A DNA stretch of 64,000 bases from Candidatus Latescibacterota bacterium (GTDB taxonomy: Bacteria > Latescibacterota > UBA2968 > UBA8231). The stretch covers positions 2,304,001 to 2,368,000 of the forward strand of contig CBDAOB010000005.1 of the NCBI GenBank assembly GCA_965197905.1, in the 5' to 3' direction. The notes under the pieces were generated by a model. That model was not told where the DNA came from. It saw only the letters and a program-made list of their open reading frames with translations, and did not search any database. This document shows, one piece after another, positions 1-64,000 of the stretch (the stretch's first letter is position 1; every line of letters begins with the position of its first letter). The position numbers and the translations under genes are program-made.

Positions 1-342
1 TGGGAATCGAAACGCGAGGCGCTTGCTTTGGTGGCATTGATTGGGCTGGTGGGCGACTATGAGGAATACCGAATCGCCAAGTATTCCAACACCTCGTCCG
101 ATCCGACGCAGGTGGGATTGACTTCGGCAAACCGGAGCAATCTCCAAACCCGATTCGGCTTCGGCTTCGGAGCACGATTCCATTTCATGGGACGACTCTC
201 GCTGTGGTTCGAAAAACGCTGGATCGTAGGGGAACGGTTCAGCACCGATCGCAGCTTCACCGAAGGCGGGTTTTTTGCGACCGGGTCGCAAAAGACACTC
301 TACGCGCCGATCAACTCGGTGGCCCTGGCACTGACCCTCTGA
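1..342 (+). CDS. 5'-partial protein, probably the C-terminus of an outer-membrane beta-barrel-type protein
   Basis: Frame open from base 1; amphipathic beta-strand pattern (RFGFGFGARFHF, LSLWFEKRW, NSVALALTL at C-terminus). Confidence 0.45.
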   Translation, partial: WESKREALALVALIGLVGDYEEYRIAKYSNTSSDPTQVGLTSANRSNLQTRFGFGFGARFHFMGRLSLWFEKRWIVGERFSTDRSFTEGGFFATGSQKTLYAPINSVALALTL

Positions 343-343
343 T

Positions 344-580
344 TCAGTTGCTCCTGCTCCACACCTGATTCCCCAGAGCTTCCGCGCGGGCCACAAACGC
401 CAGCATCTCCTCGCGCAAATCTCCGGGGAGTGCCGCAAACGCTACCGGTGCAGATTCCGCCGGTAGCGGCTCTGGCCCGTTGACCCAGCGCCCATCCTGT
501 ATTTCCCAGCATATCGCTTTCGTCGTCGCACTCTTGCGAACGAAATATCGATCGCCATGCCGGAAAACCTCGATGCCCAT
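344..580 (-). CDS. Small hypothetical protein (78 aa)
   Basis: ATG start; fills the gap between flanking genes without overlap; protein-like composition. Confidence 0.55.
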   Translation of the reverse strand: MGIEVFRHGDRYFVRKSATTKAICWEIQDGRWVNGPEPLPAESAPVAFAALPGDLREEMLAFVARAEALGNQVWSRSN

Positions 581-653
581 GATGCCGAATCCAGGTTAGG
601 GTGGCTTCGACATCAAGATAGAGACAGAGCTGGGAGCACTCAATCCGAATCGC

Positions 654-2411
654 TTGTTTCTCCGGGAGCGAACTTCTAATTTCAGCACTCGCTCACAAAT
701 CCCTCGAAGAGGAGAGTCTCAAATCTTAAAACTGAGTACGCGTCTGCAGACATTGGAGTCTGCCGTGCAGACTGCTTTGGAGCGCGGTCGCTCCGAAAGA
801 ATTGCCGAGCGCATCTGGAAGCGGGACTTCACGGTGTGGAAGCCGGAAGATGTGGAAATTGGAGATCGTCTCGGTTGGCTCGATTGCCCCGACACCATTG
901 GATCCGAACTGGCGGAGGTGGACCAAGTCGTCGAGGCGACAAGGGCTGCCGGCTACCGTCGGATCCAGCTTCTGGGAATGGGCGGCTCGAGCCTGGCCCC
1001 CGAGCTTTTTTCAACCACGTTCGGCGCATCTGCCGAAGGCGTCCCTCTGGGTGTGCTCGACAGCACCCACCCGGACGCTATCAGGACCTGCCTCGACATC
1101 CTCGACCTCGACTCGACGCTGTTTGTGGTGTCCACCAAGTCCGGCGGCACCGTGGAGACCCTGTCGTTCCTGAAGTTCTTCTTCGCCAGGGTCGCGGCAC
1201 ATCCGGGAACATCGCGTCCGGGCGACCAGTTTATCGCTATAACAGACCCGGGGAGTGGCCTCGAACAACTAGCTTCCGAACTCTCTTTTCGACATATCTT
1301 TCTCAACGATCCCGAGATTGGCGGCAGATATTCCGCCCTGTCCCTCTTCGGTCTGGTGCCGGCAAGGTTGTTGGGCATCGACGTCGATCGAATTCTTGAG
1401 CGCGCTCGCGAAGCCGCTTCCCGATCGCGCGACGATGAAGAGGATCCGGGATATCAGCTTGGCGTGATGTTGGCAACCGGTGCGTTGTACGGCCGCGACA
1501 AGCTAACTCTGGCAACAACCCCTTCACTCGCTCCCTTTGGTGCCTGGGTGGAGCAACTGATTGCCGAGAGCACCGGCAAGGAAGGAAAGGGAATACTGCC
1601 GGTCGACGGCGAAGAACTCGGCGCACCAGGTGTGTACCGCGATGACCGACTGTTCCTGCATCTGCGCCTGCAAGGAGAAAGCATGCACGACCGAGCCGTC
1701 GGCGAAGTTGCGGACACCGGTCACCCCGTCGCAGAGCTCGAGCTGGCCGATCTTTACGATGTGGGCGCGGCCTTCTTCGCCTGTGAATTCGCCACCGCAG
1801 TGGCAGGTTCATGTATGGAGATCAACCCGTTCGATCAACCCAACGTGGAGGCGGCAAAACAGATCGCTCGTGAGATGGTAACTTCCTATCTGGATAGTGG
1901 CGAGCTGCCGCGGGATGAAGCCTCCTTCGTTGACGGTGAGATTCAGGTGTTCGGTGGTTCGCGGTGCGCGACGGCTGGACAAGCGTTGTCAGAATTCCTG
2001 CAAACCCGGTCGCATTCCGCTCCGTATCTGGCTATTCACGCCTACCTCGCGCCGGACCGGGAAACCGACCGACAGCTGAAGGAGCTGCAAATGCGACTGC
2101 GCTCCATGACTCGAATGGCTATCACCGTGGGGTACGGCCCTCGTTTCTTGCATTCGACGGGACAGCTACACAAGGGTGACGATGGAAACGGACTTTTCCT
2201 ACAACTCACCGGAGATCCTGGAGAGGAGTTTGGAATTCCGGATGAACCCGAAAGGGCTCAATCGCACATGGGGTTCGGGACCCTGATCGAAGCTCAGGGC
2301 ATGGGAGACCGACAGGCCTTGTTAGATGCGGGGCGTTCTGTTCTTCGTCTCCACCTGGGTAAGAGGGTCAATCAAACTTTGGCCGACCTGTTCGGCACGT
2401 TGAGTTCGTAG
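654..2411 (+). CDS. pgi: Glucose-6-phosphate isomerase (type resembling the PGI half of Tal-Pgi fusions); true start probably 723-765
   Basis: [63 protein letters not shown] motifs; adjacent to gnd. Confidence 0.9.
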
Positions 2412-2446
2412 CAGACCTGCGCAATACCAAGGAGAAACTGAACCAT

Positions 2447-3901
2447 ATGCCACAGGCAGATATCGGGCTGATCGGCCTGGCCGTGATGGGTGAAAACCTG
2501 GTGCTCAACATGGCCAATCACGGCTTCACCGTCGCCGTCTACAATCGAACCGTCGAAAGGGTGGACACCTTTATGGGGGGCCGCGCCCAGGGCAAAACGA
2601 TATTGGGTACCCGCTCACCGGAAGAGCTCGTGGATCAGCTCAAACCACCGCGCAGAATCATGATGATGGTTCAGGCGGGCGCCGCCGTGGACAGGGTGAT
2701 TGAAAGCTTGTTGCCGTTGCTCGACCGCGGAGACATCCTCATCGACGGAGGTAACTCCAACTACCTCGATACCATCCGCAGAGCCCGATCACTGGACGCC
2801 GACGGTTTCCGTTACATAGGAACCGGCGTCTCTGGAGGCGAAGAGGGAGCACTGACGGGGCCGAGTATCATGCCGGGTGGTCACCAGGAGGCCTGGCCGC
2901 ACGTCAAGGAAATCTTTCAAGCGATTGCGGCCAAGGTCGATGACGGCATTCCCTGCTGCGATTGGATCGGGAATGACGGCGCCGGGCACTACGTCAAGAT
3001 GGTGCACAACGGAATCGAATACGGGGATATGCAGTTGATCTGCGAGGCGTACTGGATCATGCGCAACATCCTCTCTTTGAGCCCGCCGGAGATCGGCATC
3101 ATTTTTCGCGAGTGGAACAAGGGCGAATTGGATAGCTACCTGGTGCAGATCACCGCTGAGATACTGAGACACACCGACGAAGAGACAGGCAAACCGATGG
3201 TCGACCTTATCCTGGACGCCGCGGGTCAGAAAGGGACCGGGAAATGGACCGGTATCGAGGCGCTGCAGCTCGGTGCCCCTGCTGCCACCATTACCGAAGC
3301 GGTGTTCGCGCGTTGCATCTCCGCTTTGAAGGAGGAGCGGATTGCCGCGGCGAGGGTTCTGGGGGAGGTCGATGGCAGCTTTTCGGGTGATCGCGATGAA
3401 TTTGTGGAGGACGTGAGACGCTCTCTCTACGCCTCCAAGATCTGCTCCTACGCCCAGGGCTTTCAGCTGCTAAGAATGGCGGCCGAAGAACACGATTGGG
3501 AGCTGGACTACGGCAGCATCGCCTCGATGTGGCGTGGCGGGTGTATTATTCGGGCGCAGTTTTTGGGCCGTATTCGCGAGGCGTTCTCCACCGACCCCAA
3601 GCTTACCAACCTCCTGCTGGACCCGTATTTCTCGAGCGCATTGAAAGAGGGGCAGGCATCCTGGCGTCGAGTGGTGGCGAAGGCAGTGGAGCTCGGCATT
3701 CCGGTGCCGGGATTCTCCAGCGCGCTGGCTTATTTTGACGGCTATCGCAGTGCCATCCTTCCGGCAAACCTATTGCAAGCGCAACGGGACTATTTTGGCG
3801 CCCATACCTATGAACGCGTGGACAAACCGCGAGGCGAGTTCTTCCACACCAACTGGACCGGGCGCGGAGGCGACACCGTGTCCACCGCTTACAACGTCTG
3901 A
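2447..3901 (+). CDS. gnd: NADP-dependent 6-phosphogluconate dehydrogenase, decarboxylating
   Basis: [52 protein letters not shown] upstream. Confidence 0.97.
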
Positions 3902-5343
3902 GGTGGCGGAGGCCAGTGACCGCCGCGTTGACCCGCTAGGCCGCGATTGGATTGCGGATGGAATTCCGGCTCGGGGAGCCCCTCAAGTTTTCCACTCTTG
4001 ACCCACACTTCGTCCCCACCGTAGAGTTCGTCGATCAGTAGCCTCTCCAGCTGGTCCCGCACTTCGGCGTGGTCTGACGATCCCCCCAAGTCGTCGAGCT
4101 CTTCGGGATCCTCGTCAAGATCGAAAAGCTGCATACGGTTTCCGGCAGGGTAGTAGATGAGCTTGAAACGGCCGTCGTGAACCATGCGGGTCGCCCGATC
4201 CTCGACCTCGTACTCTCCGTAGAGGTATTTGCGCCGATCGCCCGTCACCATACACCGCCCCTCTACTGTTGCGGGAATATCGATGCCGACCAGCGTGAGC
4301 AGGGTGGGCATGACGTCCTGCCAGCCGACGAGGCGGTCGTCGACCACGTCTTGTGCTATCCTCGTGTCCCCCGGTGGACCGCTGAGAATCATTGGGATCT
4401 GCGCGGATTCTTCGTATAGAAGCCCCTTGGCCCACATTCCATGTTTCCCCAGCATATCGCCATGGTCAGCGGAGAACAGGATGATCGTATCGTCCAGGAT
4501 CCCCTGCTCGCGCAGAGCGCCGATTACGATGCGCAGCTGATGATCGATGTGGGTGCAGAGCGCGTAGAACGCCTGACGCGCGGAGCGCATCTGGTAGTCG
4601 GAGAACAGTTCCCCTTTCGCTCTGGAAAATCGCGCAGCATACGGAACCGTGCTCGGATCATCGGCCCAGGCTGCCATAGACGGCACATCCACCCGCAGCG
4701 ACTGGTAGACGTCCAGATAACACTGCAGCGGCACCATTGGCGGATGGGGGTGGCTGTAGGACAGGTACCAGAACGCCGGCCGCGTCGGGTCCCGGCGGGC
4801 GATCGTGCGCGCCATCTGCTGAGTCGTCCAGTTGGCAACATGACAGTCCTCCGGCAGGTGCCACGGACGATTCACGTACTCGTTGTTCCCCATTCCGTGG
4901 TAGAACTGCTTGCCGGCATATCCCTGATCCCCGAGAAAGAGTTCGAAATCGTCCACCACCCCAAACTGCGCCCGCCCTTCTTCGCCAAGGATGACCTCGT
5001 CGAATCCGATTCGATTGCGGGTGGGGTAGACATGGAGCTTGCCCACCGCCGTTGCTTGATAGCCGGCGTCGCGAAAGGACTGCGCCATGGTGGGCAGCTC
5101 GGGCATTGGAGCAAGCTCGTCAAACTGCCGGTCACCATGGGTGCGCGCGCTGCACCCCGTCATCAGGGTGCGGCGGGCGGCAATGCAAACGGGGACCTCG
5201 CTGTAGGCGCGGTTATAGCGGGTGCCATCCCTGGCAAGCTGGTCGAGGGTCGGGGTCTGAATGCACGGATGCCCGGCGGCGCCCAGGAGCTTGCCCGGCC
5301 AGTGATCGGTCGTGATCAACAGTAGGTTCGGCTGTGCGGTCAT
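3889..5343 (-). CDS. Sulfatase (formylglycine-dependent family), CxAxR variant
   Basis: [60 protein letters not shown]. Confidence 0.9.
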
Positions 5344-5365
5344 ATGCGTGCCTATGAGCCCAGCG

Positions 5366-6187
5366 TCATCCGCCCCAGCGGTCCATGTAGGTCCCCATAG
5401 CTGCTGCCAATTCCCGGTTGTTGCGCTTCGTCGCTCCGTCGAAAACGATTCGCGCCTTGCGCTGCAGCGCCTTCACGGCTTCCTGTTGCTGCGCGGCTCC
5501 CAATTTGCCCATTCTGAGGAGCTTGTCTATGGCGCGGACACGGAATTGGTCCATCGCTGTGAACTTGCGCGACAGCTGATCGGCGTGCCCGCCATATTTC
5601 ACAACCATCTTTTCGTCGAGGAATGCCACCTCATGGCAACAGGTCAGGCGCAGGAAGAGATCGTAATCCTCGCAGACGGGAAACGTCTCGTCAAATCTTC
5701 CGGCCTGGACGAAAATCTCTTTACTGACGACCAGCGAGGATGGGGACATGCAACAAAGCTCCAAAGACTTCGCAAAAAGGTCGCCGCCTCTCTTTTGGTG
5801 ATGTTTGTGAGGATTGACGCGAACGCCGTTGCGAATCCAGATCTCATCGGTGTGACAGATCTGCAAACCGGTGGATCGCAGTTGTTGGCATTGGCGCGCC
5901 AGCTTTCGCGGTTTCCATTCGTCATCTGAATCGAGAAGAGCGATCCACTCTCCTCGAGCCTCGTCGATACCATAGTTCCGCGCTGCGGAAACCCCACCGT
6001 TTTCGCGCAGAGAGAGGATCCTCACCGCATCCCCAAATTCCTGACGCACCGCCTCCGAGCTGCCGTCGGTCGAACCGTCGTCCACCAAAAGGATTTCGTG
6101 CTCGACGTCCTGTTGCGCGACGACGGAACCGACCGCGCGGTTTACCAGATCTCGACGATTGAATACCGGAATTACGACCGAAATCAC
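5366..6187 (-). CDS. Glycosyltransferase family 2
   Basis: ISVVIPVFNR, VDDGSTD, GVSAARN, LDSDDEW, CEDYDLFLR. Confidence 0.92.
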   Translation of the reverse strand: MISVVIPVFNRRDLVNRAVGSVVAQQDVEHEILLVDDGSTDGSSEAVRQEFGDAVRILSLRENGGVSAARNYGIDEARGEWIALLDSDDEWKPRKLARQCQQLRSTGLQICHTDEIWIRNGVRVNPHKHHQKRGGDLFAKSLELCCMSPSSLVVSKEIFVQAGRFDETFPVCEDYDLFLRLTCCHEVAFLDEKMVVKYGGHADQLSRKFTAMDQFRVRAIDKLLRMGKLGAAQQQEAVKALQRKARIVFDGATKRNNRELAAAMGTYMDRWGG

Positions 6188-6258
6188 GTTGGTGCTACGC
6201 CACGATCAGCGACCTGCGCGGGGACCGAACCCTCGGGTGTTTCGCCAAGGGGTATCAT

Positions 6259-8361
6259 TCAGCCACCGCGGACGCGTTCCAGCGATTCAAGGACGATCGA
6301 CGAGGTAATGAGTTCGGGCAAGACGATCGGATCCTCGCCCTTCCCAGGGTAGATAACGTAGAGTGGAACACCCGAGCGACCGAAGGAACGCAGCAGACGC
6401 GTAATTTCCGGATTGCGATTAGTCCAATCGGCTTTCACCATCACCACGCCAAGCTCGGCGAAACGCGCGCGCACATCTGTGTCATCCAACACCACCCGCT
6501 CGTTGATCTTGCAGGTCCAGCACCATTCCGCAGTGAAGTCGATGAACACAACACGACCTTCCGCCAACAGGCGATCGAGTCGTTCGGGCGTATACGGCTG
6601 CCAGACCTGATCCCGGTCTCCCGTTTCCCCTATCGAAGCCCATGCTCGTTCCGTCTGCAATATAGGATTCAGCAAGGTAACATAGGCGGTAACCACCAGC
6701 ATCAGCGACAGTCCCCAAACGAACCGCCTTCTGATCCGGTTCGTACCCAGGTCGATCCACGAGCCGACCATCCAGCAGGCCAGTCCCAGCGCCAGGAGAA
6801 AAGAGATCGTCCAAATCACACCTTCGAGGCCCAGCTGATTCCCCAACACCCAGAGCAGCCAGACCACCGTGCCCATCAGCAAGAATCCCATGAGCTGTTT
6901 GAACCGTTCCATCCACGGTCCAGGTGTCGGCAGCCAGCGCATCCAATCGGGGTTCAACGCCAGCAGGAGGTAAGGCAACGCCATTCCCATTCCGATCGCC
7001 GCGAAGAGGAGAACCACCAGAGGTCCCGACTGCGAGAAGGCGAATCCGAGCGCGGTACCCAGAAAAGGAGCAGTACATGGGGTGGCTAGAATCGTCGCCA
7101 GGACGCCGTTGGAGAAGCTTCCGAAAAGCCCTTCCCGCGACCCGCCGCCGCTGACTCGCACATTCACCGTAAACACGCCGAACAGGCTAAGCCCCAGCGC
7201 GAATACCAGCGCAGCCATGAACACAACAAACTCGGGGTACTGGAACTGAAACCCCCACCCTATCTGTTCCCCCGCCAGCTTGAGCGCGAGCACCAGGACT
7301 GCAAGAGCCAGAAAGGTCAGCTCGATACCGCCGGCGAACGCCAGCCCGAGGGCTCGCACCCGCCGCCGGTCCTCTCCGGCATGGGAAACGATTCCGAGAA
7401 TCTTGAGCGAAATCACCGGCAGCACGCACGGCATGAGGTTGAGGATGAATCCGCCGACGATAGCCATGAGCAGATAGGCCGCCAGTGACGATCCTCCAGC
7501 TGGACCGAAGGATGGACTGCTCTGACTCGGTTCTGTGCTGGTTTCAAGGTCGAGGGAGAGATAGACGCTGCGCTCGCCAAAGGTTGGCCCGGTGTACTGC
7601 AACACCCCCGAGAGCAGCGTCAGGTCCCGATCCGCGTAGGGCTTCAGGCTCAAACGCAGTCCACCGTCTGGTTCCGGTCGCGTGGAGAATTCAAACCCGT
7701 CGAGATCCAATGGCAGGAATTCGACCGCCCGTACCTCCGCGCTGCCATCGTGCCGCACGGCCAGGTCCACTGCAATTTCTTGGGCCGTGGCGGCCACCCC
7801 GTGCGACACCTCGAGCCCGGCATCCGCCGCTTTTGCCCGGGGAACCCGCGCCGCAAACTGTTCGAAGAGGGATCGATTCGCCGGTGCTGCGATTCCCCGC
7901 CGGACCGGGAGCGACACTGAGACCTGTGCCCCTCCAGGGATGCAGACCTCCCGGCAAACCAACCATGAAACTCCCGCCTCGAACATCACGGGATCGGCGG
8001 TTGAGGTGGAAGCAGCCTGAATCTCGCTGTAGAGCAAAACCTCGTCGGCATACCCGTAGACGGTGAGGTCACCCGCTTCGCTGTATTTCTTGGGAAGGGG
8101 CCATTGCAGGGCGCCGGCTTTGTATCCCGGCGGCAGCTTCCAATCGATCTGGGTCGGCATGCCGGCATCCCCGCTGTACTGCCAGTAGGTGTGCCAGCCG
8201 GGATCCATTTTCAGCAGCACGCCAAGGCGAAAAACAGCACCTGGATCTACCGATTCCACGTCCGCTAGAAGCCGGGCGTGCACCGGGTGCGGCGTTTCCG
8301 CGGCATCCGCGACATGGGGAGTGCCGGCTAGCAACAGCACAGCTGCAATCCAGTTTCTCAT
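6259..8361 (-). CDS. dsbD: Thiol:disulfide interchange protein, DsbD/ScsB family
   Basis: Signal peptide from MRNWIAAV (ATG 8361); WLVCREVC; LMPCVLPV and ATPCTAP transmembrane cysteines; C-terminal thioredoxin WCWTC. Confidence 0.9.
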   Translation of the reverse strand: MRNWIAAVLLLAGTPHVADAAETPHPVHARLLADVESVDPGAVFRLGVLLKMDPGWHTYWQYSGDAGMPTQIDWKLPPGYKAGALQWPLPKKYSEAGDLTVYGYADEVLLYSEIQAASTSTADPVMFEAGVSWLVCREVCIPGGAQVSVSLPVRRGIAAPANRSLFEQFAARVPRAKAADAGLEVSHGVAATAQEIAVDLAVRHDGSAEVRAVEFLPLDLDGFEFSTRPEPDGGLRLSLKPYADRDLTLLSGVLQYTGPTFGERSVYLSLDLETSTEPSQSSPSFGPAGGSSLAAYLLMAIVGGFILNLMPCVLPVISLKILGIVSHAGEDRRRVRALGLAFAGGIELTFLALAVLVLALKLAGEQIGWGFQFQYPEFVVFMAALVFALGLSLFGVFTVNVRVSGGGSREGLFGSFSNGVLATILATPCTAPFLGTALGFAFSQSGPLVVLLFAAIGMGMALPYLLLALNPDWMRWLPTPGPWMERFKQLMGFLLMGTVVWLLWVLGNQLGLEGVIWTISFLLALGLACWMVGSWIDLGTNRIRRRFVWGLSLMLVVTAYVTLLNPILQTERAWASIGETGDRDQVWQPYTPERLDRLLAEGRVVFIDFTAEWCWTCKINERVVLDDTDVRARFAELGVVMVKADWTNRNPEITRLLRSFGRSGVPLYVIYPGKGEDPIVLPELITSSIVLESLERVRGG

Positions 8362-8566
8362 CACCGGAGTAGACGCCGTTGAATGTCGGTTAGATTCAAT
8401 CTGACTGAGGTGCCCCGAGGGCCGCGAAGATTTGGGCAACATCACGAATCTTGCAGCCGACGTGGGACGCAAACGTCTTTCGCCTACTCCAACGATGCGG
8501 GCAAGGGCTGGCCACGATCGAGAGTCGAAGGGCGGAAACGCTGTTCGGTTCCTGTGATGGGCTCGA

Positions 8567-9865
8567 TCATTCGACGTCGATTCGAGCCCCGAGACCGATC
8601 AGGTCGTCGAAGAATCTTGGATACGACTTGGCGACATTCTCGGCGTCTAGGACGGTCAATCCCCGGCTGCAGCGCAGTCCGACGATGGTCAGCATCTGTG
8701 CCACCCGGTGGTCGTGATGGGAGCCCACCTCGACCCCACCATCGTAACCTTGAGGTCGGCCGCGAACGATGATCTCGGCGGCACGCTCCTCGCAGTCGAC
8801 GCCGACCCGTTTGAGCTCACACACCGGCACCGAGATCCGGTCGCATTCCTTGTACCTCATGTTACCGATGCCGTAGAAGCGGCTTTCACCTTGTGCCAGG
8901 CAGGACAGACCGACCATGGCCAGGACCATGTCGGTAGCGGTGTCACCGTCGAAGGAGACCGCCTTCAACCCGGAATGTCCTTCGAGCTTTACCTGGTTGC
9001 CGTCGTAGCTCACCTCGGCTCCCATCTCCTGCAACAGGGGAATTACCTGCCGCTCTCCCTGCCGATCCTCGAACAGCCGCGTCACCGATACCTTGCTGTT
9101 GGTGGCCGCCGCGGCTGCAAGGACGGCAGCGGCCGACGGATAGTCGCCGTTGACGGTGTATTTGCCCGGACGGTAACCCTGCCCGGCAGCGATATCGTAC
9201 TCCATCAAATCCGGGCTCCTGTCCACGTCGATGCCGGCTTCGCCCATAACCTCCAGCGTGGTCTGGATCAGAGGTTTGGACACCAGACCGTCCACAACTC
9301 GAATATGCACCGGCTCACCGATAAGGGGGGCCAGAAATAACAGCGAGCTGAGGAACTGGGAGCTGGTCGCGCCGCTGACCGTCACCGTGCCGCCGTGTAC
9401 CCGACCTCCGTGGAGCACAATCGGCAGACGACCCTCTCGCGATCGGCTCGAAACACCCAGTTGTTCCAACGCATCCAGCAGATCCCCTTGAGGTCGTTGC
9501 CCCAACGATTCCTCGTGGTCGGTGCGAAATTCGACCTCGGGCAGAAGGGCTCCGACCCCCATCAGCAGACGGAGAACGGCTCCGGCGTTGCCCGGATTCA
9601 CGATTCCGGGATCCTGTGGATGAGCGCCAAAACCACGCACCTTGAGATGGGCGCCTGAAGCATCAGCCTGTTCTTCGATGACGGCCCCAAACTGGCGCAG
9701 ACAAGCGATCAGGGCATCTGCGTCAGCGCTGGATGCGGGGAAATCTACAACGCTGTCTCCATCGGCAAGGGCGGTGGCCAGGAGATAGCGGGTGGTGTAG
9801 TTCTTGGATGACGGAGGTTCGAGCTGACCTTGAAGCTTCTCGGTTTCGCTGATAATGGCGCGCAA
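8567..9865 (-). CDS. aroA: 3-phosphoshikimate 1-carboxyvinyltransferase (EPSP synthase), divergent type
   Basis: SSKNYTTR, GNAG, SSQFLSSLL, KECDRI, DHRV, VAKSYPRF; TTG at 9865 preceded by AGAAGG. Confidence 0.88.
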   Translation of the reverse strand: MRAIISETEKLQGQLEPPSSKNYTTRYLLATALADGDSVVDFPASSADADALIACLRQFGAVIEEQADASGAHLKVRGFGAHPQDPGIVNPGNAGAVLRLLMGVGALLPEVEFRTDHEESLGQRPQGDLLDALEQLGVSSRSREGRLPIVLHGGRVHGGTVTVSGATSSQFLSSLLFLAPLIGEPVHIRVVDGLVSKPLIQTTLEVMGEAGIDVDRSPDLMEYDIAAGQGYRPGKYTVNGDYPSAAAVLAAAAATNSKVSVTRLFEDRQGERQVIPLLQEMGAEVSYDGNQVKLEGHSGLKAVSFDGDTATDMVLAMVGLSCLAQGESRFYGIGNMRYKECDRISVPVCELKRVGVDCEERAAEIIVRGRPQGYDGGVEVGSHHDHRVAQMLTIVGLRCSRGLTVLDAENVAKSYPRFFDDLIGLGARIDVE

Positions 9866-9945
9866 GCCCTGCAACCTTCTTAAGTGGTATATGGAACTGG
9901 AAGATAACGAATGTGCTGACCTGGTGCGAGGGGGCCGCCGTATTC

Positions 9946-9973
9946 TTGACACCCCTGGAATGCCCGCTATCAT
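9946..9973 (+). promoter_or_regulatory. Sigma70-type promoter candidate for the sox/mgd operon
   Basis: TTGACA (9946-9951), 16-nt spacer, TATCAT (9968-9973), 38 nt upstream of the ATG at 10012. Confidence 0.6.
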
Positions 9974-10011
9974 AGCGCGAGAGCGGACAGGAACTGAGCT
10001 AACGGAATTCT

Positions 10012-11250
10012 ATGTCTTTAAAGCTGCTACGGCAGGCGCTTCACGACAGCCGCGATCTGCCACGGATGTGGCGTGAGCATGAGTTAAAAACCCAGTACGA
10101 CGTGGTCATCGTCGGGGGTGGAGCTCATGGACTTGCCTGCGCCTATTATCTGGCGACCAAACACCAGATCACCAACGTCGCCATCCTCGAGAAGAGTTAC
10201 ATCGGCTCCGGTGGCAGCGGGCGCAATACGGCAATCATCCGTAGCAACTACCTGACCCGTGAAGGGGTGCGTTTCTACGACGCCAGCGTCAAGCTCTACG
10301 AACGCCTGGCCGTGGAGTTGGATTTCAACATCATGTTCAGCCAGCGCGGCCACCTCACACTGGCACACACCGACGGATCGGTGAACACCATGCGGCGGCG
10401 CGCCGAGGTGAACCGGCTGCAGGGGGTAGAGTCGCGTCTGATTTGGCCTGCGGAGATCGCCCGGCTGTGTCCCCAGTTAGACTTGAGCCAGAATCCTCGT
10501 TTTCCCATTCTCGCCGCGCTCTACCATCCTCCCGGTGGCATCGTGCGTCACGACGCGGTTGTCTGGGGGTTCGCTCATCACGCAGACCGGAACGGAATTC
10601 ATATCCACCAGAAAACAGAGGTCACCGACATCGAGGTGACTCATGGCCGCGTTGCCGGGGTTCGCACCAACCGGGGTCGCATCGAAACGGGCACCGTGCT
10701 GAACGCTACCGCCGGTTGGGGGTCGTTGATCGCCGAGATGGCGGGGGTTCCGCTGCCGATGACCACCTTTCCGTTGCAGGCGTGTGTAAGCGAACCGTTG
10801 AAGCCGTTTCTTGATGTGGTGATCGTATCCGGAAGCTTGCACGTATACGTGAGTCAGTCCGACCGGGGTGAGTTGGTGATGGGTGCCAGCGTCGATCCGT
10901 TCGCCTCATACTCCATGTCCTCCTCCCTGGACTTTCTTGAGGGCATTGCCGGACACATGCTCGAGCTCTTCCCCTTCCTCAGCGAAGTACGCATCCTTCG
11001 ACAATGGGCCGGTCTCTGCGACATGACGCCGGACTACAGCCCGATCATGGGGGTAACAGAGATAGGGGGATTCATCGTGGATGTCGGTTGGGGCACCTAC
11101 GGTTTCAAGGCTTCGCCGATCTGCGGCATGATGTCTGCAGAGCTTATCGCCACGGGAGAGACACCGGAGCTGATTCACCCCTTCCGCCTCTCCAGATTCG
11201 ACGAGCGCGACCTCGTGGGTGAAAAGGGAGCGGCATCCGTTGGTCACTAG
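10012..11250 (+). CDS. soxB: Sarcosine oxidase beta-type subunit, probably N-methylglutamate dehydrogenase subunit MgdA
   Basis: GGGAHG FAD motif, GRNTAIIRSNY, GGIVRHDAV, GWGTYGFKA; first gene of a BDAG cluster. Confidence 0.9.
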   Translation: MSLKLLRQALHDSRDLPRMWREHELKTQYDVVIVGGGAHGLACAYYLATKHQITNVAILEKSYIGSGGSGRNTAIIRSNYLTREGVRFYDASVKLYERLAVELDFNIMFSQRGHLTLAHTDGSVNTMRRRAEVNRLQGVESRLIWPAEIARLCPQLDLSQNPRFPILAALYHPPGGIVRHDAVVWGFAHHADRNGIHIHQKTEVTDIEVTHGRVAGVRTNRGRIETGTVLNATAGWGSLIAEMAGVPLPMTTFPLQACVSEPLKPFLDVVIVSGSLHVYVSQSDRGELVMGASVDPFASYSMSSSLDFLEGIAGHMLELFPFLSEVRILRQWAGLCDMTPDYSPIMGVTEIGGFIVDVGWGTYGFKASPICGMMSAELIATGETPELIHPFRLSRFDERDLVGEKGAASVGH

Positions 11251-11295
11251 CTCCCCCGTTTGGTTTCACCCTCAGGCGCCGCGGCAGCGACAACC

Positions 11296-11568
11296 ATGCT
11301 GCTAGTCACCTGTCCGAACTGCGGCGACCGCAACGCCACCGAGTTCCACTTCGGCGGGGAATACCATGCGCGCCCGCCCTCGGCGGAGGCCGAGCAGTGG
11401 ACCCGTTACCTCTACATGAAAAAAAATAGCGCCGAACGTCAGACCGAGTGGTGGTTCCATCGATCGGGGTGCGGCCTCTGGTTCCTCGTCGAGCGCAACA
11501 CTTCGACCAACCAGATCTTCAAGACCTATCGGTGGCAACCGAACGAAACCCAGAACGCCGATGAGTAG
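11296..11568 (+). CDS. soxD: Sarcosine oxidase delta-type subunit (MgdB-like)
   Basis: CPNCG ... EF.FGGE ... EWWFHRSGC Zn-binding pattern; overlaps the next gene. Confidence 0.9.
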   Translation: MLLVTCPNCGDRNATEFHFGGEYHARPPSAEAEQWTRYLYMKKNSAERQTEWWFHRSGCGLWFLVERNTSTNQIFKTYRWQPNETQNADE

Positions 11569-14455
11569 CAACCACGACGCCATGAGCTACAGAGCCGATC
11601 ACGCCCCAGGAGAGCGGATTGACCGCGGTCGCACCCTGCGGTTTACGTTCGACGGAGAACCACGCCACGGGCATGCCGGTGACACCATTGGCTCCGCACT
11701 GGCGGCGGCGGGGACCACCGTTCTGAGCCGCTCGTTCAAATACCACCGTCCCCGCGGCCTTCTGTGCTGCAGCGGCGCCTGTCCCAACTGCCTGGTACGC
11801 GTGGGAAAGGAACCGAACGTGCGCGCCTGCCAACGGCGGCTCGAAGAAGGCATGCAGGTCCGTTCGCAAAACGCCTGGCCCTCTCTGAAGCGGGACCTGT
11901 TGTCCTGGTTCGGCAAAGCCGGACGTTTCATGCCGGTGGGATTCTACTACAAGACCTTCATCCGACCGGCGAGCATGTGGCCGTTTTTCGAGCGCGTCCT
12001 GCGCCGCGCCGCCGGCCTGGGAATGGTGGACGTCACCTCTCTTCCCGCGAGCTTCGACAAGGAGTACGTGCACGCCGAGGTGACGGTTGTGGGAGGGGGA
12101 CCGGCGGGTTTGACCGCGGCGCTTGCCGCCGCCGATGGCGGTGCAGCGACTCTGCTGTTGGACAACCAGGACGAGCTGGGCGGCCACCTGCGATACAGTC
12201 GGCCGGGTGGATCCGCGGCAGCGGAGCTGCGCCAGCGCGTAGCGGATCACACGGGTATCCGAGTTTTCACGCGAACCGAAGCGATCGGATGGTACCTGGG
12301 AAATTGGATCGCGGCCCAGCAAGAGAACAGGTTGCTGAAGATTCGCACCAGCGCCTTCGTTCTGGCTAGCGGCGTCCACGAGAATCTCCTGCTCTTCGAC
12401 AACAACGACCTTCCGGGGGTGATGCTGGGGAGCGGCGTGCAGAGACTGCTGCACCTCTACGGCGTAGCGCCCGCAACGAGAGTGTTGGTTGTCGCCGCCA
12501 ACGAAGATGGCTGGACTGTAGCGGCCGATCTGCGTCGGGCCGGCGTCGAGATCGTTGCCGTCGCCGACGAGCGCGAGACCGCTGAATCGCCCGCAGCCGC
12601 CACCCTCAAGGCAGAGGGGGTCCGCTGTCTGTTCCGACATACAATCGTGAGAGCCCACGGTGAGAACCGCGTCACCGGCGCTCAGATCGCGCGACTTGAC
12701 GTGGAAGGCAACGTCGACTTCAACGCCGTCTCCGAGCTCGGGTGTGATTCTATCGTTCTCAGTGTCGGCTGGACCCCGGCGCTCGAGCTGCTGCACATGG
12801 CGGGGGGTGCGACCAGTTACGACGAAAGGCGCTGTGAGTTTTCTATCTCCATGCAGCCACCTGGCGTCTTCGTTGCCGGGCGCGCCAATGGCGGCCACGA
12901 CCTCGACTGGCAGATGCAGGACGGCACCTACGCCGGGCGCGCCGCAGCCGCGTTCTGCGGGGCGTCCGGGGCGCTGCTGAGCGAAGTGCCGCCAAGACCG
13001 GCTGAACCCAGACGCACCTCCCCGCGAGTGATCATCCCCGGTGGCAAGAAACGTTTCCTATGTCTCTGCGAAGATGTGACCAATCATGACCTGGAAACGT
13101 CGTTGCAGGAAGGTTATGACAGCATCGAGCTGCTGAAACGGTACAGCACGATCTCGATGGGACCGTGCCAGGGAAAGATGTGCTCTGCCAATGCGATCCA
13201 CCTTTGTGCTCGGGTCTGCGGCCGCTCCGTGGCCGAGACCGGCCGCACGACGTCGCGGCCCCCGGTGTCACCGGTGAGTCTTGGGGTGCTGGCCGGCCAG
13301 AGAATGGAGCCGGTACGCCTGGGTGCCCTCCACGATTGGCACCTCCGACACGGCGCCAAAATGATGGTGGCGGGATCGTGGCTACGACCGGAACACTACG
13401 GTGCCCCAACTGCTGAAGTCTGCTCGGTGCGGCAAGGCGTGGGTTTGATCGACGTCAGCACCCTGGGAAAATACCGGCTCACCGGACCGGGAGTGCCGCG
13501 ATTTCTCGAGCGCGTCTATGTCAATCAGTGGCGTAAGCTCGAGGTGGACCGCGTGCGTTACGGGATCATGTGCAACGACGAGGGGGTGGTGATGGACGAC
13601 GGGGTGTGCGCCCGCGTCGATGAGGCAGAGTGGTATTTGAGCACCACCTCTTCAGGCGCCATTGGCGTGGAACAGTGGCTGCAGTGGTGGATACAATCCG
13701 GATGGGGTGAAGACGGGGTGCACCTGGTGGATCTCACCGATCAGTACTCCGCGTTCAATCTTGCCGGCCCACTCTCGCGTCAGGTTCTTCAACAGCTGAC
13801 GGCGGCCGACCTGAGCAACGAGAGCCTGCCTTACATGAGCACTCGGGAGATCGCAATCGACGGCATCTCGTGCCGTCTTCTGCGCATCGGATTCACCGGC
13901 GAGCTATCCTACGAGGTTCATTGTCCTTCCGGTTTTGCCCATCATCTTTGGAATGCCATCATGGAGGCAGGGGCCGACTGCTCGATCCGGCCCTTCGGCG
14001 TCGAAGCACAACGCATCTTGCGCTTGGAGAAGGGCCACGTCATCGTGGGCCAGGACACCGACGCTATCTCGGATCCTCTTTCCGCCAATATGGCCTGGGC
14101 CGTTAAACTCAAGAAACGGGATTTTCTGGGGAAGCAGGAGCTCGTCCGCATCGCGGCAGCGGGCACCCGGCAGCTCCTGGTCGGATTCAAGATGGATCGC
14201 AGTAGTTCGACACCCGACGAAGGCATGCAGATTGTCGAGCAGACCCGCTCGGGAGACTTGAAGATTCTGGGATGGGTGACCTCCAGCAGGTTCAGCCCTA
14301 CGCTGGGAGAATCGATCGGCCTGTGCTGGCTTCCCAGGGAGCGGGCAGAGCAGGAGGGCTCCCCCTTGGAGATATATATGGACGGCACCCTGGAAGGCGC
14401 CCGCGTCTTCCACGGGCCGTTCTACGATCCCGCAGGAGAGAAACTGCGCTCATGA
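11561..14455 (+). CDS. soxA: Sarcosine oxidase alpha-type subunit (MgdC-like)
   Basis: RSFKYHRPRG, CCSGACPNC, GGGPAG, CLCEDV...GPCQGKMC, C-terminal GcvT domain (DVSTLGK, GFTGELSYE, LRLEKG). Confidence 0.92.
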   Translation: MSSNHDAMSYRADHAPGERIDRGRTLRFTFDGEPRHGHAGDTIGSALAAAGTTVLSRSFKYHRPRGLLCCSGACPNCLVRVGKEPNVRACQRRLEEGMQVRSQNAWPSLKRDLLSWFGKAGRFMPVGFYYKTFIRPASMWPFFERVLRRAAGLGMVDVTSLPASFDKEYVHAEVTVVGGGPAGLTAALAAADGGAATLLLDNQDELGGHLRYSRPGGSAAAELRQRVADHTGIRVFTRTEAIGWYLGNWIAAQQENRLLKIRTSAFVLASGVHENLLLFDNNDLPGVMLGSGVQRLLHLYGVAPATRVLVVAANEDGWTVAADLRRAGVEIVAVADERETAESPAAATLKAEGVRCLFRHTIVRAHGENRVTGAQIARLDVEGNVDFNAVSELGCDSIVLSVGWTPALELLHMAGGATSYDERRCEFSISMQPPGVFVAGRANGGHDLDWQMQDGTYAGRAAAAFCGASGALLSEVPPRPAEPRRTSPRVIIPGGKKRFLCLCEDVTNHDLETSLQEGYDSIELLKRYSTISMGPCQGKMCSANAIHLCARVCGRSVAETGRTTSRPPVSPVSLGVLAGQRMEPVRLGALHDWHLRHGAKMMVAGSWLRPEHYGAPTAEVCSVRQGVGLIDVSTLGKYRLTGPGVPRFLERVYVNQWRKLEVDRVRYGIMCNDEGVVMDDGVCARVDEAEWYLSTTSSGAIGVEQWLQWWIQSGWGEDGVHLVDLTDQYSAFNLAGPLSRQVLQQLTAADLSNESLPYMSTREIAIDGISCRLLRIGFTGELSYEVHCPSGFAHHLWNAIMEAGADCSIRPFGVEAQRILRLEKGHVIVGQDTDAISDPLSANMAWAVKLKKRDFLGKQELVRIAAAGTRQLLVGFKMDRSSSTPDEGMQIVEQTRSGDLKILGWVTSSRFSPTLGESIGLCWLPRERAEQEGSPLEIYMDGTLEGARVFHGPFYDPAGEKLRS

Positions 14456-15171
14456 ACCTTCAAGGGAGAAGCCCCGTGGAAGCGGCTGCGACCGCAAGCG
14501 GCGCACGTTTCATGGAAACCGGCGAATGGCGAATCCCCGCTTCGTTTAGCTCCGCGAAGCACGAGGCTGAAGCTGCCCGAACAATGCTGGCACTCTTCGA
14601 CTCGAGCGCCCGTGGCAAACTCGAGATACTGGGCGCGGACGCGGATGGGTTCCTGCAGGATTCGCTGGGATCCGGCCCCCTTGAGATCGGTTGTGGACAT
14701 GCGGTATCTTGGGGTCATCTCTATCGCTTGCGCCAGGATCTCTATTTCGGGACCACTCGTGGAAGTGCGACGGAAATCGTGAACGAGTTGCATGCGGCAG
14801 CACATCGCGGCCAATGGTTTGTTACGCTCACCGAAGTCACCCATGGGCGTTCCGAGCTCTGGCTCGTCGGACCCCAGAGTCGATCCATGATGGCCAAGGT
14901 TTGTGCGCTCGACCTGCAGCCTTCCGCCTTTCCCGATGGTGCAGCCGCTTTTGGAAGCGTCGCAAAAACGACCCAGCTGATCTTGCGCAAGGATGTTGCC
15001 GGCCTATTGTGTTTCGCTTTGATCGGACCCCGTTCGCTCGGCGACTATCTGTGGAAGGTTTTGTTGGAAGCGGGGGAAGAATGGCGGGTAACGCCGGCGG
15101 GAGGACACGCACTGGAGATACTCGAATCGCGTCGACAACCAAGAGGAGACAGATATTATGACCTTGAGTGA
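14452..15171 (+). CDS. soxG: Sarcosine oxidase gamma-type / GcvT-like subunit (MgdD-like)
   Basis: ATGA overlap with the soxA stop; GcvT-like segments (DSSARGK, VCALDL, PRSLGDYLWKVLLEAG). Confidence 0.8.
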   Translation: MNLQGRSPVEAAATASGARFMETGEWRIPASFSSAKHEAEAARTMLALFDSSARGKLEILGADADGFLQDSLGSGPLEIGCGHAVSWGHLYRLRQDLYFGTTRGSATEIVNELHAAAHRGQWFVTLTEVTHGRSELWLVGPQSRSMMAKVCALDLQPSAFPDGAAAFGSVAKTTQLILRKDVAGLLCFALIGPRSLGDYLWKVLLEAGEEWRVTPAGGHALEILESRRQPRGDRYYDLE

Positions 15172-16492
15172 CGTCAAGAAACTGGTGAAAGACGAAGGCA
15201 TTGAGTTTTTCCTCTGTTCGTTCGTGGAGATGGGTGGCTTACCCAAAGCCAAACTCGTACCCGCGACCCATCTGGACGACATGGCGGCAGAGGGAGCGGG
15301 GTTTGCCGGTTTTGCCACTGGCGAAATGGGTCAAGGTCCACACGATCCGGAGATGGCTGTTATTCCCGACTTTGACTCAGTGTCGGTTGTGCCGTGGCGC
15401 AAAAACATGGCCTGGGTGGCGGGAAACGCCCTGGTGGAAGGCGAGGCATTCGATTACTGTCCGCGCACGATTCTGCAGCGACAGATCGATCGGGCGAAAT
15501 CCCGCGGCTTTCGTTTCAACGTGGGGGTGGAAGCGGAATTCATGCTACTGAAGCGTGCCGAGGATGGCACTCACGTTCCCTACGATCCGCTCGATGTATT
15601 GGACAAACCGTGCTACGATCTGGTCACCCTGCACCGCAACCTCGACCTGATGACCACACTGATCGGCTACATGCAAGAACTCGGGTGGGGGCCGTACGCC
15701 AACGATCACGAGGATGCCAACTGCCAATTCGAGATCAACTGGGAGTTCTCTGACGCCATCGCGACCGCCGACCGCCACACCTTCTTCCGTTGGATGGTCA
15801 AAACCGCCGCCGAAGACCAGGGCATCCTAGCCACCTTCATGCCCAAACCGTTCAGCCACCTCACCGGTAGCGGCGCGCACTTTCACATGAGCCTATGGGA
15901 CGAGAAAAACAGTACCAATCTGTTTCTGGACGAAAGCGACGAGCAGGGTCTGTCCCAGGAAGCCTACTGGTTTATGGGCGGCTTGTTGCATCACGCCAAG
16001 GCATTGATCGCCGTAAACGGTCCGATTGTGAATAGCTACAAACGGTTGACTCGGGGTGCGCCGAGGTCGGGCGCCTCCTGGGCGCCGGTCTACATCACCT
16101 ACGGAGCTTCGAACCGGACGCAGATGATTCGCATTCCAGCTCCGGGACGCATCGAAAATCGCGCTGTTGACGGTTCCGCCAATCCGTATCTCTCGTGCGC
16201 CGCCATGTTGGCCGCCGGGTTGGACGGTATCGAAAACAAGATCGATCCAGGAACCCGCAACAGCGACAACCTCTACGAGGTGGAAGAAGAGGAACTGACG
16301 AGGCGGGGCATCGATTTCCTACCGTCGACCTTGAAGGAGGCGATCGAACATTTCGCTGCGAACGAGGTGATGAAACAGGCGTTCGGCCCCGAGTACGCGG
16401 ATTATTACGTGCAGGTGAAGCAGAATGAATGGCAGCAGTACCATCAGATCGTCGACCAATGGGAAAGGGACCGCTACTTGCCTGTCTACTAG
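15158..16492 (+). CDS. gmaS: GlnT-type glutamine synthetase family protein, probable gamma-glutamylmethylamide synthetase
   Basis: KAKLVPA, GAGFAGFA, GVEAEF, NDHEDANCQFEIN, TFMPKPF, SGASWAP, NRTQMIR; overlaps soxG by 14 nt. Confidence 0.75.
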   Translation: MTLSDVKKLVKDEGIEFFLCSFVEMGGLPKAKLVPATHLDDMAAEGAGFAGFATGEMGQGPHDPEMAVIPDFDSVSVVPWRKNMAWVAGNALVEGEAFDYCPRTILQRQIDRAKSRGFRFNVGVEAEFMLLKRAEDGTHVPYDPLDVLDKPCYDLVTLHRNLDLMTTLIGYMQELGWGPYANDHEDANCQFEINWEFSDAIATADRHTFFRWMVKTAAEDQGILATFMPKPFSHLTGSGAHFHMSLWDEKNSTNLFLDESDEQGLSQEAYWFMGGLLHHAKALIAVNGPIVNSYKRLTRGAPRSGASWAPVYITYGASNRTQMIRIPAPGRIENRAVDGSANPYLSCAAMLAAGLDGIENKIDPGTRNSDNLYEVEEEELTRRGIDFLPSTLKEAIEHFAANEVMKQAFGPEYADYYVQVKQNEWQQYHQIVDQWERDRYLPVY

Positions 16493-16522
16493 ACAGACGA
16501 TGCGCAGACAACGAGCGATACC

Positions 16523-18775
16523 ATGGCTTCGCCCCATCTGACAAGCTCAAGTGCGCCCGCGGATCTTTTCGACGCCAGCGAGAAGGACCGGTCGGAACGC
16601 GACGCCCCGTTGGCGGCGCGTATGCGCCCACGGACCCTCGATGAGTTTCTGGGTCAGGGACACATACTCGGAGAAGGCCGTCTGCTGCGCCGTGCCATAC
16701 AGGCCGATCAGCTTTCTTCCCTCTTGTTCTATGGGCCACCGGGCACTGGCAAGACTACGTTGGCGGCGGTCATCGCAAATACTACCAGCTCCCACTTCAT
16801 ATCTCTCAACGCGGTTTTGGCCGGCGTCGGCGACATTAGAAAAGCGGTAGAGGATGCGCAGGAGCGCCACAAGTTTCACAGCCAACGCACCATCCTCTTC
16901 GTCGACGAAGTGCACCGTTTCAACAAAGCCCAACAAGACGCACTTTTGCCCTGGGTGGAGAATGGCACCGTAATCCTCATCGGTGCCACTACCGAGAATC
17001 CCTACTTCTCGGTGAATCGACCGCTCCTATCCCGCAGCCGAATCTTCCAGCTGGAATCGTTGGAGGCAACGGATCTCCGACGAGTCGCGCTCCAAGCCCT
17101 CAAGGATGAGCGGGGGTTTTCCCATCTTCCGGTAGAGGTGGAGGAAGTGGCTCTGAACCATCTCGTCGACGTCTCCAATGGCGACGCACGCGCCTTGCTC
17201 AATGCTCTGGAGCTGGCCGTGGAAACGACACCTCCAGACCGCGACGGCAAGATTCTGGTCGACCTGGAGGTCGCCGAGGAGTCGATCCAACGGCGGGCCG
17301 TTCTCTACGACAAGGAAGGGGACTACCACTTTGACACCATAAGCGCCTTCATCAAGTCGATGCGGGGCTCGGATCCGGATGCAACGATGTACTGGCTGGC
17401 GAGAATGGTGTATGCCGGCGAGGATCCCCACTTCCTGTTGCGGAGAATGATCATCTTCGCAGGTGAGGACATCGGTCTTGCTGATCCGAACGCTCTATCC
17501 GTGGCGGTGGCGGCGGCGCAAGCCTTCGACCGGGTCGGTTTGCCCGAAGGACGTTTTCACCTGGCGGAAGCGGCACTGTATCTTGCGACGGCCGCCAAAA
17601 GCAACTCGGTGTTTGCGTTCTTCGACGCCCTTGCCAGCGTCGAGGCCGAAAAGGATTCCGAGATTCCAAACCATTTGAAAGACGCCAACCGGGACGCCGA
17701 GGGTTTTGGCCACGGGGCAAACTACCTCTACCCCCATGCCTATCGGGATCATTGGGTTGAACAGCAGTACTTGCCGCAAGGGCTGGCCGGACGGGTTTTT
17801 TACGAACCTTCCGATCAAGGTCATGAAGCGCTCATCCGTGACCAGGTGCAGCGCCGTCGGGAATTGCAGTTGGCGGCGATGGTGGAAGCACACCACGCAC
17901 CCTCGGAGATTCTCACCCATACACCCAAGGACCGCTCCCGAGATCAGTGGCTCAAACGTATCGCCGATGACACCGGCGCCCATCTTGCGGCGGTGCGCGA
18001 TCAGCTGTTTCGGAACCTAGATATTCAACGGCATGATCTGATTATCGACTTGAACGCCGGCACCGGCCTGCTCACCTGGGAGGCACTGCGCAAGGCACCC
18101 GAAGGGGGCGTCTGGTCGGTATGTGCGGAGCGGACGGTCGCCGTCGCCCTGCACGAGCTTTCCGCCCGCCTTCCCGAAGTCGAACGACCCAATATCATCC
18201 AATGCGGTCTGCCGGATCTGAAGAAGACGCTGGAAGATCGAGGAGAAACAGTCGTCTTCGATTTCGCAGTAGGTCGAAATTCCCTGGGCGGTTTGAGCTC
18301 GAAAGGCCAGGTCGTGGCCGATCTGGCCGCCTTGCTGGCTGCCAAGGCCAGGGTGAGCATCTTCGAGCAGGTGCAACGCCGTGCCCAGCGCCTATGCGAA
18401 TTGGTAGATCTCGAGGATGGCGATCTCCAGGACCGGGTCAGCAAGGCGGAAGAAGCGATCTATGCTTCCACGGAAAACCCCCACGTCGGTTGGGACGCCG
18501 AGGATTTGGAAGCGCTTTTCGCCGGGGCCGGTTTCGCGGAGTTGGAGGTCCGCCCGGAGGAGCTGCGCGCGGCCAGACGCATCACTGCGCAACAGATCGG
18601 CCAATGGTTCAGTGCCGGCGGCGATAAGAATCCCACTTACGCATGGCACCTGAGTCGCAACCTCGGTCAGACGGAAGTCGATTACGTCCGTCGTCGGTTC
18701 GAACGCCAGCTGGGAAACAAGGATGTAGAATGGAAGGTTTCGCACCTTTATTTGTGCGCTCGAAAAGGCGGCTGA
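16523..18775 (+). CDS. rarA: Replication-associated recombination protein A with a C-terminal SAM-methyltransferase-like extension
   Basis: [45 protein letters not shown]; extra ~290 aa containing DLNAGTG. Confidence 0.88.
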
Positions 18776-18795
18776 TTTTGGCGGCCCCAAGCGGT

Positions 18796-18824
18796 TTGAT
18801 TTATGCTAATCCACCTGTTACATT
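18796..18824 (+). promoter_or_regulatory. Sigma70-type promoter candidate for the HEAT lipoprotein
   Basis: TTGATT (18796-18801), 17-nt spacer, TACATT (18819-18824) with TGn extended -10. Confidence 0.4.
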
Positions 18825-18882
18825 ACGGGCGCCAATGCGTTACACGGCTTGGTGTTGGTTAATCTCACGAATTGAAAAACTG

Positions 18883-20145
18883 ATGAAGCTGACCTCTTCT
18901 CCGCTGCAAATTGTCTGTTTACTCGTCTTCTGCTGGTCGTTTCTAGGCTGCAGCACCACCGAACAACAGGTAGATGAGCTGCTCGACACCCTCGCGGGAA
19001 ACGAGATCGAATCCGCAGAGTGGAACCGCGCCGTGGACGGCTTAGTGGAAATCGGCCGTCCGGCGGCGCGCCAGCTCTCGGCTCATCTGGACCCGGCGTT
19101 GTACGTCGGCGAAAACTACCGCGAACACCGCCTCGAGATCGAGAAGATTCGCACGGGTTGCGCCCGCGCCCTTGGACGGATAAAACCTCGAGCTGCCGGC
19201 CCCAAGCTGGCAGCCTGCATCACCAAGACGTTTACGAATCGCGAACGTATGGCCTGCCTTTGGGGTGTCGGGGAGATCGGTTTCGATCAGGCCAGTGTAG
19301 ATGCCTTGAAAAAGGAGTTGAAGCGGAAGGAGACGGTGCCTGCCGAGGTGGCCGCAGAGGACCCGATGATTCGGGTTCAGCTGGCGATTTCCATGATAAA
19401 GATGGATGACTACCTGGGCGTCGACGAGATCCACGCCGCCGTCTCCGGCGCCAACGAGGAGCTGGCCCGAAAGGCGCTCAACGGGTTGGCCGATGCGAAT
19501 TACTTCGGCGTGCCGTTGCTGGTGGAGCTCTCAGGCCTGTATGAGTCGAGACGGCCACAGATCACCGCCGCCCTCGACCAGGTGGAGAGCCAGTTGATCG
19601 CCCAATTGGAGGCGGAAGAGCCGGAGATTCGCTTTCAGTCGGCACGGGCCCTTGGTAAAATCGGCGACAAGGCGGCTGGCGCCGATCTCATCTCGGTCCT
19701 GGACGACCCCAGCAATCTTGTTCGCTTTAACGCGGCAGCTGCATTGGCGAACATGGGAGATGGAACCGGCGTTCGATTTCTTTTCGAGTCACTGCGCAAT
19801 GACGACCCGACACTGCGCCTGAATGCCGTCCGTTTCCTGACAGAGGTTCAGCGGCAAACGGGTGCGGTCGAGAAAGATCTGATCGAGGCCCTAGCCGGCG
19901 GCGATCCTCTTTCGCGCTCGGGAGCGGCCCAGGTACTCGGTCAGGCCGAGGTTGGCGCCTCGGTTCCGGCGCTGCTGGGAGCAACCGAGAGCGAGAATCC
20001 GGAGGTTCGCTGGAACGCGGCCATCGCCCTTGGTCAAATAGGCGAAACGGCGAGCCGCGGCCGGCTCGAGCAGCTGCTTCGAGACAGCGACGCTACAGTG
20101 GCCTACTACGCTCAGTGGGCCCTGAATCAATTGGGCCCGATCTGA
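18883..20145 (+). CDS. HEAT-repeat (PBS-lyase type) lipoprotein
   Basis: Signal peptide with FLGC lipobox; repeated units such as IRFQSARALGKIGD, VRFNAAAALANMGD, VRWNAAIALGQIGE. Confidence 0.82.
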   Translation: MKLTSSPLQIVCLLVFCWSFLGCSTTEQQVDELLDTLAGNEIESAEWNRAVDGLVEIGRPAARQLSAHLDPALYVGENYREHRLEIEKIRTGCARALGRIKPRAAGPKLAACITKTFTNRERMACLWGVGEIGFDQASVDALKKELKRKETVPAEVAAEDPMIRVQLAISMIKMDDYLGVDEIHAAVSGANEELARKALNGLADANYFGVPLLVELSGLYESRRPQITAALDQVESQLIAQLEAEEPEIRFQSARALGKIGDKAAGADLISVLDDPSNLVRFNAAAALANMGDGTGVRFLFESLRNDDPTLRLNAVRFLTEVQRQTGAVEKDLIEALAGGDPLSRSGAAQVLGQAEVGASVPALLGATESENPEVRWNAAIALGQIGETASRGRLEQLLRDSDATVAYYAQWALNQLGPI

Positions 20146-20329
20146 CCGGCTACCGTCAAATTCCCCGCCTAAACGCTATCCGGTTGCAACCCTGCGTGGC
20201 CGGCCCGACAAAATCATTCTACGCCGGCCGGCGCACGGAGGCAGATCTCCGACGAATCTCGAAGGCATCTAGAGTCGATCCCCTATGACCTACCCTATGC
20301 ACAATCCCGACTAACCGAACGAGAGGATC

Positions 20330-21571
20330 ATGTCCGAGCATATCAACAACTACGAGAATACGAATCGGCTGTTCGACAAGGCGGCTGACGCCCTCGACCT
20401 CAGCGACGAAATGCGCCTGCTCCTGAAGACACCCTTCCGCGAGATCCGCGTCGAGGTGCCCATCAAAATGGATACCAGAGACACGAAGGTTTTTGTCGGA
20501 TATAGGGTGCAGCACAACGGCTCGCGCGGTCCCATGAAGGGCGGCTTGCGCTACCATCCTGAGGTCGACTTCGACGAGGTGCGCTCGCTCGCCTCCCTCA
20601 TGACGTGGAAAACCGCGCTGGTGGATGTACCCTTCGGCGGCGCCAAGGGAGGCATTACGTGCGACCCACAAGAGATGAGTCTGGGGGAAGTAGAACGCCT
20701 GACGCGAAAGTTCACATCGCGCATCGGGTTCTGCTTCGGTCTGCAACGAGACATTCCTGCTCCGGACGTAAATACCAACGCCCAGATCATGGCCTGGATA
20801 ATGGACCAGTACGGAGCCCGGTATGGGCATACCCCGGGAATCGTTACGGGCAAGCCGCTTTCACTGGGAGGATCCCCTGGCCGGGAAGCTGCGACCGGGA
20901 GAGGAGTGAGTATCATCACCCTGGAAGCCGCCCGCGACGCGGGCGTCGAAATCGAGGGCGCACGCGTGGTCATACAGGGTTTCGGCAACGTGGGTTCCTA
21001 CACGGGTAAGTTCCTGCACGAGAAGGGAGCTAAAATCGTCGCCGTCAGCGATGCTTCCGGTGCCCTCTACGCGGAGGGTGGTCTACCGATCCCGGAACTC
21101 TTCGACCACGCCTACGAGCACCGGACCATAGATGGATTTGGGGGCGACAGCATCTCCAACGAGGAGCTTATCGAATTGGAGTGCGATATCCTCATCCCCG
21201 CCGCCTTGGGCGGCGTCATCACCCGCGAAAACGCCGACAACATAAAAACGCGTATGGTCGTTGAGGCGGCCAACTCGCCCGTCACCACCATCGCCGACGC
21301 CAAGTTGAATGACCGCGGAGTCCTCGTGGTGCCCGACATACTGGCCAACGCCGGCGGCGTTACCGTTTCCTACTTCGAGTGGGTGCAGAACATTCAGGTG
21401 TTCCGCTGGAACGAGGAGGAGGTCAATTCCCGCCTGTTCGAAATCATGACCACGGCGTACAGACAGGTGGCCGAGCAGATGAAGAGTCGGAACGTCAACA
21501 TGCGCACAGGTGCTTTTGCGATTGCCATCGACCGTGTCGCCGAGGCCGAACGGGTGCGAGGTGGCATCTAG
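20330..21571 (+). CDS. gdhA: Glutamate dehydrogenase (Glu/Leu/Phe/Val family)
   Basis: RGPMKGGLRYHP, PFGGAKGG, DIPAPDVNT, ATGRG, QGFGNVG, ANAGGVTVSYFEW. Confidence 0.93.
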   Translation: MSEHINNYENTNRLFDKAADALDLSDEMRLLLKTPFREIRVEVPIKMDTRDTKVFVGYRVQHNGSRGPMKGGLRYHPEVDFDEVRSLASLMTWKTALVDVPFGGAKGGITCDPQEMSLGEVERLTRKFTSRIGFCFGLQRDIPAPDVNTNAQIMAWIMDQYGARYGHTPGIVTGKPLSLGGSPGREAATGRGVSIITLEAARDAGVEIEGARVVIQGFGNVGSYTGKFLHEKGAKIVAVSDASGALYAEGGLPIPELFDHAYEHRTIDGFGGDSISNEELIELECDILIPAALGGVITRENADNIKTRMVVEAANSPVTTIADAKLNDRGVLVVPDILANAGGVTVSYFEWVQNIQVFRWNEEEVNSRLFEIMTTAYRQVAEQMKSRNVNMRTGAFAIAIDRVAEAERVRGGI

Positions 21572-21574
21572 TCG

Positions 21575-23443
21575 ATGTCCAAGCTTCCCTGGCTGCTGGT
21601 CTTCATTCTGGGGTACTGGGCTTACTGCATATTCTGGGGTTGGAAGGGTGCGCGCACCGCCCGAACGCCCAGCGATTATTTTATCGCCGGCCGCGGCATT
21701 GGCATGTGGGTATTCGTCCTGGCGGCAACGGCTACCTCCTTCAGCGGCTGGACCTTCGTAGGCCACCCCGGGACGATCTACAAAACCGGCCTCCCCTACG
21801 CCTTCGCTTCTTTCTACGCAATCACCATACCGCTCACCGGCGTGTTGTTCATGAAACGCCAGTGGCTGCTGGGCAAACGGTACGGGTATATCACGCCCGG
21901 AGAGATGTTCAGCGACTACTACCAGACCAACGCCATGCGTCTTCTGACGGTAGTTGTCGCCATGATTTTCAGCGTCCCGTATCTGGGTATTCAGCTCAAG
22001 GCCTCCGGGTTGCTTTTCAGCCGGCTGCTGAAAGGTACCGTGCTCGAAGAAACCTTCGCGGGATCCATCGAAGGAGGCGCCATTCTGCTCTCGGTAGTTG
22101 TGTTTATCTACGTCGCCTCCGGGGGACTGCGCTCCGTTGCCTATGTCGATTGCGTGCAATGCATTCTGCTGGCCGTAGGCATCGTGGTGCTCGGTTTTGT
22201 CGCCCTTGATCTCGTCGGCGGATGGCAATCGTTCAAACAGGGGTTGGCCGCGCTGTCGGAGGTAAAGCCGGACATGGTGGCGATTCCGACACGTCCGGAA
22301 TCTTCCTCCTTCCTCGAGCGCAGCGGCACCATGTTTTTCGACGGCTCCGGAGGTCCTTGGACGGGTCTGATGATCCTCACCTACATGTTCGCCCTCATGG
22401 GCATCCAGTCAGCTCCCGCGTTCTCCATGTGGGCTTTTGCCAACAAGGATCCACGCCCCTTCCCCTGGCAACAGGTCGTGGCCTCTTCCATCGCCATCGG
22501 CGGCATCATGTTCGTTTTTACCGCCTTTCAGGGTTTGGGGGGCGCGCTCCTCGATGGCGAGCTGGTCCCCGGGAAGAGCCGTCTTGGCATACCTCAATCG
22601 GACTCGCTGGTTCCCTACCTCATCGATACCCTCTCGAGCACCTGGCCGTGGTTGGTTGGCTTGCTGGCCGTCTGCGCATTAGCGGCAATGCAATCCACCG
22701 GTGCCGCTTACATGTCTACCGCCAGCGGCATCATCACTCGCGATCTCTACCGACATTTCCTCAATCGCGATGCGTCCCATACGGCCCAGGTTCTGGTCGG
22801 GCGCATCTCGGTAGCTGTAGTGGTTGGCCTTGCCCTGTTTGTCGGATTGGCGAGCGGTGACCTTTTGGTGCTACTTGGAGGCTTGGCGGTTTCCTACGGC
22901 TTTCAGATGTGGCCCGCGCTGCTCGGCATCTGCTATCTGCGTTTCTTTACACCAAGAGGCATCGTCTGGGGGCTGATTGCCGGCCTGTTGGCGGTTACGG
23001 TCACTTACATCACGGAGCTCGGAGGGTTGTTCGGCTTTGGACGTTACCCATTGACGATTCACAGTGCGGGTTGGGGCATCCTCTGCAATCTCGGAACAGC
23101 GACGCTGCTGAGTGCCCTCGACCGCAGCGGAGCCGGCCGCTCCCACCGCGATCGGTTCCACGACTTTCTGCGGGAACACACCCAAATCAGCAGTGAGCGC
23201 GCCGTCTGGAAGAAACCGGCCTGGGCACTGACCATCGTCTGGTTTCTCTTCGCCATCGGTCCCTTTGCCGTCCTCGGCAACGAAACCGATTCTCAGAACT
23301 GGATCGCTGGCGTTCCCTCCTTGTGGATTTGGCAGGTGACGTGGTGGGTCGTTGGGTGTTTCATGATGTACCTATTGGCCTTCAAGCTGCAGATGTCCAC
23401 CGTTCCCGACCGCGAGATCGAAACCTTACACTCCAACGATTGA
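21575..23443 (+). CDS. Sodium:solute symporter family protein
   Basis: DYFIAGR, ATSFSGWTFVGHPG, GGLRSVAYVD, LAAMQST; many transmembrane segments. Confidence 0.9.
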   Translation: MSKLPWLLVFILGYWAYCIFWGWKGARTARTPSDYFIAGRGIGMWVFVLAATATSFSGWTFVGHPGTIYKTGLPYAFASFYAITIPLTGVLFMKRQWLLGKRYGYITPGEMFSDYYQTNAMRLLTVVVAMIFSVPYLGIQLKASGLLFSRLLKGTVLEETFAGSIEGGAILLSVVVFIYVASGGLRSVAYVDCVQCILLAVGIVVLGFVALDLVGGWQSFKQGLAALSEVKPDMVAIPTRPESSSFLERSGTMFFDGSGGPWTGLMILTYMFALMGIQSAPAFSMWAFANKDPRPFPWQQVVASSIAIGGIMFVFTAFQGLGGALLDGELVPGKSRLGIPQSDSLVPYLIDTLSSTWPWLVGLLAVCALAAMQSTGAAYMSTASGIITRDLYRHFLNRDASHTAQVLVGRISVAVVVGLALFVGLASGDLLVLLGGLAVSYGFQMWPALLGICYLRFFTPRGIVWGLIAGLLAVTVTYITELGGLFGFGRYPLTIHSAGWGILCNLGTATLLSALDRSGAGRSHRDRFHDFLREHTQISSERAVWKKPAWALTIVWFLFAIGPFAVLGNETDSQNWIAGVPSLWIWQVTWWVVGCFMMYLLAFKLQMSTVPDREIETLHSND

Positions 23444-23447
23444 TGCC

Positions 23448-25139
23448 GTGAGGACTGCGGTCATCCGCATCGTTCTGGCGCTGGCCCTGGCAACCGCGCT
23501 GGCGCATTGGCTGCCAACCTATGGCGAGCTGAGCGGATTCGCCCTGTTTCCGCCGCTTGTCGCCATTCTCGTTGCCGTGGCCAGCGGTCACCTGCTGCCC
23601 GGACTGACCCTCGCCATCCTCAGCGCCGCGGTTATCTCGCTGCCATCGGGCACAGCGTTCTGGGAGGTTCCGATCCTGGCAGCGGAAAAGGCGGTCATCG
23701 ATTTCCTCTGGACGCCGCTGCGGGATTCCTTTCAGCTCTACATACTCGGGTTCTCGGCCGGACTGGTCGGCATGGTACGTCTCATCGCACTCAGTGGTGG
23801 CACCCAGGCCGTGGCGGAGCTGCTGGCAACGCGAGCACAGGGGGCCCGCTCGACGACGATCGCCTCATTCCTCATGGGCTTGGCGATCTTCTTTGACGAC
23901 TACGCCAACACCCTGGTCGTAGGTACGACCATGAGGCCGATCGCTGACCGGTTTCGAGTATCGAGGGAGAAGCTGGCCTATATCGTCGACTCCACCGCTG
24001 CTCCGATTGCCGGCGTCGCCATCATAAGCACGTGGATCGGTTTCGAGGTGGGCTTGTTCGACGACATGATGCGCGAGGTGAAGAGCGGGATCTCCGGGTA
24101 CGAGCTTTTCTTTCGCGCCCTCCCCTTGCGCTTCTACTGCTGGCTAACCCTCTTTTTCGTCGCTCTCGTCGCCATACTGGAGCGCGACTTCGGTCCCATG
24201 CGCCGGGCGGAAGAGCGAGCCTGGTCCGCCAGTGAATCGCCACAGGGTCCTGAGGCCGCCTCGCCTGTCGAACAAGAGCTGTCCTCACCGGACGTGCGGT
24301 GTCACTGGCTCCTCGCCATGGCCCCGGTAGCACTGGTAATCTTCGGCGTAATGGTCGGAATGAATCTGGACAGCTGGGACAGCTCCGAGGTACAGGAGGC
24401 GCGGCGCGACGGATTCCTGTTCAACCGCACCTACTGGACCGCCGTGTTTTCGAATGCCCATAGCTCCAGGGTCATGTTCCTCGCAGCGATGGCAGGGTCG
24501 ATACTCGCCTTCTCCCTGGCGTTGACCCGCCGATCGACCGTTGATGGAAACCATCTCTTCGGAATTTGGAGGGTTTTCAAGACCTGGATCATGGGAATCG
24601 CCGGATTTTATTACGCCATCCTGATTCTGATACTTGCGTGGGCCATCAAAGAAGCGTGCAAAGCGGTAACAACGTCTGAGTATCTCGTGGCGGCGCTGTC
24701 GGGTTTTCTCGAGCCGACCTTCCTACCTATTCTCGTCTTCCTGCTGGCCGCGATCGTCGCCTTCTCCATCGGAACCTCCTGGACCACGATGGCGATTCTT
24801 CTGCCCACAATGATCCCACTCGCCTTCCAGATGGGTGGTTTGGATCTCACAGTCGCCGTTGCCGCTGCCGTGCTCGACGGCGCCATCTTCGGCGACCACT
24901 GCTCTCCGATCAGCGATACGACAGTCCTTTCCAGCATAGCGGCGTCCTGCGACCACATTCAACACGTCAAGACACAGTTCCCATACGCCGCGATCACCAT
25001 GGCCGTCGCGGCGATTTTCGGCTACCTGGGGCGTATTGTTCTGGGCAGTTCCGTGTTGTGTTTGTTGTCCGGCGGAATAGTTCTGACGGCGGTGCTGTTG
25101 ATAGTTGGCAGGCGCACGCGGGTAGGGTCAGACTCCTGA
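23448..25139 (+). CDS. Na+/H+ antiporter NhaC family transporter
   Basis: IFFDDYAN, SREKLAYIVDSTAAP, GTSWTT, GAIFGDHCSPISDTT, HVKTQFPYA. Confidence 0.88.
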   Translation: MRTAVIRIVLALALATALAHWLPTYGELSGFALFPPLVAILVAVASGHLLPGLTLAILSAAVISLPSGTAFWEVPILAAEKAVIDFLWTPLRDSFQLYILGFSAGLVGMVRLIALSGGTQAVAELLATRAQGARSTTIASFLMGLAIFFDDYANTLVVGTTMRPIADRFRVSREKLAYIVDSTAAPIAGVAIISTWIGFEVGLFDDMMREVKSGISGYELFFRALPLRFYCWLTLFFVALVAILERDFGPMRRAEERAWSASESPQGPEAASPVEQELSSPDVRCHWLLAMAPVALVIFGVMVGMNLDSWDSSEVQEARRDGFLFNRTYWTAVFSNAHSSRVMFLAAMAGSILAFSLALTRRSTVDGNHLFGIWRVFKTWIMGIAGFYYAILILILAWAIKEACKAVTTSEYLVAALSGFLEPTFLPILVFLLAAIVAFSIGTSWTTMAILLPTMIPLAFQMGGLDLTVAVAAAVLDGAIFGDHCSPISDTTVLSSIAASCDHIQHVKTQFPYAAITMAVAAIFGYLGRIVLGSSVLCLLSGGIVLTAVLLIVGRRTRVGSDS

Positions 25140-25142
25140 TAA

Positions 25143-25709
25143 CTACCAGCTGGCGGTGATGCGGTCGACGATCTCCTCGATAATCATCTCGAAAGCGGCA
25201 TCGATGGCGGCATCGCGCCCACCTTCGTCATCGTCGGCAAGATCGGCGTCGTAGGTTCCCCACCCCTCCAACCCAGGTAATTCCAGTAAAACCTCATCGT
25301 CGGCGTTGGCGACGAGTTCGGCGCGCACCTGGATCGAAAACCGATACTGCTCCGTCTCTTCACTGGCGGTATAGGTAAAGGGACGGTCTGACAACGCCAG
25401 AACCGTCATGAGCAGTACCGCGTCCGAGCTTTCTTCGTCCACCACGCGCAGGCGGCCATCACGGACAAAGGCATCTCCGGCGGTTTCGCTGAGCCGATCG
25501 CCGATATCGAACTCTGCTGTTTCGTTCTCGGCGATCGGCACGCCCACGGTGCGAATTCCACCAATCATTCCGGTTGTGGTGGAATAATGAGCGCATGCTG
25601 CCAGGCAGGACAGAAAAGCGACTACGGGAAACAGCCGGTGTCCCCTGCGAACCGGCCGCGGATGGCGGCTACTATTTCTCAGGCGTGGGATCTGTGGAGC
25701 CAGTTTCAT
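25143..25709 (-). CDS. lptE: LptE family LPS-assembly lipoprotein (start uncertain)
   Basis: LAAC lipobox followed by IRTVGVPIAENET ... EEIVDRITASW, an LptE-like pattern. Confidence 0.65.
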   Translation of the reverse strand: MKLAPQIPRLRNSSRHPRPVRRGHRLFPVVAFLSCLAACAHYSTTTGMIGGIRTVGVPIAENETAEFDIGDRLSETAGDAFVRDGRLRVVDEESSDAVLLMTVLALSDRPFTYTASEETEQYRFSIQVRAELVANADDEVLLELPGLEGWGTYDADLADDDEGGRDAAIDAAFEMIIEEIVDRITASW

Positions 25710-26130
25710 CCAGAACATTGGAACGTGCTCTGTCGCCAACGGCGATGGGTTGAAAAGACGGCCGCCCGCCGACGTCGGCACTTCGAACGTCCATCCGCTT
25801 CCACGACTGATCCCGCTCGCCGAACTTTCCCATCGAGTGTTCGACCATCACCGCACTCAGCGGCCGGGTGCTGCTGAGTGTCGCGTCGTCGGGGGCAGTC
25901 GGAGCTTTCACGGTGCACATGCGCTCCTGGACATGGGTAACCACCAACCGGGCTTTGACCATTTCCCAGTTTCCGAGGGGTTCTCCCGTATCCGGATCGG
26001 CGATCTCCGCATGTTCGTCGACCACGAGAAAGGTCGTGCCCTCCTTAACCCCCTGCTTCAGACCAACATTCAGGACCAGGGTCGCATCATCGATAATGGC
26101 CGCAACCTTGCCGTTGATTACCTCGGCCAT
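25672..26130 (-). CDS. Hypothetical protein with FlgT-C-like beta domain
   Basis: LVLNVGLKQGVKEG ... DPDTGEPLG ... ARLVVTHVQE pattern; GAGGAG RBS upstream. Confidence 0.6.
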   Translation of the reverse strand: MAEVINGKVAAIIDDATLVLNVGLKQGVKEGTTFLVVDEHAEIADPDTGEPLGNWEMVKARLVVTHVQERMCTVKAPTAPDDATLSSTRPLSAVMVEHSMGKFGERDQSWKRMDVRSADVGGRPSFQPIAVGDRARSNVLDETGSTDPTPEK

Positions 26131-26145
26131 CCGTACTCCTCACGT

Positions 26146-26181
26146 AAAGAAAAACCGGCCTGCATTGCTGCGGGCCGGTTT
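26146..26181 (-). terminator. Intrinsic terminator after the M23 peptidase gene
   Basis: Minus strand AAACCGGCCCGCA-GCAA-TGCAGGCCGGTTT followed by TTCTTT; GNRA loop. Confidence 0.65.
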
Positions 26182-26194
26182 GATAGTTTCTGGC

Positions 26195-27277
26195 TCACTT
26201 CGAGACCAATCCTAGTAATCGACCTTCCCCCAACCCGATGCCTCTTCCGCGCGGAATCTCAAGGTTGTTCCGCGGATTGTCGAGAATGTATTTCCGCGGA
26301 TCGTCGTACCCCTTTTGACCACCGCGCCGGCGGTCCTGAAAACGGACGGCGTAGTGAAGGTGCGGCCCGGTGGAGCGTCCGGTGCTTCCCATAGTTCCGA
26401 TCTGCTGCCGTCGCGACACCCAGTCACCCACCTTTACGAGACTCCTCTCCATGTGGCCGTATTCGCTGCGGTACATCCCCTCCCTGATAATCGTCTCGCC
26501 CTCTTCGTTTCGAGCTTTGATATCGTGTTCGACCACCACGACGTTACCCAACCTGACGTCCTTGTACGCGTATCTGACGACGCCATCCGCCGTAGCGTAG
26601 ATCGGCGTCCCGGAGCGACCAGCGAAATCGACCCCCATGTGAAACACCTTGCGACCCGTAAACGGATCCTTTCGATGTCCGAACCCGGAGGAAATCCAGG
26701 TGCGTTTCATCGGCACCGGAGAGATCGTCGGGAAGTGTTTGAGACCGTCCTGGCTCTCGAGAAACTGCTTCTCGATCTCCTGGAAGCTCTCTACTTGTCG
26801 ATACGCCTGCCGCTGCAGCCGGTCTACGGTGAGATTTAAATCGCGGAGCATAATTCGCTTCGAACTGGGAAGCGAGTTGACGGTTTCAGTCGGCAGATCG
26901 GCTAGGTCGCCGGACTCTTCCGGGTAGAGCGGCCCCCCACCCACACCACCCTCGGTAGAGAGCGGTTCCATCTCGTGATAGTAGCGCAAACGCTCGTCGT
27001 CGGCTCGCAGGACCTCTACCGTTTTTTCGAGATCTCCGACACCCTTGCGGACCACTTCAAGGCTGCGCAATAGGATGTCGTTCTCCTCGCTGAGCAAAGC
27101 CAGGTTTTCCCGTTGGTCTTCCCAGCCGAAATAGCCGACTGCGAAGAACGCGAATAGCGTCGCCAGCCCGATTCCGGCCACTACCGAAACCGTCAGCAAC
27201 CAGGGCGCGAAGCGATACTCGCGCACTTGACCATCATTTGTTGGAATTACGATAAAAGTAATGCGCTTTCGTGGCAT
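26195..27277 (-). CDS. M23 family metallopeptidase with N-terminal TM helix and coiled coil
   Basis: HMGVD (HxxxD), YGH, STGPHLHY (HxH). Confidence 0.92.
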   Translation of the reverse strand: MPRKRITFIVIPTNDGQVREYRFAPWLLTVSVVAGIGLATLFAFFAVGYFGWEDQRENLALLSEENDILLRSLEVVRKGVGDLEKTVEVLRADDERLRYYHEMEPLSTEGGVGGGPLYPEESGDLADLPTETVNSLPSSKRIMLRDLNLTVDRLQRQAYRQVESFQEIEKQFLESQDGLKHFPTISPVPMKRTWISSGFGHRKDPFTGRKVFHMGVDFAGRSGTPIYATADGVVRYAYKDVRLGNVVVVEHDIKARNEEGETIIREGMYRSEYGHMERSLVKVGDWVSRRQQIGTMGSTGRSTGPHLHYAVRFQDRRRGGQKGYDDPRKYILDNPRNNLEIPRGRGIGLGEGRLLGLVSK

Positions 27278-27599
27278 TTCCCCGTCCGGTCATTATGGGC
27301 CAAAGCTTGCCCGGTTGCCTCAATTCATTGGGTTCATATTCGCCCAAAACTCCGACAATGTAGGAATTGGTCCCACGATTGTCAATTTTTCTTTAGGTCT
27401 TGTTTTTTCTGGTGTTCCATAAGAAATCCCAGAACGCGCGGTCCCCCGGTCGCGGTTCCAGGAGCGGCCGTTGACGCTGTGCGTCCAACCCAGCGTTGAC
27501 CCTGTCCACACGCTATTCTTATATAATAGGAACCGGCCGATAATCCGGACACCAGAAATAAAGGGCGGTCGCCAACACCGCCTCATCAAGGAAATGACC

Positions 27600-29453
27600 A
27601 TGTTTCGTTTTTTCGCTCCAATTGTCATCCTGCTCGCCGCTTCCCACCCAAGGCCCAGCGCCGCCGCCGACAAGGCAGTCAACCGTGAATTTGATCAGTA
27701 CCTGAGACCGGTTGCCGGTTACATATATCAGTACTATTTCGAGGAAATCTCGCCCGACAGCCTGATGCACGCTGGATTGAATGGCCTTTTTCGTTATCTC
27801 GATCCGGCCTCGGAATTTACCCTCGGGGAAAAGGACAAACGTCCGTTTGATACCTTTCGCAAGATATCCGCGTCTGTCTACGAGAATTCACTCTACCCGG
27901 TCAACGCGGACACGCTGATTCGTTTCGGTATCGCCGGAATGACCGATATCCTCGATCCTCACTCCGTTTTCATGGAGAAACGGAACCTGGACAACTTCAA
28001 TATCCGCACGCGTGGACACTACGGGGGCCTTGGCTTCAGAATCCAGGTGGTCTATCCGGACAGCGCGATTGCGGTCTGGTCACTGCTTCACGACCAGACG
28101 CCGGCCGCGAAAGCGGGGGTAAAATCGGGGGATCTGATCGTCGCTATCGATGACAGCACGACTAGACAAATGTCGGCGGGCGACGGTGCCGACCTCATGC
28201 GCGGCAAACCGGGCACTCCCGTGACACTTACCTTGCAACGGGCCGGCCGCGAGGAGCCGTTCGACATCACCATCACCCGGGAAAAAGTGCAGATGCACAG
28301 CGTGCCGCACTACGACCTATTTCCCGATTCGACGGGTTATGTAAAGCTGGCACGATTTCAACCCACTGCCAGCGAGGAGGTTCGCCGCGCAATCGAGGAT
28401 CTCCAGTCCCAGGGCATGAAGCGGCTGATATTTGACCTTCAGAACAATGGTGGGGGTTACCTGCCGCAGGCGGTCGCCGTCGCCGACCTGTTCCTGGAAT
28501 CCGACAGACTGGTTGTGTTTCACGCCGGCAGAGCCTCCAAAGACACGACCATGCTGCGCACTAACGATCCCGCTTTGCTGCAGGACGAGCCACTGATCGT
28601 GATTGTAAACCGGGGATCGGCAAGCGCCTCCGAAATCGTCGCCGGCGCGATACAGGATTGGGACCGGGGTTTGGTGCTGGGCACGCCCACGGTCGGCAAG
28701 GGTTCGGTTCAGCAGATCATACGAATCGGCGATACTGCCGAGCTCAAACTGACGACGAGCGCGTATTTCACTCCAAGCGGTCGCTCCATAGACCGGCGCA
28801 TGCGCAAGGATTCCACCGTGGTTGGGAGTGGTACGAGGGAGTTCCGCACTCGCGTTCTGAAACGCGTAGTTCGCAGTGGAGGCGGCATCACTCCGGACAT
28901 ATTCGCGGAAAGCCGTCGCAGAACGCCGATCTACGTGCAGTTGGAGGGTCAAATGGACGGAGTGCACGACCTCAACAATCACTTCTTCTATTTCGCGCGG
29001 CAGTACGTGGTGCAGAGTCCAGATCTCACCCCAGAATTCAGAGCCAAAGAGAAAACGCTCAAAGAGTTCCGCGAGTTCATTGCGAAGCGGCAGTTCGACT
29101 ACATAAGTCATGCGGAAGCCCGGCTCAACTCGCTGGAGGATGTGGCGCAAGTCGATGAGTACAAGAAGCTGGAAAAATCGATCAAACGCCTCAAAAGCGA
29201 GATCGACAAGATTGAAGAGAATCACTGGGACGACACCGAGGAGTTGATTCGCTGGAAGCTCACCTACGAGATTCTCGAAAAGGGGTTCGGGCAGAAGGTG
29301 GCCTCCGCTTACCTGGTCTCGGTGAATCCACAAGTGAACAAGGCCCTGGAGATTCTGCGCGATCCTCTGGTTTACGAGGAGTGGTTCCAAAAAGAGGAGA
29401 TCGGCCTCGAGGATGAGGGAGAGGTGGCAGATTCGGGAGCTTCTAAGCACTAG
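27600..29453 (+). CDS. ctpA: S41A C-terminal processing peptidase (CtpA/Prc family)
   Basis: Signal peptide; PDZ GGLGF; DLQNNGGG, SASASE, GKGSVQ; ATG 27600 follows AAGGAA (alternative ATG 27594). Confidence 0.88.
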   Translation: MFRFFAPIVILLAASHPRPSAAADKAVNREFDQYLRPVAGYIYQYYFEEISPDSLMHAGLNGLFRYLDPASEFTLGEKDKRPFDTFRKISASVYENSLYPVNADTLIRFGIAGMTDILDPHSVFMEKRNLDNFNIRTRGHYGGLGFRIQVVYPDSAIAVWSLLHDQTPAAKAGVKSGDLIVAIDDSTTRQMSAGDGADLMRGKPGTPVTLTLQRAGREEPFDITITREKVQMHSVPHYDLFPDSTGYVKLARFQPTASEEVRRAIEDLQSQGMKRLIFDLQNNGGGYLPQAVAVADLFLESDRLVVFHAGRASKDTTMLRTNDPALLQDEPLIVIVNRGSASASEIVAGAIQDWDRGLVLGTPTVGKGSVQQIIRIGDTAELKLTTSAYFTPSGRSIDRRMRKDSTVVGSGTREFRTRVLKRVVRSGGGITPDIFAESRRRTPIYVQLEGQMDGVHDLNNHFFYFARQYVVQSPDLTPEFRAKEKTLKEFREFIAKRQFDYISHAEARLNSLEDVAQVDEYKKLEKSIKRLKSEIDKIEENHWDDTEELIRWKLTYEILEKGFGQKVASAYLVSVNPQVNKALEILRDPLVYEEWFQKEEIGLEDEGEVADSGASKH

Positions 29454-29457
29454 ATCC

Positions 29458-29607
29458 CTAGTGGCCTGTCGCATAAATACATTGCGTTTTCGGGCCTGGC
29501 ATTGCCTTCGCTCGCCGTACTCGACCAGTGCGGCTCGCTCAGGGGCCTTGCGGGGCGGGCGCCTCGGCGCCCGAATTCCATAAGCTATTTCCGCGACAGG
29601 CCACCAG
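29458..29607. mobile_element. Putative MITE-like non-autonomous element (~150 bp)
   Basis: Perfect 12-bp inverted repeat GTGGCCTGTCGC (29461-29472) / GCGACAGGCCAC (29593-29604), extendable to 19/23; CTAG and CCAG at the ends; internal hairpin; no transposase. Confidence 0.55.
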
Positions 29608-29795
29608 CATACGAGACCAGTGCGCGCAGGTTCGTTGATCGATCCGCTCCCTTCCCGATCCCGGCGGCAGCCCCCGCGTCTTGATCATTTCTGCGTAAAT
29701 CCTTAGGATATCGAATAGGACGGCGGTACAGGGGTCCTTTCACAGTCTATTCAGCGATTGCGTCTTCCTCGCAAGAGACTCTACTCCATAGATTT

Positions 29796-30737
29796 ATGGG
29801 AAGAATCCAACCTCGGAAACGGTTGCCAGCCTGGTTGAAGGCGAAGGCGCCGGGTAGTCCAAGTTACCTCCGCCTCAAGGGGTTGGTGAACGACCTCCAG
29901 CTACATACGGTCTGTGAGAGCGCCAATTGCCCTAACGTGGGGGAGTGCTGGGGGCAGGGTACGGCCACCTTCATGATTTTGGGTGATGTCTGCACGCGAA
30001 GCTGCGGGTTCTGTGCCATAAAAACGGGTAGACCCGGCTTGTTGGATGAGAACGAGCCGGAGCGGGTAGCACTCGCCGTGTCAAAGCTGGGCTTGCGGCA
30101 TGCCGTCATCACCTCGGTCGCTCGAGATGAGCTGGCGGACGGCGGCGCCACCATGTTTGCGCGCACCTTGGAGGCGTTGCATCGGCGCTGTCCCGGGACC
30201 TCCGTCGAGGTATTGATACCAGACTTCAAAGGAGATCGGGAGGCTCTTCGAACGGTGCTGGCTGCTGGCCCCGACATCTTGAACCACAACCTGGAAACGG
30301 TGCCGCGGCTCTACCCGCAGATGCGGCCGCAAGCTGGCTACGAGCGCTCTCTCGAGCTTCTCGACAGGGCACGACAGATGAGTCCGGCTCCGACGAAATC
30401 GGGTATCATGTTGGGTGCGGGTGAGTCGGCAAGCGAAATCGAACAGGCCATTCGCGATCTCGCCGCCGTCCAATGCGCTATACTAACCATGGGGCAGTAT
30501 CTGAGCCCCTCTGCGGATCACGTGGCCGTGGAACGATTTGTTCACCCCGACGAGTTCGGCCAGTGGCAGGGATTCGCCATGAGCCTGGGATTCCAGCATG
30601 TCGAATCCGGTCCCCTTGTCCGTAGCTCCTACCACGCCGAAAAACAGATTCCAGAGAGTGTCAACAGGCATATAGTCGAACCGCGCGCCCTGTTAGCCGC
30701 GTTGTCTAAACATCCGACTCACGCAACAACACCATAG
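29796..30737 (+). CDS. lipA: Lipoyl synthase
   Basis: CESANCPNVGEC (CX4CX5C), CTRSCGFC (radical SAM), RSSYHA. Confidence 0.96.
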   Translation: MGRIQPRKRLPAWLKAKAPGSPSYLRLKGLVNDLQLHTVCESANCPNVGECWGQGTATFMILGDVCTRSCGFCAIKTGRPGLLDENEPERVALAVSKLGLRHAVITSVARDELADGGATMFARTLEALHRRCPGTSVEVLIPDFKGDREALRTVLAAGPDILNHNLETVPRLYPQMRPQAGYERSLELLDRARQMSPAPTKSGIMLGAGESASEIEQAIRDLAAVQCAILTMGQYLSPSADHVAVERFVHPDEFGQWQGFAMSLGFQHVESGPLVRSSYHAEKQIPESVNRHIVEPRALLAALSKHPTHATTP

Positions 30738-30743
30738 GAAACG

Positions 30744-31751
30744 ATGAATCTCGAACGCAAGGGAATGTCCTCCTACCTTCAGCGAAAGAAGCTGATCAAA
30801 AGAGGAACGCCGCTAAATATTCGCCCCATTGGGGACGGGCAGAAGAATCGCGTTTTTCATGTGTCCGCTCACGGGGACGAGTGGATCATCAAGCAGTCCC
30901 TGTCCCGCGTCCAGCACATCAAGGAACGCTGGTGGGTCGATCGCAAACGCGTCTTCACCGAAAGCAGCTGCATCGAGATCTTGAATCAGATCGTGCCCCC
31001 GGACGTAATCCCTCAGGTGGTTCTGGAGGACCGCACCGACTTCATCATCATCACCAGTCCGCCACCCAAAGACGCAGTCTGGTGGGAACGCGAGCTTCAA
31101 AGAGGAAAAATAGACCTGCAGATTGCCGTGCAGTGTGGCGAGCTGCTCGCTACGGTACACAATGCCACCTACGAACGGCCGGACCTGAAGACTAACTTCA
31201 GGGATACCAAGATCTTCGAGCAACTGCGCATCGGTCCGTACTACGACGCGATAGCCGCAGCTTTCCCGGATCTTCGAAAAATTATCGATGCCCAGGCCCA
31301 GGAGCTGCTTAAACGAAAGGTCACGCTGGTGTTGGCCGACTTGCGGCCGAGAAATGTGTGGATCGACACAGGGCAGGTCTATCTCGTCGACTTCGCCACT
31401 GCCCATTTCGGCAACCCTTCGTTTGACCTTGCCTTCTACTCAGCGGACCTGTGCCTCAGGGCCATGCTCAACAGTCTGCAGAAAGCGGCCTATCTGGAAG
31501 CGATAAATGTTTTTTGGAATGGCTACTTGAGAATCGCCGAATACCCAGGAAAGCAGGACGTCGAGAAAACCGCGGTGCGCGATCTGGGTTGTCTCTTGCT
31601 CAGCACCACAGACGGTCGGCTGCCGGTAGAGGGCATGCCACCGGAAATCATCGATCTTTCCCGACGCATTGCACAGAGCCTGCTCTTTACAGAGTTGGAA
31701 CGCATCGAGGACATCACCGAGTTCATCAACCGAACGCTCATCGACGGTTGA
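30744..31751 (+). CDS. APH / methylthioribose-kinase-like phosphotransferase
   Basis: IGDGQKNRV, IIKQS, FEQLRIGPYY, LADLRPRN, LVDF, AHFGNPSFD. Confidence 0.72.
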   Translation: MNLERKGMSSYLQRKKLIKRGTPLNIRPIGDGQKNRVFHVSAHGDEWIIKQSLSRVQHIKERWWVDRKRVFTESSCIEILNQIVPPDVIPQVVLEDRTDFIIITSPPPKDAVWWERELQRGKIDLQIAVQCGELLATVHNATYERPDLKTNFRDTKIFEQLRIGPYYDAIAAAFPDLRKIIDAQAQELLKRKVTLVLADLRPRNVWIDTGQVYLVDFATAHFGNPSFDLAFYSADLCLRAMLNSLQKAAYLEAINVFWNGYLRIAEYPGKQDVEKTAVRDLGCLLLSTTDGRLPVEGMPPEIIDLSRRIAQSLLFTELERIEDITEFINRTLIDG

Positions 31752-31754
31752 TCT

Positions 31755-32492
31755 TCAGCCTGGCAGGCCTCTGTCCAGGTGACTCCGTAAATCTAAGCTG
31801 CTGGAAATAATGTGGGTTTTCATGGCTTGCCTGCACGCTCCTTCTTCGCCGTGCTCTAGGGCGCTCAAGATCTCGCCATGTTCGGCCAGGGATTTTCGCG
31901 CCCTTCCGATCTTTTCGGGAGGTGTGGGTTCCGCCAGGCTTCCCTTGATCCACTCCTGCAGATAGGTGCGAATCATGGTGAGCAGGTTGTTGAGTATTGG
32001 ATTTTGCGTCGCCCGCGCAATTAACAGGTGAAACCGAAGGTCATTATCCAGGAAGCGGTCGTCAGCATCGACAGAGTCTTCCATCGCCGTAAGGGCAGCC
32101 CCAATCTCGTGCACGTCGGCAGGTGTTGCCCGCTGCGCCGCCAGTGACGCCGTTTCTGTTTCAAGCATAAGCCGGGTCTCGACCAGATCCTGAACCGTTT
32201 TGCGATCGAGCAACAGGCCCCATTGCATGCTCTTTTCCAGGTACTTGGAGCTGTTGTCGCATACAAACGTTCCCTCTCCCACCCTTCCATCCAGGATTCC
32301 CATGACGGACAGTGAACGCAGAGCTTCCCGAACAGAGGTCCTTCCGACCCCGAACATGGTACAGAGTTCGCGCTCGGAAGGCAGACGTTCCCCCGGCTTC
32401 AGCACGTCCCGGGAGATGAGATCGATGATCTGATCGACGATCTTATCGCTGAGCGACGCCTTAGAAACGGGTCGAAGACCTTCTATGCTCAT
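31755..32492 (-). CDS. FadR/GntR family transcriptional regulator
   Basis: GERLPSERELCTMFGVGRTSVREAL winged HTH; FCD domain (DLRFHLLIARATQN, EH, H). Confidence 0.93.
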   Translation of the reverse strand: MSIEGLRPVSKASLSDKIVDQIIDLISRDVLKPGERLPSERELCTMFGVGRTSVREALRSLSVMGILDGRVGEGTFVCDNSSKYLEKSMQWGLLLDRKTVQDLVETRLMLETETASLAAQRATPADVHEIGAALTAMEDSVDADDRFLDNDLRFHLLIARATQNPILNNLLTMIRTYLQEWIKGSLAEPTPPEKIGRARKSLAEHGEILSALEHGEEGACRQAMKTHIISSSLDLRSHLDRGLPG

Positions 32493-32585
32493 GTGCGAGG
32501 CAGAAACCGCGTTGAAGCAAACCAAGCACAAGCAACATGCGAAGAGCGCATGGCCCGCGCGCGGTTAAGCTTTTTAGATTTTTCC

Positions 32586-32647
32586 TTTACAATGGGCTGA
32601 ATCAGCCGTATTGTATTATAGGCTAATGGTCAGATCATCAGTCACCA
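32586..32647 (+). promoter_or_regulatory. Promoter and FadR-subfamily operator candidate for the methyltransferase cassette
   Basis: TTTACA (32586-91), 17 nt, TATTGT (32609-14); TGGTCAGATCA (32627-37) is one mismatch from TGGT-N3-ACCA; an imperfect palindrome TACAAT..GGCTGA/TCAGCC..ATTGTA overlaps the promoter. Confidence 0.5.
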
Positions 32648-32699
32648 AGTATAGAATAATCGGCGATCGGTTGTCAAGCGGAATGAACGGGAGACAGGC

Positions 32700-33335
32700 A
32701 TGGCCAAGATGATCGACATCGGGCATAGGGTTGAACTGGTGCCCATGGACACCCATTTCCATGAGATCACGCTGGCCCTCTATCAGCAGATCGTGGACGG
32801 GCAACCCCAGTACCTGGTGCATTCCTACAGTTCGATCGCAGATACGGCCCAGAGGCTCGAGGCGGTAACGGCATCGATGAGGGTGCTGGGCGGCATGGAG
32901 ACGGCAACGGAGAAGCGGTTGCGATTCCCCTGCGGTAATGAACATCTGCTCGGGGTCCGGCGCCTGTTCCTGGAGTCGTGTAAGGTTCCACCTGACGCAG
33001 AACCGAAGCAACGTCCCCTCCAGATCTTCGACAAGAAATCGAACGTAGAGGTTACCGTATCGAAACTGGGCAACGGCCGTTATGGCGTAACCGCCGACAC
33101 CGCGGACGACCAGGAGGCCGTGGACAAGCGACTCAACGCGATCGCCGGCGGTCTCTTGAAGCTGGGCCAGTTGGCCGCCATCGACACTCTGGAGGTCGCC
33201 TTCGAATGCGGCCAGGACCACGATGCGCTGCTTGGGCTGCTGCTGGTCCGCGCGCCAAATGTGCGCGCCGCGGTTCGGGAGCAGGAGCAAGTCGCCGCTC
33301 GTGGCGTCTTGGCAGCCCCGAGCCAACAGGAATAA
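32700..33335 (+). CDS. Hypothetical protein with an internal duplication and two FxCGxxH motifs
   Basis: GGAG RBS; first gene of the cassette; repeats offset by 92 aa (C78/C170, H82/H174). Confidence 0.8.
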   Translation: MAKMIDIGHRVELVPMDTHFHEITLALYQQIVDGQPQYLVHSYSSIADTAQRLEAVTASMRVLGGMETATEKRLRFPCGNEHLLGVRRLFLESCKVPPDAEPKQRPLQIFDKKSNVEVTVSKLGNGRYGVTADTADDQEAVDKRLNAIAGGLLKLGQLAAIDTLEVAFECGQDHDALLGLLLVRAPNVRAAVREQEQVAARGVLAAPSQQE

Positions 33336-33345
33336 GGAGTTACCA

Positions 33346-34395
33346 ATGACGAGCGAAGCAAAGACTCCAATGAGCAGTCGGGAGCGCGTGTTGGCCGCCC
33401 TGAAACGCGAGCCCGTCGACCGCACACCCTGCTGCAACCCCACCTCCGTGGCAACGGTAGAATTGATGGATCTGGTCGATGCCCCTTTTCCACGGGCCAA
33501 TCGCGAACCCGAGCTAATGGCCCGCCTGGCCGCGACCGGTTACACGGAGCTCGGATTTGACAGCATCATGCCGGTATTCTCGATCATCCAGGAGTCGTCA
33601 GCGCTGGGTTGCAAGATCCAGTGGGAGCAGAAGGACAACTGGCCGACCGTGAAGATGCGCGAGCCGATCTGGGAAGAGCCGGACGACATCGAGATACCGA
33701 ACGACTTCCTGACCCACCAGGACACCTCCTGTGTTCTCGAAGCGATCAAGATATTGAGGAAGGAATACGGCGACGAGGTTGCCATCATCGGAAAAACCAT
33801 GGGGCCGTGGTCGCTGGGATATCACTGTTTCGGGGTCGAGCCGTTCCTGCTCATGTCTCTGGACGATCCGGATCGCACCAAACTCTGCCTTGACCGCATG
33901 AAAAAAGCGACCATCGACTTTGGCAGAGCCCAGATCGAGGCCGGAGCCGACGCGCTCTGCCTCCCCGATCACGCGACAGGAGATCTGGTGAGTGGCGAGT
34001 ATTACGATCGATACTTGCGCGAATTACACATCGAATTCTCTCAGGAGATTCCGATTCCGCTGATTCTGCACATATGCGGTCGGACCGTGGACCGGATGGA
34101 CTACATCGCCCAGACCGGCATGGCCGCGTTTCACTACGATTCAAAGAACCAACCTGGAGAGTCGATGGATGTGGTGAAGGACAGGATCTCGCTGGTGGGC
34201 AACATCAATAATCCGGAGACCCTTTTTTCCAAAGGACCTGAAGAGGTAACCGCCGAGGTTGTAAAGAATTTAGACGCCGGCGTACAGCTGGTCGGACCCG
34301 AGTGCGCCATTCCACTGCAAACCGCGATCGAGAACCTGAAAGCAATACCCGGTGCGGTGAAAGATTGGCATCGAGACCATCCGGCAAATAATTGA
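33346..34395 (+). CDS. MtaA/CmuA family methyltransferase (URO-D fold)
   Basis: MSSRERVLAAL...PVDRTP start, GPWSLG, AQIEAGAD, LHICG (HxC) and GPEC distal Cys; AAGGAG RBS. Confidence 0.88.
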   Translation: MTSEAKTPMSSRERVLAALKREPVDRTPCCNPTSVATVELMDLVDAPFPRANREPELMARLAATGYTELGFDSIMPVFSIIQESSALGCKIQWEQKDNWPTVKMREPIWEEPDDIEIPNDFLTHQDTSCVLEAIKILRKEYGDEVAIIGKTMGPWSLGYHCFGVEPFLLMSLDDPDRTKLCLDRMKKATIDFGRAQIEAGADALCLPDHATGDLVSGEYYDRYLRELHIEFSQEIPIPLILHICGRTVDRMDYIAQTGMAAFHYDSKNQPGESMDVVKDRISLVGNINNPETLFSKGPEEVTAEVVKNLDAGVQLVGPECAIPLQTAIENLKAIPGAVKDWHRDHPANN

Positions 34396-34452
34396 CATGT
34401 CAGGGACGCCGCGCGTTGACGCTCGTCCTGCACGAAAGAAGGTTGAGGACCA

Positions 34453-35220
34453 ATGGCAGAGCTGAAGGATATCGAGAATCAGTTCATCCGCGATGAGATA
34501 GAAGAGTTCTTAGAGCGCCCCGACGAGATCGAACGGGTGACCAATCTGTTTGCCGAATCCCGGGCCGAGATGCAGGAAATCTCTGCCGCCCTGATCGAAG
34601 GTGAAAACGTCGTTGTCGACGAACTCACTCGCGCCGCCCTCGACAACGGTATCGAAGCATTGGAGGTCATGGATTACGGCCTTATAGCGGGCATGGGCAT
34701 TGTCGGTATAAAGTTCAGGGAAAACTTCATCTTTGTGCCCGAGGTGCTGGCCTGCGCCCGCGCGATGAAGGCGGGCATGGCGCACATCGAGCCGATCCTG
34801 TCCGCCTCCGGCGTTGAACCGGAAGGCACCGTGGTCATGGGAACGGTCAAAGGAGACCTTCACGACATCGGTAAGAATCTTTGCATCATGATGCTCCGCG
34901 GCTCCGGCTTCGTCGTGCACGACCTTGGGGTGGACACCTCCGACGACGAGTTTCTCGAAGCGGTGGAAGAGCACGGCGCCCCGCTTATGGGTATGTCAGC
35001 CCTGCTCACCACCACCATGCCGAACATGGGCAAAACGATCGAAGCCTTCATCGACGAGGACGTTCGCGACGACGTCAAGATCATGGTCGGGGGCGCGCCG
35101 GTCACGCAGGAGTTTGCCGATGATATGGGCGCCGACGGATATGGTAAGGACGCCGTTGCGTGTGTGGAGCTGGCCAAGAAACTCATCGGCGAACACAAGT
35201 CGGAGCACGCCAGTATCTGA
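34453..35220 (+). CDS. Corrinoid (B12-binding) protein, MtaC/MttC-like
   Basis: Cap domain (GLIAGMGIVG, FVPEVL); GDLHDIGKN (DxHxxG), MSALLTTT, VGGAPVT, GADGY. Confidence 0.93.
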   Translation: MAELKDIENQFIRDEIEEFLERPDEIERVTNLFAESRAEMQEISAALIEGENVVVDELTRAALDNGIEALEVMDYGLIAGMGIVGIKFRENFIFVPEVLACARAMKAGMAHIEPILSASGVEPEGTVVMGTVKGDLHDIGKNLCIMMLRGSGFVVHDLGVDTSDDEFLEAVEEHGAPLMGMSALLTTTMPNMGKTIEAFIDEDVRDDVKIMVGGAPVTQEFADDMGADGYGKDAVACVELAKKLIGEHKSEHASI

Positions 35221-35317
35221 TCGGCGCGGAGGGCGAGCATCGAAACCCCCGATATGCTTCTCACCGCTGTATCCATATATCCCCAACACCCCTTGCGATA
35301 GCTGCGACCGACTCGAT

Positions 35318-37219
35318 ATGACCAAGGTTGACAAGGAAGCTTACAAGAACAGCCTCGACAAGCTGACCGAGGTATTGACCGGGGTCGCGCGGCACGCCGA
35401 CGAGCAATCTACCTACCGCTGTCCCTACAAGAATCGCCACGACGAATGCACGGCGAAAATCGGATGTCGCAATCAGCGCAAACCCAAGACTGAAGGGGGA
35501 CTGCTGATGTGCGGCGGAGACGACAAGCTGGACTACAGGACTGCCTGGGAATCGGATCCAGATTCGCATCCCATGGCCAGAGAGCCTGGGGCCGGCCACG
35601 TTGTCCACGACGGTGTCAGTCAGGAAATGGCGGTAGGCAAGACCCTGTTCGACTACGCCGACGACCTGGCGATGCAGGTTCCCACCTCTTGCGGCAGGAC
35701 CGGTCACTGTCACGAATGCGTGGTGGAAGTGAAACAGGGCCACGAAGCATTGGGTGCGAAGACGGAAGAGGAATCGTTCCTGCGTGGAGACTACCGCCTG
35801 GCCTGCCAAGCGGTGGTGGAGAATGTGGATCAGGACGTGGAATTTGCTCCCCTGCGACGAACGCCCAAGATCCTGACCGCGACGCAGGAGAAGACCCTTG
35901 AGTTAGATCCTGTTTACAAGCGCAAGGGTCACGCGGTCTTTCGAGGAGACGAGGAGGTCGACCGGTTTCGCGGCCATCTCTACGGCCTCGCCATCGACCT
36001 GGGAACGACCACCGTCGTCCTCGAGCTGATTGACCTGGAGACGGGCGACAGCGTGCAGATGCGCTCCTTCGAGAACCCCCAGCGATTCGGGGGCAGCGAT
36101 ATCATGAACCGCATCTCGTATGACGGCGAGTTTCCCGGCGAATTGCGCCGAGCGGTGGTGAAAGCGCTCAATCACGAAATCAACGAGCTCTGCTCCGAGC
36201 TTGGCTTTGTTCGGCAGGAGATCTACGAAGTCGTGGTCGCCGGAAACTCGACGATGCGCGACCTCATCTTCAAGCTCGACGTCCAAGGCATCGGGCAAAA
36301 GCCGTACAAGTCGGTGATTGAGAACGAATTCACTGATGGCCTCAGGACAACCACGGCTCTGGTGGAGAAAACTCGCCGCCTCGGTCTGCGCGCAAACCCG
36401 AAGGCGACGATATACAGCTTGCCGCTGATAGCCAGTCACGTTGGCGCCGACGTCGCAGCCGATCTGATCGCCGTGGAGATGGGCAAGACCCAGAAAACGG
36501 TGATGCTGGTGGACGTGGGCACCAACACCGAAGTCGTAGTGGCGCACCAGGGTCGCCTGATGGCCGCGTCCTGCCCCGCGGGTCCCGCCTTCGAAGGGGG
36601 AGAAATCCAGTACGGCATGCCGGGTCACGAGGGGGCCATCGAATCGATCCGACTGGTGAACGGCAGCTACGACTACAGCACCATCGGCCATCTGCCCGCG
36701 GAAGGAATCTGTGGCTCCGGACTCATCGACTTGCTGGCCGAGCTTCGCAGGCACGACCGCATGACCCCGAAGGGAGTTTTCGCCGATCGCCAGTACGAGC
36801 TGTCGATCGTTCCCGAGCGCGGCATCACCTTTTCCCGCCAGGACGCCAGCAATCTCGCCCAGGCCAAAGCCGCCAACTACTGTGGACAGTACATCGTACT
36901 GCGCGCCATGGGAATCGGTCCCGCAGATCTGGACAAACTCTACCTCGCCGGCGGATTCGCCAACTATGTCGACGTCGAGAACGCCGTCGACATTGGTTTT
37001 CTGGCTCCGGCGAACCTGGACAAGATCGTCAAGGTGGGCAACGCATCGGTTCAGGGCGCGCGCGAGGCCTTGCTTTCGCGCCGGAAACGCTCCGAGATTG
37101 AATCGTTGGTGAAGGATATTCAACACGTGGAATTGGAAACCACAACCGACTTCTTCGACGTTTTTGTGGAGGGCTGTCAGTTCAAACCGATGCCGACGGA
37201 TCTTAGCTCTCAGACCTGA
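35318..37219 (+). CDS. ASKHA-family reductive activator of corrinoid proteins (RACo/AcsV/DUF4445-type) with [2Fe-2S] domain and N-terminal Cys4 extension
   Basis: SCGRTGHCHEC...LACQ; DLGTTT, FGGSDIMNRI, GNSTM, DVGTNTE, AGPAFEG, GICGSG, LAGGF. Confidence 0.88.
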   Translation: MTKVDKEAYKNSLDKLTEVLTGVARHADEQSTYRCPYKNRHDECTAKIGCRNQRKPKTEGGLLMCGGDDKLDYRTAWESDPDSHPMAREPGAGHVVHDGVSQEMAVGKTLFDYADDLAMQVPTSCGRTGHCHECVVEVKQGHEALGAKTEEESFLRGDYRLACQAVVENVDQDVEFAPLRRTPKILTATQEKTLELDPVYKRKGHAVFRGDEEVDRFRGHLYGLAIDLGTTTVVLELIDLETGDSVQMRSFENPQRFGGSDIMNRISYDGEFPGELRRAVVKALNHEINELCSELGFVRQEIYEVVVAGNSTMRDLIFKLDVQGIGQKPYKSVIENEFTDGLRTTTALVEKTRRLGLRANPKATIYSLPLIASHVGADVAADLIAVEMGKTQKTVMLVDVGTNTEVVVAHQGRLMAASCPAGPAFEGGEIQYGMPGHEGAIESIRLVNGSYDYSTIGHLPAEGICGSGLIDLLAELRRHDRMTPKGVFADRQYELSIVPERGITFSRQDASNLAQAKAANYCGQYIVLRAMGIGPADLDKLYLAGGFANYVDVENAVDIGFLAPANLDKIVKVGNASVQGAREALLSRRKRSEIESLVKDIQHVELETTTDFFDVFVEGCQFKPMPTDLSSQT

Positions 37220-37234
37220 TTCGTACCCGACCCG

Positions 37235-38830
37235 ATGCCTTCGCCCGAAAACAAGCAAACCCGAGTCAGCCTGCGTCATCTGCTGCAAGAAACAGATACC
37301 TTCGCAACCTGCGTGGAACTGGTTACCACCCGCGGAACCATCGCCGAGCGCAGCGGACAGAAGATCCTGGAATTGGCCCGCGCTTTAGCCGACAATCCGG
37401 AGATTCACGGACTCAGCATTACCGACAACCCGGGTGGCAACGCGATGATCGGGACCGATGTCCTGGGCCACGATCTCGCATCCCGTGGCCAGGAGGTGGT
37501 CATCCATCTTTCCTGCAAGGACTTCAACCGCAACGGACTGCTAAGCCGGGCCTGGCAGTTGGCCAGCGAGGGATTCAACAACATCCTCGCCCTTTCCGGG
37601 GATTACCCGATCGCCGGCTACGAGGGCGCGGCCAGTCCCGTTTTCGACATCGATTCGGTCGCGTTGCTCGAGATCCTCAGCTCCATGAATCGGGGTTTGG
37701 AGACCGTGGGCCGTACAGGTAAGACGAGCCGGCTGAAGAAGACGGAGTTCCTTCTCGGCGCCGTAGTGAACAATCACAAGGTGCTCGAGTCGGAGGTGAT
37801 GCCACAGTATTTCAAACTGGCCAGGAAAATCGCCTGTGGAGCCGAATTTATTATCAACCAGATCGGCTACGACGCACGCAAGCAGGATGAACTGCTCAAG
37901 TACATGGTCAGAGAAGGGCTTTCGGTACCGGTCATCGGCAATGTCTACGTGCTGAACGGAGCCGCTGCCCGCGTGTTCAATGCCAACCGCATTCCGGGTG
38001 TCGTCGTCAGCGACGAGCTGCTTTCCGTAGCGGATAGACAGGCCAGCGCGGAAGACAAAGGCAAAGGGTTTTTCATCGAGCTGGCGGCGAAACAATGTGC
38101 GATCCACCGCGGCCTGGGATATCGCGGCGTCTACATAGGCGGCAACCTCGAGTACGAGGACTATGAGGGCATTCTAGAATTGGAAAAGGGATTTGGCGCC
38201 GACGACTGGAAGCAGTTTGCGACGGAGATACAGTTCAGCAGACCTGGTGAATTCTATTTCTTCGAGGCGGACCACGAGTCCGGTCTTAGCTCGACGGAGC
38301 TGAACCGGGAATATGCAGCCTCCAAGACCGCTCGCGGGCAGCGTCAGGACCGTGCCAACTTGGGTCTGGGGTATAAGATCAACCGTGCCGTCCATCACCT
38401 GTTGTTCGAAAAGGACAGTATCGGTTTCTCGCTGGCCAGCAAGCTCTACGGAAGATTGGACGACTCGAAGTTCAAGGGCGCCGCACATTCGTTGGAACAC
38501 GCAGCGAAGATCGCAGCCTTCGATTGTCGCGATTGTGGCGATTGCTCTCTTCCCGACATCGCCTATCTCTGCCCCGAATCGCAGTGCGTAAAGAATCAGC
38601 GCAACGGTCCCTGCGGAGGAACCAGAGGCGGTCAGTGCGAGATTGGAGAAAAAGAATGTATCTGGTCCAGAGCCTATAAGCGCCTCAAGGCATATGGCGA
38701 GGAGGAAGAGATGCTGAACCGGCCGGTTGTGTTCAAGGACGGTGCGCTCAAAGGAACGAGCGCGTGGGCGAATACCTTTCTGCAGCGGGACCACCATGCA
38801 AAAAAAGGAAGAAACGGGAGCAACACATGA
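37235..38830 (+). CDS. metF: Methylenetetrahydrofolate reductase with fused C-terminal MetV-like Cys-rich domain
   Basis: ITDNPGG, HLSCKDFNR, LALSGD, FDIDSV, FIINQ; C-terminal CRDCGDC...CP..QC.KNQRNGPCGG...CE...CIW. Confidence 0.85.
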   Translation: MPSPENKQTRVSLRHLLQETDTFATCVELVTTRGTIAERSGQKILELARALADNPEIHGLSITDNPGGNAMIGTDVLGHDLASRGQEVVIHLSCKDFNRNGLLSRAWQLASEGFNNILALSGDYPIAGYEGAASPVFDIDSVALLEILSSMNRGLETVGRTGKTSRLKKTEFLLGAVVNNHKVLESEVMPQYFKLARKIACGAEFIINQIGYDARKQDELLKYMVREGLSVPVIGNVYVLNGAAARVFNANRIPGVVVSDELLSVADRQASAEDKGKGFFIELAAKQCAIHRGLGYRGVYIGGNLEYEDYEGILELEKGFGADDWKQFATEIQFSRPGEFYFFEADHESGLSSTELNREYAASKTARGQRQDRANLGLGYKINRAVHHLLFEKDSIGFSLASKLYGRLDDSKFKGAAHSLEHAAKIAAFDCRDCGDCSLPDIAYLCPESQCVKNQRNGPCGGTRGGQCEIGEKECIWSRAYKRLKAYGEEEEMLNRPVVFKDGALKGTSAWANTFLQRDHHAKKGRNGSNT

Positions 38831-39915
38831 AGATTGATAGCAAGGGAATGGACTTCGTCATCGTCGGCGAGAACATTCACACCACTCGCGTCGTGCTCCG
38901 CAAAGGCAAGCTCGTAGTAGACGATCCCTCCGGCACGGAATCGGTGCGTTTTTACGACACGGGGAAGAAACGTCGCTATCTCCCCATACCCGAGAAGACC
39001 AAAACTACACAGGACTATGAAGAGGGCCGGATCAAGCATGTGAAAATTGCCGTGGAAGCGGCGATGGCCGGCGAGGAAGTGGGTCTCCTCTACTTGGGTC
39101 GCATGGTGCAACGGCAAGTCGAAGCGAAGGCCGATTTCCTCGACTTGAACGTCGACGAGATCGCGCTCAAGCTGGACCATCAAAAGGAAGCAATGCAGTG
39201 GTTGAGCAACGCCGTCATGGAGATGACGGACACCGCTCTTTCCATAGATTCCTCCAACGCGGAGATTATCGAGGTCGGGCTCGAAGCATGCGCGAAGAGT
39301 GGGCGCAAGAACATGCTCAACTCCGCCTCACTGGAACGCAGAGACGCGCTCGACCTGGCCAAAAGGTATGAGTGTGCCGTCGTCGTCACCGCCGCCGGCG
39401 CTTCGGGCATGCCTCAGAACGCGGAGGAGCGTATCGATCACGCCACCCAAATGGTAGACGCGGCGCTGGAAAAGGGGATACCGGCCGCGGACATCTTCGT
39501 CGATCCTCTGGTCTTTCCTATCTCGGTGAACATGGAGTTCGGACATCATTGTCTCGATGCAATTCGCTCACTGCGCCAGAGATACGGTTCCGAGATCCAC
39601 ATAACCGGAGGATTCAGCAATGTCTCCTTCGGCATCCCCTGCCGGCGACTCGTCAACGATGTTTTTTTGAATTTGGTTGAAGAGGCAGGGGCCGACAGCG
39701 GCATCATCGATCCAGTCGCAAGCGACCTGAACGAAGTGTTCACCATGGAAAAGGAGGACAGTTCCTACAAGCTGGCCGAGGATATGCTGTTGGGAAGGGA
39801 CGAGCATTGCAAGAACTTTTTGACAGCGTATCGAAAGGGCGAGCTCGCCGTTTTAGTCGGGGGCAGACCCCGCGAGCGGATCGATTTGCGACCTGGCGCA
39901 AAGGAGTACCGTTGA
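38827..39915 (+). CDS. Pterin-binding methyltransferase (AcsE / MetH folate-domain type)
   Basis: IVGENIH, FLDLNVD, LSIDSS, MLNS, IFVDPLVFP, GGFSNVSFG, SGIIDP; ATGA overlap with metF. Confidence 0.85.
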   Translation: MKIDSKGMDFVIVGENIHTTRVVLRKGKLVVDDPSGTESVRFYDTGKKRRYLPIPEKTKTTQDYEEGRIKHVKIAVEAAMAGEEVGLLYLGRMVQRQVEAKADFLDLNVDEIALKLDHQKEAMQWLSNAVMEMTDTALSIDSSNAEIIEVGLEACAKSGRKNMLNSASLERRDALDLAKRYECAVVVTAAGASGMPQNAEERIDHATQMVDAALEKGIPAADIFVDPLVFPISVNMEFGHHCLDAIRSLRQRYGSEIHITGGFSNVSFGIPCRRLVNDVFLNLVEEAGADSGIIDPVASDLNEVFTMEKEDSSYKLAEDMLLGRDEHCKNFLTAYRKGELAVLVGGRPRERIDLRPGAKEYR

Positions 39916-39916
39916 C

Positions 39917-40177
39917 ATGGCTGAATACCAGATCCTGTACTGGCGCGACATTCCTGCGCAACTGAAGGCGTTCGAGGGCAAGAAGCCGATCTCGCGCCCG
40001 TTGTCCGACCGCTTTCAGGTGGAGATCGACCGTGTTGCCATGGAGGATGGCCTCTTCGGCACCGACGAATACCTCGACCAGTGGCAATGGTCGGAGAAAC
40101 AGGAGCGCGAGGGAAGCGCCGAAGAGGTACTGGATGCCCTCTCGGCCGAGTTGGAAGCGAAGTACGACCAGTTCTGA
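39917..40177 (+). CDS. Small 'Virulence factor' (PF13769-like) protein associated with corrinoid methyltransferase clusters
   Basis: [30 protein letters not shown] pattern. Confidence 0.75.
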
Positions 40178-42078
40178 TGTTTGACACCCAGGCTACATAC
40201 GAGGTAATCGTGGTCGGAGGCGGTCATGCGGGCGTCGAGGCGGCTCTCGCCGCCAGCCGCATGGGTGCGAAAACGTTGCTGCTCACCATGAATCTGGACA
40301 CCATCGGGCAGATGTCGTGCAACCCGGCCATCGGCGGAATCGGCAAAGGCCACATGGTGAAAGAGATCGATGCCTTAGGCGGCCAGATGGCGGTCAACAT
40401 CGATCGCACCGGTATCCAGTTTCGACGGCTGAACACCAGCCGTGGTCCGGCGGTCCGTGCCTCCCGCGCCCAGGCAGACAAAAAAGCCTACCAGTTCGAA
40501 CTGAAGTTCGAATGCGAGAAGCAGGACCACCTGGATATCCGCCAGGGCATGATGGAGGACCTGTTCGTCGAACGTGGTCGTGTCCTCGGTGTTGGTCTGA
40601 AGGGTGGCGGTCGATTCGGGGCCTCTTCGGTTGTGCTCACCACCGGAACCTTTTTGCGCGGCAAGATCTACGTGGGCGACGTGACTCATCGCGCCGGTCG
40701 CGCCGGCGAGGAACCGGCCGATCGAGCCTCCGAGGGGCTGGCGGGACTTGGATTCGAATTGGGCCGGCTGAAAACGGGCACGCCGCCGCGGGTGAACGGA
40801 CGCACTATCGATTTCGACGCCACCCAACCTCAGCCCGGCGACGAGCCGCCGCGGTCTTTTTCCTATCAAACCGAGAAGATCGAACAAGCTCAAGTCCCCT
40901 GCTGGATAACCTATACCAACCCGACTACCCATCGCCTGATCGAGGAGAACCTCGAACGATCGGCGATGTACAGCGGCTTGATAGAAGGGATCGGACCGCG
41001 CTATTGTCCGTCCATAGAAGACAAAGTGGTCAAATTCAGGGACCGGGAAAGGCATCAGATCTTCATCGAGCCAGAAGGTCGCCGAACCCTGGAGCATTAC
41101 ATCAACGGACTCTCCATGAGCCTACCGGAAGAGGTGCAGAACCAGGTAGTGCACACCATCCCCGGCCTTGAACGGGCCCAGGTCATGCGACCGGCCTACG
41201 CGGTAGAATACGATTACGCCATCCCCACCCAGCTCTACCCGCACCTGGAAACCAAACTCGTCGGCGGCCTCTTCTTTGCCGGACAGATCAACGGCACGAC
41301 CGGGTACGAAGAAGCGGCTGCCCAGGGTCTTATGGCGGGCATCAACGCCGTGCTGAAGAGTCGCACCGAAGAGCCGTTCGTCCTGCAGCGCTCTGAAGCC
41401 TACATCGGAGTACTGGTGGACGACCTGGTGACCAAGGGCACGCAGGAACCCTACCGAATCTTTACGTCGCGGGCAGAATACCGGCTTTTGCTGCGCGAGG
41501 ACAATGCCGATTACCGCCTCATGGAGATGGGACGCCGGCTCGGTCTGATCGGCGACCGTATCTACCAGCGCTATCAGAGCAAGCGACGGCAAGTTGAGAC
41601 CGAGCTCGAGCGACTGAACCAACAGCGGGTCGGTCTGGACGAGAAGATTCAGGAAACCCTGCGGGCATGCGGGTCGACGCCTCTGAAGGAACCGGCGCGT
41701 CTGGCGGATCTGCTGCGACGGCCCGAGATCGGCTATCGGCAGATAACATTGCTGGCGCCCCCCGACCAACCGTTGACGATGGACGCCGCGGAGCACGTGG
41801 AGGCTACGATCAAATACGAGTCGTACATCAGAAGGCAGGTCGATCAGGCGGAGAAACTCAAGCGACTGGAGGAGATGCGCATCCCCAATGGATTCGACTA
41901 TTCCCGAGAGACCGTCAACCTGTCGGCGGAAGCCAGGCAGAAGCTTGCTGCCGTGCAGCCCCGGACCCTCGGACAGGCATCGCGTATCTCCGGTGTGTCG
42001 CCGGCCGACCTGTCAGCCTTGATGGTTCTGCTGCACGCCCGCTCCCAATCCGCCGACAACAGCACCAACGCCGCCTGA
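40177..42078 (+). CDS. mnmG: tRNA uridine-5-carboxymethylaminomethyl synthesis enzyme MnmG (GidA)
   Basis: [66 protein letters not shown] overlap with the previous stop. Confidence 0.97.
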
Positions 42079-42113
42079 GCTCGGGAGGGGATGCTGCCGC
42101 CCGCGGGGACAGC

Positions 42114-43244
42114 TCATTCCTTCCAGGTCCGAGAATCCTGACGAATATACCAACGATCGATCTCGCCATCCCGGTCCAGATCTTCAACTTCCTCCAGGTA
42201 GGCTTCGAACCAGCGGTCCGTTGCGCGAATGATGGGCGGCCATAGATAATCCTTCAGCAGCCGGTGTTTTATACCCAGCGAATCGAGATCGGACGCGTAC
42301 CGACCGTTTTCATCGTGGTAGCGGCGCTGTTGCTCGTAGATCTCGCGCAGGAGCCTCAGCGCTTCGGATTGTCGCGGCAGCGGAAATGCGGACGGTCCAC
42401 CGCCGGCCAAGTCGGCGGAAAACTGCACGTAACCCCAGCGTTCGGGGTGGTGCATCGTGTTGGCCCCTTGGGGTGACCAGGACCAGGTCTGGGAGCGGCT
42501 GTCGGCCGACTTCCCCGACCTGCCGCCTTCCCCCACCTCCCACTGCACCCGCGAAAAGTTGACCCTCCATTGGTTTCCCGGTCGCGGTGGCACCAGGCGG
42601 TGGGCGCACTCCTTCAGCACAGCCCAGGGCAGCGCGATCTCGACCGTCCAGCCTTCATCCTCGTCCAGGGGATTGTTGAGGGTGCCCCAGATATGCACCG
42701 CGCTCTTCAAGCCGGCGATGTCCCATGCCATCACCGCGCTGCCGCCGTCTCGGTACGGCTTAGTCAGCAGCTGATCCAGGATGGTTCCAAGCGCATTGAT
42801 CTCTACCTCGTAATACTCATGGGTGTCCCCGTCCGGGTCGATGTAGATCTCGAAGTCGTTGTCGTGGTATATCGTCGCATCCCGCTCTTTGAGGGTCGCC
42901 CACACGTGGCGATCCTGCAGATCGGCCGCGACGTAGAAGTGGGTGTCATCCCACAGCATCTTGCACCGGGTGCGGAACTCAGGATTCTCGCTTGAGACCC
43001 CTTCGATGTCTTGGAACTCGTCGGTCCACGAGACACGTTGCCAACCTGGCTCGTCCAACCGGCCATCGATCTCCAGCTTTCCGGCGGAACGGTAGGCGAT
43101 ATACCGATGCGGCTCCAGGTTGCCAGCCTCATCGCCATGAATTTCCGCAGCGAGGCCCAGCAGGAACACGAGCACGCATCGCAGGAGACACGCGCTCGAC
43201 AGTGCCAACAATCCTTTCCTAGGGCCGTCTCCAATCCGCTTCAT
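42114..43244 (-). CDS. Secreted carbohydrate-binding family 9-like (DOMON-like) protein
   Basis: IDGRLDE, LWDD, HDNDFEIYIDP, EINALG, WTVEIALPW, WRVNFSRV, HHPERWG; signal peptide. Confidence 0.8.
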   Translation of the reverse strand: MKRIGDGPRKGLLALSSACLLRCVLVFLLGLAAEIHGDEAGNLEPHRYIAYRSAGKLEIDGRLDEPGWQRVSWTDEFQDIEGVSSENPEFRTRCKMLWDDTHFYVAADLQDRHVWATLKERDATIYHDNDFEIYIDPDGDTHEYYEVEINALGTILDQLLTKPYRDGGSAVMAWDIAGLKSAVHIWGTLNNPLDEDEGWTVEIALPWAVLKECAHRLVPPRPGNQWRVNFSRVQWEVGEGGRSGKSADSRSQTWSWSPQGANTMHHPERWGYVQFSADLAGGGPSAFPLPRQSEALRLLREIYEQQRRYHDENGRYASDLDSLGIKHRLLKDYLWPPIIRATDRWFEAYLEEVEDLDRDGEIDRWYIRQDSRTWKE

Positions 43245-43356
43245 CTCTTTAATATATTGCCATGCCCTGGCCTCCCCAAGTTGCCTCAAACTAGATCTGC
43301 TCCGAAATTGTTTGCCGAACTCTTGCGTCGCCACGGGCATTTGATATTAGTTTTTG

Positions 43357-44004
43357 ATGGCTAAATCTTTGAACTTGATCCTACTTGGGCCCCCAGGCTC
43401 CGGCAAGGGGACCCAGGCCGAGCGCTTGGAAGAACTCCTGAAGCTCGAACATGTCTCTACCGGCGACATTCTGCGCGACGCCGTGGACAAAGGCAATTCG
43501 CTGGGCCAAGAGGTCAGGGAGTTCCTGAATGCAGGAAAGCTGGTCTCGGACGAGCTGGTTGCCCGCATTGTGGATCATAGACTCGACGAGCTAGGTGACC
43601 GCGGTTTCGTACTGGACGGATATCCCCGCACCATCGGGCAGGCTCTCTCTCTGGACCGGTGGAGTTCCGGCAGCGGGGTTGCCTTGGATGCGGTCGTCTT
43701 TATCGATGTGGCCGAGCAGACAGTGGTCGAGCGCATCACCGGGCGGCGCATCGACCCGGACACTGGCCGCGTGTATCAACGCTCTGAGCCCCTGCCGGAG
43801 GAGATTCGCTCACGGTTGAGACAACGGAACGACGATCATGAGGATGTCGTCAAGAAACGGCTGGAAATTTACCATCAGCTGACCAAGCCCGTCATCCACC
43901 ACTATGAAGAGTTGGGGGTTTTGAATCGGATTGATGGCGCCTTCGATCCCGATCAAGTATTTGCCAGCATTCTGCAACTCGAGCCGATCAAACGCCAGGT
44001 TTGA
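43357..44004 (+). CDS. adk: Adenylate kinase
   Basis: GPPGSGKGTQ, STGDILR, LDGYPRT, RNDD. Confidence 0.95.
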   Translation: MAKSLNLILLGPPGSGKGTQAERLEELLKLEHVSTGDILRDAVDKGNSLGQEVREFLNAGKLVSDELVARIVDHRLDELGDRGFVLDGYPRTIGQALSLDRWSSGSGVALDAVVFIDVAEQTVVERITGRRIDPDTGRVYQRSEPLPEEIRSRLRQRNDDHEDVVKKRLEIYHQLTKPVIHHYEELGVLNRIDGAFDPDQVFASILQLEPIKRQV

Positions 44005-44073
44005 CAGCCTGGTCACGCCTACCTTATTTTTCACATAATTCGTTGTTTTTATTGAGAAAGGGATCGTTTCGTC

Positions 44074-44397
44074 ATGGCCGATCAGGAGAGTTTGGACTTC
44101 TACAAATCGGGTATGGGCAAATTCGTTCAGCAGGATTTCGAAGGAGCGTTGGCCGATTTCGGAAGTGCCCTCGAACTCGATCCACAGTACGCTGACGTCA
44201 TTCAGTCTATCGCCCATGTTTACGAAAAGCTGGACGATATGGACAAGGCGTTGGAATACGCCAAGCGAGCTGTCGAGGCCAATCCGGACGATTTCATGGC
44301 TCATACCAGCCTCTCCATGTTCTATCAGCGAACGGGAAACATTCCCGAAGCTGAAAAGGAGCTGGCGATCGCTGCAGAGCTGCAGGATGGGAAATAG
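44074..44397 (+). CDS. Small tetratricopeptide-repeat protein
   Basis: TPR pattern (ALELDP, ALEYAKRAVEANP, AHTSLS). Confidence 0.85.
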   Translation: MADQESLDFYKSGMGKFVQQDFEGALADFGSALELDPQYADVIQSIAHVYEKLDDMDKALEYAKRAVEANPDDFMAHTSLSMFYQRTGNIPEAEKELAIAAELQDGK

Positions 44398-44448
44398 GCT
44401 CCCAAAACCCGTATTCCCTAACAACCCTGCCTCAGGCCCCAACAGACC

Positions 44449-45495
44449 ATGCGCATAGGGCCCCACACACTCGCCCCATTCAAACCTGGAATGCCAGTCT
44501 TGACCCTGGCCCCGCTCGCAGGCGTCGGCAATTGGGTCTTCCGGCTCATCTGCGCTCGTCTTGGCGCCAAGATAGTCGGGGTCGAATTCATCAATTGTCG
44601 AAACGTGCACGAGAAATCCCGCCGGCAGGCACGGCTCATGGATTTTTCCGATGCCGAGATTTATCGCAATACAGAAATGTCCCTGCTTGCGGCCCAGATC
44701 TACGGCAACGACGAAACCCTCATTGCCTCCAGCGCGCAACTCTTGGAGGAGCGCGGGACCGACGTTCTCGATATCAATTTCGGCTGCTCGGTGCCGCGCA
44801 TCGTGCAAAAGGGCTCTGGCGCTGCTTATCTGAAGGATCTCGATCGGTTATACGAAGCAGTACGGCTCACAGTAGAGGCGGTCAGCATTCCAGTCATCGT
44901 GAAAACGCGAATCGGGTGGGACGCCACAGATATCAACATCCTCGAGGTCGTCGACCGGGTAATCGCCGCGGGAGCTCAAGCGATAGCGATCCATGCTCGG
45001 ACTGTGGCACAGAAATACAAGGGCAGGGCCGATTGGGATTGGATTGCGCGTGCCAAAGAGAGAGCGACGATCCCGGTCCTTGGCAATGGCGACGTATGCA
45101 CCTACGACGACGCCGTCGCGATGCAGCAACACACCGGCTGCGACGCGGTGATGATAGGACGCGCTGCAATGGCCAATCCTTGGATCTTCTCTGGCCGCCG
45201 CGGCGCCCTGCTGATCGAGCGCATCGACCTCGCACTGGATCAGCTGCGCCTGATGGCCATCTACAAAGGTGAGCGAGTGGGCATACTTGAGACCCGCAAA
45301 CACCTGGCGTTGTATTTCAGATCGCTGCCCCGAACCTCCGAGCTGCGGGCGAGTCTGCTCACCGCAGGCACCCTGACCGAGCTCGCCGATCTGCTCAACG
45401 CCTGGCGCGAGTCTGCAGATCCTCAAGACCACGAGGAAGACATGAGCCTTACTCCGGTGGAGGCAGACGCATTGGCCTGGGGAGGAACCGATTGA
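44449..45495 (+). CDS. dusB: tRNA-dihydrouridine synthase (DusB-like)
   Basis: LAPLAG, DINFGCSV, GSGAA, KTRIGW, HARTV, NGDV, MIGRAAMANPWIF. Confidence 0.88.
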   Translation: MRIGPHTLAPFKPGMPVLTLAPLAGVGNWVFRLICARLGAKIVGVEFINCRNVHEKSRRQARLMDFSDAEIYRNTEMSLLAAQIYGNDETLIASSAQLLEERGTDVLDINFGCSVPRIVQKGSGAAYLKDLDRLYEAVRLTVEAVSIPVIVKTRIGWDATDINILEVVDRVIAAGAQAIAIHARTVAQKYKGRADWDWIARAKERATIPVLGNGDVCTYDDAVAMQQHTGCDAVMIGRAAMANPWIFSGRRGALLIERIDLALDQLRLMAIYKGERVGILETRKHLALYFRSLPRTSELRASLLTAGTLTELADLLNAWRESADPQDHEEDMSLTPVEADALAWGGTD

Positions 45496-45511
45496 TGGAG
45501 ACGCAGACAAC

Positions 45512-45985
45512 GTGATGAACTGGAAGACTATCCTGGCATCTCTCGTTTTTGTGCTGGCCGTTGCCGGCTGCGACCAAGAGCCAATATCGCTTGAGGTCTT
45601 TCCGGCGATGTTGGCGAGCCCGCAAGAGGGACCGCCCGCCGAATGGAGACGGGTCGAATTCGAAGGCAGCGTTCGCAGCCCCGGCGGCATCTACCTGGTG
45701 GCGACCGATCGTCTCTTCTCCGACTGGAACATCACCGCCTTCAGGCCATCGCCGCAAACAGATGGCAGCGTCGCCATCAACATCCGCCTGAACGAGTACG
45801 CCCGTCGAAAGATGGCTGCGTTCAGTGCGGACCCCGCCAACCTTAAGAAACCCGTGGCCGTAAACGTCAACGGTCGCTGGACCGATTTCGTTCCGATTCT
45901 GGGCCCCGTTGGCGATCGCTTTACGTTGTTCGGCCTGACGGAAAGCGAGGTCGAGGGCCTGCAACACCAGTTGGACACCCGCTAA
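45512..45985 (+). CDS. Lipoprotein with SecDF P1-head-like domain
   Basis: VAGC lipobox; AINIRLN...KMAAFS...KKPVAVNVNGR...PILGP resembles the SecD P1 head. Confidence 0.55.
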   Translation: MMNWKTILASLVFVLAVAGCDQEPISLEVFPAMLASPQEGPPAEWRRVEFEGSVRSPGGIYLVATDRLFSDWNITAFRPSPQTDGSVAINIRLNEYARRKMAAFSADPANLKKPVAVNVNGRWTDFVPILGPVGDRFTLFGLTESEVEGLQHQLDTR

Positions 45986-46006
45986 GCAACATCGTGCATG
46001 TGAGGC

Positions 46007-46735
46007 ATGTTGGACACCATTGACCAAGCCAAAATCGACCTGGTTGCTGCTTTGCGCTGGGCGCATAGATGCGGGCTCGGCGAAGGCATCTGCAACCACT
46101 TTAGCCTGGCCCTGCCCGGTCGTGACGATCAATTTCTGTTGAATCCTCAAGGTCGTCAGTGGAGCGAGGTCGCCGTCAGCGACCTCTTGGTGGTCGATGG
46201 TAGCGGCAAACTGGTTGAGGGAAAACACGAAGCCGAAGCAACCGCCTTTTTTATTCATGCGGCGATCCATCGCGCCAGTTCGGCCGCAGCCTGCGTCCTG
46301 CATACCCATATGCCGTACGCCACGGTTCTCTGTTGTCTGCAAAGGGAACAGCTGGAATGGTTGCATCAAAATTCGACGCGATTCTACGGTAGGGTGGCCT
46401 ATCTGGAATCGTTCAACGGACTGGCTCTTGAGGATGATGAAGGGAGCAGGCTTGCCGCAGAATTTGAAAGCGCCCGCGTGCTGTTTCTCGCCAACCACGG
46501 TGTGATTGTGGTTGGACCGGACGTGGCAACGGCATTCGACGATCTCTATTATCTGGAGCGGGCCTGTATGATTCAGGTATTGGCGCGGTCGACCGGATCA
46601 CCACTGCGACTCATTCCCGCGGCGACATGTCAACGAACGGCGGATCAATTCGAGGAGATCCGCCGCCAATCCCATCTGCACCTGGAATCCGCCAAGAGAA
46701 TCCTCCGGCGTGAGGAGCCGGACGCATTCGTATGA
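46007..46735 (+). CDS. Class II aldolase/adducin family protein
   Basis: GICNHFS, IHAAIH, LHTH, NHG, LERAC. Confidence 0.9.
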   Translation: MLDTIDQAKIDLVAALRWAHRCGLGEGICNHFSLALPGRDDQFLLNPQGRQWSEVAVSDLLVVDGSGKLVEGKHEAEATAFFIHAAIHRASSAAACVLHTHMPYATVLCCLQREQLEWLHQNSTRFYGRVAYLESFNGLALEDDEGSRLAAEFESARVLFLANHGVIVVGPDVATAFDDLYYLERACMIQVLARSTGSPLRLIPAATCQRTADQFEEIRRQSHLHLESAKRILRREEPDAFV

Positions 46736-46745
46736 GCAGAGCGCA

Positions 46746-47720
46746 GTGAAAGAAGTCCTGATTGTCGGGCCCGGCGGACTGGGAGGAACATTGGCGGCGA
46801 TGCTGGCTGCTGCCGGCTCCTGCCGCGTCCGAATAATGGGGCGCCCCGGCGCACACACGGACGCCATTCGCCATCACGGCATCCGTGTGTTCGGGCTCAA
46901 GGAACTTTCTGTTCCCCTCGAGTTCGCCGATGAAGCCAATCCGGTCGGCGAATGCGATGTGATCATATACGCGACGAAAGCCCAGCACACCGCGGCGGCA
47001 CTGGAACAGACAACGAGAATCAATGTCCGCGAATTCGTGGCATCGATTCAGAACGGCGTGATCAAGGATGACAAACTCGTTGATGCGTTCGGGCGGGAGA
47101 GGGTAGTGGGCGCTGTAGCTATGGTTGCGGGCGCGCGGACGGAGCCGGGCACCATCAACTTTACCTACGACGGCGGCACCTTCCTCGGCGAGCTCGATGG
47201 CGGCTCTTCCGAGCGTGTTGAGGGATTTGTTGCCCTGTGCGAGGAATCGGGTCTCGTCGCGACGGCCGTCGACGACATCGTTGCGGCATCGTGGACCAAG
47301 ATGGTGGGTTGGATCCCTGTCGGTTTGCTGGCAAGCCTTACCCGATGCGACAACGCCACTATTCTATCCAACGAACTGCTTGCCGCCGCGTTCGTAGGTG
47401 TGGTGCGCGAGCTCAACGAGCTTGCGGTCGCCAAAGGGGTGAAGCTGATGGATATCGGACCCTACTCCTCCAGAAGCTGGTGCCAAGGCGAGATCGACGA
47501 GGCGGTCAAGGATGTCATGTCCTCCCCGCTGACCTCCAACCAATCGACCCATTCTGCCCTTCAGGATGTAAACAAGGGTTTGACCACCGAGTTCGAGGCC
47601 TGCGTGCGACCGATGATCGAAGAGGCGTCAAGACTTGGGATTCAGTTGAGCGGCACCCGGGTCCTCTACGCTACACTTATGGGCTTGGAGATATCGCTGC
47701 AAGCAGGGAGAGGCATATGA
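46746..47720 (+). CDS. Ketopantoate reductase (PanE/ApbA) family protein
   Basis: GPGGLGG, ATKA, QNG, WTK, SALQD; GTG start at 46746. Confidence 0.82.
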   Translation: MKEVLIVGPGGLGGTLAAMLAAAGSCRVRIMGRPGAHTDAIRHHGIRVFGLKELSVPLEFADEANPVGECDVIIYATKAQHTAAALEQTTRINVREFVASIQNGVIKDDKLVDAFGRERVVGAVAMVAGARTEPGTINFTYDGGTFLGELDGGSSERVEGFVALCEESGLVATAVDDIVAASWTKMVGWIPVGLLASLTRCDNATILSNELLAAAFVGVVRELNELAVAKGVKLMDIGPYSSRSWCQGEIDEAVKDVMSSPLTSNQSTHSALQDVNKGLTTEFEACVRPMIEEASRLGIQLSGTRVLYATLMGLEISLQAGRGI

Positions 47721-48319
47721 ATCCGCTCACCGACCCCCACATCAAGAAGGTATTGACCCGTCTGGAAAAAGAGGATGACGAGGACCGTCGCTTGCTGAAT
47801 CGACCGCGGGAAGAACGTATGTTTACCCTGCATCCAGATACCGCTTATTTGCTTCATATCCTGGTGCAGGCCTCGAAGGCAAAGAACTTGGTGGAGATCG
47901 GTGTCGCCTACGGCTATTCGACCATCTGGCTTGCCCACGCATCGCGCCTGACTGGCGGCCGCATCTCTTCTCTCGAGATCAATCCGAAGCTGATTGAAAT
48001 TGCCAAGCAGAACGTGGAGGAAGCCGGGTTGTCGAGCCAGGTCGACTTCGTTCTCGGGGACGCCCTGGAATCGGTGCAATCGATCGCTGCCCCGTTCGAC
48101 TTTGTCCTGCTGGATTGTTGGGAATGGCTCTACGTCGAGATGTTGGAGCTTCTGGCCCCCAAACTCCGTCCCGGCGCGCTCCTGGTCGCCGACAACGTTC
48201 ACCCGGGGGCAGAGGATTCGGATCGATTCGTCGAAGCAGTGTCCGCCCATACATCCTTCGAGACGATCGGCGTTCCCATCGGTCGCGACATCCAGGTCAG
48301 CATGAAAGTCGATAATTGA
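47717..48319 (+). CDS. Class I SAM-dependent O-methyltransferase
   Basis: VEIGVAYGYSTIW, GDALE, FDFVLLD, LVADNV; ATGA overlap, GGAG RBS. Confidence 0.9.
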   Translation: MNPLTDPHIKKVLTRLEKEDDEDRRLLNRPREERMFTLHPDTAYLLHILVQASKAKNLVEIGVAYGYSTIWLAHASRLTGGRISSLEINPKLIEIAKQNVEEAGLSSQVDFVLGDALESVQSIAAPFDFVLLDCWEWLYVEMLELLAPKLRPGALLVADNVHPGAEDSDRFVEAVSAHTSFETIGVPIGRDIQVSMKVDN

Positions 48320-48376
48320 TGGCTTCGTCGGGAATGCGTTACCGGGCGCGGCGGGTGAAATCCCAGTTTTGACTCC

Positions 48377-48673
48377 GTGACCGTATGGCATCTCTACGTC
48401 GTCCGAACCGGGCGAGGCGCTCTGTACACCGGCATCGCCACCGACGTCGAGCGGCGGCTGAGCGAACACAGGTGCGGAATCGGGGCGAAGTACTTGCGGT
48501 CGCGCGGCCCGTTGGATCTGGTTTATCAAGCGGCAGTTGGAGATCGCTCCACCGCGCTGCGAATCGAAGGCGCGCTCAAGAAGCTGCGGAAAGAGCACAA
48601 AGAGGCGATTGTTTCCAGACAACCTACGGCATCTGAGCTCGCACAGTTGCTGGGGATTACTACAGGCGATTAG
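48377..48673 (+). CDS. GIY-YIG nuclease family protein (YhbQ/UPF0213-like)
   Basis: LYTGIATDVERRL.EH, GAKYLRSRGP, ALRIE..LK. Confidence 0.9.
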   Translation: MTVWHLYVVRTGRGALYTGIATDVERRLSEHRCGIGAKYLRSRGPLDLVYQAAVGDRSTALRIEGALKKLRKEHKEAIVSRQPTASELAQLLGITTGD

Positions 48674-48724
48674 CGGTCATCAAGGCCGGATCGAGAGTCT
48701 TGTACCTATCCATGGAGGTTTGAG

Positions 48725-49159
48725 ATGCAACCTGAGATACTGATCAATCACCTCGCAGTCATCGTCTGCGTTGCGGTCGCCATGCCGCTGGGATATCTCT
48801 GGTACGGGCCCATTTTCGGGAAGGCGTGGGCGAGCCAGATGGGTATGGATCACGAAGAGCAGCCGGAAGGCATGGCAAAGTCGCTGATCCTCTATGCCGT
48901 CGGCGCCTTTCTCATCGCGTTCGTCCTGGCACACAGCATCGAGGCCTGGCAGCCGACCACCTGGGGAGCAGGGGAAGATTCCGCGCCATGGGTCTACGGC
49001 CTGAACGCCGCCGTTTGGACCTGGATAGGATTCTTCGTGCCGCTGCAGATCGGTCGGGTGGCATGGGAAAAGAGAGGGTGGGGGCTGGTTGCCATCAATT
49101 CCAGCTTCGACCTGGTTCGGCTGCTGATATTTGGTATGATACTCGCTTACTGGCAATAG
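48725..49159 (+). CDS. DUF1761-like 4-TM membrane protein
   Basis: INHLAV, GYLWYGPIFGKAW; GGAGG RBS. Confidence 0.8.
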   Translation: MQPEILINHLAVIVCVAVAMPLGYLWYGPIFGKAWASQMGMDHEEQPEGMAKSLILYAVGAFLIAFVLAHSIEAWQPTTWGAGEDSAPWVYGLNAAVWTWIGFFVPLQIGRVAWEKRGWGLVAINSSFDLVRLLIFGMILAYWQ

Positions 49160-49187
49160 TCACGTCACGTTTGCCCTGGAGCTCTGT

Positions 49188-49715
49188 TTGGATCCGACCC
49201 TCGAAACGCCGCGGCTCGAATTGCGACCCTTGGCTTTGTCCGATGTCGATGCGATATACGCCTACCGAGCGGACGCCGACGTGATGCAGTACATGGGCGG
49301 CGCCGACCGATCGATCGGAGATTCCCGCGAAGCGCTTGAGAAGTACTGCCGCTATCAACGCATGTACGGCTTCAGCAGATGGGCTATGGTCCACAAGGAG
49401 ACCGGTGAATTCGTCGGAGATTCCGGTCTTCTCCCCATGGACGGAACGCAAGAGTTCGAATTGGGCTACCGCTTGGCGAAGGAATTTTGGTCAATGGGTC
49501 TCGCCACCGAATGCGGAAGAGCCTGGCTCGATGCCGCGTTTACCCGGTTTGGATTGAGGACCGTGATCGCCTTTGCCGATGAGCGGCATACCGCTTCGCT
49601 CCGGGTTATGCAGAAGCTGGGCATGAAGTTTGACAAGCAGGCGCATATCGCGGACATGGACTGTCACGTATATCGACTCAATCGAGGGATATACCCGCTC
49701 GAGCTGCACATGTAG
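49188..49715 (+). CDS. GNAT N-acetyltransferase (RimJ/RimL type)
   Basis: LETPRLELRP, ELGYRL, WSMGLATE, SLRVMQKLGM. Confidence 0.88.
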   Translation: MDPTLETPRLELRPLALSDVDAIYAYRADADVMQYMGGADRSIGDSREALEKYCRYQRMYGFSRWAMVHKETGEFVGDSGLLPMDGTQEFELGYRLAKEFWSMGLATECGRAWLDAAFTRFGLRTVIAFADERHTASLRVMQKLGMKFDKQAHIADMDCHVYRLNRGIYPLELHM

Positions 49716-49766
49716 CTGGCTCAAGCAGCCGGGCCTCATGCAGGCTGGAGGTTTCGAAGATCGAGT

Positions 49767-50213
49767 TTGACTTCACTTCTGGATATCGCCGTCCGCTCCG
49801 CTTCGAGATCAACGATGAAACGGCTGAGCCAATGCCGACTGTCGCCCGAGGACGGATTGGACGGAGATTTCCGCGGGCGCTCGGTAAATCGTCAGGTGAC
49901 CGTTCTGGCCCTGGAGGATTGGCGCGAGGTTTGTTCCGAACTGGGGGTGGATCTGCCCTGGACGACTCGTCGTGCCAACCTTCTCATTGAAGGCGTTTCG
50001 CTTTTCGATACGGCTGGCACGAACTTGCACATAGGAGCCGCCATTCTAGAGATCACCGGCGAGACTGAACCGTGCGCACGCATGGAGGAGTACCGCAGTG
50101 GATTGCGCAACGCCCTGTCATCCGGCTGGCGGGGTGGGGTTTGTTGCCGCGTTGTCGCGGGTGGATTTCTAAACGTCGGCGCATCTGTCGACCTGGGAGG
50201 AGGGCCTTCTTGA
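49767..50213 (+). CDS. MOSC domain protein
   Basis: GLDGD, RQVT, RRANLLIEG, GETEPCARM, RGGVCCRV. Confidence 0.85.
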   Translation: MTSLLDIAVRSASRSTMKRLSQCRLSPEDGLDGDFRGRSVNRQVTVLALEDWREVCSELGVDLPWTTRRANLLIEGVSLFDTAGTNLHIGAAILEITGETEPCARMEEYRSGLRNALSSGWRGGVCCRVVAGGFLNVGASVDLGGGPS

Positions 50214-50214
50214 T

Positions 50215-51099
50215 ATGGTACCCCTGATCAGCAGCATCTGCCAAGGAGCTCTGGGGGTCTGCCAGCTGCCGAGGTTCTGGTGGAAGACGATCACGCGATC
50301 GATCGGCTCCCTCGACCCTGACTATCCCGACTGCAGCGGCGGCCTCGACACCCGGTGCATGGAGGTTCTGGGGTTGCCCCGAGACGAAACATTGAGCTAC
50401 CTGCGGAAAGAGCTGCCCACCTACCTAGAGTTCGAAGCATGGGTGTCGCAACGAACCGGTGAGACCCTGAACACCGCCGCTATCAACCGCTGGAACGACG
50501 CAGTAAACCATAGAGTGCACACCAAACCGGCAAAGATCGCGGAGACCTACGGAGACATCGGCTGGCCATTGGATCAGCGGCACACCGATGCCGTGCTGCT
50601 GAATTCCCTGCAGGACTGGCAGCTGTTCCACAGGCGTGACCTGATGGCTGGAACCCCGGACCTCCGCGCCCCCGTCATTCCCCTCATAAGCAGCATCGAC
50701 CGCGGTACCCTCGGCATCTGCCAACTGCCGCGTACCTGGCTCAAGATATCGCTGCACAGCAAAGGGCTGTTGCATGCGGATTATCCCGCCTGCGGACCAG
50801 GGCTGGATCAGCGGGTACTGGATCTCTTACATCTCGATCGCTCCGAGGTTGTTTCCACCCTATCAGGAAATCGACCTACCTACTTGGAGTTCGAGGATTG
50901 GGTAGCAGCTCGTGGGTCAATCGATGACGAAGCGGTAGCCGCCTGGAACGTTTTCATTCGCGACCGAGTTCACGCAGATGAAAAGCGATCCGATATCCAT
51001 GCCACCCTGGACCGCAAGGACGACGGCACACTGCAGTCGGCGGTTTTGTTGAATCATCTCGAAGACTGGCACCTGGCGCGGCGATCGCTAACGGCTTGA
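50215..51099 (+). CDS. Tandem DUF5069-like domain protein
   Basis: Two ~150-aa repeats: PLISS...G.LG.CQLPR.W.K...DYP.C..GLD...PTYLEFE.WV...AVLLN.L.DW. Confidence 0.7.
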   Translation: MVPLISSICQGALGVCQLPRFWWKTITRSIGSLDPDYPDCSGGLDTRCMEVLGLPRDETLSYLRKELPTYLEFEAWVSQRTGETLNTAAINRWNDAVNHRVHTKPAKIAETYGDIGWPLDQRHTDAVLLNSLQDWQLFHRRDLMAGTPDLRAPVIPLISSIDRGTLGICQLPRTWLKISLHSKGLLHADYPACGPGLDQRVLDLLHLDRSEVVSTLSGNRPTYLEFEDWVAARGSIDDEAVAAWNVFIRDRVHADEKRSDIHATLDRKDDGTLQSAVLLNHLEDWHLARRSLTA

Positions 51100-53095
51100 C
51101 GAATCGCGATCTCGGCCCAATGAGCGGAATCCCACCCACCCCCGAGTCAGCTTCATCCCGACCCCATCTACTAATTTCCCCTGCCGCCGAAGGTGTCGCT
51201 CTTTCACTGGCCAGCCTGCGGCAGTCGGTGGAATCCAGTAGCGTGCCGCGGGAATTGTGGCGTCAAATTCAGACCGACGCACTGGCGGCGATTGGTGCGG
51301 ATCCGTTGACCGTCTTTACCCCGTTACCAAGCCGCACGCCGGGTGATATCGAGCAGGGAAATGCGGAATACATCATCGTGGATGCCGCAGGGCAGCGGGT
51401 GCTCAAATGCGCCCTCGCCGGCCTGCTCACCGGAGACCGACGGTTTGCCGAAGCTGCTATGGTCCAGATTGCCTGCCTGTTCGACCGCGATGCCTGGCCG
51501 GAGTGGCAGGACCTTTACCACAGGCAAAGTCTGGGGTTGGACGCCGATTTGCGAACCGGTCAGTTGTGCCGGGATCTGGGGATAGCCTACGACTGGCTAC
51601 ACCCGCAGCTGAATGCGGGTGAGCGGCTCCGCATGCTGGAAGGGATCGATCGCTGTAGCATCCAACCGTTCCTGCGATCTATTTCGTGCGATCCTCCCTG
51701 GATGCAGGAATTGAGCAACTGGACGACCTGTATCGTTGGTGGGCTGGGCATCTGCGGCATGGGGTTGAGTTCAGACCATCCTGAATCGGATCGGTTGGTG
51801 GAGCGCGCGGAAACGGTAATGCGCAGCTATCTGCAGCTATACGGAAAGGATGGAGAATTCAATGAGAATCCGGCGTATGCCAACTCGTCGATGGCTCCGA
51901 CGCTGTTCTATTCCGCGTTGCGGTGTCATCGAGGTGACCGGAACTCCACACCCGAGCTCGATATCCTGCACCGCCACTGCTACTGGTGCATCTACGCCAG
52001 CGCCCCTCCGGGCTACGTGGTCGCGTTCGGTGACGGCGGTCCGGACTACCCTGCGCTGACCTCCTTTTTTCCAGCGATCGCAGCCGCCACTGGCGATCCC
52101 ATACTCCAATGGTATTACCTGGGCTACGGATGCCCTGCCCGGTTCCCGGTGTGGGAGCTCGTCTGGTTCGATGCCCGCCTGGAGGCCAAAGCGCCGACCC
52201 CCGACAGCTTACCGTTGGGGCGCGCCTACCGCGACCACTCTGCATTGGTGAGCAGTCGCACCAGCTGGGATCTAGACCGCACCGGCAGCGTGGTTTTCGG
52301 CAAGGGCGGCCACGGAGGTGTCATCCACTCCCATCCTGATGCTGGGCAGGTGGAGATCCACGGTCGCGGCAGGCGGTTGATCGTAGATTTGGGCAAGGTC
52401 CATTATCCTCCTGGAGACGATCGCCGCCCATACTACCACTTCGGCACCGACGGGCACAACGTCGTAACCATCGGCGGGCGCCCCCTCCACTGGGAGAAGC
52501 CCACCGATCGCCGCTCTCGCCTTGTCGCCAGCGAGTTCGACAATACTCGGGGAGGTTGGTGGAGGATCGATTCGACGGAATTACACGACGGCGCGCAACG
52601 GGTGGAGCGTATCGTGGTGCATCTCTTTCCCGGGTTCGTCATCGTCGTCGACCGGGTTGAGCTGGATACCGCGGAAGAGATACGGCTTAGGTGGCACACC
52701 ACAGCCGACCCCGTCATGAGCGCTGACGGTTGTTTCTCGGTTTTTCCTCTACCGACGTAATTCTCAGCTGCAAGGTGACAGCCGAAACGGGGCCGACGCC
52801 GCGGTTCTCGCTAGGTCGGCATGAATACCGCCCGCCGCTGGACCGGGATCGCGTCGGCAACCTGCTTCCCCAGCGGCGAGAACCGTATCTCGATTTTGTG
52901 GTGCGGGAGCAAAAGGTCTGTCTACTCTCCCTGTTTGCCATCGAGCCCGAAGGTGCTGACCCATGCGATTGGTTGGCGATTGCAGATGGTCAGAGATGGC
53001 GGCACGGCAAAGGGGGTGAAGGTACTGAAGTGCGGGTGGGAGCTGGCGAGATATCTGTAGCAGGAGCCTCGGGCTCATGGCAAATATCCATGTGA
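51096..53095 (+). pseudogene. Heparinase II/III-family protein, frameshifted (or sequencing error) at T5 52741-52745
   Basis: SNW, DGEFNE..Y, FGDG, HSHPDAG, HNVV motifs in 51096-52760; reading continues in the -1 frame (ORF 52730-53095). Confidence 0.65.
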
Positions 53096-53182
53096 CCCAA
53101 CGACAGATGCAGAAGCCTAGCTCTTGTGTTACCTTTCTCTGCGCGCGATCGGCAGATATCGATTTTCGACGGAGACCGAAGA

Positions 53183-53932
53183 GTGACCCTTGATGGCCAA
53201 GTTGCCCTCGTTACCGGTGCAGCGGCGGGTATCGGCCGGGCTGCAGCGGTTGCTTTTGCTCGTGAGGGGGCCAGGGTTGTCGTGGCAGATCTCGACGAGG
53301 AACGTGGGCGCGAGACCGTTTCCATCATCGAGAAACAAGCGGGCGAAGCGTTGTTCGTGAAGGCAGACGTGACTCGTGAAGAAGAGGTGATGGCTATGGT
53401 GGGTAGCGCCGTGGCGCACTTCGGCGGTTTGACCTGCGCCTTCAACAACGCCGGGGTGGCGGGGGCCCGCATGCTGACCCATGAGTTCGACGAGGCTGAG
53501 TGGGAGAGGGTCGTCCAGGTCCATATGAAGGGGGTCTGGCTCTGCATGAAACATGAGATAACCCACATGATGGAGCACGGCGGCGCCATCGTCAACACCT
53601 CATCGTTGGCCGGCCTGGTGGGCTACCCCGGCGCCTGCCCCTACGTGGCCGCCAAGCACGGCATTGTCGGCATGAGCAAGTCAGCGGCCCTGGAGTACGC
53701 CGAGCATGGTCTGCGGGTGAACTGCGTGAACCCGGGCTGGACCCGCACTGAGCTCATCAGCTATCTGATCGCCACGCCAGAGGCGGCGCAACAGATAGGA
53801 GAGCGCCATCCTCTGGGACGACTGGCCGAACCTGCTGAAATTGCCGAGGCCGTTGTCTGGCTGTGTTCGGACAGGGCCTCGTTTGTCACGGGTGTTGCTT
53901 TCCCCGTTGATGGTGGATTTGTCGCGCGTTAG
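53183..53932 (+). CDS. SDR family oxidoreductase
   Basis: TGAAAGIG, NNAG, YVAAK (YxxxK), NPG, VDGG; GTG after GGAG. Confidence 0.93.
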   Translation: MTLDGQVALVTGAAAGIGRAAAVAFAREGARVVVADLDEERGRETVSIIEKQAGEALFVKADVTREEEVMAMVGSAVAHFGGLTCAFNNAGVAGARMLTHEFDEAEWERVVQVHMKGVWLCMKHEITHMMEHGGAIVNTSSLAGLVGYPGACPYVAAKHGIVGMSKSAALEYAEHGLRVNCVNPGWTRTELISYLIATPEAAQQIGERHPLGRLAEPAEIAEAVVWLCSDRASFVTGVAFPVDGGFVAR

Positions 53933-53946
53933 CCGGTGAGGAAGAA

Positions 53947-54807
53947 ATGGCAAAACTGAGACTGGCGACCTGCCAGTTCCGGATTGAGAAACGGCCCGCT
54001 CGCAACCTGGTTCAGATCAAACGGCAGATGCGAAACGCCGTGAGGCGGGGCGCACACCTGATTCATTTCTCCGAGGCCTGCTTGACCGGTTACCTGGGCT
54101 CCGAGCTGAAATCGGTCCGTGAAACCGATTGGGATCAAATCCGAGAGCACCTGCAGGAGGTGCGAGAGCTGGCAGCCGACCTGGGGGTTCACGTGGTTTT
54201 AGGCAGCAATCACCGCTTGAGCGGGAATCACAAACCACACAATTCTCTCTACGTAATCGACCACCATGGCCGCATAAGGACCAGGTACGACAAACTCTTC
54301 TGCACCGGATGCGATGACGATGACGGAGACCTGAAACATTACAGCCCCGGCTCCGAGCTCATTACCTTCAAAGTGAAAGAGGTGAAATGCGGCCTGTTGA
54401 TCTGCCACGACTATCGTTATCCCGAGCTTTTCCGGGAGTACAAAAGGCGCGGAGTACAGCTGATGCTGGTGTCCTTCCACAACGCTGGCATGACCGCGAA
54501 ACAGTACCGGCATTATCTCATGTCCGTACCGGTGACGTTGCAAGCCGCGGCGGCCAGCAACTACTATTGGGTGGGCTGCAACAACGGAACTAGGAAATAC
54601 GCCTGGCCCAGCTTCGTCCTCAACCCGGAGGGCTGGATCGTAAACAAAGCCCGGGCGCATCGCGACAGCGTGATCGTCACCAATATCAATACCGATGTTA
54701 AACTTTACGACGCGTCGGCTGCATGGCGAGACCGATGTTTGCGCGGGGTTTTTCATAGTGGCCGCAGCGTCGCGGATAAACGTTCGCGCAACCGCAGCAG
54801 CGTGTAA
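53947..54807 (+). CDS. Carbon-nitrogen hydrolase (nitrilase superfamily)
   Basis: Glu-Lys-Cys triad: FSEA, YDK, ICHDYRYPE. Confidence 0.9.
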   Translation: MAKLRLATCQFRIEKRPARNLVQIKRQMRNAVRRGAHLIHFSEACLTGYLGSELKSVRETDWDQIREHLQEVRELAADLGVHVVLGSNHRLSGNHKPHNSLYVIDHHGRIRTRYDKLFCTGCDDDDGDLKHYSPGSELITFKVKEVKCGLLICHDYRYPELFREYKRRGVQLMLVSFHNAGMTAKQYRHYLMSVPVTLQAAAASNYYWVGCNNGTRKYAWPSFVLNPEGWIVNKARAHRDSVIVTNINTDVKLYDASAAWRDRCLRGVFHSGRSVADKRSRNRSSV

Positions 54808-54866
54808 CGCGAACACTGGGTCACCTATTTCTTATACCCTCCCTCTCTCAACCTGGAGAACCTCCT

Positions 54867-55766
54867 ATGGTCGCCAAACTAGCCCGCGGAATCCTTCCCG
54901 CACTCTGTACCCCTTTCGACGACAGCGGCAGGAACCTGGCCCCGGAACGAATTTCGCCTCTGGTTCGGGCGCTGTTGGACAGAGGTGTCAACGGTTTCTT
55001 TGCTTGCGGCGGAACCGGCGAGGGCGGTGCGATGACGGTCGCCGAACGGAAGCAGATGGCCGAGCTGACTTTGAAGGAGGTGGCGGGGTCGGTTCCGGTA
55101 ATCGTTCAGGTCGGGGCCACCGCAACCGACAACGCGGTGGAACTCGCCAAGCATGCCGCCGCTGCCGGCGCGCCCGCTGTCGGTTCCGTGGCGCCGATAG
55201 ATAACCCCAACAATTTAAAGGCTGCCGCCAAGCACTACTCCGCCATAGGCGCAGCGGTGGACATCCCCTTCTACGTCTACTGGCTCGCGAGAGAGGCGCA
55301 GAATGACATCAGCGCCGATGAATTTCTGGAAGCGATGAGGTCGGTGCCCAATTTTTCGGGCATTAAATTCACCGACACCAACCTTTATTTCTTTCAGCGA
55401 TTGATCGATCTGACGAATGGCGAAATCAACGCCATATCAGGTCCTGACGAAATCTGTCTCGCCGCTATGGTGATGGGCAGCGATGCGGCCATCGGTTCTA
55501 CCTACAACGTCATGCCCAAGATATTCGTCAAGATGCGTCAGGCCTTCGAGACCGGCGATATTCGCCAAGCGATGGATCTGCAACTTCACGCCAACAGAGT
55601 GATCACTGTCCTGATTGCGCATGGGGTAATGGCGTCTATCAAGGCTGTGCTGGGGTGGCGCGGAACCCCGGTTGGTCCTCCCAGGGCACCTCACAAGCCT
55701 CTGGATGAACAGGGAGCGGACAGCCTGCGACGGGCCCTTGAAAATCTGGATTTCGAGGTTTCGTGA
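54867..55766 (+). CDS. DHDPS / N-acetylneuraminate lyase family aldolase
   Basis: PALCTPF, GGTGE, FYVY, IKFT Schiff-base Lys, AIGSTYN. Confidence 0.88.
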   Translation: MVAKLARGILPALCTPFDDSGRNLAPERISPLVRALLDRGVNGFFACGGTGEGGAMTVAERKQMAELTLKEVAGSVPVIVQVGATATDNAVELAKHAAAAGAPAVGSVAPIDNPNNLKAAAKHYSAIGAAVDIPFYVYWLAREAQNDISADEFLEAMRSVPNFSGIKFTDTNLYFFQRLIDLTNGEINAISGPDEICLAAMVMGSDAAIGSTYNVMPKIFVKMRQAFETGDIRQAMDLQLHANRVITVLIAHGVMASIKAVLGWRGTPVGPPRAPHKPLDEQGADSLRRALENLDFEVS

Positions 55767-55788
55767 AACGAACGAGAACAGAGCCCGT

Positions 55789-56715
55789 TCAGCTGGATTC
55801 TGTCTGAACCGTTTCCCAACGGTGGTGCTTGTCAGCGGGCGATTCTGCCTCTAGAGCCTCGACCCACATCCGCGACCATTCCTGGTGATCGGACAGCACC
55901 GATGCCGGATTGGACCGGCTGCGCACCACGAAATCCGGATAAATGGTGCGGCCGGTAGATGTGCCCGTTTGCTGGTAGCGCAGATCCATGCTCCAGCGAA
56001 TGCCGTTGGAGTTGTTGGGGGTGGAGCGGTGGGGAATATTCTTGTGAATCAACACCACACCTCCCTTTTCTATCGGCAGGTCTACCGGTTCTGTGTCGGG
56101 CATTTCGTCTTCACGAATCCGTGTGCCGACCCCGGGGACAATCTGATGATTCAGCAGTCTCCCCTCGTGCACGCGCGGGATGATCTGCATACAGCCGTTC
56201 TCGCGGGTCGCTTTGGTTAACGGAATCCAAACAGTGAGGATGAAGTGTGGATCCGCGTCGTCCATGGTTACGCCGGCATCCTGGTGCCAGGCTGCCACGT
56301 GCGACCCACCTCCGGTGGTTCGAAACAGGCGACTGGGCAACTTCGCCCTCAAGTGTTGGATCGGGCTGCAGATGATCTCCGGACCCACCAGCCCCTCCAC
56401 CAGATCCATAAGGTTTTCGTTACGTAGAAAATCGAAGGTGTGCCGGCCCCGGGCGCGGTACAGGTCGAATAGGTCGTTGGACTGGGCGGCAAGGTCCAGA
56501 TTCTCCTCACACATTCGCGCCAAGCGCGTTTCGAAAGGCTCGTCCTCATACAACGAAGGGATCATACCTTGTTCTAACCACGCCTCCGCCAGGACTCCGG
56601 TATACTCCTCGTACTCGTGGATGATCGGATCCAGGTCGGAGTCGTTGAGGGCGTTTTCGACGACCAGGTATCCCTCTTCTTCGAATCGATCAATCTGCGA
56701 AACGGTTAGCTGCAT
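55789..56715 (-). CDS. Phytanoyl-CoA dioxygenase family Fe(II)/2-oxoglutarate dioxygenase
   Basis: EEGYLVV, WHQD (HxD), NGCM, PHRS, RWSMDLRY. Confidence 0.9.
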   Translation of the reverse strand: MQLTVSQIDRFEEEGYLVVENALNDSDLDPIIHEYEEYTGVLAEAWLEQGMIPSLYEDEPFETRLARMCEENLDLAAQSNDLFDLYRARGRHTFDFLRNENLMDLVEGLVGPEIICSPIQHLRAKLPSRLFRTTGGGSHVAAWHQDAGVTMDDADPHFILTVWIPLTKATRENGCMQIIPRVHEGRLLNHQIVPGVGTRIREDEMPDTEPVDLPIEKGGVVLIHKNIPHRSTPNNSNGIRWSMDLRYQQTGTSTGRTIYPDFVVRSRSNPASVLSDHQEWSRMWVEALEAESPADKHHRWETVQTESS

Positions 56716-56802
56716 GATGTTATTCGGTGTCTACTTGAAGGAGGCATGTTGAAAGGTAGTGGATCCCCCCTTGGCTGACAATCTGACTCCCGACATAAAC
56801 AT

Positions 56803-58218
56803 ATGACGCCCTACCTGCTCGTAGATTTCGGAACCAGCAGCACTAAGTCCGTCTTGGTGGATCTGGATACAGGTGTTTTCCACCATCTCAGACGTTATGG
56901 TACGCTTCCGAAGGTGAATGGACCGGCGTTTCAACACGAGACGCGATTGATCTCCATACGCGATCGCTTCGAGGAGATCTGCCGGCACTACCGATCCAAG
57001 TTGGAGATTCAAATTGCCGGGATCGCTCTCTGCAGTGAGGTGCATGGATTCGCCCTCACAGACGAAATGGGCGAGCCGGCGACGGAGTACATCGGCTGGT
57101 TGGACGAACGGTCGGCGCACCCTGTAGACGGATCAACACCCTACTCCGATATGAGCCCGAGCATGATGGAGGAGTTCGAGATCACCACCGGCATGCGACC
57201 GCAGCCCGGTTTCGCCATCCTCAATCTGGTTCACTTAGCGCGGAGTCGTCCCTTGCCCAACGGACTTCGAGTTCTCTCTCTGCCTTGCTGGCTTTCTATG
57301 ACCAGCGGCGATTCGCGCCAAAAGGTCCACGCCTCCATGTTGGCGGGCATGGGTTTCTATGACATCCAGAGCAGGTCCGAATCCGCGGTCATGCAATCCA
57401 TGATGCAGGAGCTTGGAGGCGGACAGTTCCGACTCAACGATCTGGGAAACGAGGCCGAGATCTCAGGCTACTGGCACCATCGGGGAGAGAAAATACCGAT
57501 CTACACCGGGGTCGGGGATCACCAGTGTGCACTCCTTGGGGCCGGCAACAGACCGAACGAAAGCATCTCGCTGAACCTGGGAACCGGATCCCAGGTCTCG
57601 GTCGTCGCCTCCCATGCCTGCGACTCCGAGCTCGAAACGCGACCCTTCTTTGGCCCCGATCAGCTGAAGACCATTACCCACATTCCGGGCGGTCGCGCCC
57701 TTGCGGAGTACGTGGGTTTCTTGGAGGAAGTAGCCCTGGCCGGAAAGGGTGCAGCCCAAGCCGATTACTGGGCTTTGCTCGCAGAGATTGACGAGGATCA
57801 GCTAAAGCAGGCTTCCCTGACCTTCGATCTGGCGATCCTAAAAGGCGCACGGGGATTTTCCGGAGGTGGCGCCATCGGGGCCATCGGTGCCGGGGAACTC
57901 ACGCTGGACAATTATCTCCGTTCCCTCCTGAACTCCTTTATCCAACAGTACGTAGAGGTTGTGGAACGGTTCGATTCCGCGAGCAAGATCGGGCGTTGCA
58001 TCCTCAGCGGGGGCGTTGCCCGTAACCTTCCGCACCTGGCCGCCATCGTGAGGAACCGCCTTCGCCGGGAGGTGCTGCAGGCAACTGCCGTTGACGAGTC
58101 TCTGTTGGGACTGCGGAGCATCGCCCTGTTGGCAGATGGCAGGGCAGGTACCTACATGGAAGCAATGGCGACGTTTGGTAGAAACTGCAGCCTGGAAGGG
58201 GAAGATGTGGGACTATGA
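56803..58218 (+). CDS. FGGY family carbohydrate kinase (sedoheptulokinase-like)
   Basis: DFGTSSTK, GWLD.R, GDHQC, NLGTGSQ, ETRPF, GGRAL, SGG. Confidence 0.8.
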   Translation: MTPYLLVDFGTSSTKSVLVDLDTGVFHHLRRYGTLPKVNGPAFQHETRLISIRDRFEEICRHYRSKLEIQIAGIALCSEVHGFALTDEMGEPATEYIGWLDERSAHPVDGSTPYSDMSPSMMEEFEITTGMRPQPGFAILNLVHLARSRPLPNGLRVLSLPCWLSMTSGDSRQKVHASMLAGMGFYDIQSRSESAVMQSMMQELGGGQFRLNDLGNEAEISGYWHHRGEKIPIYTGVGDHQCALLGAGNRPNESISLNLGTGSQVSVVASHACDSELETRPFFGPDQLKTITHIPGGRALAEYVGFLEEVALAGKGAAQADYWALLAEIDEDQLKQASLTFDLAILKGARGFSGGGAIGAIGAGELTLDNYLRSLLNSFIQQYVEVVERFDSASKIGRCILSGGVARNLPHLAAIVRNRLRREVLQATAVDESLLGLRSIALLADGRAGTYMEAMATFGRNCSLEGEDVGL

Positions 58219-58242
58219 GACATTGGAACGTCGCGACGGTCT

Positions 58243-61200
58243 TTACGCCGCATTGCTGTCGCGGATACGTTGAGAGAGGATGCGCATCATGTTGAAGGCG
58301 ATGGAGGAATAACGGCGAAGAATACGTTCGAGACTGGACCGCTCCAGAGATAGAAGGTGTACGTCCTCGATGGTGACCACCGAAGCGGACCGAGGCTCGT
58401 CGTCCAAAAGTGCCATCTCGCCAAACACCTCTCGTTCGGCAAACAGCGCGACCCGTTGCGTCTTGTCGGCCTCGTCCTCCGCAGCCTTGCGGACCTCGAG
58501 CTGGCCCCGAACCACGATGTACATCTTGTCTCCCAATGTACCTTCCTGGATCACGGTGGTATCGGCCCGAACCGTCTCCTCCTGCATCGAAGAGGCTATA
58601 TGATACAGCTCCTCGAGCGGCAGCGCAGCGAAGAATTGCGACTGTTTCAGGAAGGTGATCTTGTCCATCGTGGTGAGCGGGAGGTGCTCTTGTGCGGCCA
58701 CCGATACCCCCTGTTCCTGAAGTTCGGAGAGGGCTTCCTGAACCAGCGGGTCGAGCCCAGCCCGGTCCCCAGGGAAGAGAGACTGTTTGTCCAGAACGAA
58801 GATGCTCCAAACCGCAGCCAGCTGAGTCCACGGATCTGGAACGGTCAAAAGATACCTTAGCACGTCGTCTACGTCCACAGATTGCCACCCCGACAGCTCT
58901 TCGGCAACAGCACGCCGTTCCGGATTCTCGTCCTCCAGAAGCGGAATGAGGTACTCCATCAACTCTCGGTCGGCAATGTTCTCCAGCAACTCGATGGAAT
59001 TCTCGCGGGCTTCGGCGTTGTCTTCGCTCAACCGCTCGATCAGGTCGTTCACGACGCCTACATCGCTCATATGTCCCAGCAGGCGGATAACGCCGTCCTG
59101 CACAATCCTGTTTTGACCTTTCAGCTGGTCTACTAGAAGCTCCAGCTCCCCTGAGACATCCAGGTCACGCAGGATCTCTATGGCAACAAGGTACCGGTTT
59201 GCCTGGGTCAGGCGGCCCTTGCAGGCATCGAGTACCTCCGCCATCGTCGAGCGCTCCTCGATCTCCGACAATGCCGCCATCAGCCCGACCCACTCGCTCA
59301 ATGGACGCCTGTCCAACATGGATACCATCTCGACCCTTTGCGCCGGTTCTGCGAAGGTCTTGAGGCCTTCGACAGCCTTTGACACCACGTCTGGATCGGG
59401 ATCGGCGAGCAGCCCGAGCACCTCGTCGAACACCCCTTCATGGGAATAGTCCGTGAAATTGGCCGCCACGGCTTCGCGAACCGCAGGATGCGGATGGCCG
59501 GCTAGTTCCAGCATTCGTCCGTAGTGGGAGCTGTCTCTCATTGAACCAGCCGTCTCGATACCGGCGATGATCGCTTCCGTCTCCTCGCTGCCGAGTAACT
59601 CCCTAAGCTTGCTATCTCGTTGATCCGCTGAGGGATTGTGGTGCAGTCGATCGAGAATATTGAGAAATTCAGCCTGAACGGTCGCGGCGTCATCATCCGC
59701 GGCGATGCGAGGCAAAACCGCGTCAGTAATGCGCTGTTGCACCGCCTCGATCGGCAGCTGTGTCCCATTGCCATTCTGGCCGCTCCCCAGGAGCCGCGAA
59801 AGCGCACGAGCCGAGCTCAGTCTCACCTCCGGATCATCGTCGTCGATGCGAGGGATCACGGTGTCGATCATGCCAGTGTCGCCACCGTGTGGATTTAACG
59901 CTTCGAGGGCGGAAGAGCGGATGCGCGGATTCTCGTGTTCGACCAACGGCAGGCAAACGGCTTCGGCTGCGGGACCGGGATTCTTGCGCAGAATCTCGAT
60001 TCCCATTTGCCGCACACCGTCGTCGGTGTGCACCAAGAGATCCCGCGGAACCTCGGGTGCCCTGGACAGGACCTGCCCAAGTGCTTGCATCGCTTGCTCG
60101 TCGTCGACGTCGATGTCTTGCTCGCGTACCGCGCGCACCAACACGTCAGTGTAGCTGTATTTCAGATACCAACCAGCAACCAGCATCACACCACCGATCA
60201 AGGTGAGAACGAGAAAGAGCTGATCGAGGCTCAGAAACGCTCGCGCATGCAGCAGGGTCACTCCGGCACCTACGAGGCCGCCGAGCAGCATGAACCCGCC
60301 CTCCATGATCATGCGTGTCCCGTCGCTATTGCGGCTCGGGACCAGTTTGATCAGCACCTGGTAGGTGGGCGCGATCACGCTGTCCAACAACAGGTAGTTG
60401 ACCAGGTTGAAGGCGAATATCGCGGCGACTGCCGAGAGGGGAAGAATGCCGGAGAAACCGCTGTAAAGGGCGATGGAGATAACGCCGTATACCACACAGA
60501 CCCACATGTAGACGTTCCCGGTACCCAACCAGCGCAGAACAAGACGCAGCAGAAAGGTGGAGAAAATCAAGGTCGCTACCCCCGTGGTACCGTAGAAGAG
60601 ACCAAAAAACGAGGTGATCTCGGATTCAGAAGAGTAGTGCTGACGAACGACGACGTTGAAGCCGTAATGGATGGCGGTGTAGATCGCGAATATGGCGATC
60701 GAAAGTAGGAACAGCAGCTTCAGATAACCGGAGTGACCGAGATATCGGAGGTTTTCGCCGATCGTCGCGGCGGTCTCCCCCTGATCATCTTGCTGGGAGA
60801 CGAAGTAGCGTCGGACCAGGGGCCGCAGGAGCAGAATGATTAGAAACATGTTGGCTACTGCTAGACCGTACAAAGCGTACGCGTCCAGCCTTGAACCCAA
60901 CAGTCTAACGGCAAAACCGCCGACGATATCGCCGAGAATCGCGCTGGCCGCGAGCAGTGGAAAGAGAACCTTTGCCCTGGAGGTATAACAGATGCCACCG
61001 GCAACGATCCATATGTGAAACCCCACCAAACTGCGCGCCAGCTCCGAGGAAACGAAAAGGAACGGGTAAAAGCCGGTCCCTTGCAGCTCCCATCCTCCCG
61101 CGCTCTGGCGGTGGAGAAAGAGGCTGTTTACCAACAGCAGTACGGTGACAAATCCGAGCAGGCCGAAGAGCAACCGTTGTCGCGCCACCTTTGCGGTCAG

Positions 61201-61416
61201 CCAGGACAGGACGGCCATGCCCAAAGCAAAGAGAACGGCTATCCAGCTGTACATCACCGGAAGGTGGTCGACGCCGACGCGGACATTGAAAACGGCAGCG
61301 GCTACGCTCTTGACGATGCCGTCGTTGACGGATACGAGAATGAAAATGGATGCCGCGTGAACCAGGCGTGGCACTTCGTTCCGCCTCAAGCTCAGCAGTC
61401 GAAGTATGCGATTCAT
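58243..61416 (-). CDS. Npt/TLC-like (MFS-type) membrane domain + HEAT repeats + C-terminal cyclic-nucleotide-binding domain
   Basis: About 12 hydrophobic segments in the first ~420 aa; HEAT units (HENPRIRSSALEAL, DDDPEVRLSSARAL, HPHPAVREA); cNMP motif FGEMALLDDEPRSASV. Confidence 0.82.
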   Translation of the reverse strand: MNRILRLLSLRRNEVPRLVHAASIFILVSVNDGIVKSVAAAVFNVRVGVDHLPVMYSWIAVLFALGMAVLSWLTAKVARQRLLFGLLGFVTVLLLVNSLFLHRQSAGGWELQGTGFYPFLFVSSELARSLVGFHIWIVAGGICYTSRAKVLFPLLAASAILGDIVGGFAVRLLGSRLDAYALYGLAVANMFLIILLLRPLVRRYFVSQQDDQGETAATIGENLRYLGHSGYLKLLFLLSIAIFAIYTAIHYGFNVVVRQHYSSESEITSFFGLFYGTTGVATLIFSTFLLRLVLRWLGTGNVYMWVCVVYGVISIALYSGFSGILPLSAVAAIFAFNLVNYLLLDSVIAPTYQVLIKLVPSRNSDGTRMIMEGGFMLLGGLVGAGVTLLHARAFLSLDQLFLVLTLIGGVMLVAGWYLKYSYTDVLVRAVREQDIDVDDEQAMQALGQVLSRAPEVPRDLLVHTDDGVRQMGIEILRKNPGPAAEAVCLPLVEHENPRIRSSALEALNPHGGDTGMIDTVIPRIDDDDPEVRLSSARALSRLLGSGQNGNGTQLPIEAVQQRITDAVLPRIAADDDAATVQAEFLNILDRLHHNPSADQRDSKLRELLGSEETEAIIAGIETAGSMRDSSHYGRMLELAGHPHPAVREAVAANFTDYSHEGVFDEVLGLLADPDPDVVSKAVEGLKTFAEPAQRVEMVSMLDRRPLSEWVGLMAALSEIEERSTMAEVLDACKGRLTQANRYLVAIEILRDLDVSGELELLVDQLKGQNRIVQDGVIRLLGHMSDVGVVNDLIERLSEDNAEARENSIELLENIADRELMEYLIPLLEDENPERRAVAEELSGWQSVDVDDVLRYLLTVPDPWTQLAAVWSIFVLDKQSLFPGDRAGLDPLVQEALSELQEQGVSVAAQEHLPLTTMDKITFLKQSQFFAALPLEELYHIASSMQEETVRADTTVIQEGTLGDKMYIVVRGQLEVRKAAEDEADKTQRVALFAEREVFGEMALLDDEPRSASVVTIEDVHLLSLERSSLERILRRYSSIAFNMMRILSQRIRDSNAA

Positions 61417-61454
61417 CGGCGACGGAGGGGGAGATCCCAGTTCAAGTGTCGCAG

Positions 61455-62492
61455 CTAGTCATCGGCGTTTTTGTTCCAGACATCGACCATTTGCGGCCCT
61501 TCGGCGATATAGTCGTTGGTGGCCACGTCGTCCATTTCCCGCAGACGTGCGGTGACCTCCGATATGCGGCGAACCTGCTTCTCGATCGTGTGCAGCTTCG
61601 TTAGAAGCTTCTCGTCCAAATCCGGGTTCAGCAGGCGCATGGTCTGGGCGTTGTTCGAGATGATGTTGAGCGGATTGTTGATCTCGTGATTCACGGTGAT
61701 GACCATCTGCCCGATGGTCGCGAGTTTTTCCACCCGCAGAAGTTCCCGCTCCAGACGGGTCTGCTCCGAAACATCCTCACATACGAGCATCGCCCCCACG
61801 GTTTGCTGCTCCCTGTCGATCAAGGGTGTAGCCATCGTGGAAAGTACCAGATCGCCGTCCGCTGTGGCGAAGGTTTCCCGGTGTTCCTCGACGCGCTCCT
61901 TTGTCCGGGCAGCCGATTCACACAGGGATTGCCACTTATTTCCGAGTTCACCGGGCAGGGATTCCCCGAGGGTAATTCCGACGGCATCCACCAGATCCAA
62001 CCCAGACCCCAAACGCACAAGAAAATCCAATTGCCGTTTGTTGATCGATGTTATGCGCAGTCCCTCATTCAAGACGACAACCCCCAACGGAATGTTGTCC
62101 AACATCTGCTCAAGGTGGCGTCTGGCGTTGGTTAGAATCTCCTCCGACATGGAGCGATGAGTTATATCCTCGAAAAGCACGGCAAATCGCTCCCCCGTCG
62201 AACCCGTCGCCGCCACCTCCACCTCGTAAGCTCGTCCCCGGTGGCTCCAGGTGAACCGCTCCTCGGCGCCGGCCCCAACGAGTCGCGCAGTGGCAAGCGC
62301 AATCGCGTCTCCGAGATCGGCACACTCCTCGATCGCCGCAGACAGCAGCGAACAAGATTCGCGGGAATCGACTTGAGTTGAAAGCCCGAAAAGGACGCGG
62401 ATCTTGTTGCTAAAGGCACGCACCTCCAATCCTCCGTCGACGACCACCAACGGTCGCGGGAAGCTCGCGACTAACTCGGATGCGAAATCCAC
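61455..62492 (-). CDS. PAS-PAS-HisKA protein lacking the HATPase_c domain
   Basis: PAS starts (PRPLVVVD, PLGVVVLN, EDITH, EDVSE); H-box VNHEINNPL; ends ~75 aa later with no N/G1/F/G2 boxes. Confidence 0.82.
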   Translation of the reverse strand: MDFASELVASFPRPLVVVDGGLEVRAFSNKIRVLFGLSTQVDSRESCSLLSAAIEECADLGDAIALATARLVGAGAEERFTWSHRGRAYEVEVAATGSTGERFAVLFEDITHRSMSEEILTNARRHLEQMLDNIPLGVVVLNEGLRITSINKRQLDFLVRLGSGLDLVDAVGITLGESLPGELGNKWQSLCESAARTKERVEEHRETFATADGDLVLSTMATPLIDREQQTVGAMLVCEDVSEQTRLERELLRVEKLATIGQMVITVNHEINNPLNIISNNAQTMRLLNPDLDEKLLTKLHTIEKQVRRISEVTARLREMDDVATNDYIAEGPQMVDVWNKNADD

Positions 62493-62502
62493 GAGGTCTT
62501 CC

Positions 62503-63339
62503 TCAGGACGACCGCAGGTGTGCCAGATCCCGATGCATGTCCCCCATCAACGCTCCGATCGAGTCGAGATCCAAATCGAGTACCCCCAGCGCCTCCGGCT
62601 CCAGGCGCGGGATCCTGGCATCCCCTCCGTTGCCTAACGCCTCGGCGCGGCAGAGGATATCGGCCAGGTGAACCACCGCGGTGCGCTGCGCATGTTCCCT
62701 GCGAGGTCGAAAATCGTGGTGATCGATTATCGGTTCGACCAGTTGCGGCGGTAGCGTCCACTCCTCCAGGAACCATCCACCGAGAGCGCCGTGATTGAAT
62801 CCCAACACCTCCTCTTCCGCTTCGCAGAACAACATTTCCTTCTTGTCGATGCGCAGGCGAATGCGGTGGAAGTCATTCTCCAGCGACTGACACAACACTA
62901 CTTTGCCGAGATCGTGCAACAGGCCGATAACACTCAGCTCCTCGGGATCGGGTAGCTGCGCTCGTTCGGCAATCATGATACAGGCTCGGGCGCAAGCCAG
63001 GGAATGGCCCCAAAGTCCGGGAAGCGATTCTTCCATAATTTCCAGCACGGAAGAACTGAGAACGAGGCTTTTCGCCGCATCGAAACCGAGCATCGTCACT
63101 GCGTGGGAAACCGTGGAGATCGGTTTCGAAAAGCCATAGAATCCTGAGTTCACCAGCTTCAGGATCTTGGCGCACAACACCTGGTCTTTGGCCAACTCCT
63201 CACCCAACTGACGTCCGGTGGTGGAGGGATCGTCGACGATCTCGATGACCCGGGCGACGACGCCCGGCAGGGTCGGAAGATTGCTCGCCCGGGAGATACG
63301 TTTGCGGATGTGCTCTTTTCTGACGTCCAGGTCGGACAT
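62503..63339 (-). CDS. HDOD domain protein
   Basis: LPTLP, KILKLVNSGFYG, LWGHS, GLLHDLGK, W.LP, HLAD. Confidence 0.92.
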   Translation of the reverse strand: MSDLDVRKEHIRKRISRASNLPTLPGVVARVIEIVDDPSTTGRQLGEELAKDQVLCAKILKLVNSGFYGFSKPISTVSHAVTMLGFDAAKSLVLSSSVLEIMEESLPGLWGHSLACARACIMIAERAQLPDPEELSVIGLLHDLGKVVLCQSLENDFHRIRLRIDKKEMLFCEAEEEVLGFNHGALGGWFLEEWTLPPQLVEPIIDHHDFRPRREHAQRTAVVHLADILCRAEALGNGGDARIPRLEPEALGVLDLDLDSIGALMGDMHRDLAHLRSS

Positions 63340-63343
63340 GAGC

Positions 63344-63643
63344 TCACGCCCGTTTCGACAAATGTTTCTTTGCCGTTTCCTTGATGTACATCATAAGCGA
63401 ATCGTCCTCAAGGCCGGCGAATCGACGGTCCAGCTCTTCCAAGCGCTCCGCGGCGGGACCGGCAATTTCGCCAGCCCCCGATCCTTCCACTGCAAGAGTA
63501 GTAATACCCCAACTCTGCATTCGACTCACCACCGCGGGAGACAAACGTGCGCCTTTGGGAAGGAGCACCTTGCCCTCGACATTCAGGAGCGGTTCCGAGA
63601 GGATGTCGCCCACCTTTGCCTGATCGACTGAGATCGTCTGCAT
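63344..63643 (-). CDS. Small protein resembling the N-terminal module of HD-GYP/HDOD proteins
   Basis: ISVDQAKVGDILSEPL...GKVLLPKGARL...WGIT.L.V pattern; 4 nt upstream of the HDOD gene. Confidence 0.7.
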   Translation of the reverse strand: MQTISVDQAKVGDILSEPLLNVEGKVLLPKGARLSPAVVSRMQSWGITTLAVEGSGAGEIAGPAAERLEELDRRFAGLEDDSLMMYIKETAKKHLSKRA

Positions 63644-63654
63644 ACCTTGAACCT

Positions 63655-64000
63655 TCAGTTCCCCTCCGCCAAGTTTGCCCGCTCCCAATAACTCTTAAAC
63701 TGCCCGCGGATCCACTGCATCGACGAGGAGCAAATGGCGTTGAAACCACCCCAGGTCCAGCGCAAAGGCCATTCCTTAGCGCTACTGATCTTGTGAAAGA
63801 TTCGCCAGCGATCCGAATTGGCCAGCTCGGCCTCTCTACTCAAACGGATGAGCTCGCGTTCGTACCTCGAGTGTATGAGGTTTTCGGCATGGCGCTCGAG
63901 TTTCTCCGGTTCGACGACAGTCACCCTTGGACAAATCATGCCCGATTCACGCAAAATGAATCCATGAATCCAATCCTCGGGCACGTTGCCTTTGCTTTTC
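63655..64000 (-). CDS. 5'-partial hypothetical protein
   Basis: Frame open to the window end; stop 11 nt before the next gene's ATG; no motif recognised. Confidence 0.5.
   Translation of the reverse strand, partial: KSKGNVPEDWIHGFILRESGMICPRVTVVEPEKLERHAENLIHSRYERELIRLSREAELANSDRWRIFHKISSAKEWPLRWTWGGFNAICSSSMQWIRGQFKSYWERANLAEGN

Follow-up and report, generated by a model that had tools for sequence, protein, structure and literature searches.

A Latescibacterota corrinoid cassette joins most parts of a probable split methionine synthase to an MtaA-like zinc methyltransferase and two proteins without a family

The cassette described here, from a Candidatus Latescibacterota bacterium, encodes most parts of what is probably a split B12-dependent methionine synthase, along with a zinc enzyme of the methanogen type and two proteins that match no family. 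The zinc methyltransferase (MT) and the familyless proteins likely strip methyl groups from a compound that probably contains sulfur and deliver them, folate-free, to methionine. Taken as a whole, we read the system as a split methionine synthase to which MT and its companion U1 add a folate-free input, running from a probable small methyl thioether via the corrinoid protein (CP) to homocysteine, and we give this reading a probability of roughly 55%.

Within the window, by which we mean the whole 64,000-nucleotide stretch analyzed, the cassette spans 31755..40177. The original prediction had placed a divergent FadR regulator and seven co-oriented genes here, and this held in full: 8 of 8 ORFs sit where they had been placed, the recounted gaps from U1 through the PF13769 gene are 10, 57, 97, 15, -4 and 1 nt, and profile searches against Pfam and NCBIfam returned the families named. 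Its broader description, a regulated corrinoid methyl-transfer system with undescribed accessory proteins, is likewise supported. Three elements lay beyond it, namely U2 at the start of RACo, a predicted FadR operator, and a homocysteine methyltransferase (HMT) on another contig. The features are as follows.

31755..32492, minus strand: FadR-subfamily GntR regulator with GntR and FCD domains, divergent from U1 in 40/80 loci
32586-32614, plus strand: weaker sigma70-like site, 9/12 consensus, a consensus match only
32624..32640, no strand: predicted FadR operator with palindromic core TGGTC(A/T)GA(C/T)CA, between two divergent promoter-like sites
32648..32677, minus strand: sigma70-like promoter of fadR, 11/12 consensus, a consensus match only
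32700..33335, plus strand: U1, 211 aa, two similar alpha/beta halves with FxCGxxH in each
33346..34395, plus strand: MT, MtaA-like zinc corrinoid methyltransferase (TIGR01463, URO-D)
34453..35220, plus strand: CP, MtgC-like, B12-binding_2 and B12-binding, with DxHxxG as DLHDIG
35318..37219, plus strand: RACo/RamA-like ATP-dependent corrinoid reactivator with a [2Fe-2S] domain (Fer2, Raco_middle, RACo_C_ter)
35318..35563, plus strand: U2, 82-aa four-cysteine module (C35, C44, C50, C65), the N-terminal part of RACo
37235..38830, plus strand: MetFV, a MetF-MetV fusion (MTHFR and PF12225) with an eight-Cys C-terminal domain
38827..39915, plus strand: PTB, pterin-binding CH3-H4F:corrinoid methyltransferase, MtgD/AcsE-like (PF00809)
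39917..40177, plus strand: PF13769 small protein, 69.5 bits against a cut-off of 25

The synteny check proposed earlier found this gene order kept far above chance among the 80 best related loci, which come from several phyla and underlie all counts out of 80. U1 is present in 80/80, CP in 52/80, RACo in 48/80, FadR in 40/80, MetFV in 37/80, PTB in 36/80 and the PF13769 protein in 32/80; by estimate, about 920 matching stretches are stored in the species collection. The PF13769 protein is not peculiar to the cassette: it also lies within an ordinary MttB-type corrinoid operon (L103) and is found in 78/105 genomes of the class but missing from 27/105. It is a dispensable accessory of stand-alone corrinoid systems.

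The surroundings of the cassette contain no transporter or catabolic gene that points to a substrate. When distant lineages are compared, the flanking 2-hydroxyacid dehydrogenases and SDRs reach just 28-43% likeness. Ldh_2 and PhyH genes nearby are restricted to close kin, so none of these neighbors serves as a substrate clue. lipA with a kinase is linked in 8/80 loci and mnmG in 4/80, which we regard as local context. An O2-requiring dioxygenase in the neighborhood had been taken as a sign that the host is probably not a strict anaerobe; the PhyH gene exists (55792-56715) but lies about 15 kb from the cassette, and the two COX1 genes (cytochrome oxidase) in the genome are a better sign of aerobic respiration. 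That the host is an aerobe is supported.

Of the 40 loci that carry fadR, 37 have the predicted operator upstream of U1; a strict pattern recovered 27 of these sites and a matrix the other 10. Scored with a matrix derived from other genomes, the copy in the window is the highest in the 6.69 Mb genome (21.0 bits, the next reaching 18.2), and the scan yielded no convincing second regulon member. The start of fadR is placed at the ATG at 32492, with no stop codon between it and a TTG at 32531. FadR may act as a repressor in both directions via this one predicted operator, until an effector is present.

MT scores 255.9 bits against TIGR01463 (cut-off 235.4) and falls below the equivalog cut-offs for MtaA (245 against 400) and MtbA (205 against 600). 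Its closest solved relative is MtaA 4ay7 (E 2e-53, TM 0.91). The zinc ligands His242, Cys244 and Cys320 (His-x-Cys...Cys) are kept in 38/38 orthologues, while the MtaA pocket residues Q29, R70 and Q94 are not kept, mapping to S34, M75 and W99; the motif K96-D-N-W99 and a new invariant His209 are specific to the clade. MtaA-family enzymes use thiols and thioethers (10.1101/548461). The absence of the MtaA pocket residues makes methyl-CoM a less likely substrate, and 23% identity to CmuA of pCMU01 (E 4e-9) does the same for chloromethane and shows that this is not a cmu locus, as had been anticipated. Among the 80 best loci the identity of MT is 76-97%. The enzyme is carried as a single copy by 101/105 well-assembled genomes of the class, and is naturally fused to a corrinoid protein in three cases (P0270-P0272). 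A stand-alone MT subfamily (41-49%) lies outside the MT clade and is without U1 in 6/6 genomes; we considered that the family might be corrinoid-independent and rejected this, given that 13/14 genomes with this subfamily have a stand-alone corrinoid protein.

U1 carries the two predicted FxCGxxH motifs, as FPCGNEH and FECGQDH, and has no family match in Pfam or NCBIfam. Its 468 homologues form 277 clusters at 50% identity. A structure model (pLDDT 88) gave no clear match in Foldseek (best E 0.12), values within background in VIA (best Z 7.1, rmsd 3.1 over 89 residues) and no usable match in the ESM Atlas; blanks of this kind do not establish a new fold. U1 is the constant companion of MT in all 80 loci and is likely its required partner. 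Predictions of a U1-MT complex scattered over three runs (0.01, 0.80 and 0.00) and weigh on neither side. Cys78 and Cys170 of U1 are conserved, and are missing from some divergent U1 proteins (P0243, P0254).

A CP orthologue was present in 33/33 genomes tested, and RACo is the only copy found in this genome. Among loci with a U2 match, U2 is fused to RACo in 32/73 and is a separate small ORF in 41/73; it has no match in Pfam.

The cassette had been described as self-contained, which it is not, since its homocysteine module is encoded on another contig. This stand-alone HMT (PF02574; G000:C4:1229035-1230030) is 57-63% identical to HMTs that lie inside the cassette in 22/80 loci (22/52 of the loci with CP, a count that excludes a spurious wrong-frame match in L003). 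It keeps MetH-type motifs, sits beside an ArsR-SAM regulator and ahcY in divergent orientation, and has no predicted FadR operator in the genome scan. A further HMT is fused to a SAM methyltransferase (G000:C5:801339). In this genome, which is 91% complete, we found neither a long MetH frame with B12-binding domains nor a MetE with two domains, and MetFV is the only PF02219 match; 16 core-MetE-like matches could include another methionine synthase. Because the genome encodes cytochrome oxidase, yielded no fused MetH and has its sole MTHFR in the cassette, we interpret MetFV, PTB, CP, RACo and HMT as a split methionine synthase, which the cassette and the off-contig HMT likely constitute in this bacterium. 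Five parts therefore map onto a pathway that the original prediction had named as one the cluster might reduce to, even as the gene order stays conserved in relatives.

A survey of 105 genomes of the class separates the folate arm from the remainder. A PTB orthologue occurs in 66/105, and 56/66 are without a MetH-like frame, defined as a long frame (708-1490 aa) matched by domain queries rather than by a MetH model; 10 genomes keep PTB alongside MetH. PTB is absent from 35/101 MT genomes, 34/35 of which have a MetH-like frame, whereas HMT is kept in 35/35 and lies within 5 kb in 33/35. Among genomes tested, MetFV follows PTB (28/31 with PTB, 0/26 without). These 35 genomes are not independent, since 20 are of one genus, and overall they cover 8 genera and 3 families; one genus spans both PTB states as well as a broken PTB (G192/197/199, G191/194, G200). 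PTB-less loci of Poribacteria have CP-RACo-HMT in 7/7 fetched. In a divergent marine lineage, 10/17 loci place an HMT of another subfamily beside U1, and none has PTB or MetFV. Conversely, PTB is present and an HMT orthologue absent in 5/101 MT genomes, and G027 and G028 have PTB and MetH without an HMT orthologue. The folate arm is thus a dispensable part, and the stable core is U1, MT, CP, RACo and HMT. This core would form a folate-free relay between a candidate methyl donor and homocysteine, whose substrate and direction we infer.

Phaeobacter inhibens and Ruegeria pomeroyi have a split methionine synthase of MtgBCDE, MetF2 and RamA (PMC5764234, PMC12478193), in which MtgCDE is the model for the arrangement proposed here (PMC12478193). 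Both systems have stand-alone corrinoid, pterin-binding and homocysteine-binding proteins (PF02310/PF02607, PF00809, PF02574), a RamA-like activator (RamA/DUF4445), MetF beside the pterin protein, an often unlinked HMT, and aerobic hosts mostly without MetH. Here, in contrast, the substrate-side enzyme is MtaA-like rather than MttB/MtgB, U1 and U2 are added, MetF is fused to MetV, and in many genomes the folate arm is absent and the remaining parts occur together with fused MetH. DUF1638, an accessory of the Phaeobacter-type system, is not among the cassette genes. The predicted absence of MttB was borne out, as PF06253 (MttB/MtgB), the substrate enzyme of the MtgBCD glycine betaine demethylase, has no match in this genome, the control search being positive in M. 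acetivorans. With the Methanosarcina enzymes MtaA/MtbA, MtsA, MtsD/F/H and MtpA (10.1101/548461), MT shares the UroD barrel, the zinc site, a cognate corrinoid protein and occasional fusion to it, the likeness to MtsA and MtpA being one of description, not sequence; it differs from MtaA/MtbA in its pocket and sub-threshold scores, and from the Methanosarcina systems in its homocysteine or folate outlet, aerobic bacterial hosts and partner U1. The chloromethane system cmu (CmuA/CmuB) and the dichloromethane cassette mec also have a TIGR01463 methyltransferase, a corrinoid domain, and MetF or RACo nearby, and mec differs, by description, in an MtrH-type second methyltransferase (MecF, here PF00809) and in a ten-gene order with histidine kinase and response regulator in place of FadR. 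Unlike in cmu and mec, the homocysteine module belongs to the core here. Our literature searches found no paper describing the cassette.

The genes present and their joint occurrence, the zinc ligands, the fusions of MT to CP and the conservation of the operator are observed directly; the mechanism that follows we infer. RACo, perhaps with U2, would reduce Co(II) to Co(I) at the cost of ATP. MT would bind the donor sulfur at its His-Cys-Cys zinc and pass the methyl group to Co(I)-CP, as in MtsA and MtpA, and HMT would move it from CP to homocysteine. Where fused MetH is lacking, as here, MetFV would reduce CH2-H4F and PTB would load the same corrinoid, giving the ordinary methionine route; the folate arm may also be reversible, returning surplus methyl groups to folate.

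Thioether-to-thiol methyl transfer lies near equilibrium, so gene content does not fix the direction. Flow may run in reverse, with MT as an MT2-type acceptor enzyme that methylates a thiol, sulfide or U1 cysteine for detoxification or biosynthesis, using methyl groups from CH3-H4F (PTB) or from methionine (HMT backwards). MtaA works on the acceptor side, MtpA is much faster towards thiol methylation (10.1101/548461), and the conserved U1 cysteines fit such a role. MT is also single-copy in 140/168 genomes of the phylum, like a housekeeping gene. We nevertheless consider reverse flow unlikely: in the 35 PTB-less genomes HMT would have to supply the methyl group from methionine, no other donor being linked, and this direction is unusual; some divergent U1 proteins also lack these cysteines.

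The original prediction took the system to be defined by a full route from CH3-X through H4F to CH2-H4F, which is not supported. Catabolic demethylation along this route to formate, comparable to MtgBCD with MetF2 in Ruegeria, would explain why the operon here holds PTB and MetFV and not HMT, and the off-operon, operator-free HMT, as such a route would predict, counts against the relay. FadR control fits an inducible pathway, Fhs is present in the genome, a two-way MtgD has precedent (PMC12478193), and the genomes with PTB despite MetH or without HMT agree. As a main role we find it improbable, because PTB (35/101) and MetFV (26/26 PTB-less genomes tested) are lost while U1-MT-CP-RACo-HMT stays, and PTB follows the absence of MetH.

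That the same relay into methionine serves a non-sulfur donor, such as O-methylated sugars or aromatics, N-methyl compounds or methyl halides, is very doubtful: the altered pocket and His209 would allow it, TIGR01463 also covers halomethane enzymes and the family or superfamily includes CmuA, MecE, CdmB and, within UroD, O-demethylases, but MT is far closer to MtaA than to CmuA and, unlike the zinc-free CdmB, retains its full zinc site.

We return to the folate-free input from a probable methyl thioether. More tentatively, it is possible that in aerobes of at least eight phyla, from marine, sponge, freshwater and soil habitats, U1, MT, CP, U2/RACo and HMT move methyl groups of methanethiol, DMS or MMPA to methionine without folate or SAM, with U1 as a new-fold subunit. 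If true, this would be an unrecognized sink for methylated sulfur, and methanogen-type methylthioether chemistry run by aerobic bacteria. The system would account for methionine supply in genomes without MetH, and its methyl donor would be important enough to be kept alongside MetH elsewhere. The five-gene core with its predicted FadR operator makes a small, tractable system, and U1 and U2 are targets for structure determination.

The corrinoid methyltransferase cassette (window 31755..40177) is real and widespread. When ORF positions and family searches were re-done, the eight reading frames of the original prediction, their gaps and every family call were borne out. Synteny was compared across the 80 best of the 509 stretches that a genome scan confirmed (76–97% identity in the MtaA-like methyltransferase, MT), with records from Latescibacterota, Poribacteria, Acidobacteriota, Gemmatimonadota, Verrucomicrobiota, Planctomycetota, Lentisphaeria, Acidimicrobiia and Rhodospirillaceae. 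Within this set, the nearest locus (Candidatus Latescibacterota) has a 97% identical MT, and U1, a 211-residue protein of no named family, is present in 80/80 loci, the remaining cassette genes each occurring in 32 to 52. A homocysteine methyltransferase (HMT, PF02574) lies inside the cassette in 22 of these 80 loci, excluding one wrong-frame match. One HMT-containing planctomycete cassette has MsrAB, a methionine sulfoxide reductase, immediately upstream of U1 (L017:7799-9130). No published account of the cassette was found in a search with most subscription papers outside its scope; its proteins may be listed in the PMC12478193 genome tables or in the data behind the UroD tree of PMC13222342. 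The comparison with published work also drew on PMC11306105 and 10.1101/2021.08.30.458270.

Two features had been overlooked. The first 82 residues of RACo, the ATP-dependent corrinoid reactivator, form an unnamed four-cysteine module (U2). Of the 73 loci with a match, 32 have U2 fused to RACo and 41 have it as a separate unit. Furthermore, a palindromic FadR-type operator is predicted at window 32624-32640 and is present in 37 of 40 loci with fadR. This site is the top-scoring predicted FadR operator in a scan of the window's own genome (G000), but its 11-base core by itself has no significance within the window (matched in 14/100 shuffles). At the cassette borders, mnmG/gidA (window 40177-42078), whose start overlaps the PF13769 gene's stop codon, may be co-transcribed with that gene, and a kinase gene convergent with fadR (window 30744-31751) weakly matches methylthioribose kinase (TIGR01767, 58.8 bits, cut-off 275); they are linked to the cassette in just 4/80 and 8/80 loci, respectively.

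G000 encodes an HMT orthologue (C4:1229035-1230030) with intact MetH-type motifs, 57–63% identical to cassette-borne HMTs and divergent from an ArsR-SAM regulator and ahcY. Neither a fused MetH nor a two-domain MetE was found in this genome (completeness 91%), nor was MttB, in agreement with the original prediction, and the only MTHFR found is the cassette MetF-MetV fusion (MetFV). The corrinoid protein (CP), the pterin-binding methyltransferase (PTB), RACo and HMT therefore correspond to the split methionine synthase described in Phaeobacter (PMC5764234) and to the MtgCDE core of Ruegeria (PMC12478193). G000 also contains two COX1 genes, Fhs, an unusual expansion of PF01717 (core-MetE-like; sixteen matches, the longest frame having 494 residues), and a 597-residue fusion of a homocysteine methyltransferase domain with a class I SAM methyltransferase (C5:801237-803030; L090:6238-8031). 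At window 10012-16489, a glutamine-synthetase-like gene comes after a sarcosine-oxidase-like operon; this arrangement resembles N-methylglutamate pathway genes and could be a source of CH2-H4F.

The same genome encodes a second corrinoid protein together with a second UroD-family protein, which is 27% identical to MT but lacks the Cys ligands (C4:1430930-1432854; L089:8931-10855). The two genes stand at the end of an operon that also encodes 2-oxoacid dehydrogenase E1/E2-like, succinyl-CoA synthetase-like, citrate-synthase-family and PrpD proteins; because that operon has no RACo of its own, the pair probably uses the cassette RACo. A similar pair occurs at L104. One Acidimicrobiia genome has a paralogous cassette (L101:12842-15742, L102; MT 43%, with Gly in place of the third zinc Cys and without an adjacent U1) adjoining a phosphotriesterase-family gene, as well as a conventional operon of the MttB type that includes an MttB-MTHFR frame (L103).

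The folate arm (PTB and MetFV) is dispensable. Among 33 genomes behind the chosen loci (33/80, a selection favouring long contigs), a CP orthologue is present in 33/33 and PTB in 14/33. All 19 PTB-less genomes have a long MetH-like frame; 15 have an HMT orthologue, and the other four have a divergent HMT, which lies in the cassette in two of them and is unlinked in two. Across 105 genomes of the class, each at least 90% complete, MT is found in 101, PF13769 in 78 and PTB in 66; of these 66, 10 also have a MetH-like frame and 56 lack one. HMT is kept in all 35 class genomes having MT without PTB, at most 5 kb from MT in 33/35, and 34/35 have a MetH-like frame. The 35 are related to one another: a single genus accounts for 20 of them, and in all they represent 8 genera in 3 families. 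MetFV tracks PTB (28/31 genomes with PTB versus 0/26 without). The same pattern is seen outside the class. In Poribacteria, 7/7 PTB-less loci read CP-RACo-HMT, with U1-MT elsewhere. Of 17 marine metagenome loci with a divergent U1, a different HMT subfamily adjoins U1 in 10, MT lies downstream in 16, and neither PTB nor MetFV was found in any. Two observations count against HMT as a core gene: five MT-bearing class genomes carry PTB without an HMT orthologue, and so do two Acidobacteria, which have MetH as well.

MT is closest to MtaA (E 2e-53; TM 0.91, rmsd 1.7) and distant from CmuA (23% identity); His242, Cys244 and Cys320 are retained in 38/38 orthologues. The MtaA pocket residues T28, Q29, R70, L75, Q94 and A201, named in PMC13618148, fit the numbering of chain 4ay7 at an offset of nine. 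They correspond to T33, S34, M75, I80, W99 and P207 of MT, and Arg at position 75 is absent from all 34 full-length MT rows, which argues against coenzyme M. In MtaA, R70 presumably binds the coenzyme M sulfonate; in MT, however, an anion could be bound by Lys96, which is invariant. Three natural MT-CP fusions demonstrate that MT serves the cassette CP.

U1-linked MTs group together in a single clade (26 rows, support 100/99; midpoint-rooted, two short rows omitted). U1 occurs in 4/4 further genomes with a 66–75% identical MT, including where unlinked, and in 0/6 with only the 41–49% subfamily; by this co-occurrence, U1 is a putative partner of MT. For U1, 468 homologues and 277 clusters at 50% identity were counted. 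The predicted structure is confident, with two similar halves, and a structural search gave no clear match. Among 130 close members the Cys/His motifs reach at least 90% conservation, but some distant members have lost them, and metal binding is therefore not certain.

The gene content is that of a corrinoid hub served by up to three methyltransferases. The cassette is very probably linked to methionine. By analogy with MtsA and MtpA (10.1101/548461), a methyl group would pass from a methyl thioether to CP and on to methionine. We give a probability of about 0.55 to the full reading, a split methionine synthase plus a folate-free relay from a probable methyl thioether toward homocysteine. Methyl groups could instead flow in reverse through MT, which we consider unlikely; a mainly catabolic oxidation of methyl groups seems less likely still, and a non-sulfur donor is improbable. 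New here are the counts for a dispensable folate arm and a core HMT, the FadR-type operator and the MtaA pocket mapping. MT and HMT remain paired, whereas the folate arm varies with MetH; the conserved role of the cassette therefore appears to be a relay between another compound and homocysteine.
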